Assembly: GCA_018819375.1 (NCBI GenBank)
Contig: JAHJQH010000071.1
Span: forward strand, 1 to 24,408
Source of the DNA: Nanobdellota archaeon
Lineage (GTDB): Archaea > Nanobdellota > Nanobdellia > SCGC-AAA011-G17 > GW2011-AR20
Direction of reading: 5' to 3'
DNA length: 24,408 nucleotides
Part shown: positions 1-24,408 of the stretch, piece after piece
Layout: each line of letters begins with the position of its first letter
How positions within the stretch are numbered: position 1 is the first letter of the stretch
The notes under the pieces: model-generated
The model's database searches: none
Seen by the model: only the letters and a program-made list of their open reading frames with translations
Told to the model about the DNA's origin: nothing
Made by a program: the position numbers and the translations under genes

Positions 1-11
1 AAAATAGAAAC

Positions 12-19
12 CTTTATAT
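12..19 (+). promoter_or_regulatory. TATA box with upstream purine-rich BRE; leaderless transcript for 43..690
   Basis: GAAAC-TTTATATA lies 23 nt upstream of the ATG at 43, typical archaeal leaderless spacing. Confidence 0.6.
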
Positions 20-42
20 ATCATCTCCGTTAGATTTAACTT

Positions 43-690
43 ATGAAAACCACAAAACCCATAAAAACAAGGGAACTATTAAAAAAACTTAAAGGAATTC
101 AGACCATTCCGTCCGTAATGACAAATCTAAACATAAACAGACAAAAAGCTGTTTACTGCATTTACAGACTAAGAAAACAAGGTTATGTTAAGACAAAAAG
201 ACAATCAACAAAAAAGAGGATATACTACGTCTCTTTTGAAAACAAGTTAGGGGGTTCAACTTATGAAGAACTAATAAACAAAAACTCTCCAATAAAAATC
301 TCAGTTTCAGGAACACATCAGGTTTATGGCAGAACACCAACACCAGAAGAAGCATTAATATATGCATTAAAAACAAAAAACTTCAGAACCATCCTTGCTT
401 CATTAGGCCTTTTTAGAAAAATAAAAGACTGGAAACTCCTCTATCATCTAGCAAAACAGAACAACTTAAGAAAAGAAATAGGGGCGTTGTATGAACTATC
501 AAGAAAAAGAATCAGAACAAGAAGAACCACAAAAACTTTCCTTAATCAATCCTCTCCAGAAAAAACAGAAAAATACAAATATATCCTCCCAAACATGAAA
601 TCCAAAGATTTCAATGAGATTCAAAAAAAATGGAGAGTTTACATTCCATTTAATAAAAAAGATTTAGAGGTATACAACACAGGAATATGA
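43..690 (+). CDS. Winged-helix protein, AbiEi-like (type IV TA antitoxin/regulator-like)
   Basis: N-terminal wHTH pattern (AVYCIYRLRKQGYV...RIYYVS); C-terminal TPEEALIYAL...DWKLLYHLAKQ; 4-nt ATGA overlap with the downstream nucleotidyltransferase. Confidence 0.6.
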   Translation: MKTTKPIKTRELLKKLKGIQTIPSVMTNLNINRQKAVYCIYRLRKQGYVKTKRQSTKKRIYYVSFENKLGGSTYEELINKNSPIKISVSGTHQVYGRTPTPEEALIYALKTKNFRTILASLGLFRKIKDWKLLYHLAKQNNLRKEIGALYELSRKRIRTRRTTKTFLNQSSPEKTEKYKYILPNMKSKDFNEIQKKWRVYIPFNKKDLEVYNTGI

Positions 691-1367
691 TAACTATAGA
701 AGAACAGCAATCATTGTTGCTGAACATTTCAAACAAGCTAAAAAAAAGAATAACAATTTATGCAATAGGTGGGACAGCTATGATGTTTCTTGGATTAAAA
801 GATGCAACCTTGGATATTGACCTTGTGTTTGATACAGAAAAAGAAAGAGAAACCTTCATTAATACTGCAAAAGATTTAGGTTACATAAAAGCAGACCCCA
901 TAAAGATTTATGGAAAAAAGAAAAACCAGCCAGAAATGCTCACCTTAGGCGAGCATAGGTTTGACCTTTTTCTAAGCGAGGTGATTCACTTTTATTTTTC
1001 AGAAGATATGAAAAAAAGAGCAGTAAGAATTTATGAGATAGGAAAAAACCTTATTCTCAAAATAGCAGATCCTCAGGACATACTTCTTATGAAATGTGCA
1101 ACAGACAGGATGAAAGACAAGGATGACGCAAAATCAATAATAGAAGAAACAAAAATAAATTGGGAAATACTTATAGACGAGGCAAAAAATCAGGTTAAGT
1201 TAGGTAAAGAAAGGGCTTTATTTGATTTGGGAATTTTCCTTGATGACCTGAAAAAAGCAAAAATAAAAATCCCGGCAAAAGTTCTGGACGAGATATATAA
1301 GCTGGTAAATGCACAAATAAAACGGAAATCGAACAGGCAGATTTTTATACTGAAAAGTCTTAAATAA
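687..1367 (+). CDS. Nucleotidyltransferase, DUF6036/AbiEii-like
   Basis: IGGTAM...TLDIDL polymerase-beta-type NTase motif and later KCAT.RMKDKDD motif. Confidence 0.75.
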   Translation: MITIEEQQSLLLNISNKLKKRITIYAIGGTAMMFLGLKDATLDIDLVFDTEKERETFINTAKDLGYIKADPIKIYGKKKNQPEMLTLGEHRFDLFLSEVIHFYFSEDMKKRAVRIYEIGKNLILKIADPQDILLMKCATDRMKDKDDAKSIIEETKINWEILIDEAKNQVKLGKERALFDLGIFLDDLKKAKIKIPAKVLDEIYKLVNAQIKRKSNRQIFILKSLK

Positions 1368-1372
1368 ACTAA

Positions 1373-1747
1373 ATGAGAAATACAATATTTTTAGTTGGAT
1401 TGTTAGTAATTCTGTTATTCATTAGTGGGTGTGGTGCCCAAATTGAAACCCCTTCAAATGTTTCAAATAGTCTTGCCTCCCCCAAGCAAGATGAAAAAAT
1501 AAATAATCAGATTGAACCATCTATTAAAGATATGTATGGAGAACCCTGTGAAAGTCTTGAAGATTGCGGGGAGTGGATACCAATCTCAGAACCAGAATGT
1601 TTAGGGAATAACCTATTTCAAAGATTTAATAAAACAAGATGTTTGCCAAAAGATGCAATGCATATAAGGGAAACAAATACGATAGAAAGAGATTTCACAA
1701 CCATTTGTAAATATCAAGCTGTTTTGGAGAGAATAGGGAGTTGTTAA
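1373..1747 (+). CDS. Small Cys-rich secreted/lipoprotein-like protein
   Basis: Hydrophobic N-terminus ending in the lipobox-like ISGC; six further Cys. Confidence 0.6.
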   Translation: MRNTIFLVGLLVILLFISGCGAQIETPSNVSNSLASPKQDEKINNQIEPSIKDMYGEPCESLEDCGEWIPISEPECLGNNLFQRFNKTRCLPKDAMHIRETNTIERDFTTICKYQAVLERIGSC

Positions 1748-1752
1748 AATAA

Positions 1753-2120
1753 ATGGGTGTTTATTTAACTAAGAAGATGGTAAAGAAGAACCTTAATCAA
1801 CAAGATTTAAAAAAGCTTTATAAAAGATATCTGAGAAATAAAGCAGACTATAACTTTAATATGGGCATATTCCTTGGAATAGTTTTTGGAGTTGTTATTA
1901 ATATTTGGGCGGTAATGCTTTATGAAAACTATCTTAAACAAGCCAACCAAGTGAAATAAAAAGATTTATTTTGTGGGGGGCGGTTATCATAATAGTTATA
2001 ATTATCCTTTTAACGATAAGAATAATAAAAAGAAGGATAGAAAATTTTAGGATTGTAGAGATTTTAAATGAACAGAATGAAGAACGACCTCCTTACTCAA
2101 ACCCAAAAATTTTATTGTAA
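1753..2120 (+). pseudogene. Two-TM membrane protein interrupted by a frameshift near 1945-1950
   Basis: ORF 1753..1959 stops, but the -1 frame is open from 1950 to TAA 2118-2120 and reads SEIKRFILWGAVIIIVIIILLTIRIIKRRIENF...PKILL (a second TM helix). Confidence 0.6.
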
Positions 2121-2190
2121 CTAGATTAGATAGGGATTAATCTTAACCCTCACCTCAAACATCTTGATCATCCCCCACAAAAACCCAATC

Positions 2191-2199
2191 ATATATAAA
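2191..2199 (+). promoter_or_regulatory. TATA box for the PIN gene
   Basis: ATATATAAA lies 23 nt upstream of ATG 2223. Confidence 0.5.
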
Positions 2200-2222
2200 T
2201 CATTAGATTAAACTAATTTTTC

Positions 2223-2825
2223 ATGAAAAATAAGATTATGATATTTAGTCATTTTAAGGGGGGAATAATAAAAAAGTGTTTTGGGGTCGGTTTAGATGCA
2301 GGAGTTCTTATTGCACTCATAACAAATCCAATAAAATCAAAGGAAATTTTACTTGAAGATTTGCAGGAACAAAAAGATTTGCTTTATACTCATCCTATAG
2401 CTTTCCAAGAAGCAAGAAGAAGATTATACAGGGGATTTAATTATTCTTGGGAAGAATCATTAAAGGTTCTAAAGAATCTCAAAAAGGAGTTTAACATTAA
2501 AGAAGTTTCATTAATAAAAAATAATCCAAAATTAAAAGAGCTTGATAAGTTATGTGAAAAAGATAATTGTGATGCTGGGGACAATGACAAAAAGATAATA
2601 TCCGACTTTAAAGAATCAGGTATTTTCCTCACTTATTCCAACAACAATCATTTTATTCGAGCATCAAAACTCATAGGATTAAATTCAAGAAAATTTCCAT
2701 CAGATGATAAAATCCTAAAAAAGAAGTATTATGACGCCTTGATTAACAAACCTAAACAAAAGAGGGGTCGGAGTAGATTTCGAAAGCCTTTTCTCGGTTT
2801 CCTTTTGCCTTTTCTAAGGATTTAA
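2223..2825 (+). CDS. PIN-domain (VapC-like) nuclease
   Basis: VGLDAGVLIAL (first acidic site), PIAFQEA, GDNDKKII and LTYSNNNHF in PIN-fold order. Confidence 0.6.
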   Translation: MKNKIMIFSHFKGGIIKKCFGVGLDAGVLIALITNPIKSKEILLEDLQEQKDLLYTHPIAFQEARRRLYRGFNYSWEESLKVLKNLKKEFNIKEVSLIKNNPKLKELDKLCEKDNCDAGDNDKKIISDFKESGIFLTYSNNNHFIRASKLIGLNSRKFPSDDKILKKKYYDALINKPKQKRGRSRFRKPFLGFLLPFLRI

Positions 2826-3075
2826 ACCAGAACTCTTTTCTATCCTGCTCTATCCCTTCTGTTACCGCTTTCATCTTTCTTTCATCCACATTCAACATAG
2901 ACCAAAGTTCAAAGTTTATAAGTGCTTTTTGCCTTTTCACTCCCTCTTGGACAATTTCCTTGACAATATCCTTAAAAACAGGATTATCCTGAATATCCTG
3001 AACAATTCTTTGTTCTATTTCCTCTATATAAGTATTAGAAAATATTTCGATATTGTTGTTTAAAATGGATTCCAT
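2752..3075 (-). CDS. Hypothetical acidic helical protein, convergent with and overlapping the PIN gene by 74 bp
   Basis: 107-aa ORF with protein-like composition. Confidence 0.6.
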   Translation of the reverse strand: MESILNNNIEIFSNTYIEEIEQRIVQDIQDNPVFKDIVKEIVQEGVKRQKALINFELWSMLNVDERKMKAVTEGIEQDRKEFWFKSLEKAKGNREKAFEIYSDPSFV

Positions 3076-3186
3076 ATGAATAACCTACTTATCTGCTTAT
3101 AACACAAACATATCAATTGTTGTTACATTAACATCAATATTGATAGTATATAAAGTTTATTACTACGCAAAATATAGGTGATTCCA

Positions 3187-3309
3187 TCACTTCTTCTCAA
3201 AAAGTTCAACCTGGTCGCTGTCTTCCAAGATATGCTCCAAACCAACTTGTTAACTACTGAATCTTGCACTCTTTCCCCAAACCCTCGCATACCTGAACTT
3301 CTTAATAAA
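3187..3309 (-). pseudogene. Decayed C-terminal TGS-domain fragment of a DRG/Obg GTPase
   Basis: Reverse strand translates FIKKFRYARVWGKSARFSS*QVGLEHILEDSDQVELFEKK*, matching the end of 4831..5739 (YARIWGPSAKFDGQQVGMEHILEDGDVVELFENR); one in-frame TAA; no start codon. Confidence 0.85.
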
Positions 3310-3431
3310 AAATATGCCAAGAAAGAGTTAAACAAGCGAAAACACCCATAAAAAAGTCCAAATGGTCTTTTTATTCCATCTTAAAAGATACTCACTCTTT
3401 CTTCTCATTTAGTAAATTATTCATTTTAAAC

Positions 3432-4565
3432 TTATTCCATCCTAGCTAAAATATCCTCAAGAGATGTAGAAACATACCCAATACTCTTATCTGACGCACC
3501 ATAAAAATGAGTTATGAATTTTTTATCTGAAGATAAAAAATGGGAAGTAGGGAAAACAACACCCTCATGACAAATTACGCCTTGTTCAAGTTCCCATAGT
3601 TCTTCTGGTTTAATAAGAGGTTTATAAGTTCTCGCAATTATCTTCTGAGGATTATCTGAGTCTGCTAAAGCTACTCCTAAAACATATTTCATTTTTGGTT
3701 TTATAATAGCACCATGATAAAATATTAATGTTCCTTCTTCTATCTCAACTGGTTGTCCTGCTAACCCAATATGACTTTTCTCCCAATCATATTCTTGTCT
3801 TAACAAACTAAAATTATCGATATTCTTTACAACTTTTTGCCAAAATTCATGTTTTGCAAGTTCTAAAAAGTCCTTAACATACACAATTTGAATATCTGGG
3901 AGAAGTCTAATTAGAACGCCATAATGTTCTTCCCCATCTACCAATATTTTTTTGGGCCAAATTGAACAATCTTTTGTATCTAAATAAAAAGGAGTTTTTG
4001 GAGTGAATAAATTACCTTTTGCTTTAGATTTTATAATGTTGGTTTTATGAACATAACCCCATTTTTCTTTATATCTCCTTACAGGAACGAGGTTTATAGA
4101 TTCTTCAGCCGCGATATTAGGAAACCACACACCAAAACTATGCCAAGATAAAGAATCTTCCAAATCCCCCTCATTTCTTATATATTCTGTTCTAGCATTA
4201 TAACCATCATAATGAACCAAAAATGCATGAACAACATCTTCTCCAGGGGTGGTAGCAAATCTTAAATCTTCCACCCCACGATAACCATAAGGTTCTTCGG
4301 GAATAAAAATAGCTCTTTCAGTATCTTCTAATACCTCAACAAAACCTTCATCATTTAATTTGGCATCATACCTTACAATAGCTGAATTATCACCATGCTC
4401 ATCACCATAAATAAGCCTGCCAAAGATTAATAACTTGTTGGGGTTACAAGGAAAAACAGCTGGATTGGTAATTCCCTTTCTTTTGAACTTTTTAGTTAAA
4501 GGTAAGCCAGGAACAGGTCTATCTTTATCACCTTTAATTGTCATTACCAATTGTTTTTTACACAT
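3432..4565 (-). CDS. GH130-family glycoside phosphorylase/hydrolase (DUF377-like beta-propeller)
   Basis: Motifs ITNPAV, GVEDLR, TKDCSIWPKK, HIGLAGQPVEIEEGTLIFYHG, VVFPT, FYGASD; real start probably ATG 4565 or 4544, since the track start at 4712 lies in the repeat. Confidence 0.8.
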   Translation of the reverse strand: MCKKQLVMTIKGDKDRPVPGLPLTKKFKRKGITNPAVFPCNPNKLLIFGRLIYGDEHGDNSAIVRYDAKLNDEGFVEVLEDTERAIFIPEEPYGYRGVEDLRFATTPGEDVVHAFLVHYDGYNARTEYIRNEGDLEDSLSWHSFGVWFPNIAAEESINLVPVRRYKEKWGYVHKTNIIKSKAKGNLFTPKTPFYLDTKDCSIWPKKILVDGEEHYGVLIRLLPDIQIVYVKDFLELAKHEFWQKVVKNIDNFSLLRQEYDWEKSHIGLAGQPVEIEEGTLIFYHGAIIKPKMKYVLGVALADSDNPQKIIARTYKPLIKPEELWELEQGVICHEGVVFPTSHFLSSDKKFITHFYGASDKSIGYVSTSLEDILARME

Positions 4566-4673
4566 ATTTAATAATCTAAAAATAACCTTCTTAAGGTTAT
4601 CTGAAAAAGATATTTTATATATCTCACCCCCCAGCATACAACCCAGCCACACCTTTTTGAGCACACAACGAAA

Positions 4674-4717
4674 AAAGGTCTGTTGAACCCTACCTGTTCT
4701 CAAAAAGTTCAACTACA
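4674..4717. repeat. 44-bp exact direct repeat, copy 1 (duplicate of GTPase 3' end plus stop)
   Basis: AAAGGTCTGTTGAACCCTACCTGTTCTCAAAAAGTTCAACTACA is identical at 4815-4858. Confidence 0.95.
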
Positions 4718-4814
4718 CCTTTGTAAAAACATAAACGAGCGTCAGCGAGCAATGCAAGATGTCGCGAAGCGAGATCTGCTCCGCATACAAGGTAGGTTCA
4801 CCTTGTCAAAGAAG
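4718..4814. mobile_element. 97-bp hairpin-rich non-coding element between the 44-bp repeats (MITE/REP-like or integration scar)
   Basis: GC-rich core with hairpin AGATgTCGC-GAA-GCGAgATCT (4757-4777) and perfect ACAAGGT-aggttc-ACCTTGT (4787-4806); no ORF of its own. Confidence 0.45.
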
Positions 4815-4858
4815 AAAGGTCTGTTGAACCCTACCTGTTCTCAAAAAGTTCAACTACA
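4815..4858. repeat. 44-bp exact direct repeat, copy 2 (overlaps the GTPase stop)
   Basis: Identical to 4674-4717. Confidence 0.95.
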
Positions 4859-5739
4859 TCCCCATCTTCCAAGATATGTTCCATTCCTACCTGTTGCCCG
4901 TCAAATTTAGCAGATGGCCCCCAAATTCGAGCATAAGGCTGTTTTTTAGAATTTATACCGGTTTTTTTATTTCTCTTGATGAAATCCTTGTGGATTCTCA
5001 TTGCAAAATCCCTCACATTACTTCCAGCAGAAAGGGCAACCGGAATGCCAGTCATCTTTTTCTTGTTCCTGTCTTTTGTATGAATCTTAATCAACCCCAA
5101 ACTTTTCCATATTCTTTCCCTTGCTTCATCAATCCCAAGTCCATTTTCCCCTTTCAGTCCAACTACAATGCTTTTCTTATGAATGTCATTTTTCTCTAAC
5201 TCGGATTTCACGAGCTTGACCTGTTTATCAACATCCCTCAGCATGTCCACAACAAAAATAACAACATCACACATCCTGATAACACCCAAAAAACTAGGCC
5301 CATTCTCAGTTTCATAATAATTCCTGACAATTGCGGGAACTTCAACAACCTGTACCTTAACACCAGAATAATTCATAATTCCAACTTCTGGTTTGAAAGT
5401 GGTAAAATCGTGCTCACTTACTTTGACCTTAGCTCCAGTAAGTGCTTTCAGCAAAGTGCTCTTTCCTGAATTAGTCACTCCGACAAGGCAGACACAGGCA
5501 TCACCCTCTCTCTTAACACCTATCCCGCCCCCCCCTCCTTTTTTTCCTTTTTCTTTTTTCAGCAGATCTCTTGCCTTAGCTAACTTCCTCTTTATCTCAT
5601 CTCTTAATTTTTCAGAACCTTTATGAGAAGGAGCAGTGGAGAGCATTTTCTGAAGTGCCTTAATCCTCTCTTCAGTAGTTTGTGCTTCGTGATACCCTTC
5701 CTCTGCCAATCCATATTCATATGTTGCATTAATCGGCAT
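4831..5739 (-). CDS. DRG/Obg-family GTP-binding protein with TGS domain
   Basis: APSHKG N-terminal motif, G1 GVTNSGKS, G2 FTT, G3-like EVPA, TGS YARIWG..AKF.GQ.VG.EH.LEDGD.VE. Confidence 0.93.
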   Translation of the reverse strand: MPINATYEYGLAEEGYHEAQTTEERIKALQKMLSTAPSHKGSEKLRDEIKRKLAKARDLLKKEKGKKGGGGGIGVKREGDACVCLVGVTNSGKSTLLKALTGAKVKVSEHDFTTFKPEVGIMNYSGVKVQVVEVPAIVRNYYETENGPSFLGVIRMCDVVIFVVDMLRDVDKQVKLVKSELEKNDIHKKSIVVGLKGENGLGIDEARERIWKSLGLIKIHTKDRNKKKMTGIPVALSAGSNVRDFAMRIHKDFIKRNKKTGINSKKQPYARIWGPSAKFDGQQVGMEHILEDGDVVELFENR

Positions 5740-5919
5740 CTCGCATCAAGAAAGCAGAATTCCTTCAAGTATAAAAACCTAACCACCTAAATTCATTGTG
5801 TGCTATGTCACGAAGTTATACCTCACATAAACTCATGGTTACCTTAAAATTTGGTGAAGGGTTAAAACAAAAGAAAAGCAGGATTTATATACTTTAATTT
5901 ACTTATTACATCAAATAAA

Positions 5920-6150
5920 ATGGGAATCAATGATTATCAAAAACCAACAAAAGAAGAATACCCTACAAAAAACCATACAAGATACAATAGTTCAATAATC
6001 TTTCCAGAAACAAATAAACTAAAATTTCGGAAAGAGAGCGAACTCACACTTGAACAACGAACAGACCCTGACTACAGAATAAAACAATTAGAAAAACTTA
6101 ACATTGGAAAACTCCTGATTACGTGTGCCAAATGCCATCATTGCAGGTAG
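5920..6150 (+). CDS. Small hypothetical protein with C-terminal CxxC-H-C cluster (possible Zn binding)
   Basis: 76-aa ORF ending CAKCHHCR; TTTATATA at 5884-5891 upstream. Confidence 0.55.
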   Translation: MGINDYQKPTKEEYPTKNHTRYNSSIIFPETNKLKFRKESELTLEQRTDPDYRIKQLEKLNIGKLLITCAKCHHCR

Positions 6151-6336
6151 ATTATAGGTAAAATTAAACCCCCTTCCTTTTCTGTTAACTTAAAGGCTGG
6201 TGACAAATGTCTTTGCTCCATATAATTCACACCAAAAACCAACAAACCCCAAAAAACCGCAAAGTATTTAAACAACCAAAAACTAAGAACTAACATCTTA
6301 CTTCTAGTAAATAGAAATAAAAAAAGCAGTTAAAAA

Positions 6337-6984
6337 ATGGAAATGGGAAAAAACGAGTTGTTGAAAAGCGGAACAACTACTATTGGAATGGTATGCAAAG
6401 ATGGAATTGTCCTCGCCGCAGACAAAAGAGCAACAATGGGCAATTATATCGCAGACAGGAAAGCACAAAAAATACACCAAATCTCAAAAGCCATAGCAAT
6501 CACGATAGCAGGAAATGTGGCAGATGCTCAATTAATCATAAAAATAATAACCGCCCAGCTTAAGCTGGAAGAAATGAGAAAAGGAAGACTGCCTTCTGTG
6601 AAAGAAGCAGCAAGCTTGTTAGCAAACATAGTTTATTCAAACATAAGAAAATTCAGCACAATCCCGGGAATAACTCATTTTCTAATTGGAGGTTCTGATT
6701 CTGAAGGATTTCATTTGTATGAAATATTTGTGGATGGTAGCACAACCAAACACGATGATTTCGTAGCTTCTGGTTCAGGAAGTCCAATGGTCTGGGGGTA
6801 TCTGGAGAATCTGTATAAGAAAAATATGGAGATAGAGGAAGTAGTACAATTAGCAATAAAATCTTTAAACGCTGCGATACAGAGAGATAGTGCAAGTGGA
6901 AGTGGAATAGACATAATCCAAATAACAAAAGACGGATTCAGTAAGATACTGGAAAAAGAAATACAAACAAAAGTGGCAGTGTAA
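6337..6984 (+). CDS. psmB: 20S proteasome beta subunit
   Basis: Short propeptide then G|TTTIG, LAADKRAT, SGSGS, RDSASG motifs. Confidence 0.97.
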   Translation: MEMGKNELLKSGTTTIGMVCKDGIVLAADKRATMGNYIADRKAQKIHQISKAIAITIAGNVADAQLIIKIITAQLKLEEMRKGRLPSVKEAASLLANIVYSNIRKFSTIPGITHFLIGGSDSEGFHLYEIFVDGSTTKHDDFVASGSGSPMVWGYLENLYKKNMEIEEVVQLAIKSLNAAIQRDSASGSGIDIIQITKDGFSKILEKEIQTKVAV

Positions 6985-6994
6985 ATTCTTTATA

Positions 6995-8878
6995 ATGAAC
7001 GAAATCCTAAAAGAAGTATTAAAGTATATACCAGATAAATCAAAGATATGTGATTCTGGTTTTGAAGGAGCTAACATTGTCCTGTACACAGAGGACAAGG
7101 AGTTCTTTCTAGGAAGCAATGGATTAATCAAGGAGATAGTGGACAACATAAAGAAGAGAGTAGAAATAAGGATGTCTCCTTCAAAAACACTGGATCAGGA
7201 AGAAACAGAAAAGGAAATAGAAAAAATAGCCCCAAAAGAAGCTGGAAAACCGCACGTGATTTTTGACCCTCAAAGGTCCATAGTGATAATAGAAGCAGAA
7301 AAACCAGGGTTAATCATAGGAAAAGCAGGAGAGTTATTAAAGGAAATAAAAAAGAGAACATCCTGGTCCCCTCTTGTAAAAAGAACCCCCATCATCAGGT
7401 CCACAATCATAGAAAAAATAAGGCAGGTTTTGTATGAAAACAACGATTATAGGAAAAAGTTCCTGAACAAAGTAGGAAGAAGAATATATGATGGCTGGGT
7501 AAGGGAAAAAAAGAACGAGTGGATAAAAGCAAGTTTTCTTGGAGGGGCAAGGCAGGTAGGAAGGTCTTGCATCCTTCTTCAAACTCAAGAATCAAGAATT
7601 CTATTGGATTGTGGCATAGACATAGCATCAGAAAAAGAGCCATTTCCTTTTTTGGATGCACCTGAATTCAACTTGAATGAATTAGATGCAATAATAGTGA
7701 CACATTCTCACCTTGACCATTGCGGTCTTGTTCCGTATCTGTATAAGTTAGGATACAAAGGTCCTGTTTATATGACATTACCAACAAGAGATATATCTTC
7801 TCTTTTGGCATTGGATTACATAAGTGTTGCACAAAAAGAAGGAAACAAGACATTGTATACAAGCAAAGATGTAAAAGAAATGGTAAAACATTGTATACCT
7901 TTGGGTTACGAAGAAGTAACAGATATCACTCCAGATGTGAGGCTAACATTTTACAACGCAGGCCATACACTTGGAAGTGCAATGTGTCATCTCCACATAG
8001 GAAATGGGCTTCATAACTTGTTGTACACCGGAGATATGAATTACGAACTCTCAAATCTGTTGGCTCCAGCATCAACAAAATTCCCAAGACTGGAAACAGC
8101 AATAATAGAAAGTACATACGGAGGAAAAGATGACATACCTCCGCCAAGAGAAGAATGTGAACAAGAACTAATGAGAATAGTAAATGAAACAATAAACAAA
8201 AAAGGAAAAGTGCTTCTTCCTGTCTTGGGTGTGGGAAGGTCACAGGAGATTATGCTAATACTGGAAAAAGCAATGAGAAACAAGCTGATTCCAGAAGTTC
8301 CTATATACATACACGGAATGGTCTGGGATGTCACTGCCATTCACACGACTTATCCTGATTTTTTCAACAACAATATGAAGAAACAGATATTCCATCACGA
8401 CCAAAATCCTTTCTTGTCAAACATATTCAAGAGAGTAGGAAGCAAAAAAGAAATGGAAGAAGTAATAAATGGTGGTCCGTGTGTTATTTTGGCAACCTCA
8501 GGAATGATGGTGGCAGGGCCAAGTGTTGAATACTTCAAGGAATTTGCATCAAACAACAGGAACAGCCTCGTACTCACGTGCTATCAGGGACCAGGAACTC
8601 TTGGAAGAAGGCTTGAAAATCAGGAAAAAGAAATAAGAATAAACAATACAGAAACAATCTCAGTTAAGATGGATGTTTATGCCATAAAAGGTTTCAGCGG
8701 GCATTCCTCAAGAACGCAGTTGATGAATTTCGTGAAAAGATTAAACCCAAAACCAAAGAAAATCATAATTATGCATGGAGAAAGCTCAAAATGCCTTGAC
8801 CTCGCAAGCTCCATCCACAAACTTGCAAGAATAGAAACAAATGCCCCAAAAAACCTTGAGGCAATCAGGATAAGGTAA
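6995..8878 (+). CDS. fttA: aCPSF1/FttA beta-CASP ribonuclease with N-terminal KH domains
   Basis: KPGLIIGKAG KH motif, THSHLDH MBL motif, AGHTLGS, YTGD, ESTYGG, GFSGHS, MHGE; conserved adjacency to psmB. Confidence 0.97.
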   Translation: MNEILKEVLKYIPDKSKICDSGFEGANIVLYTEDKEFFLGSNGLIKEIVDNIKKRVEIRMSPSKTLDQEETEKEIEKIAPKEAGKPHVIFDPQRSIVIIEAEKPGLIIGKAGELLKEIKKRTSWSPLVKRTPIIRSTIIEKIRQVLYENNDYRKKFLNKVGRRIYDGWVREKKNEWIKASFLGGARQVGRSCILLQTQESRILLDCGIDIASEKEPFPFLDAPEFNLNELDAIIVTHSHLDHCGLVPYLYKLGYKGPVYMTLPTRDISSLLALDYISVAQKEGNKTLYTSKDVKEMVKHCIPLGYEEVTDITPDVRLTFYNAGHTLGSAMCHLHIGNGLHNLLYTGDMNYELSNLLAPASTKFPRLETAIIESTYGGKDDIPPPREECEQELMRIVNETINKKGKVLLPVLGVGRSQEIMLILEKAMRNKLIPEVPIYIHGMVWDVTAIHTTYPDFFNNNMKKQIFHHDQNPFLSNIFKRVGSKKEMEEVINGGPCVILATSGMMVAGPSVEYFKEFASNNRNSLVLTCYQGPGTLGRRLENQEKEIRINNTETISVKMDVYAIKGFSGHSSRTQLMNFVKRLNPKPKKIIIMHGESSKCLDLASSIHKLARIETNAPKNLEAIRIR

Positions 8879-8907
8879 TACAAAAAAGGATAAGGTAATA
8901 CAAAAAA
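8868..8907. repeat. Perfect 20-bp tandem duplication spanning the fttA stop
   Basis: GGATAAGGTAATACAAAAAA x2. Confidence 0.95.
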
Positions 8908-8941
8908 ACAGATAAAATAAAAAACCAACTTCTTCTTACAC

Positions 8942-9280
8942 TCACTTCCCAGATGGTTTGAAATCAATCACTTTTAATACTAATTGGCTATGATTCCAAC
9001 TACAAAGCAGATTTATGTTTCCATCATCTCCTACTTTAATAGGAAAATATGCAATTCTGCACCCATGATCAGGAACAACACCAATACTGCCAGGAGTATA
9101 ACTGCAGAGTAAATCACCAGAGGGATAAGTTTTATGTTCACAAGTATCAACAACATTCTCAGGTAATACTGCCAAAGCCGGACAATTAAAAGGTTTATCT
9201 TCTTTCTTTGCTAAATCAAAAAGATATTCTCTAAACTTCAAGTAATCATTAAATGATACCACCCCCTTATACAAATCCAA
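8942..9280 (-). CDS. Hypothetical protein; start TTG 9280 or more likely GTG 9262
   Basis: 112-aa ORF; TTTATATA-like box at about 9285-9292 fits a leaderless GTG at 9262. Confidence 0.65.
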   Translation of the reverse strand: MDLYKGVVSFNDYLKFREYLFDLAKKEDKPFNCPALAVLPENVVDTCEHKTYPSGDLLCSYTPGSIGVVPDHGCRIAYFPIKVGDDGNINLLCSWNHSQLVLKVIDFKPSGK

Positions 9281-9373
9281 AAATTATATAAAACCAACGC
9301 CTGCCAACCAACATAAAAATCAACAAGAAACAATCATCGCACCACACAAATTCTTAAATATTATGACAGCTCC

Positions 9374-10084
9374 TTGTTTTTTTTAATGAAATTCTGTCCA
9401 AACAAGCAACAATTCGGAATAATTGACTATGCCCCGCGTATAATCAGCTATCCACCCAAACAAGACAATAAACACCCTGGAATACAATTTCAGGATAGAT
9501 TATATGGTTACCCCGAAAAAAACCAGCCAGAAGACAAGGGGTTCACGCCAGGCATAAAGTTATTCTATTACAGGACAGGGCATTTGCTCTTTTTTCATCC
9601 AGAATTATTTGAAGCCCCGGAATCCTTTCTCAAAAACAAGGATTTAACAAAAGATATCCTACTGCAAAAAAAGTGGGTTCTTCTTTTGGGATTCGGAAAA
9701 GAAATATCTCGCGACATAGGCATAGAAAGAGAATACGAGCAGGATAGATTATTTCTATCTCTTTTGATGAAAGAAGAAGTGCATTTTCTAAATCTGAAAT
9801 TAGATTCCAAAATAAAAAAATTAGAACAAGAAGTAACAAAGTTTCACAAAGAGAAAAAAACAGGAACTGTGATAGACCCAATATACATAAACGCTCTCCA
9901 CATTGAAACAAATAATTTTTCAAGAAACCTGGAAGATTACAAGGAACAAAAGCTCCCCTTAGAGTTATACGCCGACCAAGACAAAAAAGGTTTTGTGAAT
10001 CCAATGCCTTCAAGAGAAATAAGGGAATATCTATTAGTATTCGCTCACCGCAGTTCAGGAAAGATAATGAGTTTGTTGGTTTAA
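9374..10084 (+). CDS. Hypothetical protein (start TTG 9374 or ATG 9386)
   Basis: 236-aa ORF with no motif I recognise. Confidence 0.7.
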   Translation: MFFLMKFCPNKQQFGIIDYAPRIISYPPKQDNKHPGIQFQDRLYGYPEKNQPEDKGFTPGIKLFYYRTGHLLFFHPELFEAPESFLKNKDLTKDILLQKKWVLLLGFGKEISRDIGIEREYEQDRLFLSLLMKEEVHFLNLKLDSKIKKLEQEVTKFHKEKKTGTVIDPIYINALHIETNNFSRNLEDYKEQKLPLELYADQDKKGFVNPMPSREIREYLLVFAHRSSGKIMSLLV

Positions 10085-10212
10085 TCTGCCAACCAACAAA
10101 ACACAACAAACAAACCAACCATTAAATCATATTCTTTCAACCACAACAATGTATTTAAATAAACAAGCAATTTTAAAATCTACTTTTTAAGAGTGATAAA
10201 GGGGGGTTACTA

Positions 10213-12480
10213 ATGAAAAATAATAAAAATAGAGTAAATAAGATAATAGTATTACTAATTATGAGCTTTTTTGTCTTGGCAATAAGACAAGCATCTGCTT
10301 TTGAGATTTCTTCAGCAACAACGCAACAAAGCACCTGCCCAGGTTCAACAGTACTTTTCACAGCAACATTAACAGGAACAGGAAACTTTAACATAAATCT
10401 GGATGGGAAAGCAAGTTCGTGGACCAGTGCAGTGCCTCCGGGAATTCATCTGGAACAAGGCTCAGAAACAATATATGTTTATGCGACACCTTCTTCAGAA
10501 ACTCAGACAGGGTTATATGATTTAAATCTGAAAGTAACAAGTCAGGAAGGTACAAAGATAATTCAATATACTATAAATGTAATAAGCTGTCACGGATTAG
10601 AAATCGCAGGAGAAGTAAAAAAAGATGTCTGTTCCTGTAAACAAGGCGAGTATCAGTTATCCATCACAAACAGCGGAACATTTCAGGAGATATACGACAT
10701 TGAGTTAAAAGGTCCAGCATTAGAATACATTACCCAGGGTCAAAAAAGTATTATGTTAAATCCAGGTGAAACAAAGCCAATAAGCTTGTATGCAGATATT
10801 CCATGCGGAAAAGAAGGAATCTATGAATTCACATTAAGCATAGGAAACAAGGATGTATTCAGGGAGCTTAAAGGAACTCTGAACATTGGGAATTGTTTTG
10901 GATTCAAGATAAAAACAGAAAAAGATTATGTTAGCTTCTGTGAACACACAATAAACACGGTTCCAATAACAATAGAAAATACTGCAGAAGAGGACAACAG
11001 GTTTGACTTAAAAATTACAGGTCCGGCCTGGGCAAGTCTTGAGAAAAAAGAGATGGAATTAGGAGCATCTCAAAAAGGAAACATAAACCTCATAATAAAC
11101 CCAGATTACGGAGTAAGTGGCGACTTCGACATTAGAATAACAGCAACAGAACAAAAAAACAAGATAAGCCAGGAAAAGGTAATCAAGGCAAACATAAAAG
11201 ATTGCTATTCTGTGAATGTTGATATAATAGAAGACAAAGCAACTGTATGCTCAGAATTCACAAAAGAGATAACAGTGGATATAAAAAATGAAGGAGAAAT
11301 CTCTCAGGAATACAAGCTAAATACAAACTATGACTGGGCAGTGCCAAAAATAAAAACATTGAACATAAGACCAGGAGAAAAACAAACAGTAGTCATAGAA
11401 TTAAACCCAGCAAAAGACACCTTAACACAGAATTATGATTTAACATTGCATGTTTCATCAACAGATGACAGCAAGACAACTGGCAGCGATGCAATAAAAG
11501 TGCAGGTTCTTTCAAAAACAGATTGTTATAAGCCAGAAATCAATGCAGAAGGATTAAAAGTAAAAAAAGATTCCTCTGCCACGCTTCCAATAACAATAAA
11601 AAATGCAGGAATAGAAAACGCAGAATACACTATAATAGCAAGTGGTGAAGGAGTAGGATTCTTTCAGATAAACCCTGCGATTTTGTCAATAGAATCAGGA
11701 AAATCCAAGACAACTTATCTTTACATTGCACCTGGAATAAACACGCAGCCAGGAGAATATGCCATAACAATATCAGTCAAGGTAAAAGAAGGAGATGTTC
11801 TTGCAAGTAAAAACCTTAAAATGCAGATTGAGGAAGCAAAAGGAAAAATAACAGGAGAAACAATTAAAGAAACAAAAGGCCCTGGCTTGTTCACAAGAAT
11901 AAAAAACTGGTTCAGCAACTTGTTCAGGAAAGAAGAAACAAATGAAAGTGAAAAAGAGACTCCTCCGTCAACAATAAAAGAAAAAGTGCTGGCATATAAA
12001 TATCCCCTGATAATTGGGATAATAGTTCTTATCATCCTGGTAATATTAATAGTAAAATCAACAAGAAAAGACGAGGATGATGAGTTTGAGGAGGAATTTA
12101 AGGATGAGGATTTTTCTGATGATGAGTTTGAGGAAGGTGAAGGAGAAATAAAGTTAGGTAGATGGATAATTGGAATAATCCTTCTGATAATAGCCTTCAT
12201 CTTGATAAGAAAATATTGGACAGGAATCTTGTTCTACAAATATTATATAACCTTGGGGGTAATAATACTAATCCTCATGATTTTGGCAATAAAATACTGG
12301 GGTAAGATAATAGAGTTCTTTGAAGAAGAAGACAAGGATGAATTTGAGGAAGAATTTAAGGATAACAACAAGGACAAGGAAGAATCATATGACTCAGAGA
12401 TAATAGAAAAACCCCAAAAAGAAAAAGATAAGTCAGAAATAGGAAAGAGAAAAAGAGGCAGACCTCCAAAAAAGAAGTGA
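10213..12480 (+). CDS. Large membrane-anchored surface protein: signal peptide, tandem Ig/CARDB/NEW3-like beta domains, 3 TM helices, acidic loops, C-terminal AT-hook
   Basis: Repeating ...I.NxG...Y.L...G pattern with paired Cys; three hydrophobic segments after residue ~595; ends KRKRGRPPKKK. Confidence 0.85.
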   Translation: MKNNKNRVNKIIVLLIMSFFVLAIRQASAFEISSATTQQSTCPGSTVLFTATLTGTGNFNINLDGKASSWTSAVPPGIHLEQGSETIYVYATPSSETQTGLYDLNLKVTSQEGTKIIQYTINVISCHGLEIAGEVKKDVCSCKQGEYQLSITNSGTFQEIYDIELKGPALEYITQGQKSIMLNPGETKPISLYADIPCGKEGIYEFTLSIGNKDVFRELKGTLNIGNCFGFKIKTEKDYVSFCEHTINTVPITIENTAEEDNRFDLKITGPAWASLEKKEMELGASQKGNINLIINPDYGVSGDFDIRITATEQKNKISQEKVIKANIKDCYSVNVDIIEDKATVCSEFTKEITVDIKNEGEISQEYKLNTNYDWAVPKIKTLNIRPGEKQTVVIELNPAKDTLTQNYDLTLHVSSTDDSKTTGSDAIKVQVLSKTDCYKPEINAEGLKVKKDSSATLPITIKNAGIENAEYTIIASGEGVGFFQINPAILSIESGKSKTTYLYIAPGINTQPGEYAITISVKVKEGDVLASKNLKMQIEEAKGKITGETIKETKGPGLFTRIKNWFSNLFRKEETNESEKETPPSTIKEKVLAYKYPLIIGIIVLIILVILIVKSTRKDEDDEFEEEFKDEDFSDDEFEEGEGEIKLGRWIIGIILLIIAFILIRKYWTGILFYKYYITLGVIILILMILAIKYWGKIIEFFEEEDKDEFEEEFKDNNKDKEESYDSEIIEKPQKEKDKSEIGKRKRGRPPKKK

Positions 12481-12511
12481 TAAGAAAGTAAGAGGGGTGT
12501 AAGGAGGAAAA

Positions 12512-13054
12512 ATGGCAGGTACAAAAACAGAAACATTAATTTTAAAGAACGAATATAAAAGAGTAGGTGATTTTCTTGAAGCAGTATTAGAAGGAGGGGT
12601 AGAAGATTTTGTGTTAGAAGGGTGTATAGATTCGTTCAAATTATTTCCTGTCAACGACAACGAGTTTGAAACACAGTTAAGCAGGATGGGATATGACATC
12701 AATTTCATAAACACAAAAGGGGGCATCATAGGTCTTTGTGTAGTTTATGACGGAGCCCATAACAGCATAGGTTTTGAAGCAATTATCCCAACCAAGATGA
12801 AAGATGATGTGAATAATATGAGGGCAAGGCTTAGGTATCCTTTGTTTACCAAAGTTATGGACAAAGAAATTCCAGTAACCATAGAAGGAATAGTGGAGAA
12901 AGGAGCAACGCAGCGAAATGAAAAAAATATTCTTGTCTATAATATATACAGCTCTTATAATCTGCTCAATGAGTCAAAAGGAGAAGAGTATCCAACAAAA
13001 AGAGGCAAAATAAAAATACCTATTTTAGAAAGAGTTTCAATGAATCCGTCATAA
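12512..13054 (+). CDS. Hypothetical protein
   Basis: 180-aa ORF preceded by AAGGAGG Shine-Dalgarno. Confidence 0.75.
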   Translation: MAGTKTETLILKNEYKRVGDFLEAVLEGGVEDFVLEGCIDSFKLFPVNDNEFETQLSRMGYDINFINTKGGIIGLCVVYDGAHNSIGFEAIIPTKMKDDVNNMRARLRYPLFTKVMDKEIPVTIEGIVEKGATQRNEKNILVYNIYSSYNLLNESKGEEYPTKRGKIKIPILERVSMNPS

Positions 13055-13133
13055 TAACAAAGAAAAGAAGGAAAACAAAATGGACACAATCGTAAATCAA
13101 AAAGATTATAAAGAGAACAATCATAATACTTTT

Positions 13134-13403
13134 ATGGGAAAGAAGAAACTTAAAACATTTGATATTTTAGCTTGGATAGCATTTGGTATAGTTGTTTTGT
13201 ATTTCATTCTCAAAATAATCGGGATAATCCAAAGCCCTATGACTATTGATTTAATAGCTCTAATTTCAGGGGCTTTTTTTATTGGGAGATATGCTCAAAA
13301 AATAGATTCTTCTCTTAATGATCTCGAAAATGTAAAAGGGGATATTAGGAACTTAGATAAAAAATGCCTTATCTTTAAAGAAAATAGAACAAAAACTAAA
13401 TAA
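13134..13403 (+). CDS. Small two-TM membrane protein (track start 13080; 13134 preferred)
   Basis: Two hydrophobic helices plus short coiled coil; TTATAAA at 13106-13112 fits a leaderless ATG at 13134. Confidence 0.7.
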   Translation: MGKKKLKTFDILAWIAFGIVVLYFILKIIGIIQSPMTIDLIALISGAFFIGRYAQKIDSSLNDLENVKGDIRNLDKKCLIFKENRTKTK

Positions 13404-13434
13404 TTGTATGAAACACCAGTGAAAATCTCGCAGA

Positions 13435-13896
13435 CTATATTCTTCTAAAAGGACCCCGATAACCAATCTTAAGTTCTTTGTCTGGATTAACTTTTTCATA
13501 AACTTTCAGGAATCTCTCTTCTTCAAGATAATATTTCCCTTTGATATACTTATTTTTATAAGCCTTTATGATTCTATAAAATCTTTCTAATTTGTTGAAT
13601 AATTCATCTTTCCTTAATTCTTCTAATTTTTCTGAATTCTTGTCTATCAAATCTAAGAATTCAAGTAAAGACAATTTTACTTTTAATAAATGAAGTCTTC
13701 TTTCTATGGCCTCCACTGCTATTTTCTCACAATAAATCTGTCCTGTTAGAAATAATATGGCCCTTGCCTCATTTACCTCTTTCCATGTAGGATTCTCTTG
13801 ATTTATAATCTGTTGGTATTCATTCCAGAGGTTATCGAGTTCCTCTGAAATTTTTTCTGGTTCCATTAGATAAGTATATTTCATTAAGTTTATCAT
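13435..13896 (-). CDS. Hypothetical alpha-helical protein
   Basis: 153-aa ORF with protein-like composition; start may be a later Met. Confidence 0.7.
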   Translation of the reverse strand: MINLMKYTYLMEPEKISEELDNLWNEYQQIINQENPTWKEVNEARAILFLTGQIYCEKIAVEAIERRLHLLKVKLSLLEFLDLIDKNSEKLEELRKDELFNKLERFYRIIKAYKNKYIKGKYYLEEERFLKVYEKVNPDKELKIGYRGPFRRI

Positions 13897-14089
13897 ATAA
13901 GGTTATGTAATCTCTTCGTTTATAAGTTTTGCTTGGGTGTGCAATGCAAACAAAACATAAACCAAAAATACAAACCTCTCTACAAGACATAAACAAAAAA
14001 TCTCTATCGCCCGCAAACCATAAAGGGAATTTAGCACCTTCCAACCAACCACCGCAAAACTTAATAACCACCCGCCCTTATTCTAAGAT

Positions 14090-16528
14090 ATGCAAAAAAA
14101 GAGGTCAGGGGTATTAAAAAGCTCTGGACAATTAAACAAGAAGTCACAGTCAGCAATAGAGTTCTTCATGAATTATGGAATATATGTCTTAATAGCTGTA
14201 GTAATACTAGGGACGTTGATATACGCAGGTGTCTTTAACAAAAGAGTGATTTCAGAAGTAATCATAGAAGAACCACTTGAAATATCAGATTTCAAGATAA
14301 CAGAAATGTCCATAGATTTCACAATCAAGATAACACCAGAAGCAGAAATAGCAGAAATAAAAAGAATCACAATAGATGATGTTTCCTGCACAGGCCAGAG
14401 AGGAGAATTATACAACAAAATCATAACAACTAAGTTGAGCTTAAGTGGATGCAGGAACATAAATCCTCCATTAGAAGTATCAAAAAAAGTCACAGGAGAG
14501 ATATATGTGGAATACACAAAAGAAAAAGGCACAACACATCAGGTGATAGGAGAATACACAGGAAAAGTAGAAACAGGAGCCCAAAGATTATGTGGAAACA
14601 AGGAGATGGATGAACAGGAAGAATGTGATGATGGAAATCTTGAACAAGGAGATGGATGCAGTCCTGAATGCAGGTTCACTCACAAGGAATGTGTGGGAGA
14701 AACTTGTGTTAACAAGATAGGTCGTGGAATAGACACTTGCACTTCAACCCTGGAATGCCTGATAAACTGCAATAACAACAACATATGGGAAGATGGAATT
14801 CATAATCTTCCAGAACTAATTGATTTGGGAGAGCAGTGTGATGGAGAAGACAAACCAACTTGTCAGGAAAGAGATTATGAAAAAGGGCAGACAATCTGCA
14901 ACAACTGCAGGTTGGATATGTCTGAATGTTATGAATGCGGGAATTACGGAATAGAAGGCCCAGAAGAATGTGACTTCAGGCAAGACGGGGCAATGATATT
15001 TGAACAAGGAGACGGAACATGTGCAAGCATTGGATTAATAGGAGAATCCTTGTCTTGTTATGCTCCAGGAACAGAAAAAGAATGCACAATAGACTCTTCA
15101 GGATGTGGGTATTGTGGAGATAATAAAGTAACTCCTCCAGAACAATGCGATTTTAACGAACAAGGAGCTTCAATCATAACCTCTACTTGCGAAGAACAAT
15201 TAGGAGGAGCATATTCAGGAACACTAACCTGTTACACTCAAGGAACAGAAAAAGAATGCACTTATGACACAAGAGCGTGTAGGATGATATCTTGCGGCAA
15301 TGGAATTGTTCAGACAACATATGGGGAAGAATGTGATTTTGACCAGCAAGGAAACATTTACTTTGCACCTTCATCACCAAAAACCTGTTCTGGATTCAGT
15401 GACAACAATGAAAACCCATTTACCCAAGGAACATTAAAATGCAGTCCAACCACCTGCAAGATAGACTCTTCTGACTGTTATACCTGCGGAAATTTCTTAA
15501 TAGAAGGTCCAGAAGAATGTGATCAGACAAATTTAAATAACAAGGAATGCAAGGACATTCCAGGATTTAACAAAGGAGAACTGCTCTGTTATCCTCCAAA
15601 ATTCCCTACTGAATGCACTTTCTACACAGAAAACTGCATTAGTTCTTGCGGGGATGGGGTTCCTGACACTTGGGAAGAGTGTGATGATGGCAATCTCATA
15701 AATATGGATGCCTGCAACTCAGAATGCCAAGTGACCCACAACATCTGCTCAAATGAAAGATGTACAGAAATTCTAGGTTCAGGAACAAGTGAATGTTTCA
15801 GGAATGAGGACACAATAGCAATATTTCACCTGGATGAAGGAAAAGATTCAAACGGAGATACAATAACAGACTCAAGTGGCAACAACAATAATGGAATATT
15901 ATACGAATCTTCCTCTTCTGCAATAAAAACTAAAAACAACTGCAAGTATAATAGTTGTTATGAGTTTGACAGAGCAAGTGGCAGCAACACCGGAGAAATA
16001 ATCTCAAAAACATTCAGTAACATAGAAGAATTTTCATTAGAAATGTGGATTTATCTTCCAGCAGCACCTAACTTGGATACTGGTTATTTTGATGCAATCA
16101 CTATTAGTGAAGACAAGACCTATCCAACAATCCGTTTCACCTTGGGATTCCAGAACAAGGAAGTATTACTTTATGCAACTTATGGACCTTATTATGGACC
16201 TTATCTCACAAACAGCATATTACAATACAAGAAATGGCATCACATTGCATTAACTTGTAAAAGTGGATATCCTTCAGCTAATATCCGCTATTATCTTGAT
16301 GGGAACTTGATTGGAGGACTTAGTCTTCTTGATAATAGGGAAATAGATAATGAAAAAGTTCTTCCTAACTGCCTTAACAACGCGGACAGCGTCATCAAGA
16401 TTGGAGGTGGCAAGACTCTTTTTGACGGCTACATAGATAATGTAATCATTTACAGCAGGACACTAAACCAAGACGAAATAAGGAGCCATCTGGGCAGTAC
16501 TTTTGATTCTTGTGAAGATTTCATATAA
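14090..16528 (+). CDS. Surface adhesin-like protein: class III (pilin-type) signal, Cys-rich CGxG/N...EECD repeats (Myxococcus Cys-rich/DUF4215-like), C-terminal LamG/ConA-like domain
   Basis: KKSQSAIEFFMNYG signal; six CG(N/D)...E(E/Q)CD units; LamG hallmarks FHLDEG, DSSGNNN.G, FSLEMW, WHHIA, YYLDG, FDGYIDNV.IYSR.L. Confidence 0.88.
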   Translation: MQKKRSGVLKSSGQLNKKSQSAIEFFMNYGIYVLIAVVILGTLIYAGVFNKRVISEVIIEEPLEISDFKITEMSIDFTIKITPEAEIAEIKRITIDDVSCTGQRGELYNKIITTKLSLSGCRNINPPLEVSKKVTGEIYVEYTKEKGTTHQVIGEYTGKVETGAQRLCGNKEMDEQEECDDGNLEQGDGCSPECRFTHKECVGETCVNKIGRGIDTCTSTLECLINCNNNNIWEDGIHNLPELIDLGEQCDGEDKPTCQERDYEKGQTICNNCRLDMSECYECGNYGIEGPEECDFRQDGAMIFEQGDGTCASIGLIGESLSCYAPGTEKECTIDSSGCGYCGDNKVTPPEQCDFNEQGASIITSTCEEQLGGAYSGTLTCYTQGTEKECTYDTRACRMISCGNGIVQTTYGEECDFDQQGNIYFAPSSPKTCSGFSDNNENPFTQGTLKCSPTTCKIDSSDCYTCGNFLIEGPEECDQTNLNNKECKDIPGFNKGELLCYPPKFPTECTFYTENCISSCGDGVPDTWEECDDGNLINMDACNSECQVTHNICSNERCTEILGSGTSECFRNEDTIAIFHLDEGKDSNGDTITDSSGNNNNGILYESSSSAIKTKNNCKYNSCYEFDRASGSNTGEIISKTFSNIEEFSLEMWIYLPAAPNLDTGYFDAITISEDKTYPTIRFTLGFQNKEVLLYATYGPYYGPYLTNSILQYKKWHHIALTCKSGYPSANIRYYLDGNLIGGLSLLDNREIDNEKVLPNCLNNADSVIKIGGGKTLFDGYIDNVIIYSRTLNQDEIRSHLGSTFDSCEDFI

Positions 16529-16556
16529 TCACCAAAATTTCATATAACCACTAAAT

Positions 16557-16590
16557 CAACTTAATTGCTAAAACAACTTAATTGCTAAAA
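16557..16590. repeat. Perfect 17-bp tandem duplication in the convergent intergenic gap
   Basis: CAACTTAATTGCTAAAA x2 followed by CAA. Confidence 0.95.
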
Positions 16591-16601
16591 CAATTACCAG
16601 C

Positions 16602-17105
16602 TCATCCAGCCTTAAGACTTAACAAGGAAAAAATTTCCTTGGAAATGACTTTTCCGTTCTTAGCAGAAATCTTTGTATTAAGAACACTAAAACTATCAGT
16701 TATCATGCTCAGGTTCCAGATAGCACCATAACCTAAATCCTGAACAACCACTATCTTTTTCTCAAACCCTAATCCTTTAGCTTCTTCAAGTTTGCAGACA
16801 ATCTTAAAAGCATCATCCAAGTTTATCTTAACATCTTCAAGATTAAGTGGAGTTATCTTTGCCTCTTTTTCCTTAAAAGCCTTGTCTTTCTCCACAGTCC
16901 TAGTCCTACCATCCTGGCTTAATACAAAACTATTTATGTTGCCACCATAATAAAAATCAAATTGCCAGTTGCTTAATTCACTATGCACAAGAGTTTTTCC
17001 AATAACAACAAAACAACTGCATAAATAAGCTTTCTTATGCTCTCTCTCCCATCTCCTAAACACTTCGCTCTTCTTCAGCATACCAAAAGCTTTTTTTAAT
17101 TCCAT
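16602..17105 (-). CDS. Hypothetical protein with PepSY-like C-terminal half (start MELKKAF at 17105)
   Basis: ATG 1 nt after the thrS stop; INLDDAFKI...WNLS...ISAKNGKVI resembles PepSY. Confidence 0.65.
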   Translation of the reverse strand: MELKKAFGMLKKSEVFRRWEREHKKAYLCSCFVVIGKTLVHSELSNWQFDFYYGGNINSFVLSQDGRTRTVEKDKAFKEKEAKITPLNLEDVKINLDDAFKIVCKLEEAKGLGFEKKIVVVQDLGYGAIWNLSMITDSFSVLNTKISAKNGKVISKEIFSLLSLKAG

Positions 17106-17106
17106 T

Positions 17107-18840
17107 CTAAAACTCATCACAACTAAGGGAATTTTTTTTCTTCTTAATGTCCTCAGCAACTTTCTTGATAAACGCATCAACACCAACACCAAATTTTACT
17201 TTTCCATAATAATCACGAACAGCTAATTTTCCTTCTTTCTGCTCCTTGTCACCAACAGTAACCATCAAGGGAATTTTCTCAATCTGCGCATCCCTGACCT
17301 TTCTCGGTATGCTCTCACGTCTGTCATCAATCTCAACCCTCAACTCTTTTTCCCTCATTTTCCCCATCACTTCATTGGCAAATTTAAGATTACTGTCAGA
17401 AACAGTTATTATCCTCGCGTGAACAGGACTCAGCCACAAAGGCAGTTTTCCAGCATAATGTTCTAATAAAATCCCAATGAACCTCTCCAAGCTTCCATAC
17501 ACTACCCTATGCAAAATATAAGGAATATGTTTTTTGCCGTCCTTGCCTTCATAATGAATGTTAAACCTCTTTGGTAAGTTAAAATCAAGTTGCACAGTAG
17601 CGCATTGCCATTTCCTGCCAAGACAGTCCTTTATTTGTACATCTAAACTAGGTCCATAAAATTTTGCTTCACCTTCCAAGGTTTCGCTTTTTAGGTTTAA
17701 CTTTTTGAGTGCTTTAAGAATTGAGTCCTGCGCCCAGTCCCATTCATTGTCAGAACCCAGGTATTTGTCTTTCTTTTTCTTGCCCCTGACAGAAAGCGTG
17801 AATTTATAATCCTTGAATCCAAAAACAGAAAGCATTTCCTGTGTTAACTTAACAACACCAATAATTTCGTCCCCTAATTGCTCCGGAGTACAAAATATGT
17901 GTGCATCATCTTGTGTGAACATCCTGACCCTGAACAACCCGCTTAAAACACCAGAAATCTCGTGCCTGTGAACAAGACCAAGTTCTCCAACTCTCAAAGG
18001 CAGCTCTTTGTAAGAATGAATCTTTTGTTTATACACCAGCATCCCCCCAGGACAATTCATGGGCTTGATTGCACATTCTTTATCATCAATTTTTGTGACA
18101 TACATATTCTCCTTATACAACTTCCAGTGACCTGACTTATCCCATAATTCCCTGTTAAGAATAATTGGGGTTTTTATCTCTTGATAACCACATTCATAAT
18201 GCTTCTCTCTCCAGAATTCAATCAATTGGTTAAATATGAAAAGCCCTTTATGATGCCAGAATGGAAAACCCGGCCCATATTCAGAAAAACTAAATAAGTC
18301 CATCTCTTTTCCTATTTTCCTGTGATCCCTTAACTTAGCCTCTTCCAAGGATTTCAAGTAATCATCAAGTTCTTTCTTAGTTTCAAAAGCAGCCCCATAA
18401 ATTCTTGTGAGCATCTTGTTCTTGGAATCACCCCTCCAGTAAGCTCCAGCGAGTTTCAATAATTTAAATGCCTTAATCTCTCCAGTAGTCTTAACATGAG
18501 GTCCAGAACATAAATCAATAAAATCACCTGTTTTATAAAAAATAGGCTTCTTTAGTTCTTTTAACAAATCCAGTTTATAAGGCTCATCTTTCAAGCTCTT
18601 TTTTGCTTCTGCAATTGTTTTTTCAATCCTCTCAAACTTCAGATTTTTCTTAATAATCTCCTTCATTTTTTTCTCAATCTTGTCTAAATCTCCTTCAGAA
18701 ATCTTAAGATTATCAAAGTCATAATAAAAACCATCTTCAATAGCAGGACCAATACCCAACTTAACATCAGGATACAAGTTCTTCACAGCAATAGCTAACA
18801 CGTGTGATGCAGAATGTCTTAACACCTCTAAATTAACCAT
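17107..18840 (-). CDS. thrS: Threonine--tRNA ligase, bacterial type, lacking the N-terminal TGS domain
   Basis: LRHSASH, GPAIEDGFYYDF, DLCSGPH editing domain; RDHRKIG, KPMNCP, HRHE, RVRMFTQDDAHIF, QLDF, HRVVYGSLERF; ATG at 18840. Confidence 0.97.
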   Translation of the reverse strand: MVNLEVLRHSASHVLAIAVKNLYPDVKLGIGPAIEDGFYYDFDNLKISEGDLDKIEKKMKEIIKKNLKFERIEKTIAEAKKSLKDEPYKLDLLKELKKPIFYKTGDFIDLCSGPHVKTTGEIKAFKLLKLAGAYWRGDSKNKMLTRIYGAAFETKKELDDYLKSLEEAKLRDHRKIGKEMDLFSFSEYGPGFPFWHHKGLFIFNQLIEFWREKHYECGYQEIKTPIILNRELWDKSGHWKLYKENMYVTKIDDKECAIKPMNCPGGMLVYKQKIHSYKELPLRVGELGLVHRHEISGVLSGLFRVRMFTQDDAHIFCTPEQLGDEIIGVVKLTQEMLSVFGFKDYKFTLSVRGKKKKDKYLGSDNEWDWAQDSILKALKKLNLKSETLEGEAKFYGPSLDVQIKDCLGRKWQCATVQLDFNLPKRFNIHYEGKDGKKHIPYILHRVVYGSLERFIGILLEHYAGKLPLWLSPVHARIITVSDSNLKFANEVMGKMREKELRVEIDDRRESIPRKVRDAQIEKIPLMVTVGDKEQKEGKLAVRDYYGKVKFGVGVDAFIKKVAEDIKKKKNSLSCDEF

Positions 18841-18872
18841 ATTAAAACTCAATTACCAGACCTATTTAAAGA

Positions 18873-19742
18873 TTACCCTAACTTATTAAAAAGCCCTTCA
18901 AGTCCATCCAATTCCCTGCATTTATTAATTCTTTCCCTTATTCTTGCACCACCCCGCATCCCTTTTGTAAACAAAATTGCATGATTCCGGATATTGTTAA
19001 AATTCACTCCAAACTTCTTGGCTAATTCCAAATAATCCAAAAATATTTCCTTGCTGTCACAGTTATTCTTACCAGCAAATATTCTTGGATTTTTAAGTGC
19101 AGTCCTGCCAATCATCACATAGTCACACCCTGTTTCTTTCATCATTTTTTCAGCATCCTCAGTATTATTCACGTCACCATTCCCAATCACGACAATATCA
19201 ACATTATCCCCTACTTCCTTAATCACTTTCCAGTCAGATTTTCCAGAATATCCCTGCTTGACAGTCCGTCCATGCACAATAATCGCACTTCCCCCGCACC
19301 TTTCAATAATCTTGGCAATCTCGACAACACCCCTGCATTTTCTCACTTTCACACTAACAGGAATATTCAGGCCATCAACAAGAGCAGAAATAATATTCTT
19401 AATCTCTTTCTTGTTCCTAAGTAAAGCAGCACCGTAACCACCCTGCATTATGTCAACACGAGGGCAGCCCATATTCACATCTATCACATTCACCTTTTTT
19501 TCAAACTTCTTTCCAGCCTCAAGCATAACACCAGCATTCTTGCCAAACAACTGCAGTCCAACAGGTTTTTCTTCATTAACTAACTGCACCTCAACCCCGC
19601 CATTAACAACTGCGTTTGCACTAATCATCTCAGTAAAACACATCCCAGCTCCAAATCTGCGGCACAAAACCCTAAAAGCAACATCACTATATCCGACCAT
19701 AGGTGCAAGAATCAATTTTGATTTCAGTTGAGGGAATTTCAT
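18873..19742 (-). CDS. dus: tRNA-dihydrouridine synthase (DusB-like)
   Basis: LAPMVG, TEMIS, QLFG, DVNMGCP, HGRT, GNGDV, MIGR motifs. Confidence 0.94.
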   Translation of the reverse strand: MKFPQLKSKLILAPMVGYSDVAFRVLCRRFGAGMCFTEMISANAVVNGGVEVQLVNEEKPVGLQLFGKNAGVMLEAGKKFEKKVNVIDVNMGCPRVDIMQGGYGAALLRNKKEIKNIISALVDGLNIPVSVKVRKCRGVVEIAKIIERCGGSAIIVHGRTVKQGYSGKSDWKVIKEVGDNVDIVVIGNGDVNNTEDAEKMMKETGCDYVMIGRTALKNPRIFAGKNNCDSKEIFLDYLELAKKFGVNFNNIRNHAILFTKGMRGGARIRERINKCRELDGLEGLFNKLG

Positions 19743-19894
19743 TTTAAAAATTTCTCCGCCTTCAGTTTATGTTTAGGGTTATTAAAACCAATAATTTCAT
19801 ACCACTCCTTTAATTGTGATACTCCATTCATTTGGATTCTTACTTTCCCTTTACCAATATCATAAACTCCAAATCTAAAACCATAGTTTCTCAA
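19739..19894 (-). pseudogene. C-terminal remnant of a LAGLIDADG-type homing endonuclease domain (frame open to 19999)
   Basis: LRNYGF...VRIQMNG.SQLKEWYEIIGFNNPKHKLK resembles the end of archaeal/intein LAGLIDADG domains; no LAGLIDADG helix upstream; stop overlaps the dus ATG. Confidence 0.6.
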
Positions 19895-19961
19895 TGAAAA
19901 ACATGAATTAATGAAACATTCAAAATTTATAAAAGTAATTAGGTGGTGGGCTGATCTGATA

Positions 19962-20160
19962 TAGCGGGAGAAGGATTTGAACCTCCGACCTTTACCCAAT
20001 CCAAAGAAGATTCCTTAGGACTTCCGGGTTTCGCCGAGGGCAAGAAATGCCTAACCCCATATGAGCCTTCCGCACTAGATAGTTTCCTAATCTAATTCGA
20101 CGGGCACTCCTGGCTGCCCCATCCATATAGACAAAACACAATTTTTGAGTTTCACTCGCT
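19962..20160 (-). tRNA. Initiator tRNA-Met(CAT) with four introns: 20125-20156 (4/5), 20068-20097 (29/30), 20030-20059 (37/38), 19992-20023 (43/44); CCA not encoded
   Basis: Joined exons give AGCGGGA TG GGGC AGCCAGGAGT GCCC G TCGGG CT CAT AA CCCGG AGGTC GGAGG TTCAAAT CCTTC TCCCGCT A (75 nt): complete cloverleaf, A1-U72, three G-C pairs at 29-31/39-41. Confidence 0.9.
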
Positions 20161-20275
20161 ATGATAGGCAACCAACCCACCAGTCAAATTCAACCAAACT
20201 CCTTTTAAAAGACTTTCGCTTGTCAGAAAGTTAAAGGCAGAAAGGTTAATAAACAACGCAAAATAACTAAAAGCT

Positions 20276-20467
20276 ATGGTACAAAAAATAAAAGAAAACA
20301 AACATTCGAAATTTGTGGAGTATATGATTGAAAAAGCATCAAAACAAGATTCAACGCCGCGACCGCACAATCATGGTGGTATAGATCAAAAAGAGATAGA
20401 AAAACTGTCAAGAGAAATAAGAGATAAAGGATCAGCAAGAAAACAAAAAGAAAAAACTGGGTTCTAA
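20276..20467 (+). CDS. Small charged hypothetical protein
   Basis: 63-aa ORF ending 1 nt before the rnhB start. Confidence 0.55.
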   Translation: MVQKIKENKHSKFVEYMIEKASKQDSTPRPHNHGGIDQKEIEKLSREIRDKGSARKQKEKTGF

Positions 20468-20468
20468 A

Positions 20469-21131
20469 ATGCTAATTTGTGGGATAGATGAGGCCAGGAG
20501 AGGTCCGGTAATCGGGCCAATGGTCCTATGTGGGGTTCTGATAGAAGAAAAAGACACACAAAAACTAAAGCAGATGGGAGTAAAAGATTCCAAGCTCCTA
20601 ACACCAAAAAAAAGGGAGTTTCTTGAACCAAGAATAAAAAAAGTAGTTCATTCTTATAAGGCAATTATTATACCCCCACAAGAGATAGACGAAGCACTCG
20701 AATCCCCGGAATTAAACTTAAACAAGTTAGAAGCAATAAAAACTGCAATGATTCTGAACTGCCTAAAACCAGGCAAGGCAATCATAGATTGCCCAAGCAC
20801 AAACATAAAAGCATACTTAAACTATCTAAGAATTTATCTAAAAGACAAAAAATTAAATTTAAAAGCAGAGCACAATGCAGAAAGATATCCTGTAGTCGCA
20901 GCAGCCTCAATAATAGCAAAAACAACTGCAGATAGGGAGTTAAAAAAAATCCAGTCAAGAATAAAAGAAAACATAGGGAGCGGATATCCCTCAGATCCGA
21001 TAACCCAAGAATTTCTAAAAAACAATCACAAAAAATACCTGGAAATATTCAGGAAAACATGGGCAAGTTACAAGAGGGTTACAAGCCCAAAACAATCCAC
21101 CCTACCAGAATTCAAAACCATTCAAAAGTAG
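20469..21131 (+). CDS. rnhB: Ribonuclease HII with atypical motifs
   Basis: GIDEA(R)RGPVIGPMV, GVKDSK, AAASIIAK, IGSGYPSDP. Confidence 0.93.
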   Translation: MLICGIDEARRGPVIGPMVLCGVLIEEKDTQKLKQMGVKDSKLLTPKKREFLEPRIKKVVHSYKAIIIPPQEIDEALESPELNLNKLEAIKTAMILNCLKPGKAIIDCPSTNIKAYLNYLRIYLKDKKLNLKAEHNAERYPVVAAASIIAKTTADRELKKIQSRIKENIGSGYPSDPITQEFLKNNHKKYLEIFRKTWASYKRVTSPKQSTLPEFKTIQK

Positions 21132-21146
21132 TAAAAAAAAGAAAGG

Positions 21147-21154
21147 TTTATATA
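21147..21154 (+). promoter_or_regulatory. BRE/TATA for 21180..21482
   Basis: GAAAGG-TTTATATA lies 25 nt before ATG 21180. Confidence 0.55.
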
Positions 21155-21179
21155 TTTTTGGTGTTCAATAAAGCATAGG

Positions 21180-21482
21180 ATGGAATTAGACAAGGACTCA
21201 TTGGACGCAAGAAAATATCATTCTAGAAGATGTGTGAAAGGGATTCTCACTTTCTTGTCTCTTTTGGGGTATGTGGGGATGGTATCTCTTTTGCCAAAAG
21301 ACAATACTCCTGACAAAGGATTGGAAAAGAAAATAAGACAATCAACCATATTACAGGATACAGAAAATCAGTCAAAAACTTATCATCAGTTCAACAATTA
21401 TCCAAATTATGGGCCTTCAAATCAAACCGAAGCAACAATTCAACAGGAAAAATCATCTCAATCAACACAATATCCTCAATAG
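21180..21482 (+). CDS. Hypothetical single-TM protein with Q/S/T/N-rich tail
   Basis: One hydrophobic helix followed by a low-complexity polar C-terminus. Confidence 0.65.
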   Translation: MELDKDSLDARKYHSRRCVKGILTFLSLLGYVGMVSLLPKDNTPDKGLEKKIRQSTILQDTENQSKTYHQFNNYPNYGPSNQTEATIQQEKSSQSTQYPQ

Positions 21483-21518
21483 TTATCTTTATAAACTCTT
21501 TTCAACAAAAAGAAGTTA

Positions 21519-21881
21519 ATGAAGAAAAAAATCATCCTCGATACGAATTTTCTGTTAAGCTTTGGAAAAGTAAGAATTTTTTCAGAGCTTGAGAGGATAT
21601 GTCATTTCCAGTATGGAGTTTATGTTTTAGATAAAAGTTTTGAAGAATTAAAAAACAAAAAAGGGGAAAAACTGGCAAAAGAGCTCATAAAGAAAAAAAA
21701 CATAAAGATTATAAAAACAAAAAAAGAAGAATATGTTGATGACATCCTGGCAGAAATAAGAGACAAAAAAACAATCATAGCCACAAACGATAAAGATTTA
21801 AAGAGAAGATTACAAACCCCAATAATAACAATAAGGCAAAAAAAGCACCTTATGCTAGAGGAAAGAAAAAATGTTTTATGA
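21519..21881 (+). CDS. PIN-domain protein, Fcf1/Utp24-like
   Basis: IILDTNFL, YVDD, IATNDKDLKRRL; conserved position before rpoE1. Confidence 0.88.
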   Translation: MKKKIILDTNFLLSFGKVRIFSELERICHFQYGVYVLDKSFEELKNKKGEKLAKELIKKKNIKIIKTKKEEYVDDILAEIRDKKTIIATNDKDLKRRLQTPIITIRQKKHLMLEERKNVL

Positions 21882-22452
21882 AACAGAATTAAGGCAGTAT
21901 GTGAGAGTATCGCCTATGATGTTTAATTTTGATACAAAAACAGCCATCTTGAAAGAGCTAAACGAGAGCTTTACAAAAAACCCTTCCAAGGAAGTCGGAA
22001 TAATAATTGCCATCATTGAAATAAAAAAAATAGGGGATGGCATAATTATTCAAGGAGACGGAGCACCTTATTATGACACAACATTCAAGGCGCTTGTGTT
22101 CAAACCAGAGCTCCAGGAAGTAATTCACGGGGTGGTAACAGATATAACAGAATTTGGAGCATTCATGTCAATCGGACCATTAGATGGAATGATTCACATA
22201 GGCCAAACAATGGACGACTTTGTAAGTTATAGCAAGACAGGAGTTCTCACAGGAAAAGAAACAAAAAGAACACTAAAAATAAGAGATAACTGCAAAGCAA
22301 GAGTAGTTGCAGTTAGTTATAAAAACATAGAAAATCCAAAAGTTGGATTAACTATGAGGCAAGCTGGACTTGGAAGAGAAGAATGGATGTCAGAAATAGT
22401 AAAAAAACCAAAAGAAACAAAAAACCAAAAGAAAAAAAGAAAAAATGGGTAG
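21871..22452 (+). CDS. rpoE1: RNA polymerase subunit E' (Rpo7)
   Basis: GDGAPYY, TEFGAF..IGPLDGMIHIGQTMDD, KVGLTMRQ.GLG..EW. Confidence 0.97.
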   Translation: MFYETELRQYVRVSPMMFNFDTKTAILKELNESFTKNPSKEVGIIIAIIEIKKIGDGIIIQGDGAPYYDTTFKALVFKPELQEVIHGVVTDITEFGAFMSIGPLDGMIHIGQTMDDFVSYSKTGVLTGKETKRTLKIRDNCKARVVAVSYKNIENPKVGLTMRQAGLGREEWMSEIVKKPKETKNQKKKRKNG

Positions 22453-22630
22453 AAAAGTATGTAAAAAATGCGGAATCTTTGTAATAGGAAACAAATGTCC
22501 TAATTGTGGTGGTAACAATCTTTCAGACAGTTGGAGTGGAAGAATAAGTATGATTAATCACGAAAAATCAGAAATAGCAAAAAAATTAGAAATAAAAGAA
22601 AATGGGGAGTATGCAATAAAAGTAAGATGA
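22445..22630 (+). CDS. spt4: Transcription elongation factor Spt4 (E'')
   Basis: CKKC...CPNCG, SDSWSG, GEYAIKVR. Confidence 0.95.
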   Translation: MGRKVCKKCGIFVIGNKCPNCGGNNLSDSWSGRISMINHEKSEIAKKLEIKENGEYAIKVR

Positions 22631-22956
22631 AGATACTAGAAAAAACAGAAAATCCATTGCTTTCAAGAACAAAATTAAAGATTGATTTAGACCACAGTAA
22701 TCAGCCAACTCCAAAAAAAGAAGATATAATAAGCGGAATAGCGAAAACATTAAACACCAAACCAGGGTTAATTAAATTAGAGCATATTTACACAAAGTTC
22801 AGTTCTGGGAAATCAAGAATAATCGCTTATGTTTACAAGGATGAAAAAACACTAAAAAGTATTCAAAAGAACAAAAAGAAAGGGAAAAAGACAGAGACAA
22901 AAAAAGAAGGATCTGAGGAACAACAAGAAGTAAAACCAGAATCTAAAAAAGAATAA
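22627..22956 (+). CDS. rps24e: 30S ribosomal protein S24e
   Basis: ENPLLSR, TPKK, YTKF..GKS..IAYVY; operon position. Confidence 0.93.
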   Translation: MKILEKTENPLLSRTKLKIDLDHSNQPTPKKEDIISGIAKTLNTKPGLIKLEHIYTKFSSGKSRIIAYVYKDEKTLKSIQKNKKKGKKTETKKEGSEEQQEVKPESKKE

Positions 22957-22981
22957 AACAACACGCAACAAAAAGTACTAA

Positions 22982-23184
22982 CAAACGCAGACAAAAACCT
23001 ACACAACGCAATCCTACACTTCAAAAAAAGATTGCTTCACTAACGACCAAACAAAAACAACCACCACGCGCAAACAACACAGTCCCCCACAAAAACAACA
23101 ACACAAATACCAACAACCCATCAAACGCAGACAAAAACCCACACAACGCAATCTTACATCACAAAAAAAGATTGCTTCATTAAC
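22982..23184. repeat. 63-bp imperfect direct repeat (22982-23044 and 23122-23184) in an A/C-rich spacer
   Basis: 57 of 63 positions identical by manual alignment; offset 140 bp. Confidence 0.9.
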
Positions 23185-23243
23185 AATTAACAAAAGAAAA
23201 AATTCAGAAAGGATTTGAATCATCACATACCAACAAACTAAAA

Positions 23244-23423
23244 ATGGCAAAAAAGAAACAAGTTAAAAATAAGAAACCAAGTAAGAAATACGCCAAGTAC
23301 GAGATAAAAGACAAGAAGCTCACAAGAAAGAAAACATGCCCGAAATGCGGACCAGGAATATTTTTGGCAGAGCACAAAAACCGATTCTACTGCGGCAGTT
23401 GCCATTATTCTGAAATGAAATAA
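23244..23423 (+). CDS. rps27ae: 30S ribosomal protein S27ae (absent from the ORF track, 59 aa)
   Basis: [59 protein letters not shown]. Confidence 0.95.
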
Positions 23424-23486
23424 ATCTATTCCCTCTTTTTTAATTAACTTATAATAAAGTTTTAGATTTAGATTGTAATCATAAAA

Positions 23487-23520
23487 CCCAAGGAGTCAGT
23501 CCGAAGACCAACTCATTGGG
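23487..23520 (+). other. 34-nt stem-loop followed by GAGGTGA and a 7-codon micro-ORF (23541-23564)
   Basis: CCCAA-g-GAGT-ca-GTC-cgaa-GAC-ca-ACTC-a-TTGGG. Confidence 0.5.
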
Positions 23521-23659
23521 AAAAAAGAGGTGATTAAAATATGGGAAGTATAACTAATATATAAAGCTTTCGGTATAGTATTACTATGAAGTGAAAACAC
23601 TAAAAACCCAGAAACAATAGAAATAAGCTCATTTCAACCTTCTTTAACAACAATAAACA

Positions 23660-23666
23660 TTTATAT
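23660..23666 (+). promoter_or_regulatory. TATA box for leaderless scpA
   Basis: TTTATAT lies 22 nt before ATG 23689. Confidence 0.5.
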
Positions 23667-23688
23667 GAGAAAAACCTTAACATTGACC

Positions 23689-24408
23689 ATGCAAGATCAG
23701 ATATACAACTTGCTCGTAAGCGAGGACAAGATAACCTGGAAAACCCTGATTTATGAGTTAATAAAAACAGAGCAACTAAACCCGTGGGACATAGACATTA
23801 GCTTGTTATCAAAAAGATATGTGGAAAGCATAAGAACTTTAAAAAATGCAAACTTCTTTGTTTCTGGAAAAATGCTTCTTGCCTCAGCGATACTTCTAAA
23901 AATGAAGTCAAACAAGCTTTTAACAGAAGACATATCAAGATTTGATTCTCAGCTTTACGCAGGTGAAGAAGAATTATTAGATACTTACGAACCTATGGGC
24001 ATTGGAACAAGATTCAATCAGGAGATTGCAGAACCAAGACTGACAATAAGAACTCCTCTTCCAAGAAAAAGAAAAGTAACAATACAGGACCTGATGGACG
24101 CACTTCAAAAAGCACTGGAAGTAAACCAAAGAAGAGTAATAAGGCACAAGGAAAGAACCCAGACAAACATAAAAATGCCAGAAAAAAAGACAGATATCTT
24201 GGAAGTGATAAGCACTGTCTATAACAAGATAAAGGATTTTTTCATAACAAAAAAAGAAAAACTCACATTCACGAAATTAGTTCAGAGCGAAAAAAGAGAA
24301 GACAAGATATACAACATAATCCCTCTCCTTCACTTGGATTACCAGCAAAAAATTAATCTCAAACAAGAACAACACTTCGGTGAGATTGAGATTGAGATAC
24401 TTGGGAAA
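23689..24408 (+). CDS. scpA: Segregation/condensation protein A (kleisin), runs off the window end
   Basis: Translated by hand: LNPWDIDIS, SGKMLLASAILLKMKS, RKRKVTIQDLMDALQKAL, IPLLHLD...LKQEQHFGEIEI. Confidence 0.93.
   Translation, partial: MQDQIYNLLVSEDKITWKTLIYELIKTEQLNPWDIDISLLSKRYVESIRTLKNANFFVSGKMLLASAILLKMKSNKLLTEDISRFDSQLYAGEEELLDTYEPMGIGTRFNQEIAEPRLTIRTPLPRKRKVTIQDLMDALQKALEVNQRRVIRHKERTQTNIKMPEKKTDILEVISTVYNKIKDFFITKKEKLTFTKLVQSEKREDKIYNIIPLLHLDYQQKINLKQEQHFGEIEIEILGK

Follow-up and report, generated by a model that had tools for sequence, protein, structure and literature searches.

The window, i.e., the entire 24,408-nucleotide stretch of DNA analysed here, comes from the genome of a Nanobdellota archaeon (G000; 707 kb assembly, 84.6% complete). 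On its minus strand lies a gene encoding a GTPase in which a G domain (PF01926, 3.2e-19) precedes a C-terminal TGS domain (PF02824, 5.1e-11). The protein belongs to the short form of DRG/Rbg GTPases that is widespread among DPANN archaea, with its relatives in the databases being labelled as Woesearchaeota, Nanoarchaeota or just archaeon. The nearest of these relatives are 66-70% identical to the window GTPase overall and, apart from P0003, are compact, a term used here for GTPase genes with ends lacking a linker, as opposed to linker-type genes, the ends of which include a linker of 12-20 codons. In the working gene of the window, such a linker, namely, RNKKTGINSKKQP, sits between HKDFIK and YARIWG, and the part of the gene that precedes it is 73% identical to, and collinear with, the compact gene on contig L073. 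In the AlphaFold model of the GTPase (mean pLDDT 88.9), the linker is predicted to form a helix extension and a loop (pLDDT of about 72), with the TGS strands that follow modeled at a pLDDT of about 96. This prediction fits the linker being a tolerated surface insertion.

A first-pass annotation had proposed that a fossil of the 3' end of this GTPase gene lies some 1.5 kb downstream of the intact copy. Such a sequence is indeed present, with 1,522 bp separating the GTPase stop (4831) from the fossil start (3309). The minus-strand translation of positions 3184-3435 reads through FFIKKFRYARVWGKSARFSS, a stop, QVGLEHILEDSDQVELFEKK and a second stop, and thus includes the C-terminal 40 residues of the TGS domain of a DRG-type GTPase, interrupted by a single in-frame TAA, beginning with the F-I-K-K-F codons (3309..3295) and ending with a TGA stop (3189..3187). 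A whole-genome protein search confirmed this reading, as the fossil matched GTPase residues 265-301 (E 1.9e-10) with one TAA inside. The fossil and the working end share 68-73% amino-acid identity, and the exact 17- and 14-nt blocks earlier noted as being common to the two fall within a 63-nt repeat (3189-3251 and 4833-4895) that is 78% identical. The same annotation had suggested that the TAA arose from CAA, which is plausible, since the compact relatives P0002, P0004 and P0005 encode Q (GQQVGL) where the fossil has TAA. It had also contrasted the compact fossil with the extra segment of the intact gene; indeed, RNKKTGINSKKQP is missing from the fossil, which goes straight from FIKKF into RYARVWG, as it is from 26 compact relatives. 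In other respects, too, the fossil resembles the ends of compact genes, sharing the ending VELFEKK plus stop with P0004 and P0005 (P0002 ends in VELFLEK plus stop) and the junction KKFRYA with P0002 (P0004 and P0005 having KRFRYA and KKLRYA, respectively). By tblastx, it is 71% identical to the end of the compact L073 gene. The coordinates of these and the other features considered are listed in Table 1.

Table 1. Features of the GTPase locus and of the neighboring portion of the window.
Feature	Position	Strand	Basis or description
DRG-type GTPase gene	4831..5739	minus	302 aa; MMR_HSR1 G domain, then C-terminal TGS
5' part of the GTPase gene, codons 1-255, to ...HKDFIK; probably host-derived	4975..5739	minus	Pfam; collinearity with L073
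Junction codons F-I-K; putative left crossover (attL core region)	4975..4983	minus	Last codons in common with fossil F-I-K-K-F
Linker RNKKTGINSKKQP, 13 codons (256-268); probably element-derived	4936..4974	minus	Missing from compact relatives examined
Replacement TGS end (YARIWG...VELFENR plus stop), now the working end; probably element-derived	4831..4935	minus	Divergence from fossil
GH130-family gene, 377 aa from ATG 4565	3432..4565	minus	Pfam Glyco_hydro_130 (PF04041), 2.7e-21
Spacer, GH130 stop to fossil, 122 bp	3310..3431		No recognisable element end
Fossil, probably the displaced native 3' end: FIKKFRYARVWGKSARFSS, stop, QVGLEHILEDSDQVELFEKK, stop	3187..3309	minus	Translation; genome-wide protein search
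In-frame TAA in fossil	3249..3251	minus	Q at the same position in relatives
Flank beyond fossil to contig end	1..3186		Accessory genes: wHTH, DUF6036 nucleotidyltransferase, small membrane proteins

Between the working gene and the fossil lies a single gene of the GH130 family. The profile match (76.3 bits, relative to a cut-off of 26) covers only profile positions 129-317. The reading frame is open from TTG 4712, and the database record lists a protein of 370 aa. ATG 4565 is the likelier start, since TTG 4712 falls within a duplicated copy of the GTPase gene end; an A/T-rich, TATA-like stretch is found some 50 nt upstream of this ATG. The gene was not found in 39 of the 40 relatives searched and has no PHROG match, with its best database matches being 41-54% identical and the few named ones among them coming from DPANN archaea. 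It may represent surviving cargo of an element or a later arrival. The duplicated gene end is part of a separate structure, in which a GC-rich hairpin repeat (4718-4806), contained within 4666..4858 of the minus strand, lies between 52-nt duplicates (4666-4717 and 4807-4858, 96% identical). The duplicated stretch begins 28 nt before the end of the GTPase gene and extends 24 nt past it, and so provides a third copy of the VELFENR and stop codons. Insertion of the hairpin repeat and the accompanying duplication are recent and distinct from the event that gave rise to the fossil.

The two sides of the locus differ in their conservation. Positions 5059-19751 of the window are collinear with a 21-kb contig of P0002 that includes genes for a proteasome subunit, FttA/aCPSF1, ThrRS and Dus. 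Synteny with relatives stops downstream of the GTPase gene; the upstream flank and a compact gene are kept in L073, whereas the downstream flank is not, with tblastx yielding no match between positions 1-3186 of the window and the region downstream of the DRG gene in L073. This flank, which includes genes for proteins of 107 aa (2752-3075) and 200 aa (2223-2825), had no counterpart in any of the relatives examined, such that G000 itself is without a clean empty site for comparison. GC content is 0.28-0.35 across positions 1-4600, as compared to values of 0.37-0.42 for the core genes that retain synteny and for the GTPase gene itself, with the shift occurring near position 4600 and not at the fossil. 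As the low-GC block extends past the fossil to the contig end, GC content does not mark the boundary of an element. Within this non-syntenic, low-GC flank, a winged-helix gene overlaps the DUF6036 nucleotidyltransferase gene by 4 nt (43-1367), in an arrangement that looks like a toxin-antitoxin or defence-type module.

The distribution of linker-type ends was considered in three sets of sequences. In an alignment of the C-terminal regions of 29 relatives from the same family and order, a linker was seen in the working gene of only G001 and G007, both of which also contain a compact fossil downstream; no fossil was found in the 26 compact relatives of this alignment. When the last 37 residues of the GTPase served as query in a search of 240 genomes of the order, 215 of which contain the gene, two more genomes with linker-type genes were added, namely, G138, where a fossil is found 1.2 kb downstream of the gene, and G140, where a further fragment of the linker type is present on a different contig. 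Lastly, among the best 120 matches in a collection of 5.8 billion proteins, four were linker-type, namely, the window's own protein, P0003, P0028 (which is the G140 protein) and P0031, the gene for which sits on contig L076. Apart from G000, the linker-type set thus comprises six genomes or contigs (G001, G007, G138, G140, P0003 and P0031), all from a Woesearchaeota-like DPANN order. In G007, the linker-type gene is split over the ends of two contigs (L034 and L035) with a 17-residue overlap, such that the assembly breaks inside the gene, beside the insert. The second fragment of G140 is a linker and gene-end module on contig C11 (L037, 4939-6384) that shares 84% DNA identity with the G140 working end. 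It is found 3 nt behind the stop of a gene encoding a HerA-like ATPase, in the same frame, with a VapBC-like pair coming after it, and may be a secondary integration site or an element relic.

Other second matches returned by these searches were not retained as fossils. Those in G067, G068 and G070 are full DRG paralogs, that in G161 reflects the presence of two complete genes, the assembly being 6% contaminated, and that in G185 is a gene cut by a contig end. An extra fragment in G060 (L039, contig C106) is 90% identical to the sequence of G005, a member of another genus, and lies at the end of a 1.8-kb contig; it is therefore probably a stray contig and was treated as such. The second match in G166 was not recovered with the full-length query. 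A scan of viral contigs with an alignment of the linker-type ends revealed no relatives, and back-translated linker patterns returned from metagenome, viral and genome collections either nothing or one match, apparently the contig of G001.

The linkers themselves are related. RNKKTGINSKKQP and the P0003 linker are homologous, with the linkers of G001, G007, G138, G140 and P0031 also being related to RNKKTGINSKKQP. The pattern RNKK-G-N-K--P is common to G000 and P0003, EK-KF--K-IMP to G138 and G140, and K..KII to G001, G007 and P0031. In all of them, P, S or T precedes the [WY]A[RK][IV]WG strand (A[RK][IV]WG in G007), a position at which compact genes have a charged or polar residue together with an aromatic one. 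The working end of G000 and that of the linker-type P0003 also have VGMEH in common. When a tree was built from the protein region that precedes the junction (39 sequences, 247 columns), the seven linker-type genes were scattered, with parsimony calling for seven changes and those branches with at least 95% SH-aLRT support forcing at least four. The sister of the G000 sequence is the compact P0002 (74% identity), just as G140 pairs with the compact G038 and P0031 with the compact G026. These sequence comparisons point to repeated acquisition of the linker type, in at least four separate lineages.

In two relatives, an integrase gene was found next to the fossil. In G001, an ORF starting 49 bp from the fossil, and divergent from it, encodes a 486-aa tyrosine recombinase (PF00589, 8e-12, together with a SAM-like N-domain). 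In L076, an element of about 8.8 kb comes after the linker-type gene. The element includes a gene for an ATPase of the primase/helicase type (AAA_25, with PHROG matches to DNA primase/helicase families), some 15 small ORFs on the same strand and a gene for a 463-aa integrase (phrog_1, 1.4e-36), the start of the latter lying about 80 bp from a compact, open-frame fossil reading FIKKFKFARIWGSSKFPGQQVGLDYILKDEDIVELHIK and a stop, beyond which host genes resume. The two integrases align over their full lengths (33% identity, E 6e-81) and belong to a family present in 75 of the 240 order members searched. Of 30 loci inspected, four have such an integrase directly beside a tRNA gene (L045, L056, L063 and L068, with tRNA genes for Gly, Asp, Thr and Asp, respectively), as expected of element integrases. 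A 278-aa ORF in G007 was considered as a degraded integrase and rejected, given that it presented neither similarity nor a Pfam or PHROG match.

A check of synteny in related genomes, as had been suggested by the first-pass annotation, revealed that in G026, which pairs with the L076 host on the GTPase tree, the gene is compact and both flanks are collinear with those of L076. By this comparison, the G026 locus represents the empty site of the L076 element. The gene encoding the Ogg glycosylase points to the original context of the fossils, being found directly after the fossils of G001 and G007 and after the compact GTPase gene in six relatives from the family. In G138, some 2 kb separate the fossil from the Ogg gene farther downstream, and Ogg follows the DRG gene in at least nine relatives overall. 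As an Ogg gene was not found in G000, this usual downstream synteny cannot be used for the window. In G140, collinearity with the compact G038, a member of the same genus, holds on either side of the gene, and of the linker-type anatomy only the end itself is left, with neither an insert nor a fossil being present.

The window was also searched for traces of such an element. A tblastn search for integrase remnants returned nothing below E 0.28, tblastx comparison with the element interiors of L076, G001, G007 and G138 gave no match, and no close homologue of the integrases was found in the G000 assembly, 84.6% complete, where only two distant Xer-like recombinases were seen. Because the insert contains no integrase and the genome no close homologue, with integrases being present in G001 and L076, the insert of some 1.6 kb containing the GH130 gene is classed as the remnant of a decayed element rather than as an active one.

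At the junction, the working gene and the fossil share in every case only the A-rich codons F-I/L-K-K-F(-K), with the same codons being found in G001, G007, G138 and L076. For G138 and L076, the corresponding repeat measures 16-20 nt; in the window, it spans about 10 nt, three of which are mismatched (4983..4975 compared with 3309..3301). In G001, G138 and L076, a 15-nt motif (ATATAAATCA followed by five partly degenerate bases) is seen 21-24 nt before the fossil, and did not occur elsewhere in the 724 kb scanned; as the motif was derived from those same three sequences, this uniqueness is suggestive and does not amount to a formal test. The motif is absent from the window.

Taken together, we put at roughly 0.85 the probability that the GTPase gene originally ended in what is now the fossil, with this native 3' end having been displaced by an integrative element that supplied a replacement. 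A site-specific element, from a family with a tyrosine integrase, would have recombined at the A-rich F-I/L-K-K-F codons, before the last TGS strands, with the crossover in the window probably falling within this stretch. Such an element would carry its own copy of the gene end beside its attachment site, preceded by a linker of 12-20 codons. Since both linker and end would be brought by the element, the frame would have stayed open, running from the host 5' part through the linker to the element end, and the native end would have come to lie beyond the element. In G000, the element would later have lost its integrase and most of its genes, leaving the 1.6 kb with the GH130-family gene, which may have arrived with it, after which the displaced end would have gained its one stop codon. 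The fossils are young as pseudogenes, given the open frame in the compact fossils of four relatives and the single stop in that of the window. The loci can be placed in a decay series that would lead from a full element (L076 and G001), through inserts of 1.0-1.6 kb with one ORF and a fossil (G000, G007 and G138), to the linker-type end alone (G140).

That the fossil could be the displaced original end, with the current end having come from incoming DNA, had been raised from the window alone, and this view is now supported by the native form of the fossil, the homologues of the linker, the integrase-bearing elements and the empty site. A grouping of the intact C-terminus with its own N-terminus and relatives, and of the fossil with a distant paralog, named at the time as the outcome that would speak against this view, was not seen, with G000 containing no DRG paralog. 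The incoming end does not derive from a distant lineage, as it carries the genus-specific ELF motif. When the 31-33 C-terminal residues were ranked by tree and identity, the best match of the fossil in G000 and G001 was the working end of the same genome, although this segment is too short to separate the copies; with ELF being present in both ends and only 33 residues available, a C-terminal tree cannot tell the two apart. It is the comparative anatomy of the loci, and not such a tree, that is decisive.

Several other explanations were weighed. Comparison of the working end with the fossil yielded pS values of 0.89 in G000, 0.86 in G001 and 0.93 in G007, with the corresponding pN values being 0.19, 0.12 and 0.18; in G000, 16 of 18 synonymous and 14 of 72 non-synonymous sites differ. 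Saturated synonymous sites together with few non-synonymous changes indicate that both copies diverged mostly as working coding sequence, i.e., under purifying selection, and on this basis duplication in place followed by decay, like homogenisation by gene conversion, is excluded. Copying of the last ~120 bp of the gene within this lineage, as a tandem or long target duplication, with one of the copies then decaying, would be in keeping with the fact that G000 does make such duplications, as seen in the 52-nt gene-end copy flanking the hairpin repeat (4666-4858), and with the fossil and the working end being near-best protein matches of each other (73%), both including the genus-specific ELF motif. 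Yet drift free of selection over the time needed to saturate synonymous sites would not have preserved a nearly open frame and so few non-synonymous changes, nor does a local duplication account for the linker, the homology of linkers across lineages, their scattered distribution or the presence of integrase-bearing elements at the same junction. We therefore hold this scenario to be very improbable. Even more so is the possibility that the fossil is what remains of a decayed second, paralogous DRG gene. While two full DRG paralogs do exist in some genomes of the order (G067, G068 and G070), a whole-genome search with the GTPase found no second DRG copy in G000, nothing DRG-like is found upstream of the F-I-K-K-F codons, and it is to the compact ends of orthologs in the nearest relatives, not to a paralog, that the fossil corresponds.

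Somewhat less remote, albeit still improbable in our estimation, is the scenario in which the linker-type end is an old, inherited allele, with the GH130 gene and the fossil having been introduced by an unrelated event, such as illegitimate recombination with DNA from a relative containing a compact gene. Such a history would sit well with the lack of any integrase or att motif in the window, with the linker-type end of G140 that stands without any insert and with the flank beyond the fossil not being syntenic with relatives. An inherited allele is, however, difficult to reconcile with the compact form of the nearest relatives by the N-terminal part, namely, the sister P0002 and P0004, P0005 and P0006, or with a fossil that begins exactly where the working gene departs from the compact consensus, as is also the case in four other genomes or contigs. 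Moreover, the collinearity of G140 and G038 on both sides is better explained by loss of an element. Displacement of the native end by an integrative element thus remains the preferred reading.

According to the preferred reading, the GTPase of linker-type lineages is a fixed chimera of host and mobile-element sequence. The steps by which an archaeon with a very small genome came to have a lasting chimera in place of a conserved, translation-associated gene can thus be traced. At the same time, an attachment site and a family of integrase-bearing elements are defined for DPANN archaea, the mobile elements of which are poorly known, and the linker in the TGS domain offers a marker of past integration that will aid annotation and the delimiting of islands. 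One could go further and imagine that the DRG end is a reusable docking site, that the end brought by the element deliberately remodels a ribosome-associated GTPase by adding a TGS loop of 12-20 residues, and that inserts with no integrase (that with the GH130 gene, as well as the single ORFs of G007 and G138) are cassettes moved in trans by full elements. We consider this extension to be speculative and unlikely.

The process proposed here is a known one and involves no new mechanism. In Escherichia coli, prophage 21 and the element e14 integrate in the 3' part of the essential icd gene, carry an alternative 3' end that leaves the gene functional and displace the native one; those elements are bacterial and their replacement end is co-linear with no added linker, whereas here a linker is added. 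SGI1 uses the 3' end of the GTPase gene trmE as its attachment site, involving the last ~18 bp only. As this island has a bacterial host and TrmE belongs to an unrelated GTPase family, the likeness lies in the use of a GTPase gene end as attachment site.

Closer parallels come from genomic islands and archaeal elements. The Islander logic, as formulated for tRNA and tmRNA genes, is that sequence from the island restores the split target, with the regenerated target and the displaced fragment marking the ends of the island (PMC4383910). The DRG locus is like Islander-type islands in that a tyrosine integrase is found in the family and a split target is restored from within the island (PMC4383910). 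Unlike such islands, the target encodes a protein, about 34 codons are replaced and a linker of 12-20 codons that alters the protein is added, and the island of the window is decayed and without an integrase. In Thaumarchaeota, 14 of 68 mapped elements lie in the 3'-distal parts of protein-coding genes, with the reading frame being reconstituted (Krupovic et al., 2019; PMC6563490); sites in that study were verified against empty sites in relatives. In the worked example given there, 8 nt are replaced, as compared to ~145 nt, linker included, at the present locus, and the hosts differ, being Woesearchaeota-like DPANN archaea in the present case. No DRG-type target was seen among the thaumarchaeal target genes shown in the parts of the study drawn upon here (PMC6563490). 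A limited literature search likewise found no published description of the TGS end of a DRG-type gene as target, nor was a report found of this combination of host group and target gene. What sets the locus apart from the known systems is thus the group of hosts, the use of the TGS end of a DRG-type GTPase as target and a long replacement that includes a linker altering the protein.

Follow-up and report, generated by a model that had tools for sequence, protein, structure and literature searches.

The window, by which is meant the whole 24,408-nt stretch of DNA that was analysed, probably contains what is left of a site-specific integrative element, one of a family that targets a DRG-like GTPase gene in DPANN-type archaea; the remnant is decayed and carries no integrase. 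An earlier note on this DNA had proposed an integration hotspot here, and related archaea support repeated integration into the 3' part of the gene, with integrase-bearing elements at the same place in genome G001 and contig JAIYOA010000053.1.

According to the proposed mechanism, a tyrosine recombinase of 460-480 amino acids would join the element to the gene at the codons D-F-(I/L)-K-K-(F), which are located some 45 codons ahead of the stop, where the helix of the C-terminal TGS domain ends. A replacement gene end would come with the element and consist of an extra 11-14-residue linker, the three final TGS strands and a stop codon, so that the GTPase would remain intact. The native gene end would be shifted to the opposite end of the element and would survive there as a canonical fragment beside the integrase gene. 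In the window genome the element body and the integrase would have been lost, leaving a single GH130 gene with its own upstream region, bounded on one side by the element-type end (4831-4974) and on the other by the native end that was displaced (3187-3312). The GH130 gene might have been cargo of the element or a later arrival at an unstable spot. The locus is classed as a relic rather than an element because the integrase is absent from both the window and the genome.

The GTPase gene and the putative displaced gene end

The resident GTPase has an MMR_HSR1 G domain followed by a C-terminal TGS domain. The domain MMR_HSR1_Xtn (PF16897), which belongs to the classical DRG architecture and occurs in longer homologues, was not found in the 302-residue protein, for which "DRG-like short form" (DRG/Rbg-like without MMR_HSR1_Xtn) would be a safe name by domain content. 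Orthologues are present in 218 of 240 genomes of the order. The gene is divided as follows.

4831-5739, minus strand: resident GTPase gene, 302 amino acids (Pfam PF01926, 69.5 bits; PF02824, 42.9 bits)
4975-4986, minus strand: putative junction or att core remnant, codons D252-F-I-K255, placed by the fragment starts and the gene divergence in five loci
4936-4974, minus strand: 13-codon linker RNKKTGINSKKQP, absent from canonical relatives
4831-4935, minus strand: last 34 codons and stop of the gene, encoding the last three TGS strands and holding the third copy of a 17-mer (4838-4854)

At the linker the resident gene is 11 residues longer than its canonical relatives. The target gene is nevertheless intact: its reading frame is uninterrupted and the protein models well (AF2, pLDDT 87.5). 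In the model the linker appears as a helix extension and a loop of lower confidence; mapping to a helix end and a loop of the TGS fold, it would be structurally tolerable. The codons D252-F-I-K255 would be the joint between the native 5' part and a 3' part supplied by the element, the latter presumably ending with the segment 4831-4935.

A second, stand-alone gene end of the canonical type is situated 1.5 kb downstream of the resident gene. The features on this side of the locus are as follows.

3432-4565, minus strand: GH130-family gene (Pfam PF04041, 76.3 bits, 2.7e-21)
3313-3431, no strand: non-coding spacer of 119 nt between the GH130 gene and the fragment
3187-3312, minus strand: stand-alone pseudo-copy of the GTPase 3' end, reading FFIKKFRYARVWG ... 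VELFEKK followed by a stop, of canonical type without linker
1-3186, no strand: low-G+C accessory block with an HTH protein, a DUF6036 nucleotidyltransferase and small open reading frames

The pseudo-copy is about 125 nt (about 40 codons) long, holds the first copy of the 17-mer (3194-3210) and is interrupted by an in-frame TAA at 3250-3252. Its protein sequence is 68% identical to residues 265-301 of the GTPase. We infer, from sequence comparison, that of the two gene ends this fragment is the native one and has been displaced. In intact elements the position of the 119-nt spacer is occupied by the start of the integrase gene and the element-side arm; the AAATCA arm motif of G001, L072 and G007 is absent from the spacer.

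Linker, fragment and breakpoint in related genomes

Among 41 related genomes, stand-alone C-terminal fragments of the GTPase were found only in the window genome (G000), G001 and G007. An extra fragment in G060, situated at a contig end, was set aside as ambiguous. When 23 relatives were aligned, a linker after HKDF(I/L)K was present in all three genomes that hold fragments and in none of the 20 others (Fisher's exact p = 5.6e-4, for kin that are not independent). Linker-type genes are rare, amounting to about 10 of about 220 GTPase homologues, and a common pattern, IK.DGK..KIIK.WARVWG, recurs in several linkers of divergent hosts. Wherever a genome or contig has a stand-alone canonical fragment, its resident GTPase carries an extra linker of 11-14 residues after HKDF(I/L)KK, and the canonical fragments start exactly where the linker of the resident gene begins. 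The fragment starts in the five loci are FIKKFRYAR, preceded by F (G000), ILKRFNFAR (G001), FLKKFRFAR (G007), FIKKFKFAR (L072) and DNLKKFRFAR (L115). The breakpoint common to these five independent loci, DF(I/L)KK(F), is located about 125 nt upstream of the 17-mer and about 145 nt before the stop codon. The prefix KKFRYAR was considered as a signature of the element and dropped, being canonical GTPase sequence in relatives.

The repeats at the DFIK codons are short and imperfect, measuring about 10 nt in the window and about 20 nt, of which 3 are mismatched, in L072; the one in G001 is exact over 9 nt. The probable crossover point is therefore placed from protein-level boundaries only. In G001 the sole exact match of at least 9 nt between the resident end and the fragment region lies at the DFLK junction. 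A 13-nt match between the linker of G007 and its arm was not used as evidence (p of about 0.1, a rough estimate).

Resident end and fragment are alike within any one genome, which fits host-adapted elements or gene conversion, and other models too. The homologue P0005, a relative at about 66-70%, has the linker, yet the rest of the protein is no closer. To account for its linker, one must assume a second integration or else an old event common to both, the latter fitting poorly with a pseudo-fragment that is still recognisable. The nearest relatives of the linker-type proteins P0001 and P0033 are canonical GTPases. In the wider order a linker is also present in G140; on contigs of this type the linker-type gene has neither an element nor a fragment within 10 kb of it, and a separate fragment in G140 is itself of linker type and adjoins a HerA-like ATPase. 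The contigs of P0147 end about 38 nt past the gene.

Integrase-bearing elements at the same site

P0033 was chosen as a linker-type protein from its sequence alone, and an element and a fragment on its contig (locus L072, NCBI JAIYOA010000053.1) were predicted beforehand from the linker and then found. The locus has the order GTPase, about 8.7 kb of small same-strand reading frames with a DnaB/RepA-like AAA_25 helicase, integrase, fragment and host genes, and represents a complete element of about 8.7 kb. The tyrosine integrase has 463 amino acids, and the canonical fragment is situated 82 nt from its start. In G001 the fragment is 76 nt from an integrase of 479 amino acids, and the two integrases are 34% identical over their full length. 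The front end of an L072-like element follows another linker-type GTPase in L116. L115 and G007 resemble the window in having one or two genes in the interval from the linker-type gene to the canonical fragment.

Proteins 26-34% identical to the G001 and L072 integrases were found in 38 of the 240 genomes of the order, and some of them adjoin tRNA genes; of 30 integrase loci inspected, only that of G001 is beside a GTPase fragment. A scan with the integrase alignment gave no relative in viral contigs, one weak match in metagenome contigs and, in genome contigs, G001's own contig only. No integrase of this family was found in the window, where the earlier note had also seen none, or in the genome, which is 84.6% complete and has only two recombinases of Xer size.

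The window locus and the intact elements have no genes in common. It is very improbable, all the same, that no mobile element was involved, and that the gene end was copied by local segmental duplication, followed by illegitimate insertion of the GH130 gene, with a merely coincidental likeness to the integrase loci. A genome devoid of the integrase, of shared element genes and of a clear att repeat speaks for such an account, and an unrelated local duplication is indeed present in the same region. It leaves unexplained, however, the linker in the resident gene, the identical boundary in five loci and the integrases beside the fragments.

The 17-mer and the local duplication

In a search of the window, the 17-mer TTCTCAAAAAGTTCAAC has exactly three occurrences, at 3194-3210, 4697-4713 and 4838-4854 on the plus strand, where 0.01 matches would be expected by chance. 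These are the coordinates given in the earlier note, and the minus-strand translation of all three copies is V-E-L-F-E, in agreement with that note. No further copy was found in the window with up to 2 mismatches allowed, and outside these three copies the 17-mer is absent from the whole 706-kb genome. The first two copies flank the GH130 gene, as had been observed, its reading frame running on the minus strand from 3432 to about 4565. The third copy is the true 3' end of the 302-residue MMR_HSR1 and TGS GTPase gene.

The repeats around these copies are longer than 17 nt and of unequal lengths. Copies 2 and 3 lie in a 52-nt repeat (4666-4717 and 4807-4858) that is 96% identical, with 44 nt exact and 2 differing positions, the likeness including 24 nt past the stop codon. 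Copies 1 and 3 share 63 nt at 78% identity. The chance of an exact run of 17 nt inside about 110 nt at 78% identity is about 0.3 by a rough estimate, and the 17-mer alone is not evidence of a crossover core because a run of this length is not very unlikely at that identity. The three copies are not equivalent att cores, and the long repeats, 63 nt at 78% and 52 nt at 96%, are gene-end homology and not cores. The earlier designation of the 17-mer as the att core thus gives way to the breakpoint at DF(I/L)KK(F), about 125 nt upstream, that is common to five loci.

If the crossover took place in the 17-mer or close to it, in the terminal codons of the gene, the body of the fragment would be a GTPase-like attP arm of the element and the linker would be native to the host. 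The appeal of this reading is that the 17 nt are the longest exact run common to the resident end and the fragment in the window genome, and that P0005, at a similar distance, has a linker that could have been inherited vertically. This arrangement is nonetheless unlikely, given that exact repeats of at least 9 nt are lacking at the far end of the gene in both L072 and G001, that linker-type genes are few and accompany fragments or elements, that P0001 and P0033 have canonical nearest relatives, that the fragment boundaries match the linker position in five loci, and that the 17-nt run is, as estimated above, not unusual.

The surroundings of copy 2 comprise three features.

4807-4858, plus strand: right copy of the 52-nt direct repeat, made up of the last 28 nt of the GTPase gene with its stop and 24 nt downstream
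4718-4806, plus strand: GC-rich spacer of 89 nt (48% G+C)
4634-4717, plus strand: left unit of a local duplication, made up of a diverged module remnant (4634-4665) and the left 52-nt copy (4666-4717)

The right copy holds the inverted repeat GTTGAAC(N18)GTTCAAC. The left copy carries copy 2 of the 17-mer (4697-4713) and belongs to no gene; the TTG start (4712) of a mechanically derived reading frame of 426 amino acids falls within it. The segment 4736-4806 is a repeat module that is found on other contigs of the genome, being 97% identical to C90:8521-8591 and 98% identical to C4:1474-1524. Copy 2 would have originated in a later local duplication of a 141-nt unit, consisting of the GC-rich repeat module and the gene end, and would not be a third att site. 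The earlier suggestion of nested insertions is not borne out, in that the three copies do not represent three att sites. No tandem array was detected around the duplication by TRF. An interpretation of the 89-nt spacer as a MITE-like insertion with a target-site duplication was abandoned, as the flanking repeat is at least 52 nt long and continues as a diverged module. An apparent 8-nt target-site duplication at a C7 repeat-like segment proved to be an in-frame coding insert.

Copy 2 could alternatively be the gene end of an older element, if two related elements had integrated in tandem or nested fashion at the same site and then suffered deletions. Elements with tyrosine recombinases do make tandem arrays at re-used sites (PMC6563490), the GTPase site is clearly re-used in different genomes, and the 52-nt copies are 96% identical including the 24 nt beyond the stop. 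Yet copy 2 consists of the last 9 codons only, with neither linker nor junction; the 89 nt between copies 2 and 3 are mostly the repeat module known from other contigs; and the similarity continues to the left in the form of a diverged module, which a duplicated unit of module and gene end would show. Requiring, in addition, at least one precisely placed deletion, such a history is rather improbable, and a later local duplication is preferred.

The nearest relative and the assembly

In the nearest relative, L067, whose GTPase is 70% identical, the gene has a canonical end, and there is no linker, fragment or GH130 gene. The locus contains about 6 kb less DNA than that of the window organism. 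The genes for a cupin, PIG-L, UPP synthase and RNase P p30 directly follow the GTPase gene in L067 and are about 6-7.4 kb further off in the window organism. The search for an empty site in relatives, recommended earlier, thus yielded a locus resembling one in L067; none was found at the species level.

The genome was assembled from a metagenome and comprises 98 contigs, and strain variants might have been joined through their common repeat. A Logan contig (run SRR6514730) moreover stops inside the repeat, at window position 4829. This is where a unitig is expected to break for a true 44-nt exact repeat at k=31, and the two 52-nt copies differ at 2 positions. A 46.3-kb ENA contig matches the sequence at all but 1 of 15,739 nt, so that two assemblies agree over 15.7 kb. 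The locus structure is not an artefact of one assembly program, and joining of strain variants is scarcely credible as its origin.

Comparison with known integration systems

SGI1 and related islands are inserted by tyrosine recombinases into the 3' end of trmE (thdF), a GTPase gene that is regenerated upon integration. Their att site is the last 18 bp of trmE, present as an exact repeat, and the system is bacterial. The analogy drawn in the earlier note holds in general terms, in that an island integrates at the 3' end of a GTPase gene and the reading frame is regenerated, and fails for the crossover position and the exact repeat. The GTPases are unrelated, the junction is here about 145 nt before the stop with imperfect repeats, and the 17-mer is not the crossover site. 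A crossover of the SGI1 type in the last 18 bp or so was rejected, there being no exact repeat of at least 9 nt at the far end of the intact related loci and the breakpoints lying at DF(I/L)KK.

Integration into the 3' ends of protein genes is already known in archaea, and the GTPase-site locus adds to it. Archaeal elements were described in 2019 that integrate site-specifically into the 3' part of protein genes through short att sites, the frame being restored by element-supplied sequence with a new stop; they were validated by empty-site comparison in relatives (PMC6563490). The window locus resembles these in its site specificity, its position in the 3' part and the reconstitution of the frame with a new stop. 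It differs in its host, which is DPANN-type (Nanoarchaeota/Woesearchaeota-like by homologue names), in its target, a DRG-like GTPase, and in the length of the replaced piece, about 45 codons including three TGS strands. In addition, the replacement carries an extra linker, which is a protein-level signature, and the window copy is a relic that lacks the integrase. Members of the same archaeal recombinase family that target tRNA genes likewise replace the 3' part of their target, whereas here the target is a protein gene.

Family 1 casposons prefer the 3' end of the EF-2 GTPase gene and can form tandem arrays (PMC6563490); they are similarly archaeal mobile elements at the 3' end of a translational GTPase gene. 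Casposons, however, have Cas1, PolB, terminal inverted repeats and target-site duplications, while the related elements here have a tyrosine integrase and a helicase, with no match to Cas1 or PolB in their Pfam lists.

DPANN archaea have very small genomes, and the routes by which they gain genes are little known. The locus and its relatives define an integration target, the TGS-domain end of the DRG-like GTPase gene, together with a subfamily of integrases that uses it. The linker after HKDFxKK is a protein-level scar, by which past integrations can be recognised in the GTPase sequence by itself, even where assemblies break at the element.

The GH130 gene, other genes at the site and the accessory block

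The PF04041 match of the GH130 protein scores 76.3 bits against a cut-off of 26 and covers only profile positions 129-317. The start of the gene varies with the gene caller (ATG at 4565, 4544 or 4637), giving products of 370 and 401 amino acids. The best database homologue is 53% identical. The subfamily is rare, with 17 proteins at E <= 1e-30, and homologues elsewhere are found in unrelated gene contexts. Within the order, 14 of 240 genomes have GH130 matches, one of them strong (a pseudogene). The distribution is therefore sporadic, and vertical inheritance at this locus, which the earlier note had named as contrary to its view, is not observed. From its position and patchy distribution the gene is plausible as element-borne cargo. 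The proposal that an insertion brought it in is favoured by these two features and is weakened by the intact elements at the site, with which it shares no gene.

At the GTPase site G007 has a gene for a 269-amino-acid protein, L115 has two radical-SAM/SPASM genes and L117 has a glycosylation cluster. The G007 gene, which has the position of an integrase and a similar leader, was considered as a decayed integrase and gave no Pfam or PHROG match. Different lineages thus have different cargo at one site, mostly related to glycans and radical-SAM enzymes, which makes the site a useful marker for gene flux in these archaea. The window copy being a dead relic, its own importance is limited to the acquired GH130 gene.

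It is conceivable, if doubtful, that the GTPase site acts as a platform for gene capture, at which integrase-less units of one or two genes are mobilised in trans by the integrase of the family. Such units would span the element-type gene end to the arm beside the displaced native end, and the GH130 gene and the genes of G007, L115 and L117 may be examples. Tiny DPANN genomes would then swap metabolic genes at the 3' end of a housekeeping gene, loosely like integron cassettes.

The remainder of the neighbourhood gave few further signals. An Rfam search of positions 3000-6400 found nothing credible, the window has no tRNA genes, and no terminator-like sites were seen; the promoter scan, which uses a bacterial model, is uninformative for archaea. 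The proteins of the block of about 7.4 kb have nothing in common with the elements of L072, G001, L116 and G007. A weak radical-SAM match of a 200-amino-acid reading frame was rejected, as it falls short of the Pfam cut-off and the frame has no relation to the radical-SAM genes at L115 and L070. The accessory block extends past the window start on the longer ENA contig, about 6 kb in all being missing from the nearest relative, and its G+C content is 32.6%, compared with 36.1% for the genome.

Repeats and gene ends in the window

The 17-mer starts at plus-strand positions 3194, 4697 and 4838 (copies 1, 2 and 3), thus exactly three times in the window as the earlier note had counted, against 0.01 expected by chance, and nowhere else in the 706-kb assembly (98 contigs, 84.6% complete, 36% G+C), of which the window is one complete contig, C59. 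The repeat structure is real, because a 46.3-kb ENA contig from a separate assembly differs from the window by one mismatch across 15,739 nt, and a Logan contig ends at 4829, the expected stop of a k=31 unitig at a 44-nt exact repeat. The archaeal origin of the window is marked by genes for proteasome beta, FttA/aCPSF1 and ThrRS, and the nearest GTPase homologues bear the names Woesearchaeota, Nanoarchaeota or 'archaeon'.

Features of the locus
3187-3312, minus: pseudo-copy of the last ~40 GTPase codons, 68% identical to GTPase residues 265-301; holds copy 1
3432 to ~4565, minus: GH130 gene, confirmed to lie between copies 1 and 2
4666-4717 and 4807-4858: 52-nt direct repeat, 96% identical, with copy 2
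4831-5739, minus: GTPase gene, 302 aa, MMR_HSR1 and TGS domains; copy 3 is its true end

Neither tRNA genes nor Rfam families are present at the locus. The pseudo-copy translates as FFIKKFRYARVWGKSARFSS, an in-frame stop, QVGLEHILEDSDQVELFEKK and a final stop. The 52-nt repeat consists of the final 28 nt of the GTPase gene, including the stop codon, and 24 nt past it. Its two copies are separated by an 89-nt spacer (48% G+C), of which 71 nt match contig C90 at 97% and 51 nt match contig C4 at 98%, and the likeness of the duplicated units runs on leftwards as a diverged module. Because of these modules on other contigs and the leftward likeness, copy 2 is best read as part of a duplicated unit of 141 nt, repeat module plus gene end, and not as an att site.

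GTPase fragments and linkers in relatives

Among 41 related genomes searched, additional stand-alone C-terminal pieces of the GTPase (fragments) were found only in the window's genome, G000, and in G001 and G007; extending the search to 240 genomes of the order brought in G140, as well as an ambiguous piece at a contig end in G060. In G001 the fragment has an Ogg glycosylase gene on one side and, 76 nt away on the other, a tyrosine integrase of 479 aa that is transcribed divergently; the intact GTPase gene is on a different contig. The order in G007 (GTPase end, 269-aa ORF, fragment, 109-aa ORF, Ogg) matches the layout of the window.

The C termini of 23 intact genomic GTPases, four metagenome homologues and four fragments were aligned. 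In all fragment-holding genomes the intact GTPase has an extra linker of 11-14 residues right after HKDF(I/L/V)K(K), whereas the canonical HKDFxKKF(K/R)(F/Y)ARIWG is present in 20 fragment-free genome relatives and in three of the four metagenome homologues (Fisher p = 5.6e-4 for the association, kin not being independent). In G000, G001 and G007 the fragment has the canonical form, and its start falls exactly on the HKDF(I/L/V)K(K) codons. Linker-type GTPases number only ~10 among ~220 database homologues, and since several from divergent hosts have IK.DGK..KIIK.WARVWG in common, a common origin of the linker-bearing gene ends is suggested.

The earlier note was right in substance to propose the GTPase gene end as an integration hotspot: fragments and linkers recur, with integrases at G001 and at the locus L072. 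The 17-mer as att core finds no support, given where the fragments start; nor do three att copies, copy 2 being part of the 141-nt duplicated unit and copy 3 the true gene end, or nested insertions, copy 2 belonging to a local duplication.

The stand-alone end in G140 (C11:12276-12374; L061:6277-6375) is of the linker type, not canonical. It lies 15 nt past a HerA/FtsK-like ATPase gene and ahead of a PIN-domain gene, while the resident linker-type GTPase is on another contig. Possibly it represents the attP side of a different element.

Other linker-type genes

If the linker marks an end supplied by an element, an element and a canonical fragment should come after the gene; this prediction was tested on four linker-type genes. 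Downstream of gene P0033 (NCBI JAIYOA010000053.1, L072), small same-strand ORFs, one of them encoding an AAA_25/DnaB-like helicase, fill ~8.7 kb. Next come an opposite-strand 463-aa tyrosine integrase, a canonical fragment (FIKKFKFARIWG...) at a distance of 82 nt from where the integrase starts, and then host genes. Over its full length the integrase has 34% identity to that of G001. Behind P0171 (L116) that front end is seen again (small ORF, AAA_25, then small ORFs) as far as the contig reaches. Behind P0216 (L115) there is a pair of radical-SAM/SPASM genes and next a canonical fragment (DNLKKFRFARVWG...); an integrase is absent. P0030, of the G140 type, has no fragment within 10 kb; this class of exceptions is read as deletion of the element.

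L116 and L117 (JGI samples 3300032731 and 3300033064) encode an identical GTPase, and the gene and first part of the element are 100% identical over 3,968 nt. Past 3.97 kb they diverge completely, L116 into small element ORFs and L117 into a PMT_2/epimerase/DegT glycosylation cluster, suggesting that the GTPase site underwent a replacement very recently. Another linker-type GTPase, P0147, is on contigs of two independent assemblies (L120 and L121; ENA ERZ28563625 and ERZ4903072), and both stop ~38 nt past its stop codon, as if assembly tended to fail at the boundary of the element. The G140-type GTPase is preceded upstream by a gene for a 1332-aa Lhr-like DEAD-box helicase (L073:3834-7832; L074:457-4455) with an intein (Intein_splicing and LAGLIDADG matches).

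Nearest relative and accessory genes

The best non-self GTPase, 70% identical, is on JGI contig L067, which has the FttA-proteasome-GTPase synteny of the window. An empty site in relatives, proposed earlier as a check, was found in part: the GTPase end of L067 is canonical and uninterrupted, so that the locus serves as a proxy, and no empty site was found at species level. Directly after the GTPase, L067 has genes for a cupin, PIG-L, an acetyltransferase, UPP synthase and RNase P p30. In the window organism, the long contig reaches the corresponding genes (cupin, 47% identical; PIG-L; UPP synthase; RNase P) only after ~6 kb of extra genes; the acetyltransferase gene is absent, and a nucleotidyltransferase pair of ~1 kb is added between cupin and PIG-L. 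The extra block has 32.6% G+C against 36.1% for the genome, with window positions 1-3186 at the 5th percentile, and holds no additional GTPase fragments.

On either side of the accessory block is a toxin-antitoxin-like pair: at window 43-1367 an HTH_27 protein and a DUF6036 nucleotidyltransferase, and past the window, at L065:17315-18264, an NTP_transf_2/Polbeta nucleotidyltransferase paired with an ORF of 138 aa. Neither pair is at the corresponding place in L067.

Proposed mechanism

The integrase would recombine the element with the DF(I/L)KK(F) codons of the GTPase gene. The core stretch in common spans ~20 nt in L072 (3 mismatches), 9 exactly matching nt in G001 and ~10 nt in G000. In an AF2 model (pLDDT 87.5) these codons close the TGS helix, the linker forms a helix extension and a lower-confidence loop, and the replaced part comprises the last three strands; this predicted arrangement would explain why insertion is tolerated. 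G001, L072 and G007 have an AAATCA motif in the element-side arm, ~20 nt upstream from the core; G000 and L115 lack it, in keeping with decay of those two copies.

The G000 fragment is canonical like the relatives and 74% identical to homologue P0007 (by direct count), and the linker of the G000 resident is shared only with P0005, the rest of which is no closer. Which gene-end copy is native we infer from the canonical fragment and the linker distribution. No free element carrying attP was found. G000 encodes two Xer-sized tyrosine recombinases (C60:1762-2238 and C66:1220-1693; 276 and 284 aa), one on a 2-kb contig, and both fall outside the 460-480-aa integrase subfamily.

In Thaumarchaeota, 14 of 68 elements are in the 3'-distal parts of protein genes, with the reading frame reconstituted by the element, and casposons prefer the EF-2 gene (PMC6563490). 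On the proposed reading, the window locus resembles the thaumarchaeal elements in both integration site and restored frame. Some other integrases of this family adjoin tRNA genes elsewhere in the order. No account of a DRG-like GTPase as target, or of such sites in DPANN, was found in the literature searched, which covered DPANN mobilome work in part. The window holds a dead relic, with no genes in common with the intact elements; across relatives, the wider pattern would extend an already documented kind of integration to a further site and host group.

Origin of the GH130 gene

Of the 240 genomes of the order, only 14 have any match to GH130, just one of them strong (47% identity), and that one is in a pseudogene. 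In the database the closest homologue has 53% identity, and no more than 17 proteins reach E <= 1e-30. Homologues elsewhere are in glycan clusters or other contexts, not by the GTPase. Given this sporadic occurrence and these contexts, the gene was acquired at the locus, and an element may have carried it in; the vertical inheritance there that the earlier note had named as counting against an insertion is not observed.

GC-rich repeats

The window copy (4634-4806) of a GC-rich modular repeat has no Rfam match. Its family in the 36% G+C genome has a 21-nt linker (ACACGCGAGCATCAGCGAGCA) between hairpin modules with loops reading AGGTTC. A 26-nt module match (96%; C7:3354-3379) is in frame within a class I aminoacyl-tRNA synthetase-like gene, inside a 22-residue Cys-rich insert (CEEKLSTVDCKSTPAYKIGSPC); a TSD-flanked insertion was rejected, because excising it with the apparent 8-nt repeat disrupts the frame. 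Singletons are on C39, C58, C67 and C84. Arrays are at C4:1285-1584, directly upstream of tRNA-Thr; C17:1305-1720, upstream of an apparent ribosomal protein gene; C90:8516-8927; and C95:14976-15034, between two tRNA genes.

Follow-up and report, generated by a model that had tools for sequence, protein, structure and literature searches.

The DNA between a GTPase gene and a GH130 glycoside hydrolase/phosphorylase gene of this archaeon harbors one unit of a GC-rich double-hairpin repeat family that is specific to this lineage. The unit is enclosed by a long direct repeat, the right copy of which is the working 3' end of the GTPase gene and the left copy of which is a displaced duplicate of that end upstream of the GH130 gene. 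We tentatively favor the view that an out-and-back template switch between copies of a second repeated hairpin module (M3) put the unit behind the GTPase gene, in which case the gene end would have been duplicated as a by-product. All positions given without a contig refer to the window, i.e. the whole 24,408-nt stretch of DNA that was analyzed; the genome to which it belongs is a 0.7-Mb assembly of 98 contigs (designated C plus a number) that is 85% complete.

The 44 bp at 4674-4717 recur exactly at 4815-4858, at a distance of 141 bp from start to start and with an overall length of 185 bp for the feature, just as the initial annotation had it. Leftward, the similarity reaches 4666 and 4807, which extends the pair to 52 bp (R1, 4666-4717; R2, 4807-4858; neither with an assigned strand) with mismatches at 4669 and 4673. 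Aligned locally, this 52-bp pair scored 94, a value that 1000 random intervals of identical geometry in the genome all failed to reach. The duplicated stretch runs from the middle of the neighboring M3 hairpin to nine codons into the GTPase gene: R2 opens with the 3' half of one M3 copy (M3b, 4807-4826) and holds, next to the start of the spacer, the GTPase stop and last nine codons (4831-4858), and R1 consists of the 3' half of another M3 copy and the displaced duplicate of the gene end. Three further features that the initial annotation had read from the letters were found where it had placed them. These are the motif GCGAAGC at 4764-4770, a perfect 7-bp hairpin at 4787-4806 with the loop AGGTTC, and a segment nearly complementary to the repeat, namely the 14-mer 4788-4801, which is a near-complement of both 4683-4696 and 4824-4837 with two one-base offsets. 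Its description of the interior as much more GC-rich than the surroundings was right in direction and overstated in degree, because the enrichment is only moderate, with GC fractions of 0.47 for the interior and 0.55 for the core at 4736-4806 versus 0.33 and 0.40 for the flanks (genome, 0.36). A bulge-helix-bulge reading of the repeat pair does no better than chance; a plus-strand motif can be drawn at the 141-nt spacing, but by our estimate chance would provide one for about half of all repeats of such length, and there is no gene on the plus strand.

The unit between the repeats reads on the plus strand. An AT-rich linker (4725-4735 in direct reading; on the minus strand, a T-rich tract that follows the hairpins) leads to an anchor motif of two GCGAGCA-like heptamers (4735-4751), of which the genome contains 14 copies within 2 substitutions, all located in repeat clusters. 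The anchor is followed by a first hairpin of variable type (4754-4779), which contains the GCGAAGC, and by the second hairpin (4787-4806), the loop of which is common to the whole family. Other members share this layout, in which a 17-nt anchor precedes a variable first hairpin and a short constant linker joins the latter to a second hairpin with constant AGGTTC loop, and the last base of the window unit, 4806, is the same base at which the copies on C7 and C90 end. Close copies of 4736-4806 are present on three other contigs (97% identity over 71 nt on C90, 98% over 51 nt on C4, and 96% over 26 nt on C7), with the longer first hairpin of the GCGAAGC subtype being common to the window, C90, and C4. 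The initial annotation had proposed a small dispersed element as one possibility, and this result bears it out in the form of a non-coding, hairpin-forming repeat.

Conserved pairing was evident as well. We built a covariance model from seven simple units, in the alignment of which 97% of cells are paired and 5 of the 13 pairs are changed on both sides; the score of this alignment was reached by none of 500 shuffles, and slid registers scored far below it. The AGGTTC loop occurs with five different stems. Within its own genome the model detected about 20 units on 8 contigs, with compensatory changes, and the interior of the feature is thus not unique. The initial annotation had named a unique interior and a lack of conserved pairing as grounds for refutation, and neither applies. 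The window unit itself was recovered over its full length (4734-4804) at 16.6 bits (E 0.04), with typical units scoring 70-88 bits. Outside this genome, no unit was found with the model in 26 other genomes of the same family or with a DNA search in 40 relatives, and when metagenome contigs were searched for the pattern of the repeat, all matches came from the same organism. Scanning genome contigs with an 18-mer was of little use, since the probe was too short and gave chance matches in GC-rich bacteria. At the present site the unit is antisense to both adjoining genes (GTPase and GH130) and is probably without function.

GC-rich clusters of units are located on C4, C17, C90, C74/C75, and C96, and those on C4, C17, C90, and C96 are mosaics built from a few hairpin module types. 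Nested modules and fusions at short shared motifs prevail in these other clusters, with M3 residing within the first-hairpin loop on C4, C17, and C90 and with chimeras fused at a common GAGCAC motif on C17 and C7. Most clusters are sense-oriented within ribosomal-protein operons (uS17, L24/S4e, L4, and the rpoD-to-L18e spacer) or ahead of tRNA genes; on C17, the L24-to-S4e spacer is filled by a 420-bp cluster. In addition, units are read in frame within uS17, L24, L4, and a class I tRNA synthetase, where they contribute to the N-terminal extension in uS17 and to the C-terminal tail in L24 and L4, in each case in the same frame (C17 segment 53-113 and 1305-1721; C96 2596-2698). Compared with C17 1500-1720, one 84-nt unit of the cluster is missing from a JGI metagenome contig of the same organism, which reflects either copy-number variation or assembly collapse. 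Other tandem families were observed on C2 (4256-4600), C82 (1700-2180), and C58/C67, with a 69-nt period by tRNA-Glu, a 60-nt period, and a 50-nt period of a long M3 form.

Copies elsewhere in the genome are also abutted by direct repeats. On C7 (3315-3379), a decayed double-hairpin unit adds 24 in-frame codons to the anticodon-binding domain of a class I aminoacyl-tRNA synthetase; the insert lies between conserved synthetase motifs and has AAATCAAT on both flanks, with an abutting repeat of 8 nt and a period of 73. The unit of C74/C75, which is in frame in an ORF, has an abutting repeat of 15 nt with a period of 102. Of note, the large ORF at C74 1-2018 has an intein splicing domain (PF14890), its double-hairpin unit is near the contig end, and C74 and C75 end alike. 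On C90 (8811-9047), a 135-nt block of family modules with TGCCGGAG on its flanks interrupts a tRNA-Leu gene in the D-loop (8-nt repeat, period 135). A perfect 5' acceptor strand lies upstream of this block, ARAGORN detects the tRNA only once the block is removed, and just a weak, relaxed bulge-helix-bulge motif can be drawn there; in the whole genome, ARAGORN found only 17 tRNA genes. Exact abutting repeats of at least 8 nt are expected by chance for 0.4% of random intervals, which is an optimistic figure since some element boundaries were set partly from the flanking repeats, and no flanking duplications above chance were found at the large clusters C4, C17b, and C90. The duplication lengths (8, 15, 8, and 44-52 bp) vary, and this variation speaks against a transposase with a fixed stagger.

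The junctions at the present locus involve the M3 module. In this genome, 13 M3 copies lie within 7 substitutions of a 31-nt consensus, none do so in shuffled genomes, and the loop of the module is conserved while its stem is variable. The intact copy in the window (M3a, 4652-4685, plus strand) has the stem CCTTTTT/AAAAAGG and the conserved loop, differs from the consensus by 5 substitutions over 4652-4682, and has its 3' half inside R1. Right at the junction of R1 and the interior, the plus-strand heptamer CCTTTGT (4718-4724; frequency of this 7-mer, 1.2e-4 per position) equals the start of the M3 consensus and forms the 5' half of M3b, the 3' half of which begins at 4807 with the start of R2. 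A second M3 copy is therefore split in two around the unit and its AT-rich linker, as though these were nested in its loop. The exact identity of R1 and R2 begins at 4674, within the conserved 3' stem of M3, and both mismatches of the 52-bp pair fall in its first 8, M3-derived bases (chance, 28/1326 = 0.02). This placement of the mismatches fits a paralogous M3 better than a diverged duplicate.

A template switch between M3 copies could have produced these junctions as follows. During replication or break repair, the growing strand would have departed from the home locus at 4717 and annealed by a few bases ahead of another M3 copy that already bore a nested unit. From this donor, both M3 halves and the unit between them would have been copied, after which the homologous M3 3' stem would have led the strand home to a position 44 bp behind where it had left, so that the gene end was copied twice. 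The bases left of 4815 would in that case derive from the foreign M3, which would explain the mismatches. Such a process would not require a dedicated transposase or integrase, and it would leave the GTPase gene with an intact end. The microhomology at the out-switch amounts to just about 3 bases, and no M3 that holds this unit nested in its loop, as predicted for the donor, is present in the assembled 85% of the genome.

The same gene end appears to have been involved in an older event. The GTPase gene (4831-5739, minus strand, stop at 4833-4831), which encodes a protein of 302 aa with MMR_HSR1 and TGS domains, ends inside R2, and since its orthologues in 28 of 30 related genomes align up to residue 298-301, the present gene end has the native length. 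The orthologous loci have just 42-52% identity and are not syntenic downstream, and the GTPase was not found in a search of metagenome contigs. For the neighboring GH130 gene (called at 3432-4637, minus strand), only two weak partial matches were obtained among 26 genomes of the same family, and by this distribution it looks like an acquired gene. Its called start at 4637 falls in GC-rich, repeat-adjacent DNA (4560-4637). Because there is a TATA-like AT-rich stretch at about 4606-4620 and there are in-frame ATGs near 4560, the sequence suggests that the actual gene is shorter than called, with a true start possibly nearer 4560. Just past the GH130 stop, we found a decayed relic of the GTPase 3' end (3190-3303, minus strand) of 38 codons with one in-frame stop, which is 66% identical to the GTPase C-terminus (E 5e-10; 68% at the DNA level over 103 nt). 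The homology between relic and gene ends two codons ahead of the present stop, and beyond that point the gene runs into family-like sequence and M3a. Since the relic sits just beyond GH130, the 1.6-kb GH130 segment is itself bracketed by copies of the gene end, and the sequence comparison indicates at least two duplications of the GTPase 3' end around inserted DNA. A bolder reading, which strikes us as doubtful, is that the family represents a hitherto undescribed class of mobile element in archaea that possesses no gene itself. Such an element would spread by copy choice (on DNA, or through an RNA copy of the highly transcribed ribosomal-protein/tRNA operons that house most copies), colonize essential genes in frame, and leave duplications of 8 to >50 bp, with the GH130 insertion as a larger product of the same process; if this were true, the process would also import genes.

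The junction anatomy expected from a template switch is equally predicted by a route in two steps. Slippage at ACA would first have generated a 66-bp tandem duplication of M3 together with the gene end (4652-4717), and a unit would then have taken the place of about 7 bases in the loop of the second M3. Tandem module duplications and insertions into hairpin loops are both common in this genome, but the route requires two events, and 3-4 changes would have to be confined to the 21 M3-derived bases with the other 44 identical. It would account for the mismatch pattern less well than a template switch, and we consider it unlikely, if the least unlikely of the alternatives.

We are also doubtful about a transposition-like insertion, in which an enzyme with widely staggered cuts would have inserted an 89-bp non-autonomous element and the 52 bp would be its target-site duplication. 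A dispersed copy with a duplication abutting both ends is what such an insertion would look like, and the abutting repeats at other copies point in the same direction. However, the duplications are unequal in length (8, 15, and 44-52 bp), the units are mosaic and nested rather than bounded copies, and the interior is without terminal inverted repeats, none being found to join 4718-4730 with 4794-4806. Moreover, a search of the 85%-complete genome for Y1/HUH transposases, reverse transcriptases, Cas1, and TnpB gave no hits, and the RAYT-type Y1 profile PF01797 had no match in this genome, with controls positive in 6 of 14 genomes. The initial annotation had linked the GCGAAGC hairpin to HUH enzymes; with no Y1/HUH transposase found in the 85%-complete genome, and with the motif confined to one subtype of the variable first hairpin, this link is not supported.

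Another proposal of the initial annotation was a structured RNA. In its strongest form, the unit would work as a small RNA or as an RNA signal in cis (such as a hairpin bound by a protein in ribosomal-protein and tRNA transcripts) that serves here as an antisense or 3'-end element for the GTPase mRNA, which we regard as improbable. At the family level an RNA role is possible, in view of the constant loops, the covarying stems, and the sense orientation of most clusters in ribosomal-protein operons or ahead of tRNA genes, but no Rfam family matched at gathering or E-value thresholds. Likewise, it is at odds with such a role that the window unit is antisense to its two neighbors, that copies are in frame inside ORFs, and that the family is absent from the 26 genomes of the same family; the duplication would also be left unexplained. 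The complementarity of the 14-mer to the gene end would suit a guide-like role, but this is unlikely since the 14-mer is intrinsic to a subtype that occurs at unrelated loci. We rejected a C/D-box or K-turn reading of the modules as well, having seen no box motifs in an inspection by eye only, and a CRISPR array, in view of the irregular spacing, of 'spacers' that recur as repeats, and of a Cas1 search without hits. No tRNA or tmRNA was found in the window.

Less probable again is that site-specific or Campbell-type integration left a scar at the GTPase 3' end, with the repeats as attL and attR of an element that was nearly all lost or of an integrated 141-bp circle. The duplicated part is the 3' end of a gene, as for many integrative elements, the same gene end was duplicated earlier around a GH130 gene that is rare in the family, and two Xer-like tyrosine recombinases are encoded elsewhere in the genome. 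Against this, merely 89-97 bp lie between the repeats (97 bp between the exact cores), with no ORF for a recombinase or other element gene among them and no recombinase nearby, and the interior is a resident chromosomal repeat. The inverted arms within the repeat, 7 bp long and 18 bp apart, are unlike recombinase cores. Furthermore, the repeat, the unit subtype, and the unit pattern were absent from viral contigs and the region had no match in phage or plasmid records, collections that hold few elements of such archaea. The attP-like scar suggested in the initial annotation thus has little support, also because the left part of the repeat is a module of the repeat family and not plain target DNA. 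As to the two Xer-like genes (about 245 and 275 aa, on C60 and C66), one lies about 900 bp from an M3-like module cluster and the other adjoins a Cbf5-like gene.

Finally, we considered whether the duplication might be present in no cell. From shared 141-nt contig ends and the contig name of a twin assembly, we infer that a de Bruijn assembler with a largest k of 141 was used, and the repeat period of 141 equals this k. Among 136 local exact direct-repeat pairs of at least 20 nt in the whole genome, however, the present pair is the only one with a spacing of 141, and each 141-mer across the interior links portions of both repeat copies. Indirect support comes from independent Logan k=31 contigs (run SRR6514730), the product of a different assembler, which are identical to the window over 906-4703 and from 4829 onward. 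The last 31-mers that still have one unique base next to each repeat copy are 4673-4703 and 4829-4859, and a break of the k=31 graph at exactly 4703 and 4829 requires two left and two right contexts of the 44-mer in the reads. Over 6 kb that include the feature, a second MEGAHIT assembly (46-kb contig of ERZ27247117) shows no difference. We give very little credence to a k=141 artefact, which is unlikely because the independent k=31 contigs stop at the bases predicted for a 44-bp repeat with different flanks, and the assemblies point to a duplication in real genomic DNA.

Very small archaeal genomes are usually described as streamlined and repeat-poor. This 0.7-Mb genome nonetheless carries about 20 copies of a structured, GC-rich repeat and a second module family, the two being mutually nested, at locations that include ribosomal-protein operons, sites ahead of and inside tRNA genes, and in-frame positions in essential proteins. 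The present locus is the most informative copy for how the family moves, because both junctions and a long duplication have been kept. If the template-switch reading is true, the repeats would give rise to local duplications, and perhaps to the gain of genes, in such genomes. In practical terms, they fragment assemblies and cause tRNA genes to be missed.

The locus illustrates how such repeats spread and is not a new kind of system. With respect to mechanism, templated insertions of the FoSTeS/MMBIR type, in which microhomology-mediated template switching leaves a flanking duplication, are known mainly from eukaryotes and bacteria. What they have in common with the present feature is an insert copied from elsewhere, a site duplication of variable length, and short junction homologies, as we infer here from one locus. 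Some integrative elements leave a second copy of the 3' end of the gene that they target, an example being the 44-bp att core of SSV1 in a tRNA gene, and the present locus resembles them in having a direct repeat of a gene 3' end around inserted DNA, with an intact gene and an identical core on both sides (here exact over 44 bp); in contrast to these elements, the locus lacks an integrase and genes of an element, and a resident chromosomal repeat forms its insert. A transposase-mobilized MITE would differ from it by its terminal inverted repeats and its fixed, short target-site duplication. The REP/BIME sequences of proteobacteria are mosaic elements with RAYT (HUH Y1) transposases. The archaeal family is similar to these in its clusters of few hairpin module types in varying order in operon spacers, but no RAYT/Y1 gene was found here, units are also present inside ORFs, and the host is an archaeon.

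Rickettsia palindromic elements (RPE) are hairpin-forming repeats of about 100 bp in a reduced genome, which are inserted in frame in essential protein genes and are also found in spacers and RNA genes. To our knowledge, RPE are not GC-rich mosaics of nested modules, and we know of no description of long flanking duplications for them. These elements are mentioned in PMC1779305. Hairpin-forming repeats of similar size, in frame in essential genes of a reduced genome, are what the archaeal family shares with RPE; there is no homology to the archaeal units, and the nested GC-rich mosaics and the long duplication are features of the archaeal family.

By description, the family belongs to the class of repetitive hairpin-forming elements, as it consists of short GC-rich hairpin units with compensatory changes that are dispersed, tandem, or nested within a narrow lineage and reside in spacers and in genes that are left intact. 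Repetitive hairpin-forming elements, double-hairpin elements, and GC clusters have been described for the mitochondria of sponges, Allomyces, and yeast, as set out in PMC2800124 and the works that it cites. These repeats are short GC-rich units with one to three hairpins in an AT-rich, compact genome, occur singly, in tandem, or in multi-repeat motifs, are located in spacers and inside genes, are limited to close relatives, and encode no enzyme, all of which resembles the archaeal units. For some of them, PMC2800124 or the works it cites give flanking duplications as absent or irregular. The archaeal family differs by its host, an archaeal chromosome, by the lack of any sequence relationship, by its constant anchor and loops, and by the 44-52-bp duplication at this locus. 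Altogether, and with no sequence in common with any of them, the family behaves like the mitochondrial hairpin repeats and GC clusters, the RPE, and the BIME mosaics.

Follow-up and report, generated by a model that had tools for sequence, protein, structure and literature searches.

Two archaeal single-chain LAGLIDADG enzymes, I-Tsp061I (2dch) and I-DmoI (2vs7), are encoded in BHB introns of rRNA. We know of no means by which the short BHB introns of archaeal tRNA genes move. Homing-endonuclease genes are said, after Goddard and Burt in 1999, to have a life cycle in which they invade, become fixed, degenerate, and are lost. Homing by the T4 endonuclease SegB favours the inheritance of its tRNA region. 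SegB itself is a free-standing GIY-YIG endonuclease encoded in a tRNA gene cluster (PMC13096335). Collaborative (trans) homing has been described for free-standing F-CphI, beside an ORF-less psbA intron in cyanophage S-PM2, and, as a second case, for T4 mobE with the nrdB intron (PMC6083498, PMC2790892).

The locus described here resembles each of these systems in part. Like I-Tsp061I and I-DmoI, the intact relatives of our fragment are proteins of ~200 amino acids from archaeal hosts, with the same fold and two motifs carrying a conserved Asp, and they are associated with protein-spliced (BHB) introns. However, they share only 17–18% identity with these enzymes, their genes are free-standing beside a tRNA gene rather than intron-borne, and our copy is the last quarter only. 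As with F-CphI and mobE, a free-standing endonuclease gene lies next to a conserved gene with an ORF-less intron, and the two co-occur. By contrast, F-CphI and mobE act on group I introns in phage protein genes, are HNH or Endo VII-type enzymes, and have been shown experimentally to home in this way, whereas the DPANN family combines BHB introns, a cellular tRNA gene, and LAGLIDADG enzymes, and its link to the introns is one of co-occurrence. SegB shares the setting of a free-standing homing endonuclease among tRNA genes but differs in nuclease family, phage host, and lack of introns. In the terms of the life cycle, our locus would represent the degeneration stage, and intact, truncated, and empty sites occur among its relatives. 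A departure from that cycle is that the introns accompanying the endonuclease gene seem to survive it.

We analyzed a stretch of 24,408 nt (the window) from contig JAHJQH010000071.1 of a Nanobdellota archaeon, whose assembly is 706 kb and 84.6% complete. The relevant features, in the direction of transcription, are as follows.

19962..20160 (-): tRNA-iMet (initiator tRNA) gene, with exons 20160-20157, 20124-20098, 20067-20061, 20030-20024, and 19991-19962, from spliced alignment and ARAGORN
20068..20097 (-): intron 29/30, in the anticodon stem; the position paired with clade-1 endonuclease genes
19992..20023 (-): intron 43/44; the position paired with clade-2a endonuclease genes
19895..20014 (-): upstream portion of the open frame (end of intron 4, tRNA 3' exon, spacer), without homology
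19895..19961 (-): 67-nt spacer from the tRNA 3' end to the relic, with a TATA-like box and a presumed deletion junction
19934-19925 (-): TATA-like box TTTTATAAAT in the spacer
19742..19894 (-): relic of a clade-1 gene for a putative LAGLIDADG homing endonuclease, comprising its last 51 codons, from homology (61–69% identity)
19739..19742 (-): ATGA overlap of the relic's TGA (19741-19739) and the dus ATG (19742-19740), from the sequence
18873..19742 (-): dus, tRNA dihydrouridine synthase, the downstream neighbor (PF01207, E 8.9e-69)

In the initiator tRNA gene, automated spliced alignment to an intronless initiator-tRNA profile places four introns (32, 30, 30, and 32 nt) after tRNA positions 4, 29, 36/37, and 43, with a possible error of 1–3 nt. 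The joined exons are recognized by ARAGORN as a 75-nt tRNA-Met (CAT), while the unspliced gene was missed by ARAGORN and stayed below threshold in Rfam. With introns allowed, ARAGORN called no more than 16 tRNA genes across the assembly (706 kb, 84.6% complete), none of them within the window; non-canonical introns are probably common in the tRNA genes of this organism. On one side of tRNA-iMet is an RNase HII gene; between them, a 63-amino-acid Lys/Glu-rich ORF at 20276-20467 (+), which has no Pfam match, stops a single base short of the RNase HII start codon. On the other side is dus, the start of which is backed by relatives' alignments beginning at residue 1. The order iMet-dus also occurs in four related genomes. 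Two of these have no endonuclease gene between the two (G019, with a 92-nt gap, and G008), and G036 has a clade-2 endonuclease gene there on the opposite strand; the fourth is G037.

The earlier note on this DNA described a frame open from within the last intron through the tRNA 3' exon, quoted its C-terminal peptide, and placed its stop over the dus ATG, and all of this is present. The frame measures 91 codons from stop to stop, opens at ~20014 within the last intron (20023-19992), crosses the 3' exon (19991-19962), and ends in ...RIQMNGVSQLKEWYEIIGFNNPKHKLKAEKFLK; the ORF within it (19739..19999, -) has a TTG start and 86 amino acids. Its reading as a homing-endonuclease remnant holds for 19894-19742. 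The continuation into the 3' exon and intron is incidental and, like the spacer (examined in every frame), shows no homology upstream of 19894.

Compared with 5.8 billion proteins, of which only those longer than the fragment were considered, the relic matched seven proteins of 126–223 amino acids (E 7.5e-15 to 9e-10; 61–69% identity over 79–96% of a 53-amino-acid query). Six of the seven contain LAGLIDADG_2 (PF03161) and LAGLIDADG_3 (PF14528), and one comes from a Nanoarchaeota MAG. In an alignment with the relatives of 200–223 amino acids, the relic fills the last ~51 columns only and shows no change at any of the residues that are invariant in them. The family HMM matches it at positions 156-204 (E 1e-22), and BLASTP aligns all 51 residues with residues 153-203 of the 203-amino-acid relative P0001 at 65% identity. 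In the LAGLIDADG profile search that the earlier note proposed as a check, the full-length homologs passed the Pfam cut-offs, while the fragment of 53–86 amino acids gave no LAGLIDADG match; Rfam gave nothing useful either. Sub-threshold Pfam matches of the fragment to Rep_fac-A_3 and DUF1122 were treated as noise, and a tRNA-splicing-endonuclease match in a PDB sequence search (E 0.086) was not significant.

These comparisons identify the fragment as the C-terminal quarter of a putative single-chain LAGLIDADG homing endonuclease. In the P0001 model, the relic's segment is the last beta-hairpin and two C-terminal helices of a two-domain fold, and both LAGLIDADG motifs (family D19 and D120) fall in the part that is absent. 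The fragment is thus a remnant of a family member and, because both catalytic motifs are missing, is incapable of nuclease function. No stop or frameshift interrupts the 51 codons, which would reflect either a recent deletion or some remaining constraint. The relic is also the most AT-rich stretch of its neighborhood, at 28–31% GC vs. ~42% in dus. When the seven relatives were searched by tblastn against all 706 kb of the assembly, 19894-19742 was the only place with homology, and we found no other gene pieces in any frame or orientation of the window and no full-length copy elsewhere in the assembly. An exact-match metagenome scan for an intact copy from the same species, using the tRNA 3' exon and intron end, returned 0 matches. 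The genome's own other LAGLIDADG domains, which lie in inteins (ORFs of 700–1350 amino acids) and in a 364-amino-acid ORF on contig C60, are <30% identical to the relic and were rejected as its source. That C60 frame (G000:C60:8141-9232; L006 982-2073, +) has 364 codons, scores 27 bits against LAGLIDADG_3, and lies outside any long host ORF; no tRNA was detected beside it.

The intact relatives have sequence and fold features of homing endonucleases of the single-chain type; their predicted site-specific cleavage and homing have indirect signs in the filled, empty, and truncated sites described below. Four of them (P0001, P0002, P0003, and P0007) score 27.6–44.8 bits against LAGLIDADG_2 and LAGLIDADG_3, for which the Pfam cut-offs are 22.5–25, and the two motifs include D19 and D120, which are invariant in 38 intact sequences. 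The family profile had no match among PDB sequences. The predicted structure of P0001 (pLDDT 97.2, pTM 0.92) has a double alpha-beta-beta-alpha-beta-beta-alpha architecture, that is, the two domains expected of a DNA-binding saddle. Its best PDB match in Foldseek is the archaeal intron-encoded I-Tsp061I (2dch; E 2.9e-12, TM 0.72), and every PDB match listed for it has the LAGLIDADG fold, almost all of them being endonucleases. The earlier note would have counted the lack of any profile or structural match as a refutation; with a relative's model, a structural match was found.

Among 60 relatives of the window's genome, seven contain close full-length homologs (49–63% identity), which adjoin a tRNA with an initiator-type acceptor end wherever the flank is readable. 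A wider scan of one genome per prokaryotic species yielded 80 LAGLIDADG loci, 57 of them close-family and 23 more distant, in Woesearchaeota, Nanoarchaeota, Aenigmatarchaeota, Nanohaloarchaea, and Micrarchaeota MAGs. Three clades, 1, 2a, and 2b, are resolved in the endonuclease tree, with support of 100, 84, and 99, respectively. The relic scores 75 bits against P0001 of clade 1 and 35 bits against a clade-2 protein, and is assigned to clade 1.

Directly beside tRNA-iMet lie 47 of the 57 close-family (clade-1) loci, as well as 22 of 30 clade-2 loci. None of the 23 more distant loci is adjacent to iMet, and most of these adjoin other tRNA genes. The full-length homologs that the earlier note proposed to look for beside or inside tRNA-iMet introns do exist: the genes adjoin the iMet gene, and they are not within its introns because introns of 13–45 nt are too short to hold them. 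This layout, with an endonuclease gene next to a tRNA gene whose introns contain no ORF, is that expected of a collaborative homing unit. We found no paper on LAGLIDADG genes beside DPANN tRNA genes, which is not proof that none exists.

The 47 iMet-linked loci fall into three arrangements. In 23, the two genes converge. Here, no more than 28 nt (~60 nt at the truncated L154) separate the endonuclease homology from the tRNA 3' end, and in many cases the ORF continues antisense into the tRNA. In 18, the endonuclease gene follows the tRNA gene on the same strand after a gap of 60–321 nt, which in the intact relatives contains a TATA box ahead of the start codon. The remaining six are divergent. 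The window's order of tRNA, 67 nt, and relic on one strand is the second of these in frequency, truncated at the 5' end. An origin of the relic from the convergent arrangement by inversion was rejected, as 18 intact loci share the window's own order.

We consider it probable that the relic is a decayed free-standing clade-1 gene of this initiator-tRNA-linked LAGLIDADG family. The ancestral order here would have been tRNA-iMet, the endonuclease's own promoter, the endonuclease, and then dus. An internal deletion of ~450 nt would have removed ~150 codons, including both LAGLIDADG motifs, and left behind the TATA-like box, the 67-nt spacer, and the last 51 codons. We read this part of the window as an old promoter followed by 51 codons because intact relatives with the same order have a TATA-bearing spacer of 60–321 nt; the spacer is probably what remains of the endonuclease gene's promoter and 5' end. 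The fragment would now be, at most, upstream or leader sequence for dus.

The earlier note also linked the remnant to the accumulation of introns in this tRNA. Co-occurrence statistics favor that link and do not prove it. Of 65 parsed iMet genes linked to an endonuclease, 61 have introns, and their lengths range from 13 to 45 nt. The positions differ among clades as follows.

Intron 29/30: clade 1, 38 of 44; clade 2a, 8 of 14; clade 2b, 1 of 7
Intron 43/44: clade 1, 11 of 44; clade 2a, 11 of 14; clade 2b, 2 of 7
Intron 53/54: clade 1, 6 of 44; clade 2a, 2 of 14; clade 2b, 6 of 7

Fisher tests of these associations gave p values of 2e-4 to 7e-4 that ignore shared ancestry, and the association represents few independent events because there are only three clades. 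In an unbiased set of the window's relatives, the 29/30 intron was found in all eight iMets linked to a clade-1 gene vs. 6 of 20 others, and 7 of the 20 relatives without such a gene have an intronless iMet. An endonuclease of a given clade and a particular intron thus appear to co-occur, which is a pattern and not proof. The 29/30 intron in 6 of 20 iMets without a clade-1 gene suggests that introns can outlast the endonuclease gene, as they seem to have done in our window. The window's tRNA has the 29/30 intron that goes with its clade-1 relic. It has a 43/44 intron as well, yet we found no clade-2 gene or trace of one in the window.

The explanation that we tentatively favor for the family is that endonucleases and introns spread together by collaborative homing. 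The enzyme would cut initiator-tRNA loci that have no endonuclease gene, and repair would copy the endonuclease gene together with the neighboring intron-bearing tRNA gene, so that short BHB introns spread alongside the endonuclease. Because the intron positions are clade-specific, an intron may interrupt the cleavage site of its own clade's enzyme. The endonuclease would later decay while the intron remained, and repeated invasions by different clades would ratchet up the number of introns. In its most specific and somewhat more speculative form, each clade would cut the intronless iMet near 29/30, 43/44, or 53/54, the matching intron would block cutting and be co-copied, and successive invasions would build the four- and five-intron iMets of our window and of archaeon GW2011_AR20.

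Several observations sit poorly with this immunity model. Intact endonuclease genes occur beside intronless iMets in three clade-1 loci (L140, L144, and L146) and one clade-2a locus (L196), and the model must also accommodate the 29/30 introns found without a clade-1 gene. Moreover, the three orientations of the gene, and its occurrence both before and after the tRNA, are difficult to reconcile with a single precise homing site. The same four intact genes would also fit a target that spans the end of the tRNA gene and its flank, that is, the endonuclease gene's own insertion point, with introns having no role in immunity and merely hitchhiking in the co-converted tRNA gene. The close approach of the endonuclease homology to the tRNA 3' end in the 23 convergent loci is in keeping with such a target, as is the convergent gene of G040, whose TAG stop complements the tRNA's terminal CTA. 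However, this would leave the clade-specific intron positions unexplained, and the gene lies upstream of the tRNA in six loci, including ~35 nt upstream of the 5' end in G012. We regard a tRNA-end target as somewhat unlikely.

The distribution of the gene bears on a further alternative, in which the family is a domesticated, vertically inherited partner of iMet (e.g., a regulator or a helper in processing multi-intron precursors) and the window records its loss. The same neighbor gene across several DPANN phyla and the conserved motif CACTGGACA upstream of many family genes would fit that history. Still, the gene is patchy, being present at ~8 of 31 initiator-tRNA loci among the window's relatives, and a single genus shows both states: G012 has a filled site and a three-intron iMet, while G023 has an empty site and an intronless iMet. 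The flanks of these two align; the cassette measures 679 nt in G012, against 99 nt at the corresponding place in G023, and lies upstream of the tRNA, ~35 nt from its 5' end. At least seven further loci contain truncated copies (L131, L152-154, L156, L158, and L160), of which L158, beside iMet, retains HMM positions 119-203 only and resembles our relic. No relics were found at E ≤ 1 beside the iMets of relatives that have no endonuclease gene. Filled, empty, and truncated sites are the pattern expected of a homing-endonuclease gene that invades, decays, and is lost, whereas domestication does not account for the three orientations or the many truncated copies. The catalytic Asp is also invariant, as in active nucleases, and the window's genome and many others manage without the gene. 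Domestication is therefore, in our estimation, improbable.

The intactness of the 51 codons and of all conserved residues raises the question of whether the ORF of 51–86 amino acids is still a working small protein, or whether the fragment is kept as a functional dus leader or promoter. A gene caller does predict a 51-amino-acid product starting at TTG 19894 (P0008), and a TATA-like box 36 nt upstream and a stop that overlaps the dus ATG could suit a leader or promoter. However, the frame has no in-frame ATG, the segment makes up just the final hairpin and helices of a fold that has two domains, and there is no family of similar short proteins, the only other short match being a partial protein, P0005 (126 amino acids, on 1.4-kb contigs). 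As for a leader, G019 expresses dus from a 92-nt gap that has no such sequence. We consider a retained function of either kind very improbable. Finally, a chance open frame without real homology, which the sub-threshold and unrelated Pfam and PDB sequence matches of the fragment might have suggested, is refuted by an E value of 7.5e-15 in 5.8 billion proteins and the 65% identity over all 51 residues, and we give it practically no credence.

A decayed, iMet-linked clade-1 gene thus remains our reading of the relic, which per se is an ordinary dead selfish gene. Its value is that it places a four-intron iMet within a widespread DPANN pattern and contributes the decay stage, in which introns appear to persist after the endonuclease gene is lost. 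This bears on how short BHB introns reach odd tRNA positions and on why some genes gather several of them. If true, clade-specific cutting combined with blocking by introns would offer a general mechanism by which non-canonical archaeal tRNA introns arise and spread.

We also observed several features of related loci. The motif CACTGGACA is conserved upstream of ~35 of the 80 LAGLIDADG genes, including those of distant subfamilies (L105-L182). It lies 50–310 nt upstream of the start codons, often as a tandem pair with GCG and a TATA box after it, and is otherwise nearly missing from those loci. The window does not contain it, and the window's genome has nine chance-like matches, none of them in a promoter context. 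Distant LAGLIDADG genes of ~200 codons in DPANN genomes (L161-L182 and L017-L028) are nearly always within ~130 nt of a tRNA gene of another identity; these tRNA genes are mostly intron-bearing, and the identities that ARAGORN assigns to such genes are unreliable. At L166, ARAGORN called a tRNA with an 841-nt "intron" containing a LAGLIDADG ORF.

The convergent endonuclease ORFs end in or at the tRNA gene. The one at L081 (G040; 868-1503) is the G040 gene named above, with a TAG stop complementary to the last three bases of the tRNA, CTA, and those at L098 (G011; 2807-3358) and L062 (G051; 900-1583) have frames that continue 30–80 nt antisense into the tRNA. The iMet of G040 has LAGLIDADG-type ORFs on both flanks: the clade-1 gene converges on its 3' end, and an upstream, weaker match lies on the tRNA's strand (L081, 1708-2583, -; HMM positions 35-127, E 4e-5).

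In the complete genome of archaeon GW2011_AR20 (CP010426), the iMet gene (L095:3639-3823, +) is 185 nt long and apparently contains five introns, after positions 15, 29, 37, 44, and 59. Convergent with it is a clade-1 endonuclease ORF whose frame extends antisense into the tRNA gene. The same genome has a second LAGLIDADG gene (L095:2570-3548, -), the ORF of which ends inside the 5' exon of another tRNA. It is located between a 32-nt duplicate of the 5' part of that tRNA (3547) and the full intron-bearing tRNA (from 2732), and it looks like an insertion that brought a replacement gene end with it.

Follow-up and report, generated by a model that had tools for sequence, protein, structure and literature searches.

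Can a tRNA gene that is divided into five exons, the shortest of them 4 nt long, be the working initiator gene of its genome? The question arises on the minus strand of the window, the whole 24,408-nt stretch of DNA analysed here, which belongs to a Woesearchaeota (DPANN) archaeon (genome G000) and in which an earlier note had read positions 19962 to 20160 as an initiator tRNA interrupted by four introns. Archaeal tRNA genes have been described with up to three introns (tRNAscan-SE 2.0 paper, PMC8450103), and the four in this gene are one above that peer-reviewed maximum. On the evidence set out below, we consider it very probable that this is a working initiator tRNA-Met gene with four BHB introns and that it is processed in the way that we propose.

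Results

Gene structure and spliced product

The whole tRNA-Met(CAU) gene (19962..20160) lies on the minus strand, as do all of its parts, is 199 nt long and consists of five exons and four introns; CCA is not encoded. Exon 1 is the tetranucleotide AGCG (20157..20160), which supplies tRNA positions 1-4 in a register fixed by the BHB, and it is followed by the 32-nt intron 1 at 4/5 (20125..20156). Exon 2 (20098..20124, 27 nt) covers positions 5-29 and ends at the 30-nt intron 2, inserted at 29/30 (20068..20097). Exon 3, GGCTCATA (20060..20067), spans positions 30-37 with the CAU anticodon inside it, and is separated by the 30-nt intron 3 at the canonical 37/38 site (20030..20059) from exon 4, ACCCGG (20024..20029), which provides positions 38-43. 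The 32-nt intron 4 follows at 43/44 (19992..20023), and the 30-nt exon 5 (19962..19991) completes the molecule with positions 44-73, that is, the variable loop, the T arm, the 3' acceptor strand and the discriminator A.

When the 199-nt locus is cut as 4/32/27/30/8/30/6/32/30 nt, which are exactly the exon and intron lengths given in the earlier note, the joined exons form a 75-nt sequence that ARAGORN reads as a perfect tRNA-Met(CAT) cloverleaf. Of the 199 nt, 124 are intronic, in agreement with the previously stated share of 62%. The spliced tRNA has a 7-bp acceptor stem beginning with A1:U72, a 4-bp D stem, a CUCAUAA anticodon loop, a 5-nt variable loop, a GGAGG/CCUUC T stem and discriminator A, and its anticodon stem closes with three G:C pairs, G29-31:C39-41 (GGG:CCC). 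The A1:U72 pair and the GGG:CCC block are marks of archaeal initiators, and in the ARAGORN drawing of the spliced sequence the CAU anticodon, A1:U72 and the three G:C pairs are all present. The spliced product is also the same as the intronless initiator gene of a relative, G053 (L006), at 74/75 positions.

A BHB was defined as two 3-nt bulges with a 4-bp helix between them and the splice after the second bulge nucleotide. For scoring, exon positions i-5 to i-2 were paired with intron positions -6 to -3, with the splice sites in the 3-nt bulges, while the inner helix (h') was taken from intron +2/-7 and the outer helix from i-6/i+2. Introns 1, 2 and 4 each have an exact BHB at the register set by the cloverleaf, with inner helices of 7, 7 and 5 bp, respectively. 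Intron 1 is a full hBHBh' whose central helix (H) is AUAG/CUAU (4/4 pairs) and whose 6-bp outer helix is formed with the leader. Intron 2 combines a CCGU/GCGG central helix (4/4) with an AUUAGAU/AUCUAGU inner helix and a 2-bp outer helix. Intron 4 is a relaxed HBh', in which the central ACCC/GGGU (4/4) and the inner AGUCC/GGAUU helices stand with 0 bp of outer helix. The helices claimed earlier for the 29/30 and 43/44 introns were recovered in the locus, as was the lack of an outer helix at 43/44.

Detection and chance

For introns 1, 2 and 4, the observed combination of H and h' was matched in <= 2e-4 of intron shuffles, and random sites in the window reached H 4/4 with h' >= 5 bp at a frequency of 2.9e-4. 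An approach that stripped BHBs permissively and then applied ARAGORN was dropped, having produced hundreds of false parses, among them 83 pseudo-tRNAs from this stretch alone; for this reason our case is built on orthology and exact registers and not on foldability alone.

The prediction that standard scanners would miss the gene was borne out: no tRNA was found in the unspliced window by ARAGORN, with intron mode on or off, or by Rfam at gathering thresholds, and when the Rfam tRNA model was run over the whole G000 genome this contig had no match even at E <= 1. When the mature sequence was aligned, with splicing allowed, around each of the 1465 CTCAT sites in the 706-kb assembly, this locus scored 122 and the runner-up 53. 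The earlier note had also proposed a check for another iMet gene, and none was found in the G000 assembly (98 contigs, 706 kb, ~35% GC, 84.6% complete). The locus is present in identical form in an independent 2025 groundwater DNA run, and the DNA runs that contain it are groundwater metagenomes.

In the same assembly, ARAGORN returned zero tRNAs for Met, Asn, Asp, Gln, His, Phe and Trp. Two further places, G000:C2:7707-7925 and G000:C90:8811-9047, hold matching acceptor-stem halves together with an intact T arm, 219 and 237 nt apart; judging by this arrangement, they are probably further multi-intron tRNA genes.

Orthologues with zero to seven introns

Relatives were searched in the family (27 genomes) and in the order (240 genomes) by BLAST and pattern searches followed by spliced alignment. 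Beside the G000 gene, 38 orthologues were curated, every one of which gives a 75-nt tRNA-Met(CAT) by ARAGORN when spliced, and the reversed-pattern control of the order scan yielded zero matches. Their introns number from 0 to 7 per gene and occupy at least 13 insertion sites: 4/5, 5/6 to 7/8, 15/16, 20a/21, 27/28, 28/29 and 29/30 in the 5' part, and 37/38, 43/44, 44/45, 53/54, 59/60 and 64/65 in the 3' part.

In nearly every orthologue intron, H is 4/4 at the predicted register, and among introns at the same site the inner helices vary in sequence while their pairing is kept. Changes in the exon are also matched in the intron strand of H. At 53/54 the combinations CGTT:GACG, CGGT:GCCG, CGTC:GACG and CAGT:GCTG occur; at 28/29, TCCG:CGGA is found in some genes and TTCG:CGAA in others; and at 15/16, GGGC:GCCT and GGAC:GTCC. 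Such tracking of exon changes by the intron strand is the mark left by selection for splicing.

Four-intron genes occur in at least 15/240 genomes of the order, a tally made up of 12 curated from the order scan (G071, G072, G076, G084, G099, G121, G040, G159, G209, G046, G212 and G218) together with G048, G042 and G000. Higher counts are found in the same family. G009 has five introns, at 7/8, 29/30, 37/38, 43/44 and 59/60 (L131, G009:C20, about 2600-2790). In G001, what appear to be seven introns, at 7/8, 20a/21, 29/30, 37/38, 43/44, 53/54 and 64/65, are spread over a gene that spans 242 nt and has exons of 6-15 nt (L020/L117, G001:C21, minus strand, about 46560-46800); each has an H of at least 3/4 and an h' of at least 3 bp, and the joined exons give a valid tRNA-Met(CAT). 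BLAST with an intronless query found no intact copy in G001, which is ~100% complete. The seven-intron gene would exceed every published count that we found.

The weak 37/38 intron

The canonical intron carries a weak BHB. Its outer helix is the 5-bp anticodon stem and its inner helix, GGGG/CCUC, has 4 bp, and between these flanks the central helix CUCA:GGCG is composed of C:G, U-C, C:G and A-G, that is, 2/4 pairs, which is no better than shuffles (P 0.44). The BHB conformation lies 14 kcal/mol above the MFE, and in relatives with better helices the corresponding figure is 7-15 kcal/mol. Two alternative registers were tried, 36/37 and a TCGG partner with a 5-nt bulge, and neither was better than 37/38. 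Intron 3 is strikingly complementary to the D arm in the MFE fold, but when tested by dinucleotide shuffling this fell short of significance (P about 0.09).

Most relatives have CUCA:UGAG at 37/38. G082, which belongs to another family, has a GGCG strand identical to that of G000 at this site (L125, G082:C43), and its inner helix is compensated, being UGGG/CCCA as against GGGG/CCUC in G000. The occurrence of the GGCG variant in G082 with a compensated inner helix argues that it is maintained and is not a one-off lesion. We consider that intron 3 may plausibly be excised.

This intron is central to the best of the alternatives, namely that the locus is a decaying, non-functional copy whose 37/38 insert is not excisable, and that the ~15% of the genome missing from the assembly contains the working initiator gene. 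Such a reading draws on the central helix of intron 3, which cannot be told from shuffles, on the incompleteness of an assembly in 98 contigs, and on the mapping of three groundwater metatranscriptome runs, all three of which (3/3) left the locus without coverage. Given that every one of the 75 exon positions agrees with a perfect cloverleaf and that the intronless orthologue is identical at 74, that the other three BHBs and the leader helix are intact, that a promoter box is in place, that the weak GGCG strand has been kept with a compensated inner helix in a different family, and that relatives estimated to be 100% complete have intron-bearing copies only, we find decay distinctly improbable.

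Leader and promoter

In the working gene that we favour, the 5' leader would take part in splicing. Its positions -14 to -1 (20161..20174, minus strand) form one strand of the intron 1 helices: -2/-1 join A1-G2 in the central helix, and tRNA positions 6-17a find their partners in -8 to -3 and onward as far as -14, G12 being bulged out. Among the 25 loci compared, the leader-exon duplex of G000 is the strongest, at -16.9 kcal/mol, and the five loci with a 5'-acceptor intron all fall within the top seven.

The upstream regions of the same number of orthologous loci (25) were compared for promoter position. Where the 5' acceptor strand has no intron, nearly every locus has the start of a conserved aaaGCTTTAAAA box at -29 to -33; the exception is G005, whose box did not match the motif. 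Boxes at about -42 to -53 occur only in the five loci whose 5' acceptor strand is interrupted, at 4/5 to 7/8, including G039, for which the position of about -44 was read by eye. The TATA-like box of G000, TTTTAAAA (20203..20210, minus strand, -50 to -43), is displaced upstream by ~20 nt compared with most loci that lack a 5'-acceptor intron. A box at -29 to -33 implies almost leaderless transcripts in most loci, and the box at -50 in G000 a predicted leader of ~20 nt. The 4/5 intron has homologues in G039 and G002, both of which share its tcat|AGCG junction and its CUAU strand.

It could still be asked whether the gene is real and our parse of it wrong, with another AGCG as exon 1, trans-splicing, or fewer and longer introns. 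A 4-nt exon is not unique, an AGCG ~60 nt upstream ties with ours in alignment score, and permissive stripping followed by ARAGORN did draw 83 alternative 'tRNAs' from the stretch. The upstream AGCG was rejected as there is no BHB there, whereas a full hBHBh', with a central helix paired at 4/4 and a leader helix of 6-12 bp, is seen for the proposed AGCG alone. Since, in addition, the junction and the CUAU intron strand recur in G039 and G002, and the alternatives yield no initiator sequence that matches the orthologues, a wrong parse seems to us very improbable indeed.

Genomic context

The gene order around the locus is ThrRS (17107-18852, minus), Dus (18873-19742, minus), the tRNA and RNase HII (20469-21131, plus), the last with an uninterrupted DEARRGP motif and no BHB intron. 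Between Dus and the tRNA lie the last 51 codons of a LAGLIDADG homing endonuclease (19742..19894, minus), a neighbour of the tRNA gene and not a part of it. A complete gene of 192 aa, directly adjacent to the initiator tRNA in G007 (L015:1533-2111), shares 67% identity with this remnant (E 1e-23), and full or partial LAGLIDADG copies flank the initiator tRNA in at least 16 relatives. That the stretch is protein-coding (ORFs 19992-20180 and 19739-19999, minus) and not a tRNA gene is, in our view, extremely improbable: open frames of 62 and 86 aa do overlap the locus, and the LAGLIDADG remnant in the distal portion of the 86-aa frame is genuine, but neither frame has a Pfam match, the LAGLIDADG similarity is confined to residues 36-86, outside the tRNA, and the part that overlaps the tRNA matches relatives solely as tRNA exon sequence.

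Processing enzymes

G000 encodes an EndA of 206 aa (G000:C50:146-766, minus strand; L021) with the Pfam N and C domains and the Tyr/His/Lys triad kept. It aligns end to end with the M. jannaschii EndA (2.5e-31), and its best match is the N. equitans alpha subunit (3iey_A, 1e-35); its close relatives are from Candidatus Woesearchaeota or Nanoarchaeota, mostly of groundwater. No EndA paralogue was found in G000 by tblastn or Pfam, and five relatives, of which three are ~100% complete and one is a single contig, have exactly one EndA match each, in a frame of 185-242 aa. With a single EndA gene in G000 and in each of these five relatives, the enzyme looks like the alpha4 type, which is regarded in the literature as strict, and this counts against our reading.

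Broad-specificity EndA enzymes differ from strict alpha4 enzymes in having extra loops near the catalytic His or in the C-terminal domain, and the Lys-rich insertion of the N. equitans alpha subunit has been linked to cleavage of relaxed motifs (PMC5829648, PMC3239211, from which the loop definitions are also taken). The G000 EndA shows none of the known specificity loops (L1/CSL, L2/ASL, L3 Lys-rich insertion). Pairwise alignment detected no insertion relative to the M. jannaschii enzyme, and a gap of 6 residues falls at the position of the Lys-rich insertion in the N. equitans alpha subunit. What the G000 enzyme has in addition is limited to an N-terminal extension of ~40 aa, rich in Lys (12 residues), that the M. 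jannaschii EndA does not have.

RtcB is encoded in one 957-aa open frame (G000:C33:9-2699, minus strand). Its Pfam match falls in two parts, positions 1-50 and 49-407, that are ~1.4 kb apart, an arrangement that suggests an intein.

RNase P RNA was not found in the G000 assembly, nor was PIN_5/HARP. We considered a loss of RNase P as in N. equitans, but RNase P RNA is present in 14/27 family genomes, and its absence from G000 is probably due to assembly incompleteness.

Discussion

We read the locus as a real gene that is probably functional. The near-identity of its exons to an orthologue, the homologous and compensated introns of its relatives, the presence of EndA and RtcB, and the lack of another initiator gene in the assembly support its assignment as an initiator tRNA with BHB-type introns at 4/5, 29/30, 37/38 and 43/44.

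We propose the following model for its processing. Transcription would start ~20 nt upstream of position 1, directed by the TATA box displaced to -50. No nucleotide is shared between the BHB motifs of introns 1, 2 and 4, and all three regions are present in the MFE fold; the three motifs are thus predicted to form together in the primary transcript. For intron 1, the leader would act as one strand of the central and outer helices, and we infer that the leader helix keeps the 4-nt exon 1 in place between cleavage and ligation. Introns 2 and 4 would form their BHB motifs independently. A single EndA would then cut in the 3-nt bulges and RtcB would ligate the exons. A38-C41 are engaged in the central helix of intron 4, and as long as intron 2 is present G29 is kept apart from G30-31, so that the anticodon stem could form only after introns 2 and 4 have been removed. 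The 37/38 intron, with its mismatched central helix, would probably be removed last. Finally, RNase P would trim the leader, after which CCA would be added.

Several properties make this gene stand out: its intron count, a motif built by the leader together with a shifted promoter, a poorly paired canonical intron, and an EndA that is not expected to be permissive. If the reading is right, an essential tRNA has been overlooked by standard annotation, with the result that genomes seem to be without an initiator. In the leader-built BHB and its upstream-shifted promoter we would have a clear example of a promoter whose position has adapted to the needs of splicing. Many of the introns are of the relaxed HBh' kind and sit at non-canonical sites; if a loop-less, alpha4-like EndA serves them, this would challenge the view of alpha4 enzymes as strict. 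In addition, a series of 0 to 7 introns in one orthologue is ideal for asking how BHB introns arise, slide and vanish. Whether the initiator gene of the Woesearchaeales is a hotspot of ongoing intron gain and loss, served by a plain single-subunit EndA without known relaxed-BHB loops and with gain perhaps tied to the flanking LAGLIDADG genes, is a speculative extension that we would ourselves rate as rather unlikely.

Full-text searches of the literature on Woesearchaeota/DPANN tRNA introns or on 'four introns' yielded no published description of these genes. The nearest precedent within DPANN is the work of Kaneta et al. 2018 (PMC5829648), who found more disrupted tRNAs in DPANN lineages with alpha4-type EndA, reported incomplete DPANN tRNA sets and called for manual curation; unlike the present study, theirs gives no intron counts above three and does not describe the initiator gene. 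N. equitans resembles our case in that its alpha subunit is the nearest match of the G000 EndA. It differs in its trans-spliced tRNA halves and in an alpha-beta enzyme with the Lys-rich insertion, which is absent from the G000 EndA.

Multiple-intron tRNA genes are also a feature of the Thermoproteales (Pyrobaculum, Thermofilum, Caldivirga), and, in the account of Sugahara 2008 as relayed by PMC8450103 and PMC4090602, the likeness extends to overlapping motifs, so that some introns have to be removed for others to be able to fold, and to genes that standard scanners miss. [quoted passage not shown]

Asgard genomes likewise contain many multi-intron tRNAs (PMC11291895), and up to five interruptions of a single gene have been counted there in a preprint of October 2026 (bioRxiv 10.64898/2026.10.13.758758). 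The maximum of three given in the earlier note therefore holds for the peer-reviewed literature (PMC8450103) but neither for that preprint nor for the order studied here, in which four introns are common and five and seven occur. In the Asgard lineages Atabeyarchaeia and Freyarchaeia (PMC11291895, bioRxiv 10.64898/2026.10.13.758758), as in ours, introns are mostly non-canonical, many are missed by tRNAscan-SE, and gains have been repeated and lineage-specific. These lineages belong to another superphylum, and the preprint is silent on DPANN and on the initiator tRNA, the gene in which the series described here reaches seven introns, in G001.

Follow-up and report, generated by a model that had tools for sequence, protein, structure and literature searches.

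How can an archaeal tRNA gene be spliced when its first intron leaves only four nucleotides of the mature tRNA upstream of the cut? The question arises on the minus strand of a 24,408-nt stretch of DNA, hereafter the window, where positions 20160 to 19962 are an initiator tRNA-Met(CAU) gene in five exons, belonging to a Woesearchaeota-type DPANN genome. The preliminary description of the locus had placed an intron at position 4/5, with AGCG alone upstream of the cut, and had proposed that the bulge–helix–bulge (BHB) splice motif of this intron is built from the 5′ leader. Both points held up in our analysis: AGCG makes up exon 1, GGA opens exon 2, and leader nucleotides −2 and −1 lie in the central helix of the motif and −8 to −3 in its outer helix.

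An initiator tRNA gene in five exons

The exons are colinear, lie on one strand and span 199 nt. The exons and introns are laid out as follows:

20157 to 20160, minus strand: exon 1, AGCG, tRNA nucleotides 1–4
20125 to 20156, minus strand: intron 1, 32 nt, at position 4/5
20098 to 20124, minus strand: exon 2, nucleotides 5–29 in standard numbering, with the remainder of the acceptor 5′ strand, the D arm and the start of the anticodon stem
20068 to 20097, minus strand: intron 2, 30 nt, at position 29/30, BHB with central helix CCGU/GCGG, seven inner pairs and two outer pairs
20060 to 20067, minus strand: exon 3, GGCUCAUA, which holds the anticodon CAU
20030 to 20059, minus strand: intron 3, 30 nt, at the canonical position 37/38
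20024 to 20029, minus strand: exon 4, ACCCGG
19992 to 20023, minus strand: intron 4, 32 nt, at position 43/44, central helix ACCC/GGGU, five inner pairs and no outer helix
19962 to 19991, minus strand: exon 5, comprising the variable loop (AGGUC), the T arm, the 3′ strand of the acceptor stem (UCCCGCU) and discriminator A

Joining 20160–20157, 20124–20098, 20067–20060, 20029–20024 and 19991–19962 gives a 75-nt tRNA with a perfect 7-bp acceptor stem, the anticodon CAU and the marks of an archaeal initiator, namely A1–U72 and G29–G31 paired with C39–C41. ARAGORN called the spliced sequence as tRNA-Met(CAU) and left the unspliced gene uncalled; the sequence given to it was a 76-nt version with exon 5 from 19992, a start that the BHB cut rule later set at 19991. 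Applied to introns 1, 2 and 4, that rule (cleavage after the second bulge base) gives exactly the junctions of the mature sequence and cloverleaf, and as introns 2 and 4 yield the needed junctions under the same rule as intron 1, they provide an internal check on it. For intron 3, a geometry scan of the 251-nt precursor region found no strict BHB. The gene (19962–20160, minus strand) carries four introns in all, and published accounts give three as the maximum for archaeal tRNA genes (PMC3239211, PMC8450103).

Standard searches pass over the locus. ARAGORN found no tRNA in the whole window, and Rfam gave nothing at the gathering threshold, its sole match being a 14.7-bit partial tRNA on the 3′ half of the gene. 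An 86-aa open reading frame (19739–19999, minus strand) shares sequence with intron 4 and the 3′ exon of the tRNA and, given the tRNA gene, is probably spurious. The genome comes from groundwater metagenomes and comprises 706 kb in 98 contigs, with an estimated completeness of 84.6%. BLAST with the mature sequence found no second initiator copy in this assembly (~85% complete); a second, intact initiator gene may possibly lie in the missing part of the incomplete genome. Across the whole assembly ARAGORN called only 23 tRNAs, and in this 85%-complete sequence none for Met, Asp, Asn, Gln, His, Phe or Trp. Several of the tRNAs it called seem doubtful, among them one labelled "Pyl" and a Pro(AGG) reported twice. 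Noncanonical introns probably conceal many tRNA genes. Kaneta et al. (2018; PMC5829648) took gaps in the tRNA sets of DPANN as a sign of disrupted genes that had escaped detection, and the 23 calls and missing tRNA-Met are consistent with their remark.

The splice motif of intron 1 and the leader

The segment 20168–20118 on the minus strand folds as a strict 3-4-3 BHB composed of the following strands, listed from the 5′ end of the transcript:

20163 to 20168, minus strand: outer helix, 5′ strand, CCUAUC, leader −8 to −3
20159 to 20162, minus strand: central helix, 5′ strand, AUAG, leader −2 and −1 plus tRNA A1 and G2
20156 to 20158, minus strand: 5′ bulge, CGA
20149 to 20155, minus strand: inner helix, 5′ strand, GUGAAAC
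20138 to 20148, minus strand: loop of intron 1, between the strands of the inner helix
20131 to 20137, minus strand: inner helix, 3′ strand, GUUUUGU
20127 to 20130, minus strand: central helix, 3′ strand, CUAU, within intron 1
20124 to 20126, minus strand: 3′ bulge, AUG
20118 to 20123, minus strand: outer helix, 3′ strand, GAUGGG, tRNA nucleotides 6–11

Every element that the preliminary description had named was found in the sequence. The central helix is perfect, with four Watson–Crick pairs; the bulges CGA and AUG flank it; the inner helix has seven pairs, three of them G·U; and the outer helix has six, including one U·G. One assignment stood only in part: GAUGGG had been described as D-arm sequence, which is correct for D-stem nucleotides 10 and 11, but the strand is nucleotides 6–11 and so also takes in acceptor nucleotides 6–7 and nucleotides 8–9. 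Under the cut rule, the 5′ cut falls at 20157/20156 inside the CGA bulge and the 3′ cut at 20125/20124 inside the AUG bulge. Excising the 32 nt between them (20156–20125) joins AGCG to GGA and completes the 7-bp acceptor stem.

When the 251-nt precursor region was scanned systematically, this motif ranked first by a wide margin (six outer, four central and seven inner pairs) and was the sole BHB candidate with a 3′ exon beginning at 20124. It has all the features of a strict hBHBh′ motif: 3-nt bulges, a 4-bp helix, two or more pairs in each of the flanking helices, and a cloverleaf restored on excision. A BHB motif by itself is not rare. Across both strands of 1.41 Mb the genome background holds 108 BHBs with at least six outer and at least five inner pairs, or ~8e-5 per position. 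What goes beyond chance is a BHB exactly at the two cut sites that restore the acceptor stem, together with its recurrence in ten other genes, and the motif is in this sense established. An AGCG at 20222–20219, which a spliced aligner had picked arbitrarily as the 5′ exon, was rejected: it forms no BHB to 20124 and lies upstream of the TATA-like box. A search for further introns in the 5′ acceptor strands of the genome, anchored on 26 T arms, returned only the initiator gene and three chance-level matches.

Upstream of exon 1, three features describe the leader and its promoter:

20203 to 20210, minus strand: TATA-like box, TTTTAAAA, 50–43 nt before the first tRNA nucleotide
20161 to 20180, minus strand: predicted 5′ leader of ~20 nt, whose 3′ 14–15 nt are the third strand of the splice motif
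20169 to 20174, minus strand: extension of the leader–exon helix, leader −9 to −14 pairing with tRNA nucleotides 13–18 (20116–20111), with G12 bulged out

From the position of the TATA-like box we infer a transcription start near −20 and hence a leader of ~20 nt. RNAduplex gave the leader–exon duplex of this genome 12–13 pairs and −16.5 to −16.9 kcal/mol.

Recurrence of the intron in relatives and comparison with intron-less genes

Two patterns that left the leader and the intron free were run against 240 genomes of the order, and a second search took in 401 genomes of the class, ~314 of them from other orders. The 4/5 intron with a leader-built BHB was found in 11 initiator genes, this one included, from 10 Woesearchaeota-type genomes in five families and two orders. 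The carriers are:

family f1: G000 (this genome) and G002
family f14: G037
family f7: G168
family f22: G113, G103 (two copies), G106, G110 and G115
another order: G294

The intron is 15–32 nt long across the carriers. The central helix (leader −2 and −1 plus A1 and G2 against the intron's CUAU) is paired in all 11 genes, with G·U replacing A–U in one. The BHBs of the relatives have an outer helix of two to six pairs and an inner helix of two to five; that of G002, read in the standard register, has just two outer pairs in a row. Past nucleotide 11, pairing resumes after a bulge or internal loop of 1–3 nt and continues onto D-arm nucleotides 13–18, for a total of 7–13 pairs. By eye, nucleotides 16–17 and the leader read CC/GG (G−12 and G−13) in this genome and UU/AA in G168.

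For an alignment we used ten of the eleven genes, representing nine distinct sequences; the gene of G294 was found later and is excluded. Pairing in register amounted to 84.6% of cells, compared with 26–46% when the partner was slid by 1–3 columns, and the central helix was 100% paired across the nine sequences. The preliminary description had named covariation of leader and exon in orthologues as a check. It is seen at leader −4, which covaries with nucleotide 7: the two form U–A in five sequences, C–G in three and U·G in one. The C–G state is confined to four genes of f22, close relatives of one another that contribute three distinct sequences to the alignment, and the covariation represents few independent events. 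G103 carries two initiator copies with the 4/5 intron (L035 and L051, on contigs C16 and C56), and their leaders, CUAUCGU and GAUACCAU, both pair with the same exon; to judge from the two sequences, the copies look like a within-genome snapshot of the transition from U·G to C–G. The conservation of the motif and the covariation across these genes are thus established, within the limit just given.

Some pattern matches were not counted as carriers. The gene matched in G212 has no intron, an AGCG merely happening to lie upstream of it, the match in G417 is a chance match inside a coding sequence, and G055 matched the first pattern without a CUAU strand. Introns near the 5′ end of L015 (G015), L021 (G038) and L014 (G001) are, by eye, a different intron at position 7/8, with a central helix formed by tRNA nucleotides 2–5 (GCGG) and CUGC or CUGA, for which the leader is not needed. 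The initiator gene of G001 is seemingly in many more pieces, up to nine by spliced alignment, some of them possibly spurious. The gene of G294 (L137), also inspected by eye, seemingly has a 29/30 intron and two T-arm insertions besides the 4/5 intron.

As controls we took 15 initiator genes of the same order without an intron in nucleotides 1–12. The leader–exon duplex ranged from −8.7 to −16.9 kcal/mol in the intron-bearing genes and from −0.9 to −8.4 kcal/mol in the 15 controls, with no overlap between the ranges (nominal Mann–Whitney P = 1.7e-5, which is overstated as relatives are not independent). The promoters differed as well. In genes with the intron the start of the TATA-like box falls at −46 to −66, and in 13 of the 15 controls at −29 to −34. 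The box lies 20–30 nt farther upstream in the intron-bearing genes than in their intron-less relatives. The displaced promoter is an observation in its own right, and taken together with the stronger duplex it indicates that a leader of ~20–30 nt, complementary to the exon, accompanies the intron. The same logic of promoter distance uncovered permuted tRNAs (Chan et al. 2011; PMC3218864).

Folding, processing order and alternative explanations

The preliminary description had further argued that the acceptor stem cannot form until the intron is out and that splicing must precede RNase P cleavage. Folding predictions agree with the first of these statements. As long as intron 1 is in place, whether or not the other three introns are there too, the computed optimum pairs the leader with exon 2, and any fold with the acceptor stem is less stable than this by 8–10 kcal/mol. 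The exact BHB fold is itself 4.5 kcal/mol less stable than that optimum, whose central pairing differs slightly. With intron 1 removed, the optimum has the complete acceptor stem with or without introns 2–4, and the leader folds on itself. Folding thus predicts a switch between the leader–exon helix and the acceptor stem. As to the order, an RNase P cut at −1/+1 would do away with the outer helix altogether and with half of the four central pairs, so the leader must be attached or annealed when EndA acts. That splicing comes before RNase P is logically sound, and we infer it from the motif geometry and the predicted folds. None of the contigs from two metatranscriptome runs, made in a study whose data include this DNA, mapped to the locus, and the DNA runs showed only relatives with intron-less versions.

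Genes for processing enzymes are present in the genome. EndA is a single 206-aa protein with PF02778 and PF01974 (96.6–98.5 bits), its relatives bear the names Candidatus Woesearchaeota or Nanoarchaeota, and its closest solved structures are the catalytic subunit of N. equitans and the M. jannaschii homotetramer. Relative to the latter, an enzyme of narrow specificity, it has no insertion, yet introns 3 and 4 have relaxed motifs. The ligase RtcB (428 bits) and the RNase P protein Pop5 (53.5 bits) are encoded, and an Rpp29 match fell below the cut-off. The RtcB match is split into profile positions 1–50 and 49–407 by ~1.46 kb within one 957-aa frame (L139/L140, contig C33), an arrangement with the sequence signature of a putative intein in the ligase gene. 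Searches for RNase P RNA gave nothing in this genome (85% complete), G002 or G168 and detected it in the intron-bearing relatives G037 (138.8 bits) and G113 (73.3 bits).

We consider the following account very probable. Transcription would start near −20, and leader nucleotides −2 and −1 with A1 and G2 would pair with CUAU, −3 to −8 with nucleotides 6–11, and −9 to about −14 with D-arm nucleotides 13–18. The resulting leader–exon helix would hold the precursor without its acceptor stem, presenting both cut sites to EndA, which would excise intron 1 from a strict 3-4-3 BHB whose 5′ side is mostly transcribed leader. The same helix would keep the exon ends together for ligation by RtcB. Joining G4 to G5 would abolish the central helix, and the continuous acceptor strand would then out-compete the leader, allowing the cloverleaf to form. 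RNase P would trim the leader last, after the cloverleaf has formed.

Three other explanations deserve weighing against this account. RNase P might act first, with the intron real and the order not obligatory: the freed leader would stay annealed in trans through its 12–13 bp, and EndA would meet a BHB nicked in its central helix. The duplex of this genome is strong by itself (−16.5 to −16.9 kcal/mol), and EndA does cleave the trans-assembled BHBs of split tRNAs (PMC4090602). Yet RNase P needs the acceptor stem, which shares nucleotides with the leader–exon helix and is disfavoured by 8–10 kcal/mol while the intron is present, and the weaker duplexes of the relatives (−8.7 to −9.9 kcal/mol) would have a poor hold on a free 20-nt leader; we regard this course as quite unlikely. 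That EndA makes do with a relaxed, leader-free motif of the inner helix and a remnant of the central one, the leader complementarity being incidental or serving, for example, precursor stability, seems to us very unlikely. Introns 3 and 4 are themselves relaxed and have no outer helix, which suggests an enzyme that probably tolerates imperfect substrates, and in DPANN, EndAs have been linked to disrupted tRNA genes (PMC5829648). Against such tolerance as the explanation here, only two of the four central pairs are left without the leader, across five families the leader segment has been conserved and has changed in step with the exon, and the complementary leader and displaced promoter occur only in the intron-bearing genes.

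It is most improbable of all that the locus is a decaying pseudogene or carries a non-intron insertion, with the functional initiator tRNA gene located in the 15% of the genome that is missing from the assembly. An assembly of 98 contigs that is 84.6% complete and in which ARAGORN called only 23 tRNAs leaves room for such a gene, but the spliced product is a flawless initiator tRNA and the four interruptions are all placed so that their removal restores the cloverleaf. The interrupted design is, moreover, kept in ten other genes with a compensatory change, which decay would not preserve.

The favoured account, in which a leader-built BHB is cut by EndA, sealed by RtcB and refolded before RNase P acts, has partial precedents. 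Acceptor-stem BHB introns at position 3/4 occur in tRNAs of Thermoproteales (Sugahara et al. 2008, as cited in PMC4090602), and by their geometry these too must borrow leader nucleotides for the central and outer helices. As far as that citing account describes them, they resemble the present case in being protein-spliced BHB introns in the acceptor 5′ strand, often with several introns per gene, and differ in position (4/5 here, with an unambiguous boundary), in lineage (Crenarchaeota rather than DPANN) and in that the tRNA here is the initiator. Leader- or trailer-built BHBs are known from the split tRNAs of Nanoarchaeum equitans and Caldivirga and from the permuted tRNAs of Cyanidioschyzon and Thermofilum (PMC4090602, PMC4033280, PMC3218864). 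There, as here, sequence outside the mature tRNA makes the EndA substrate, and an unusually distant promoter betrays the extra leader. In split and permuted genes, however, two flanks pair together, in trans or around the permuted junction, and EndA discards both, whereas here a leader in cis pairs with an exon outside both cut sites, and RNase P must remove it afterwards. tRNAscan-SE 2.0 adds 60 nt of flank to catch noncanonical introns near the ends of genes and so implicitly recognises flank-dependent BHBs (PMC8450103). It is a detection heuristic, with training sets from Crenarchaeota/Euryarchaeota and Thaumarchaeota, and the paper describing it reports no leader–exon covariation, leader length or consequence for processing order (PMC8450103). 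Our literature search, outside whose reach the primary reports on the 3/4 introns lay, found no analysis of leader–exon covariation, leader lengthening or the resulting order. The intron is therefore best described as a new, well-supported instance of an archaeal tRNA intron type that, though rare, is already known; acceptor-stem introns and flank-built motifs have both been described.

In Methanopyrus kandleri, 3′ trimming comes first, followed by 5′ trimming and modification or editing, and introns are removed last (Su et al. 2013; PMC3695527). The enzyme set of RNase P, EndA and ligase would be the same, but the precursor described here is predicted to need its 4/5 intron out before 5′ trimming. 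There is, in our judgement, about an even chance that the leader goes further and acts as a co-evolving, cis-acting lock and timer: its 7–13-bp helix with nucleotides 6–18 would block premature RNase P cleavage, and removal of the intron would flip the RNA to the cloverleaf and so license RNase P, a programmed switch in the initiator tRNAs of several archaeal lineages. If true, this would enforce a processing order opposite to that measured in Methanopyrus and in eukaryotes.

For the DPANN genome studied here, where standard tools give 23 tRNAs and no tRNA-Met, the analysis recovers the missing initiator tRNA, and it implies that tRNA finders must model leader sequence to see such genes. The gene is also a clean case, provided by nature, in which to test the sequence of processing steps for archaeal tRNAs, as the predicted order reverses the only archaeal one measured so far (PMC3695527). 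Finally, the covarying leader and displaced promoter indicate that a segment that is neither exon nor intron can be selected as part of a splice motif, and such selection on the leader bears on the persistence of introns at the very ends of tRNA genes.
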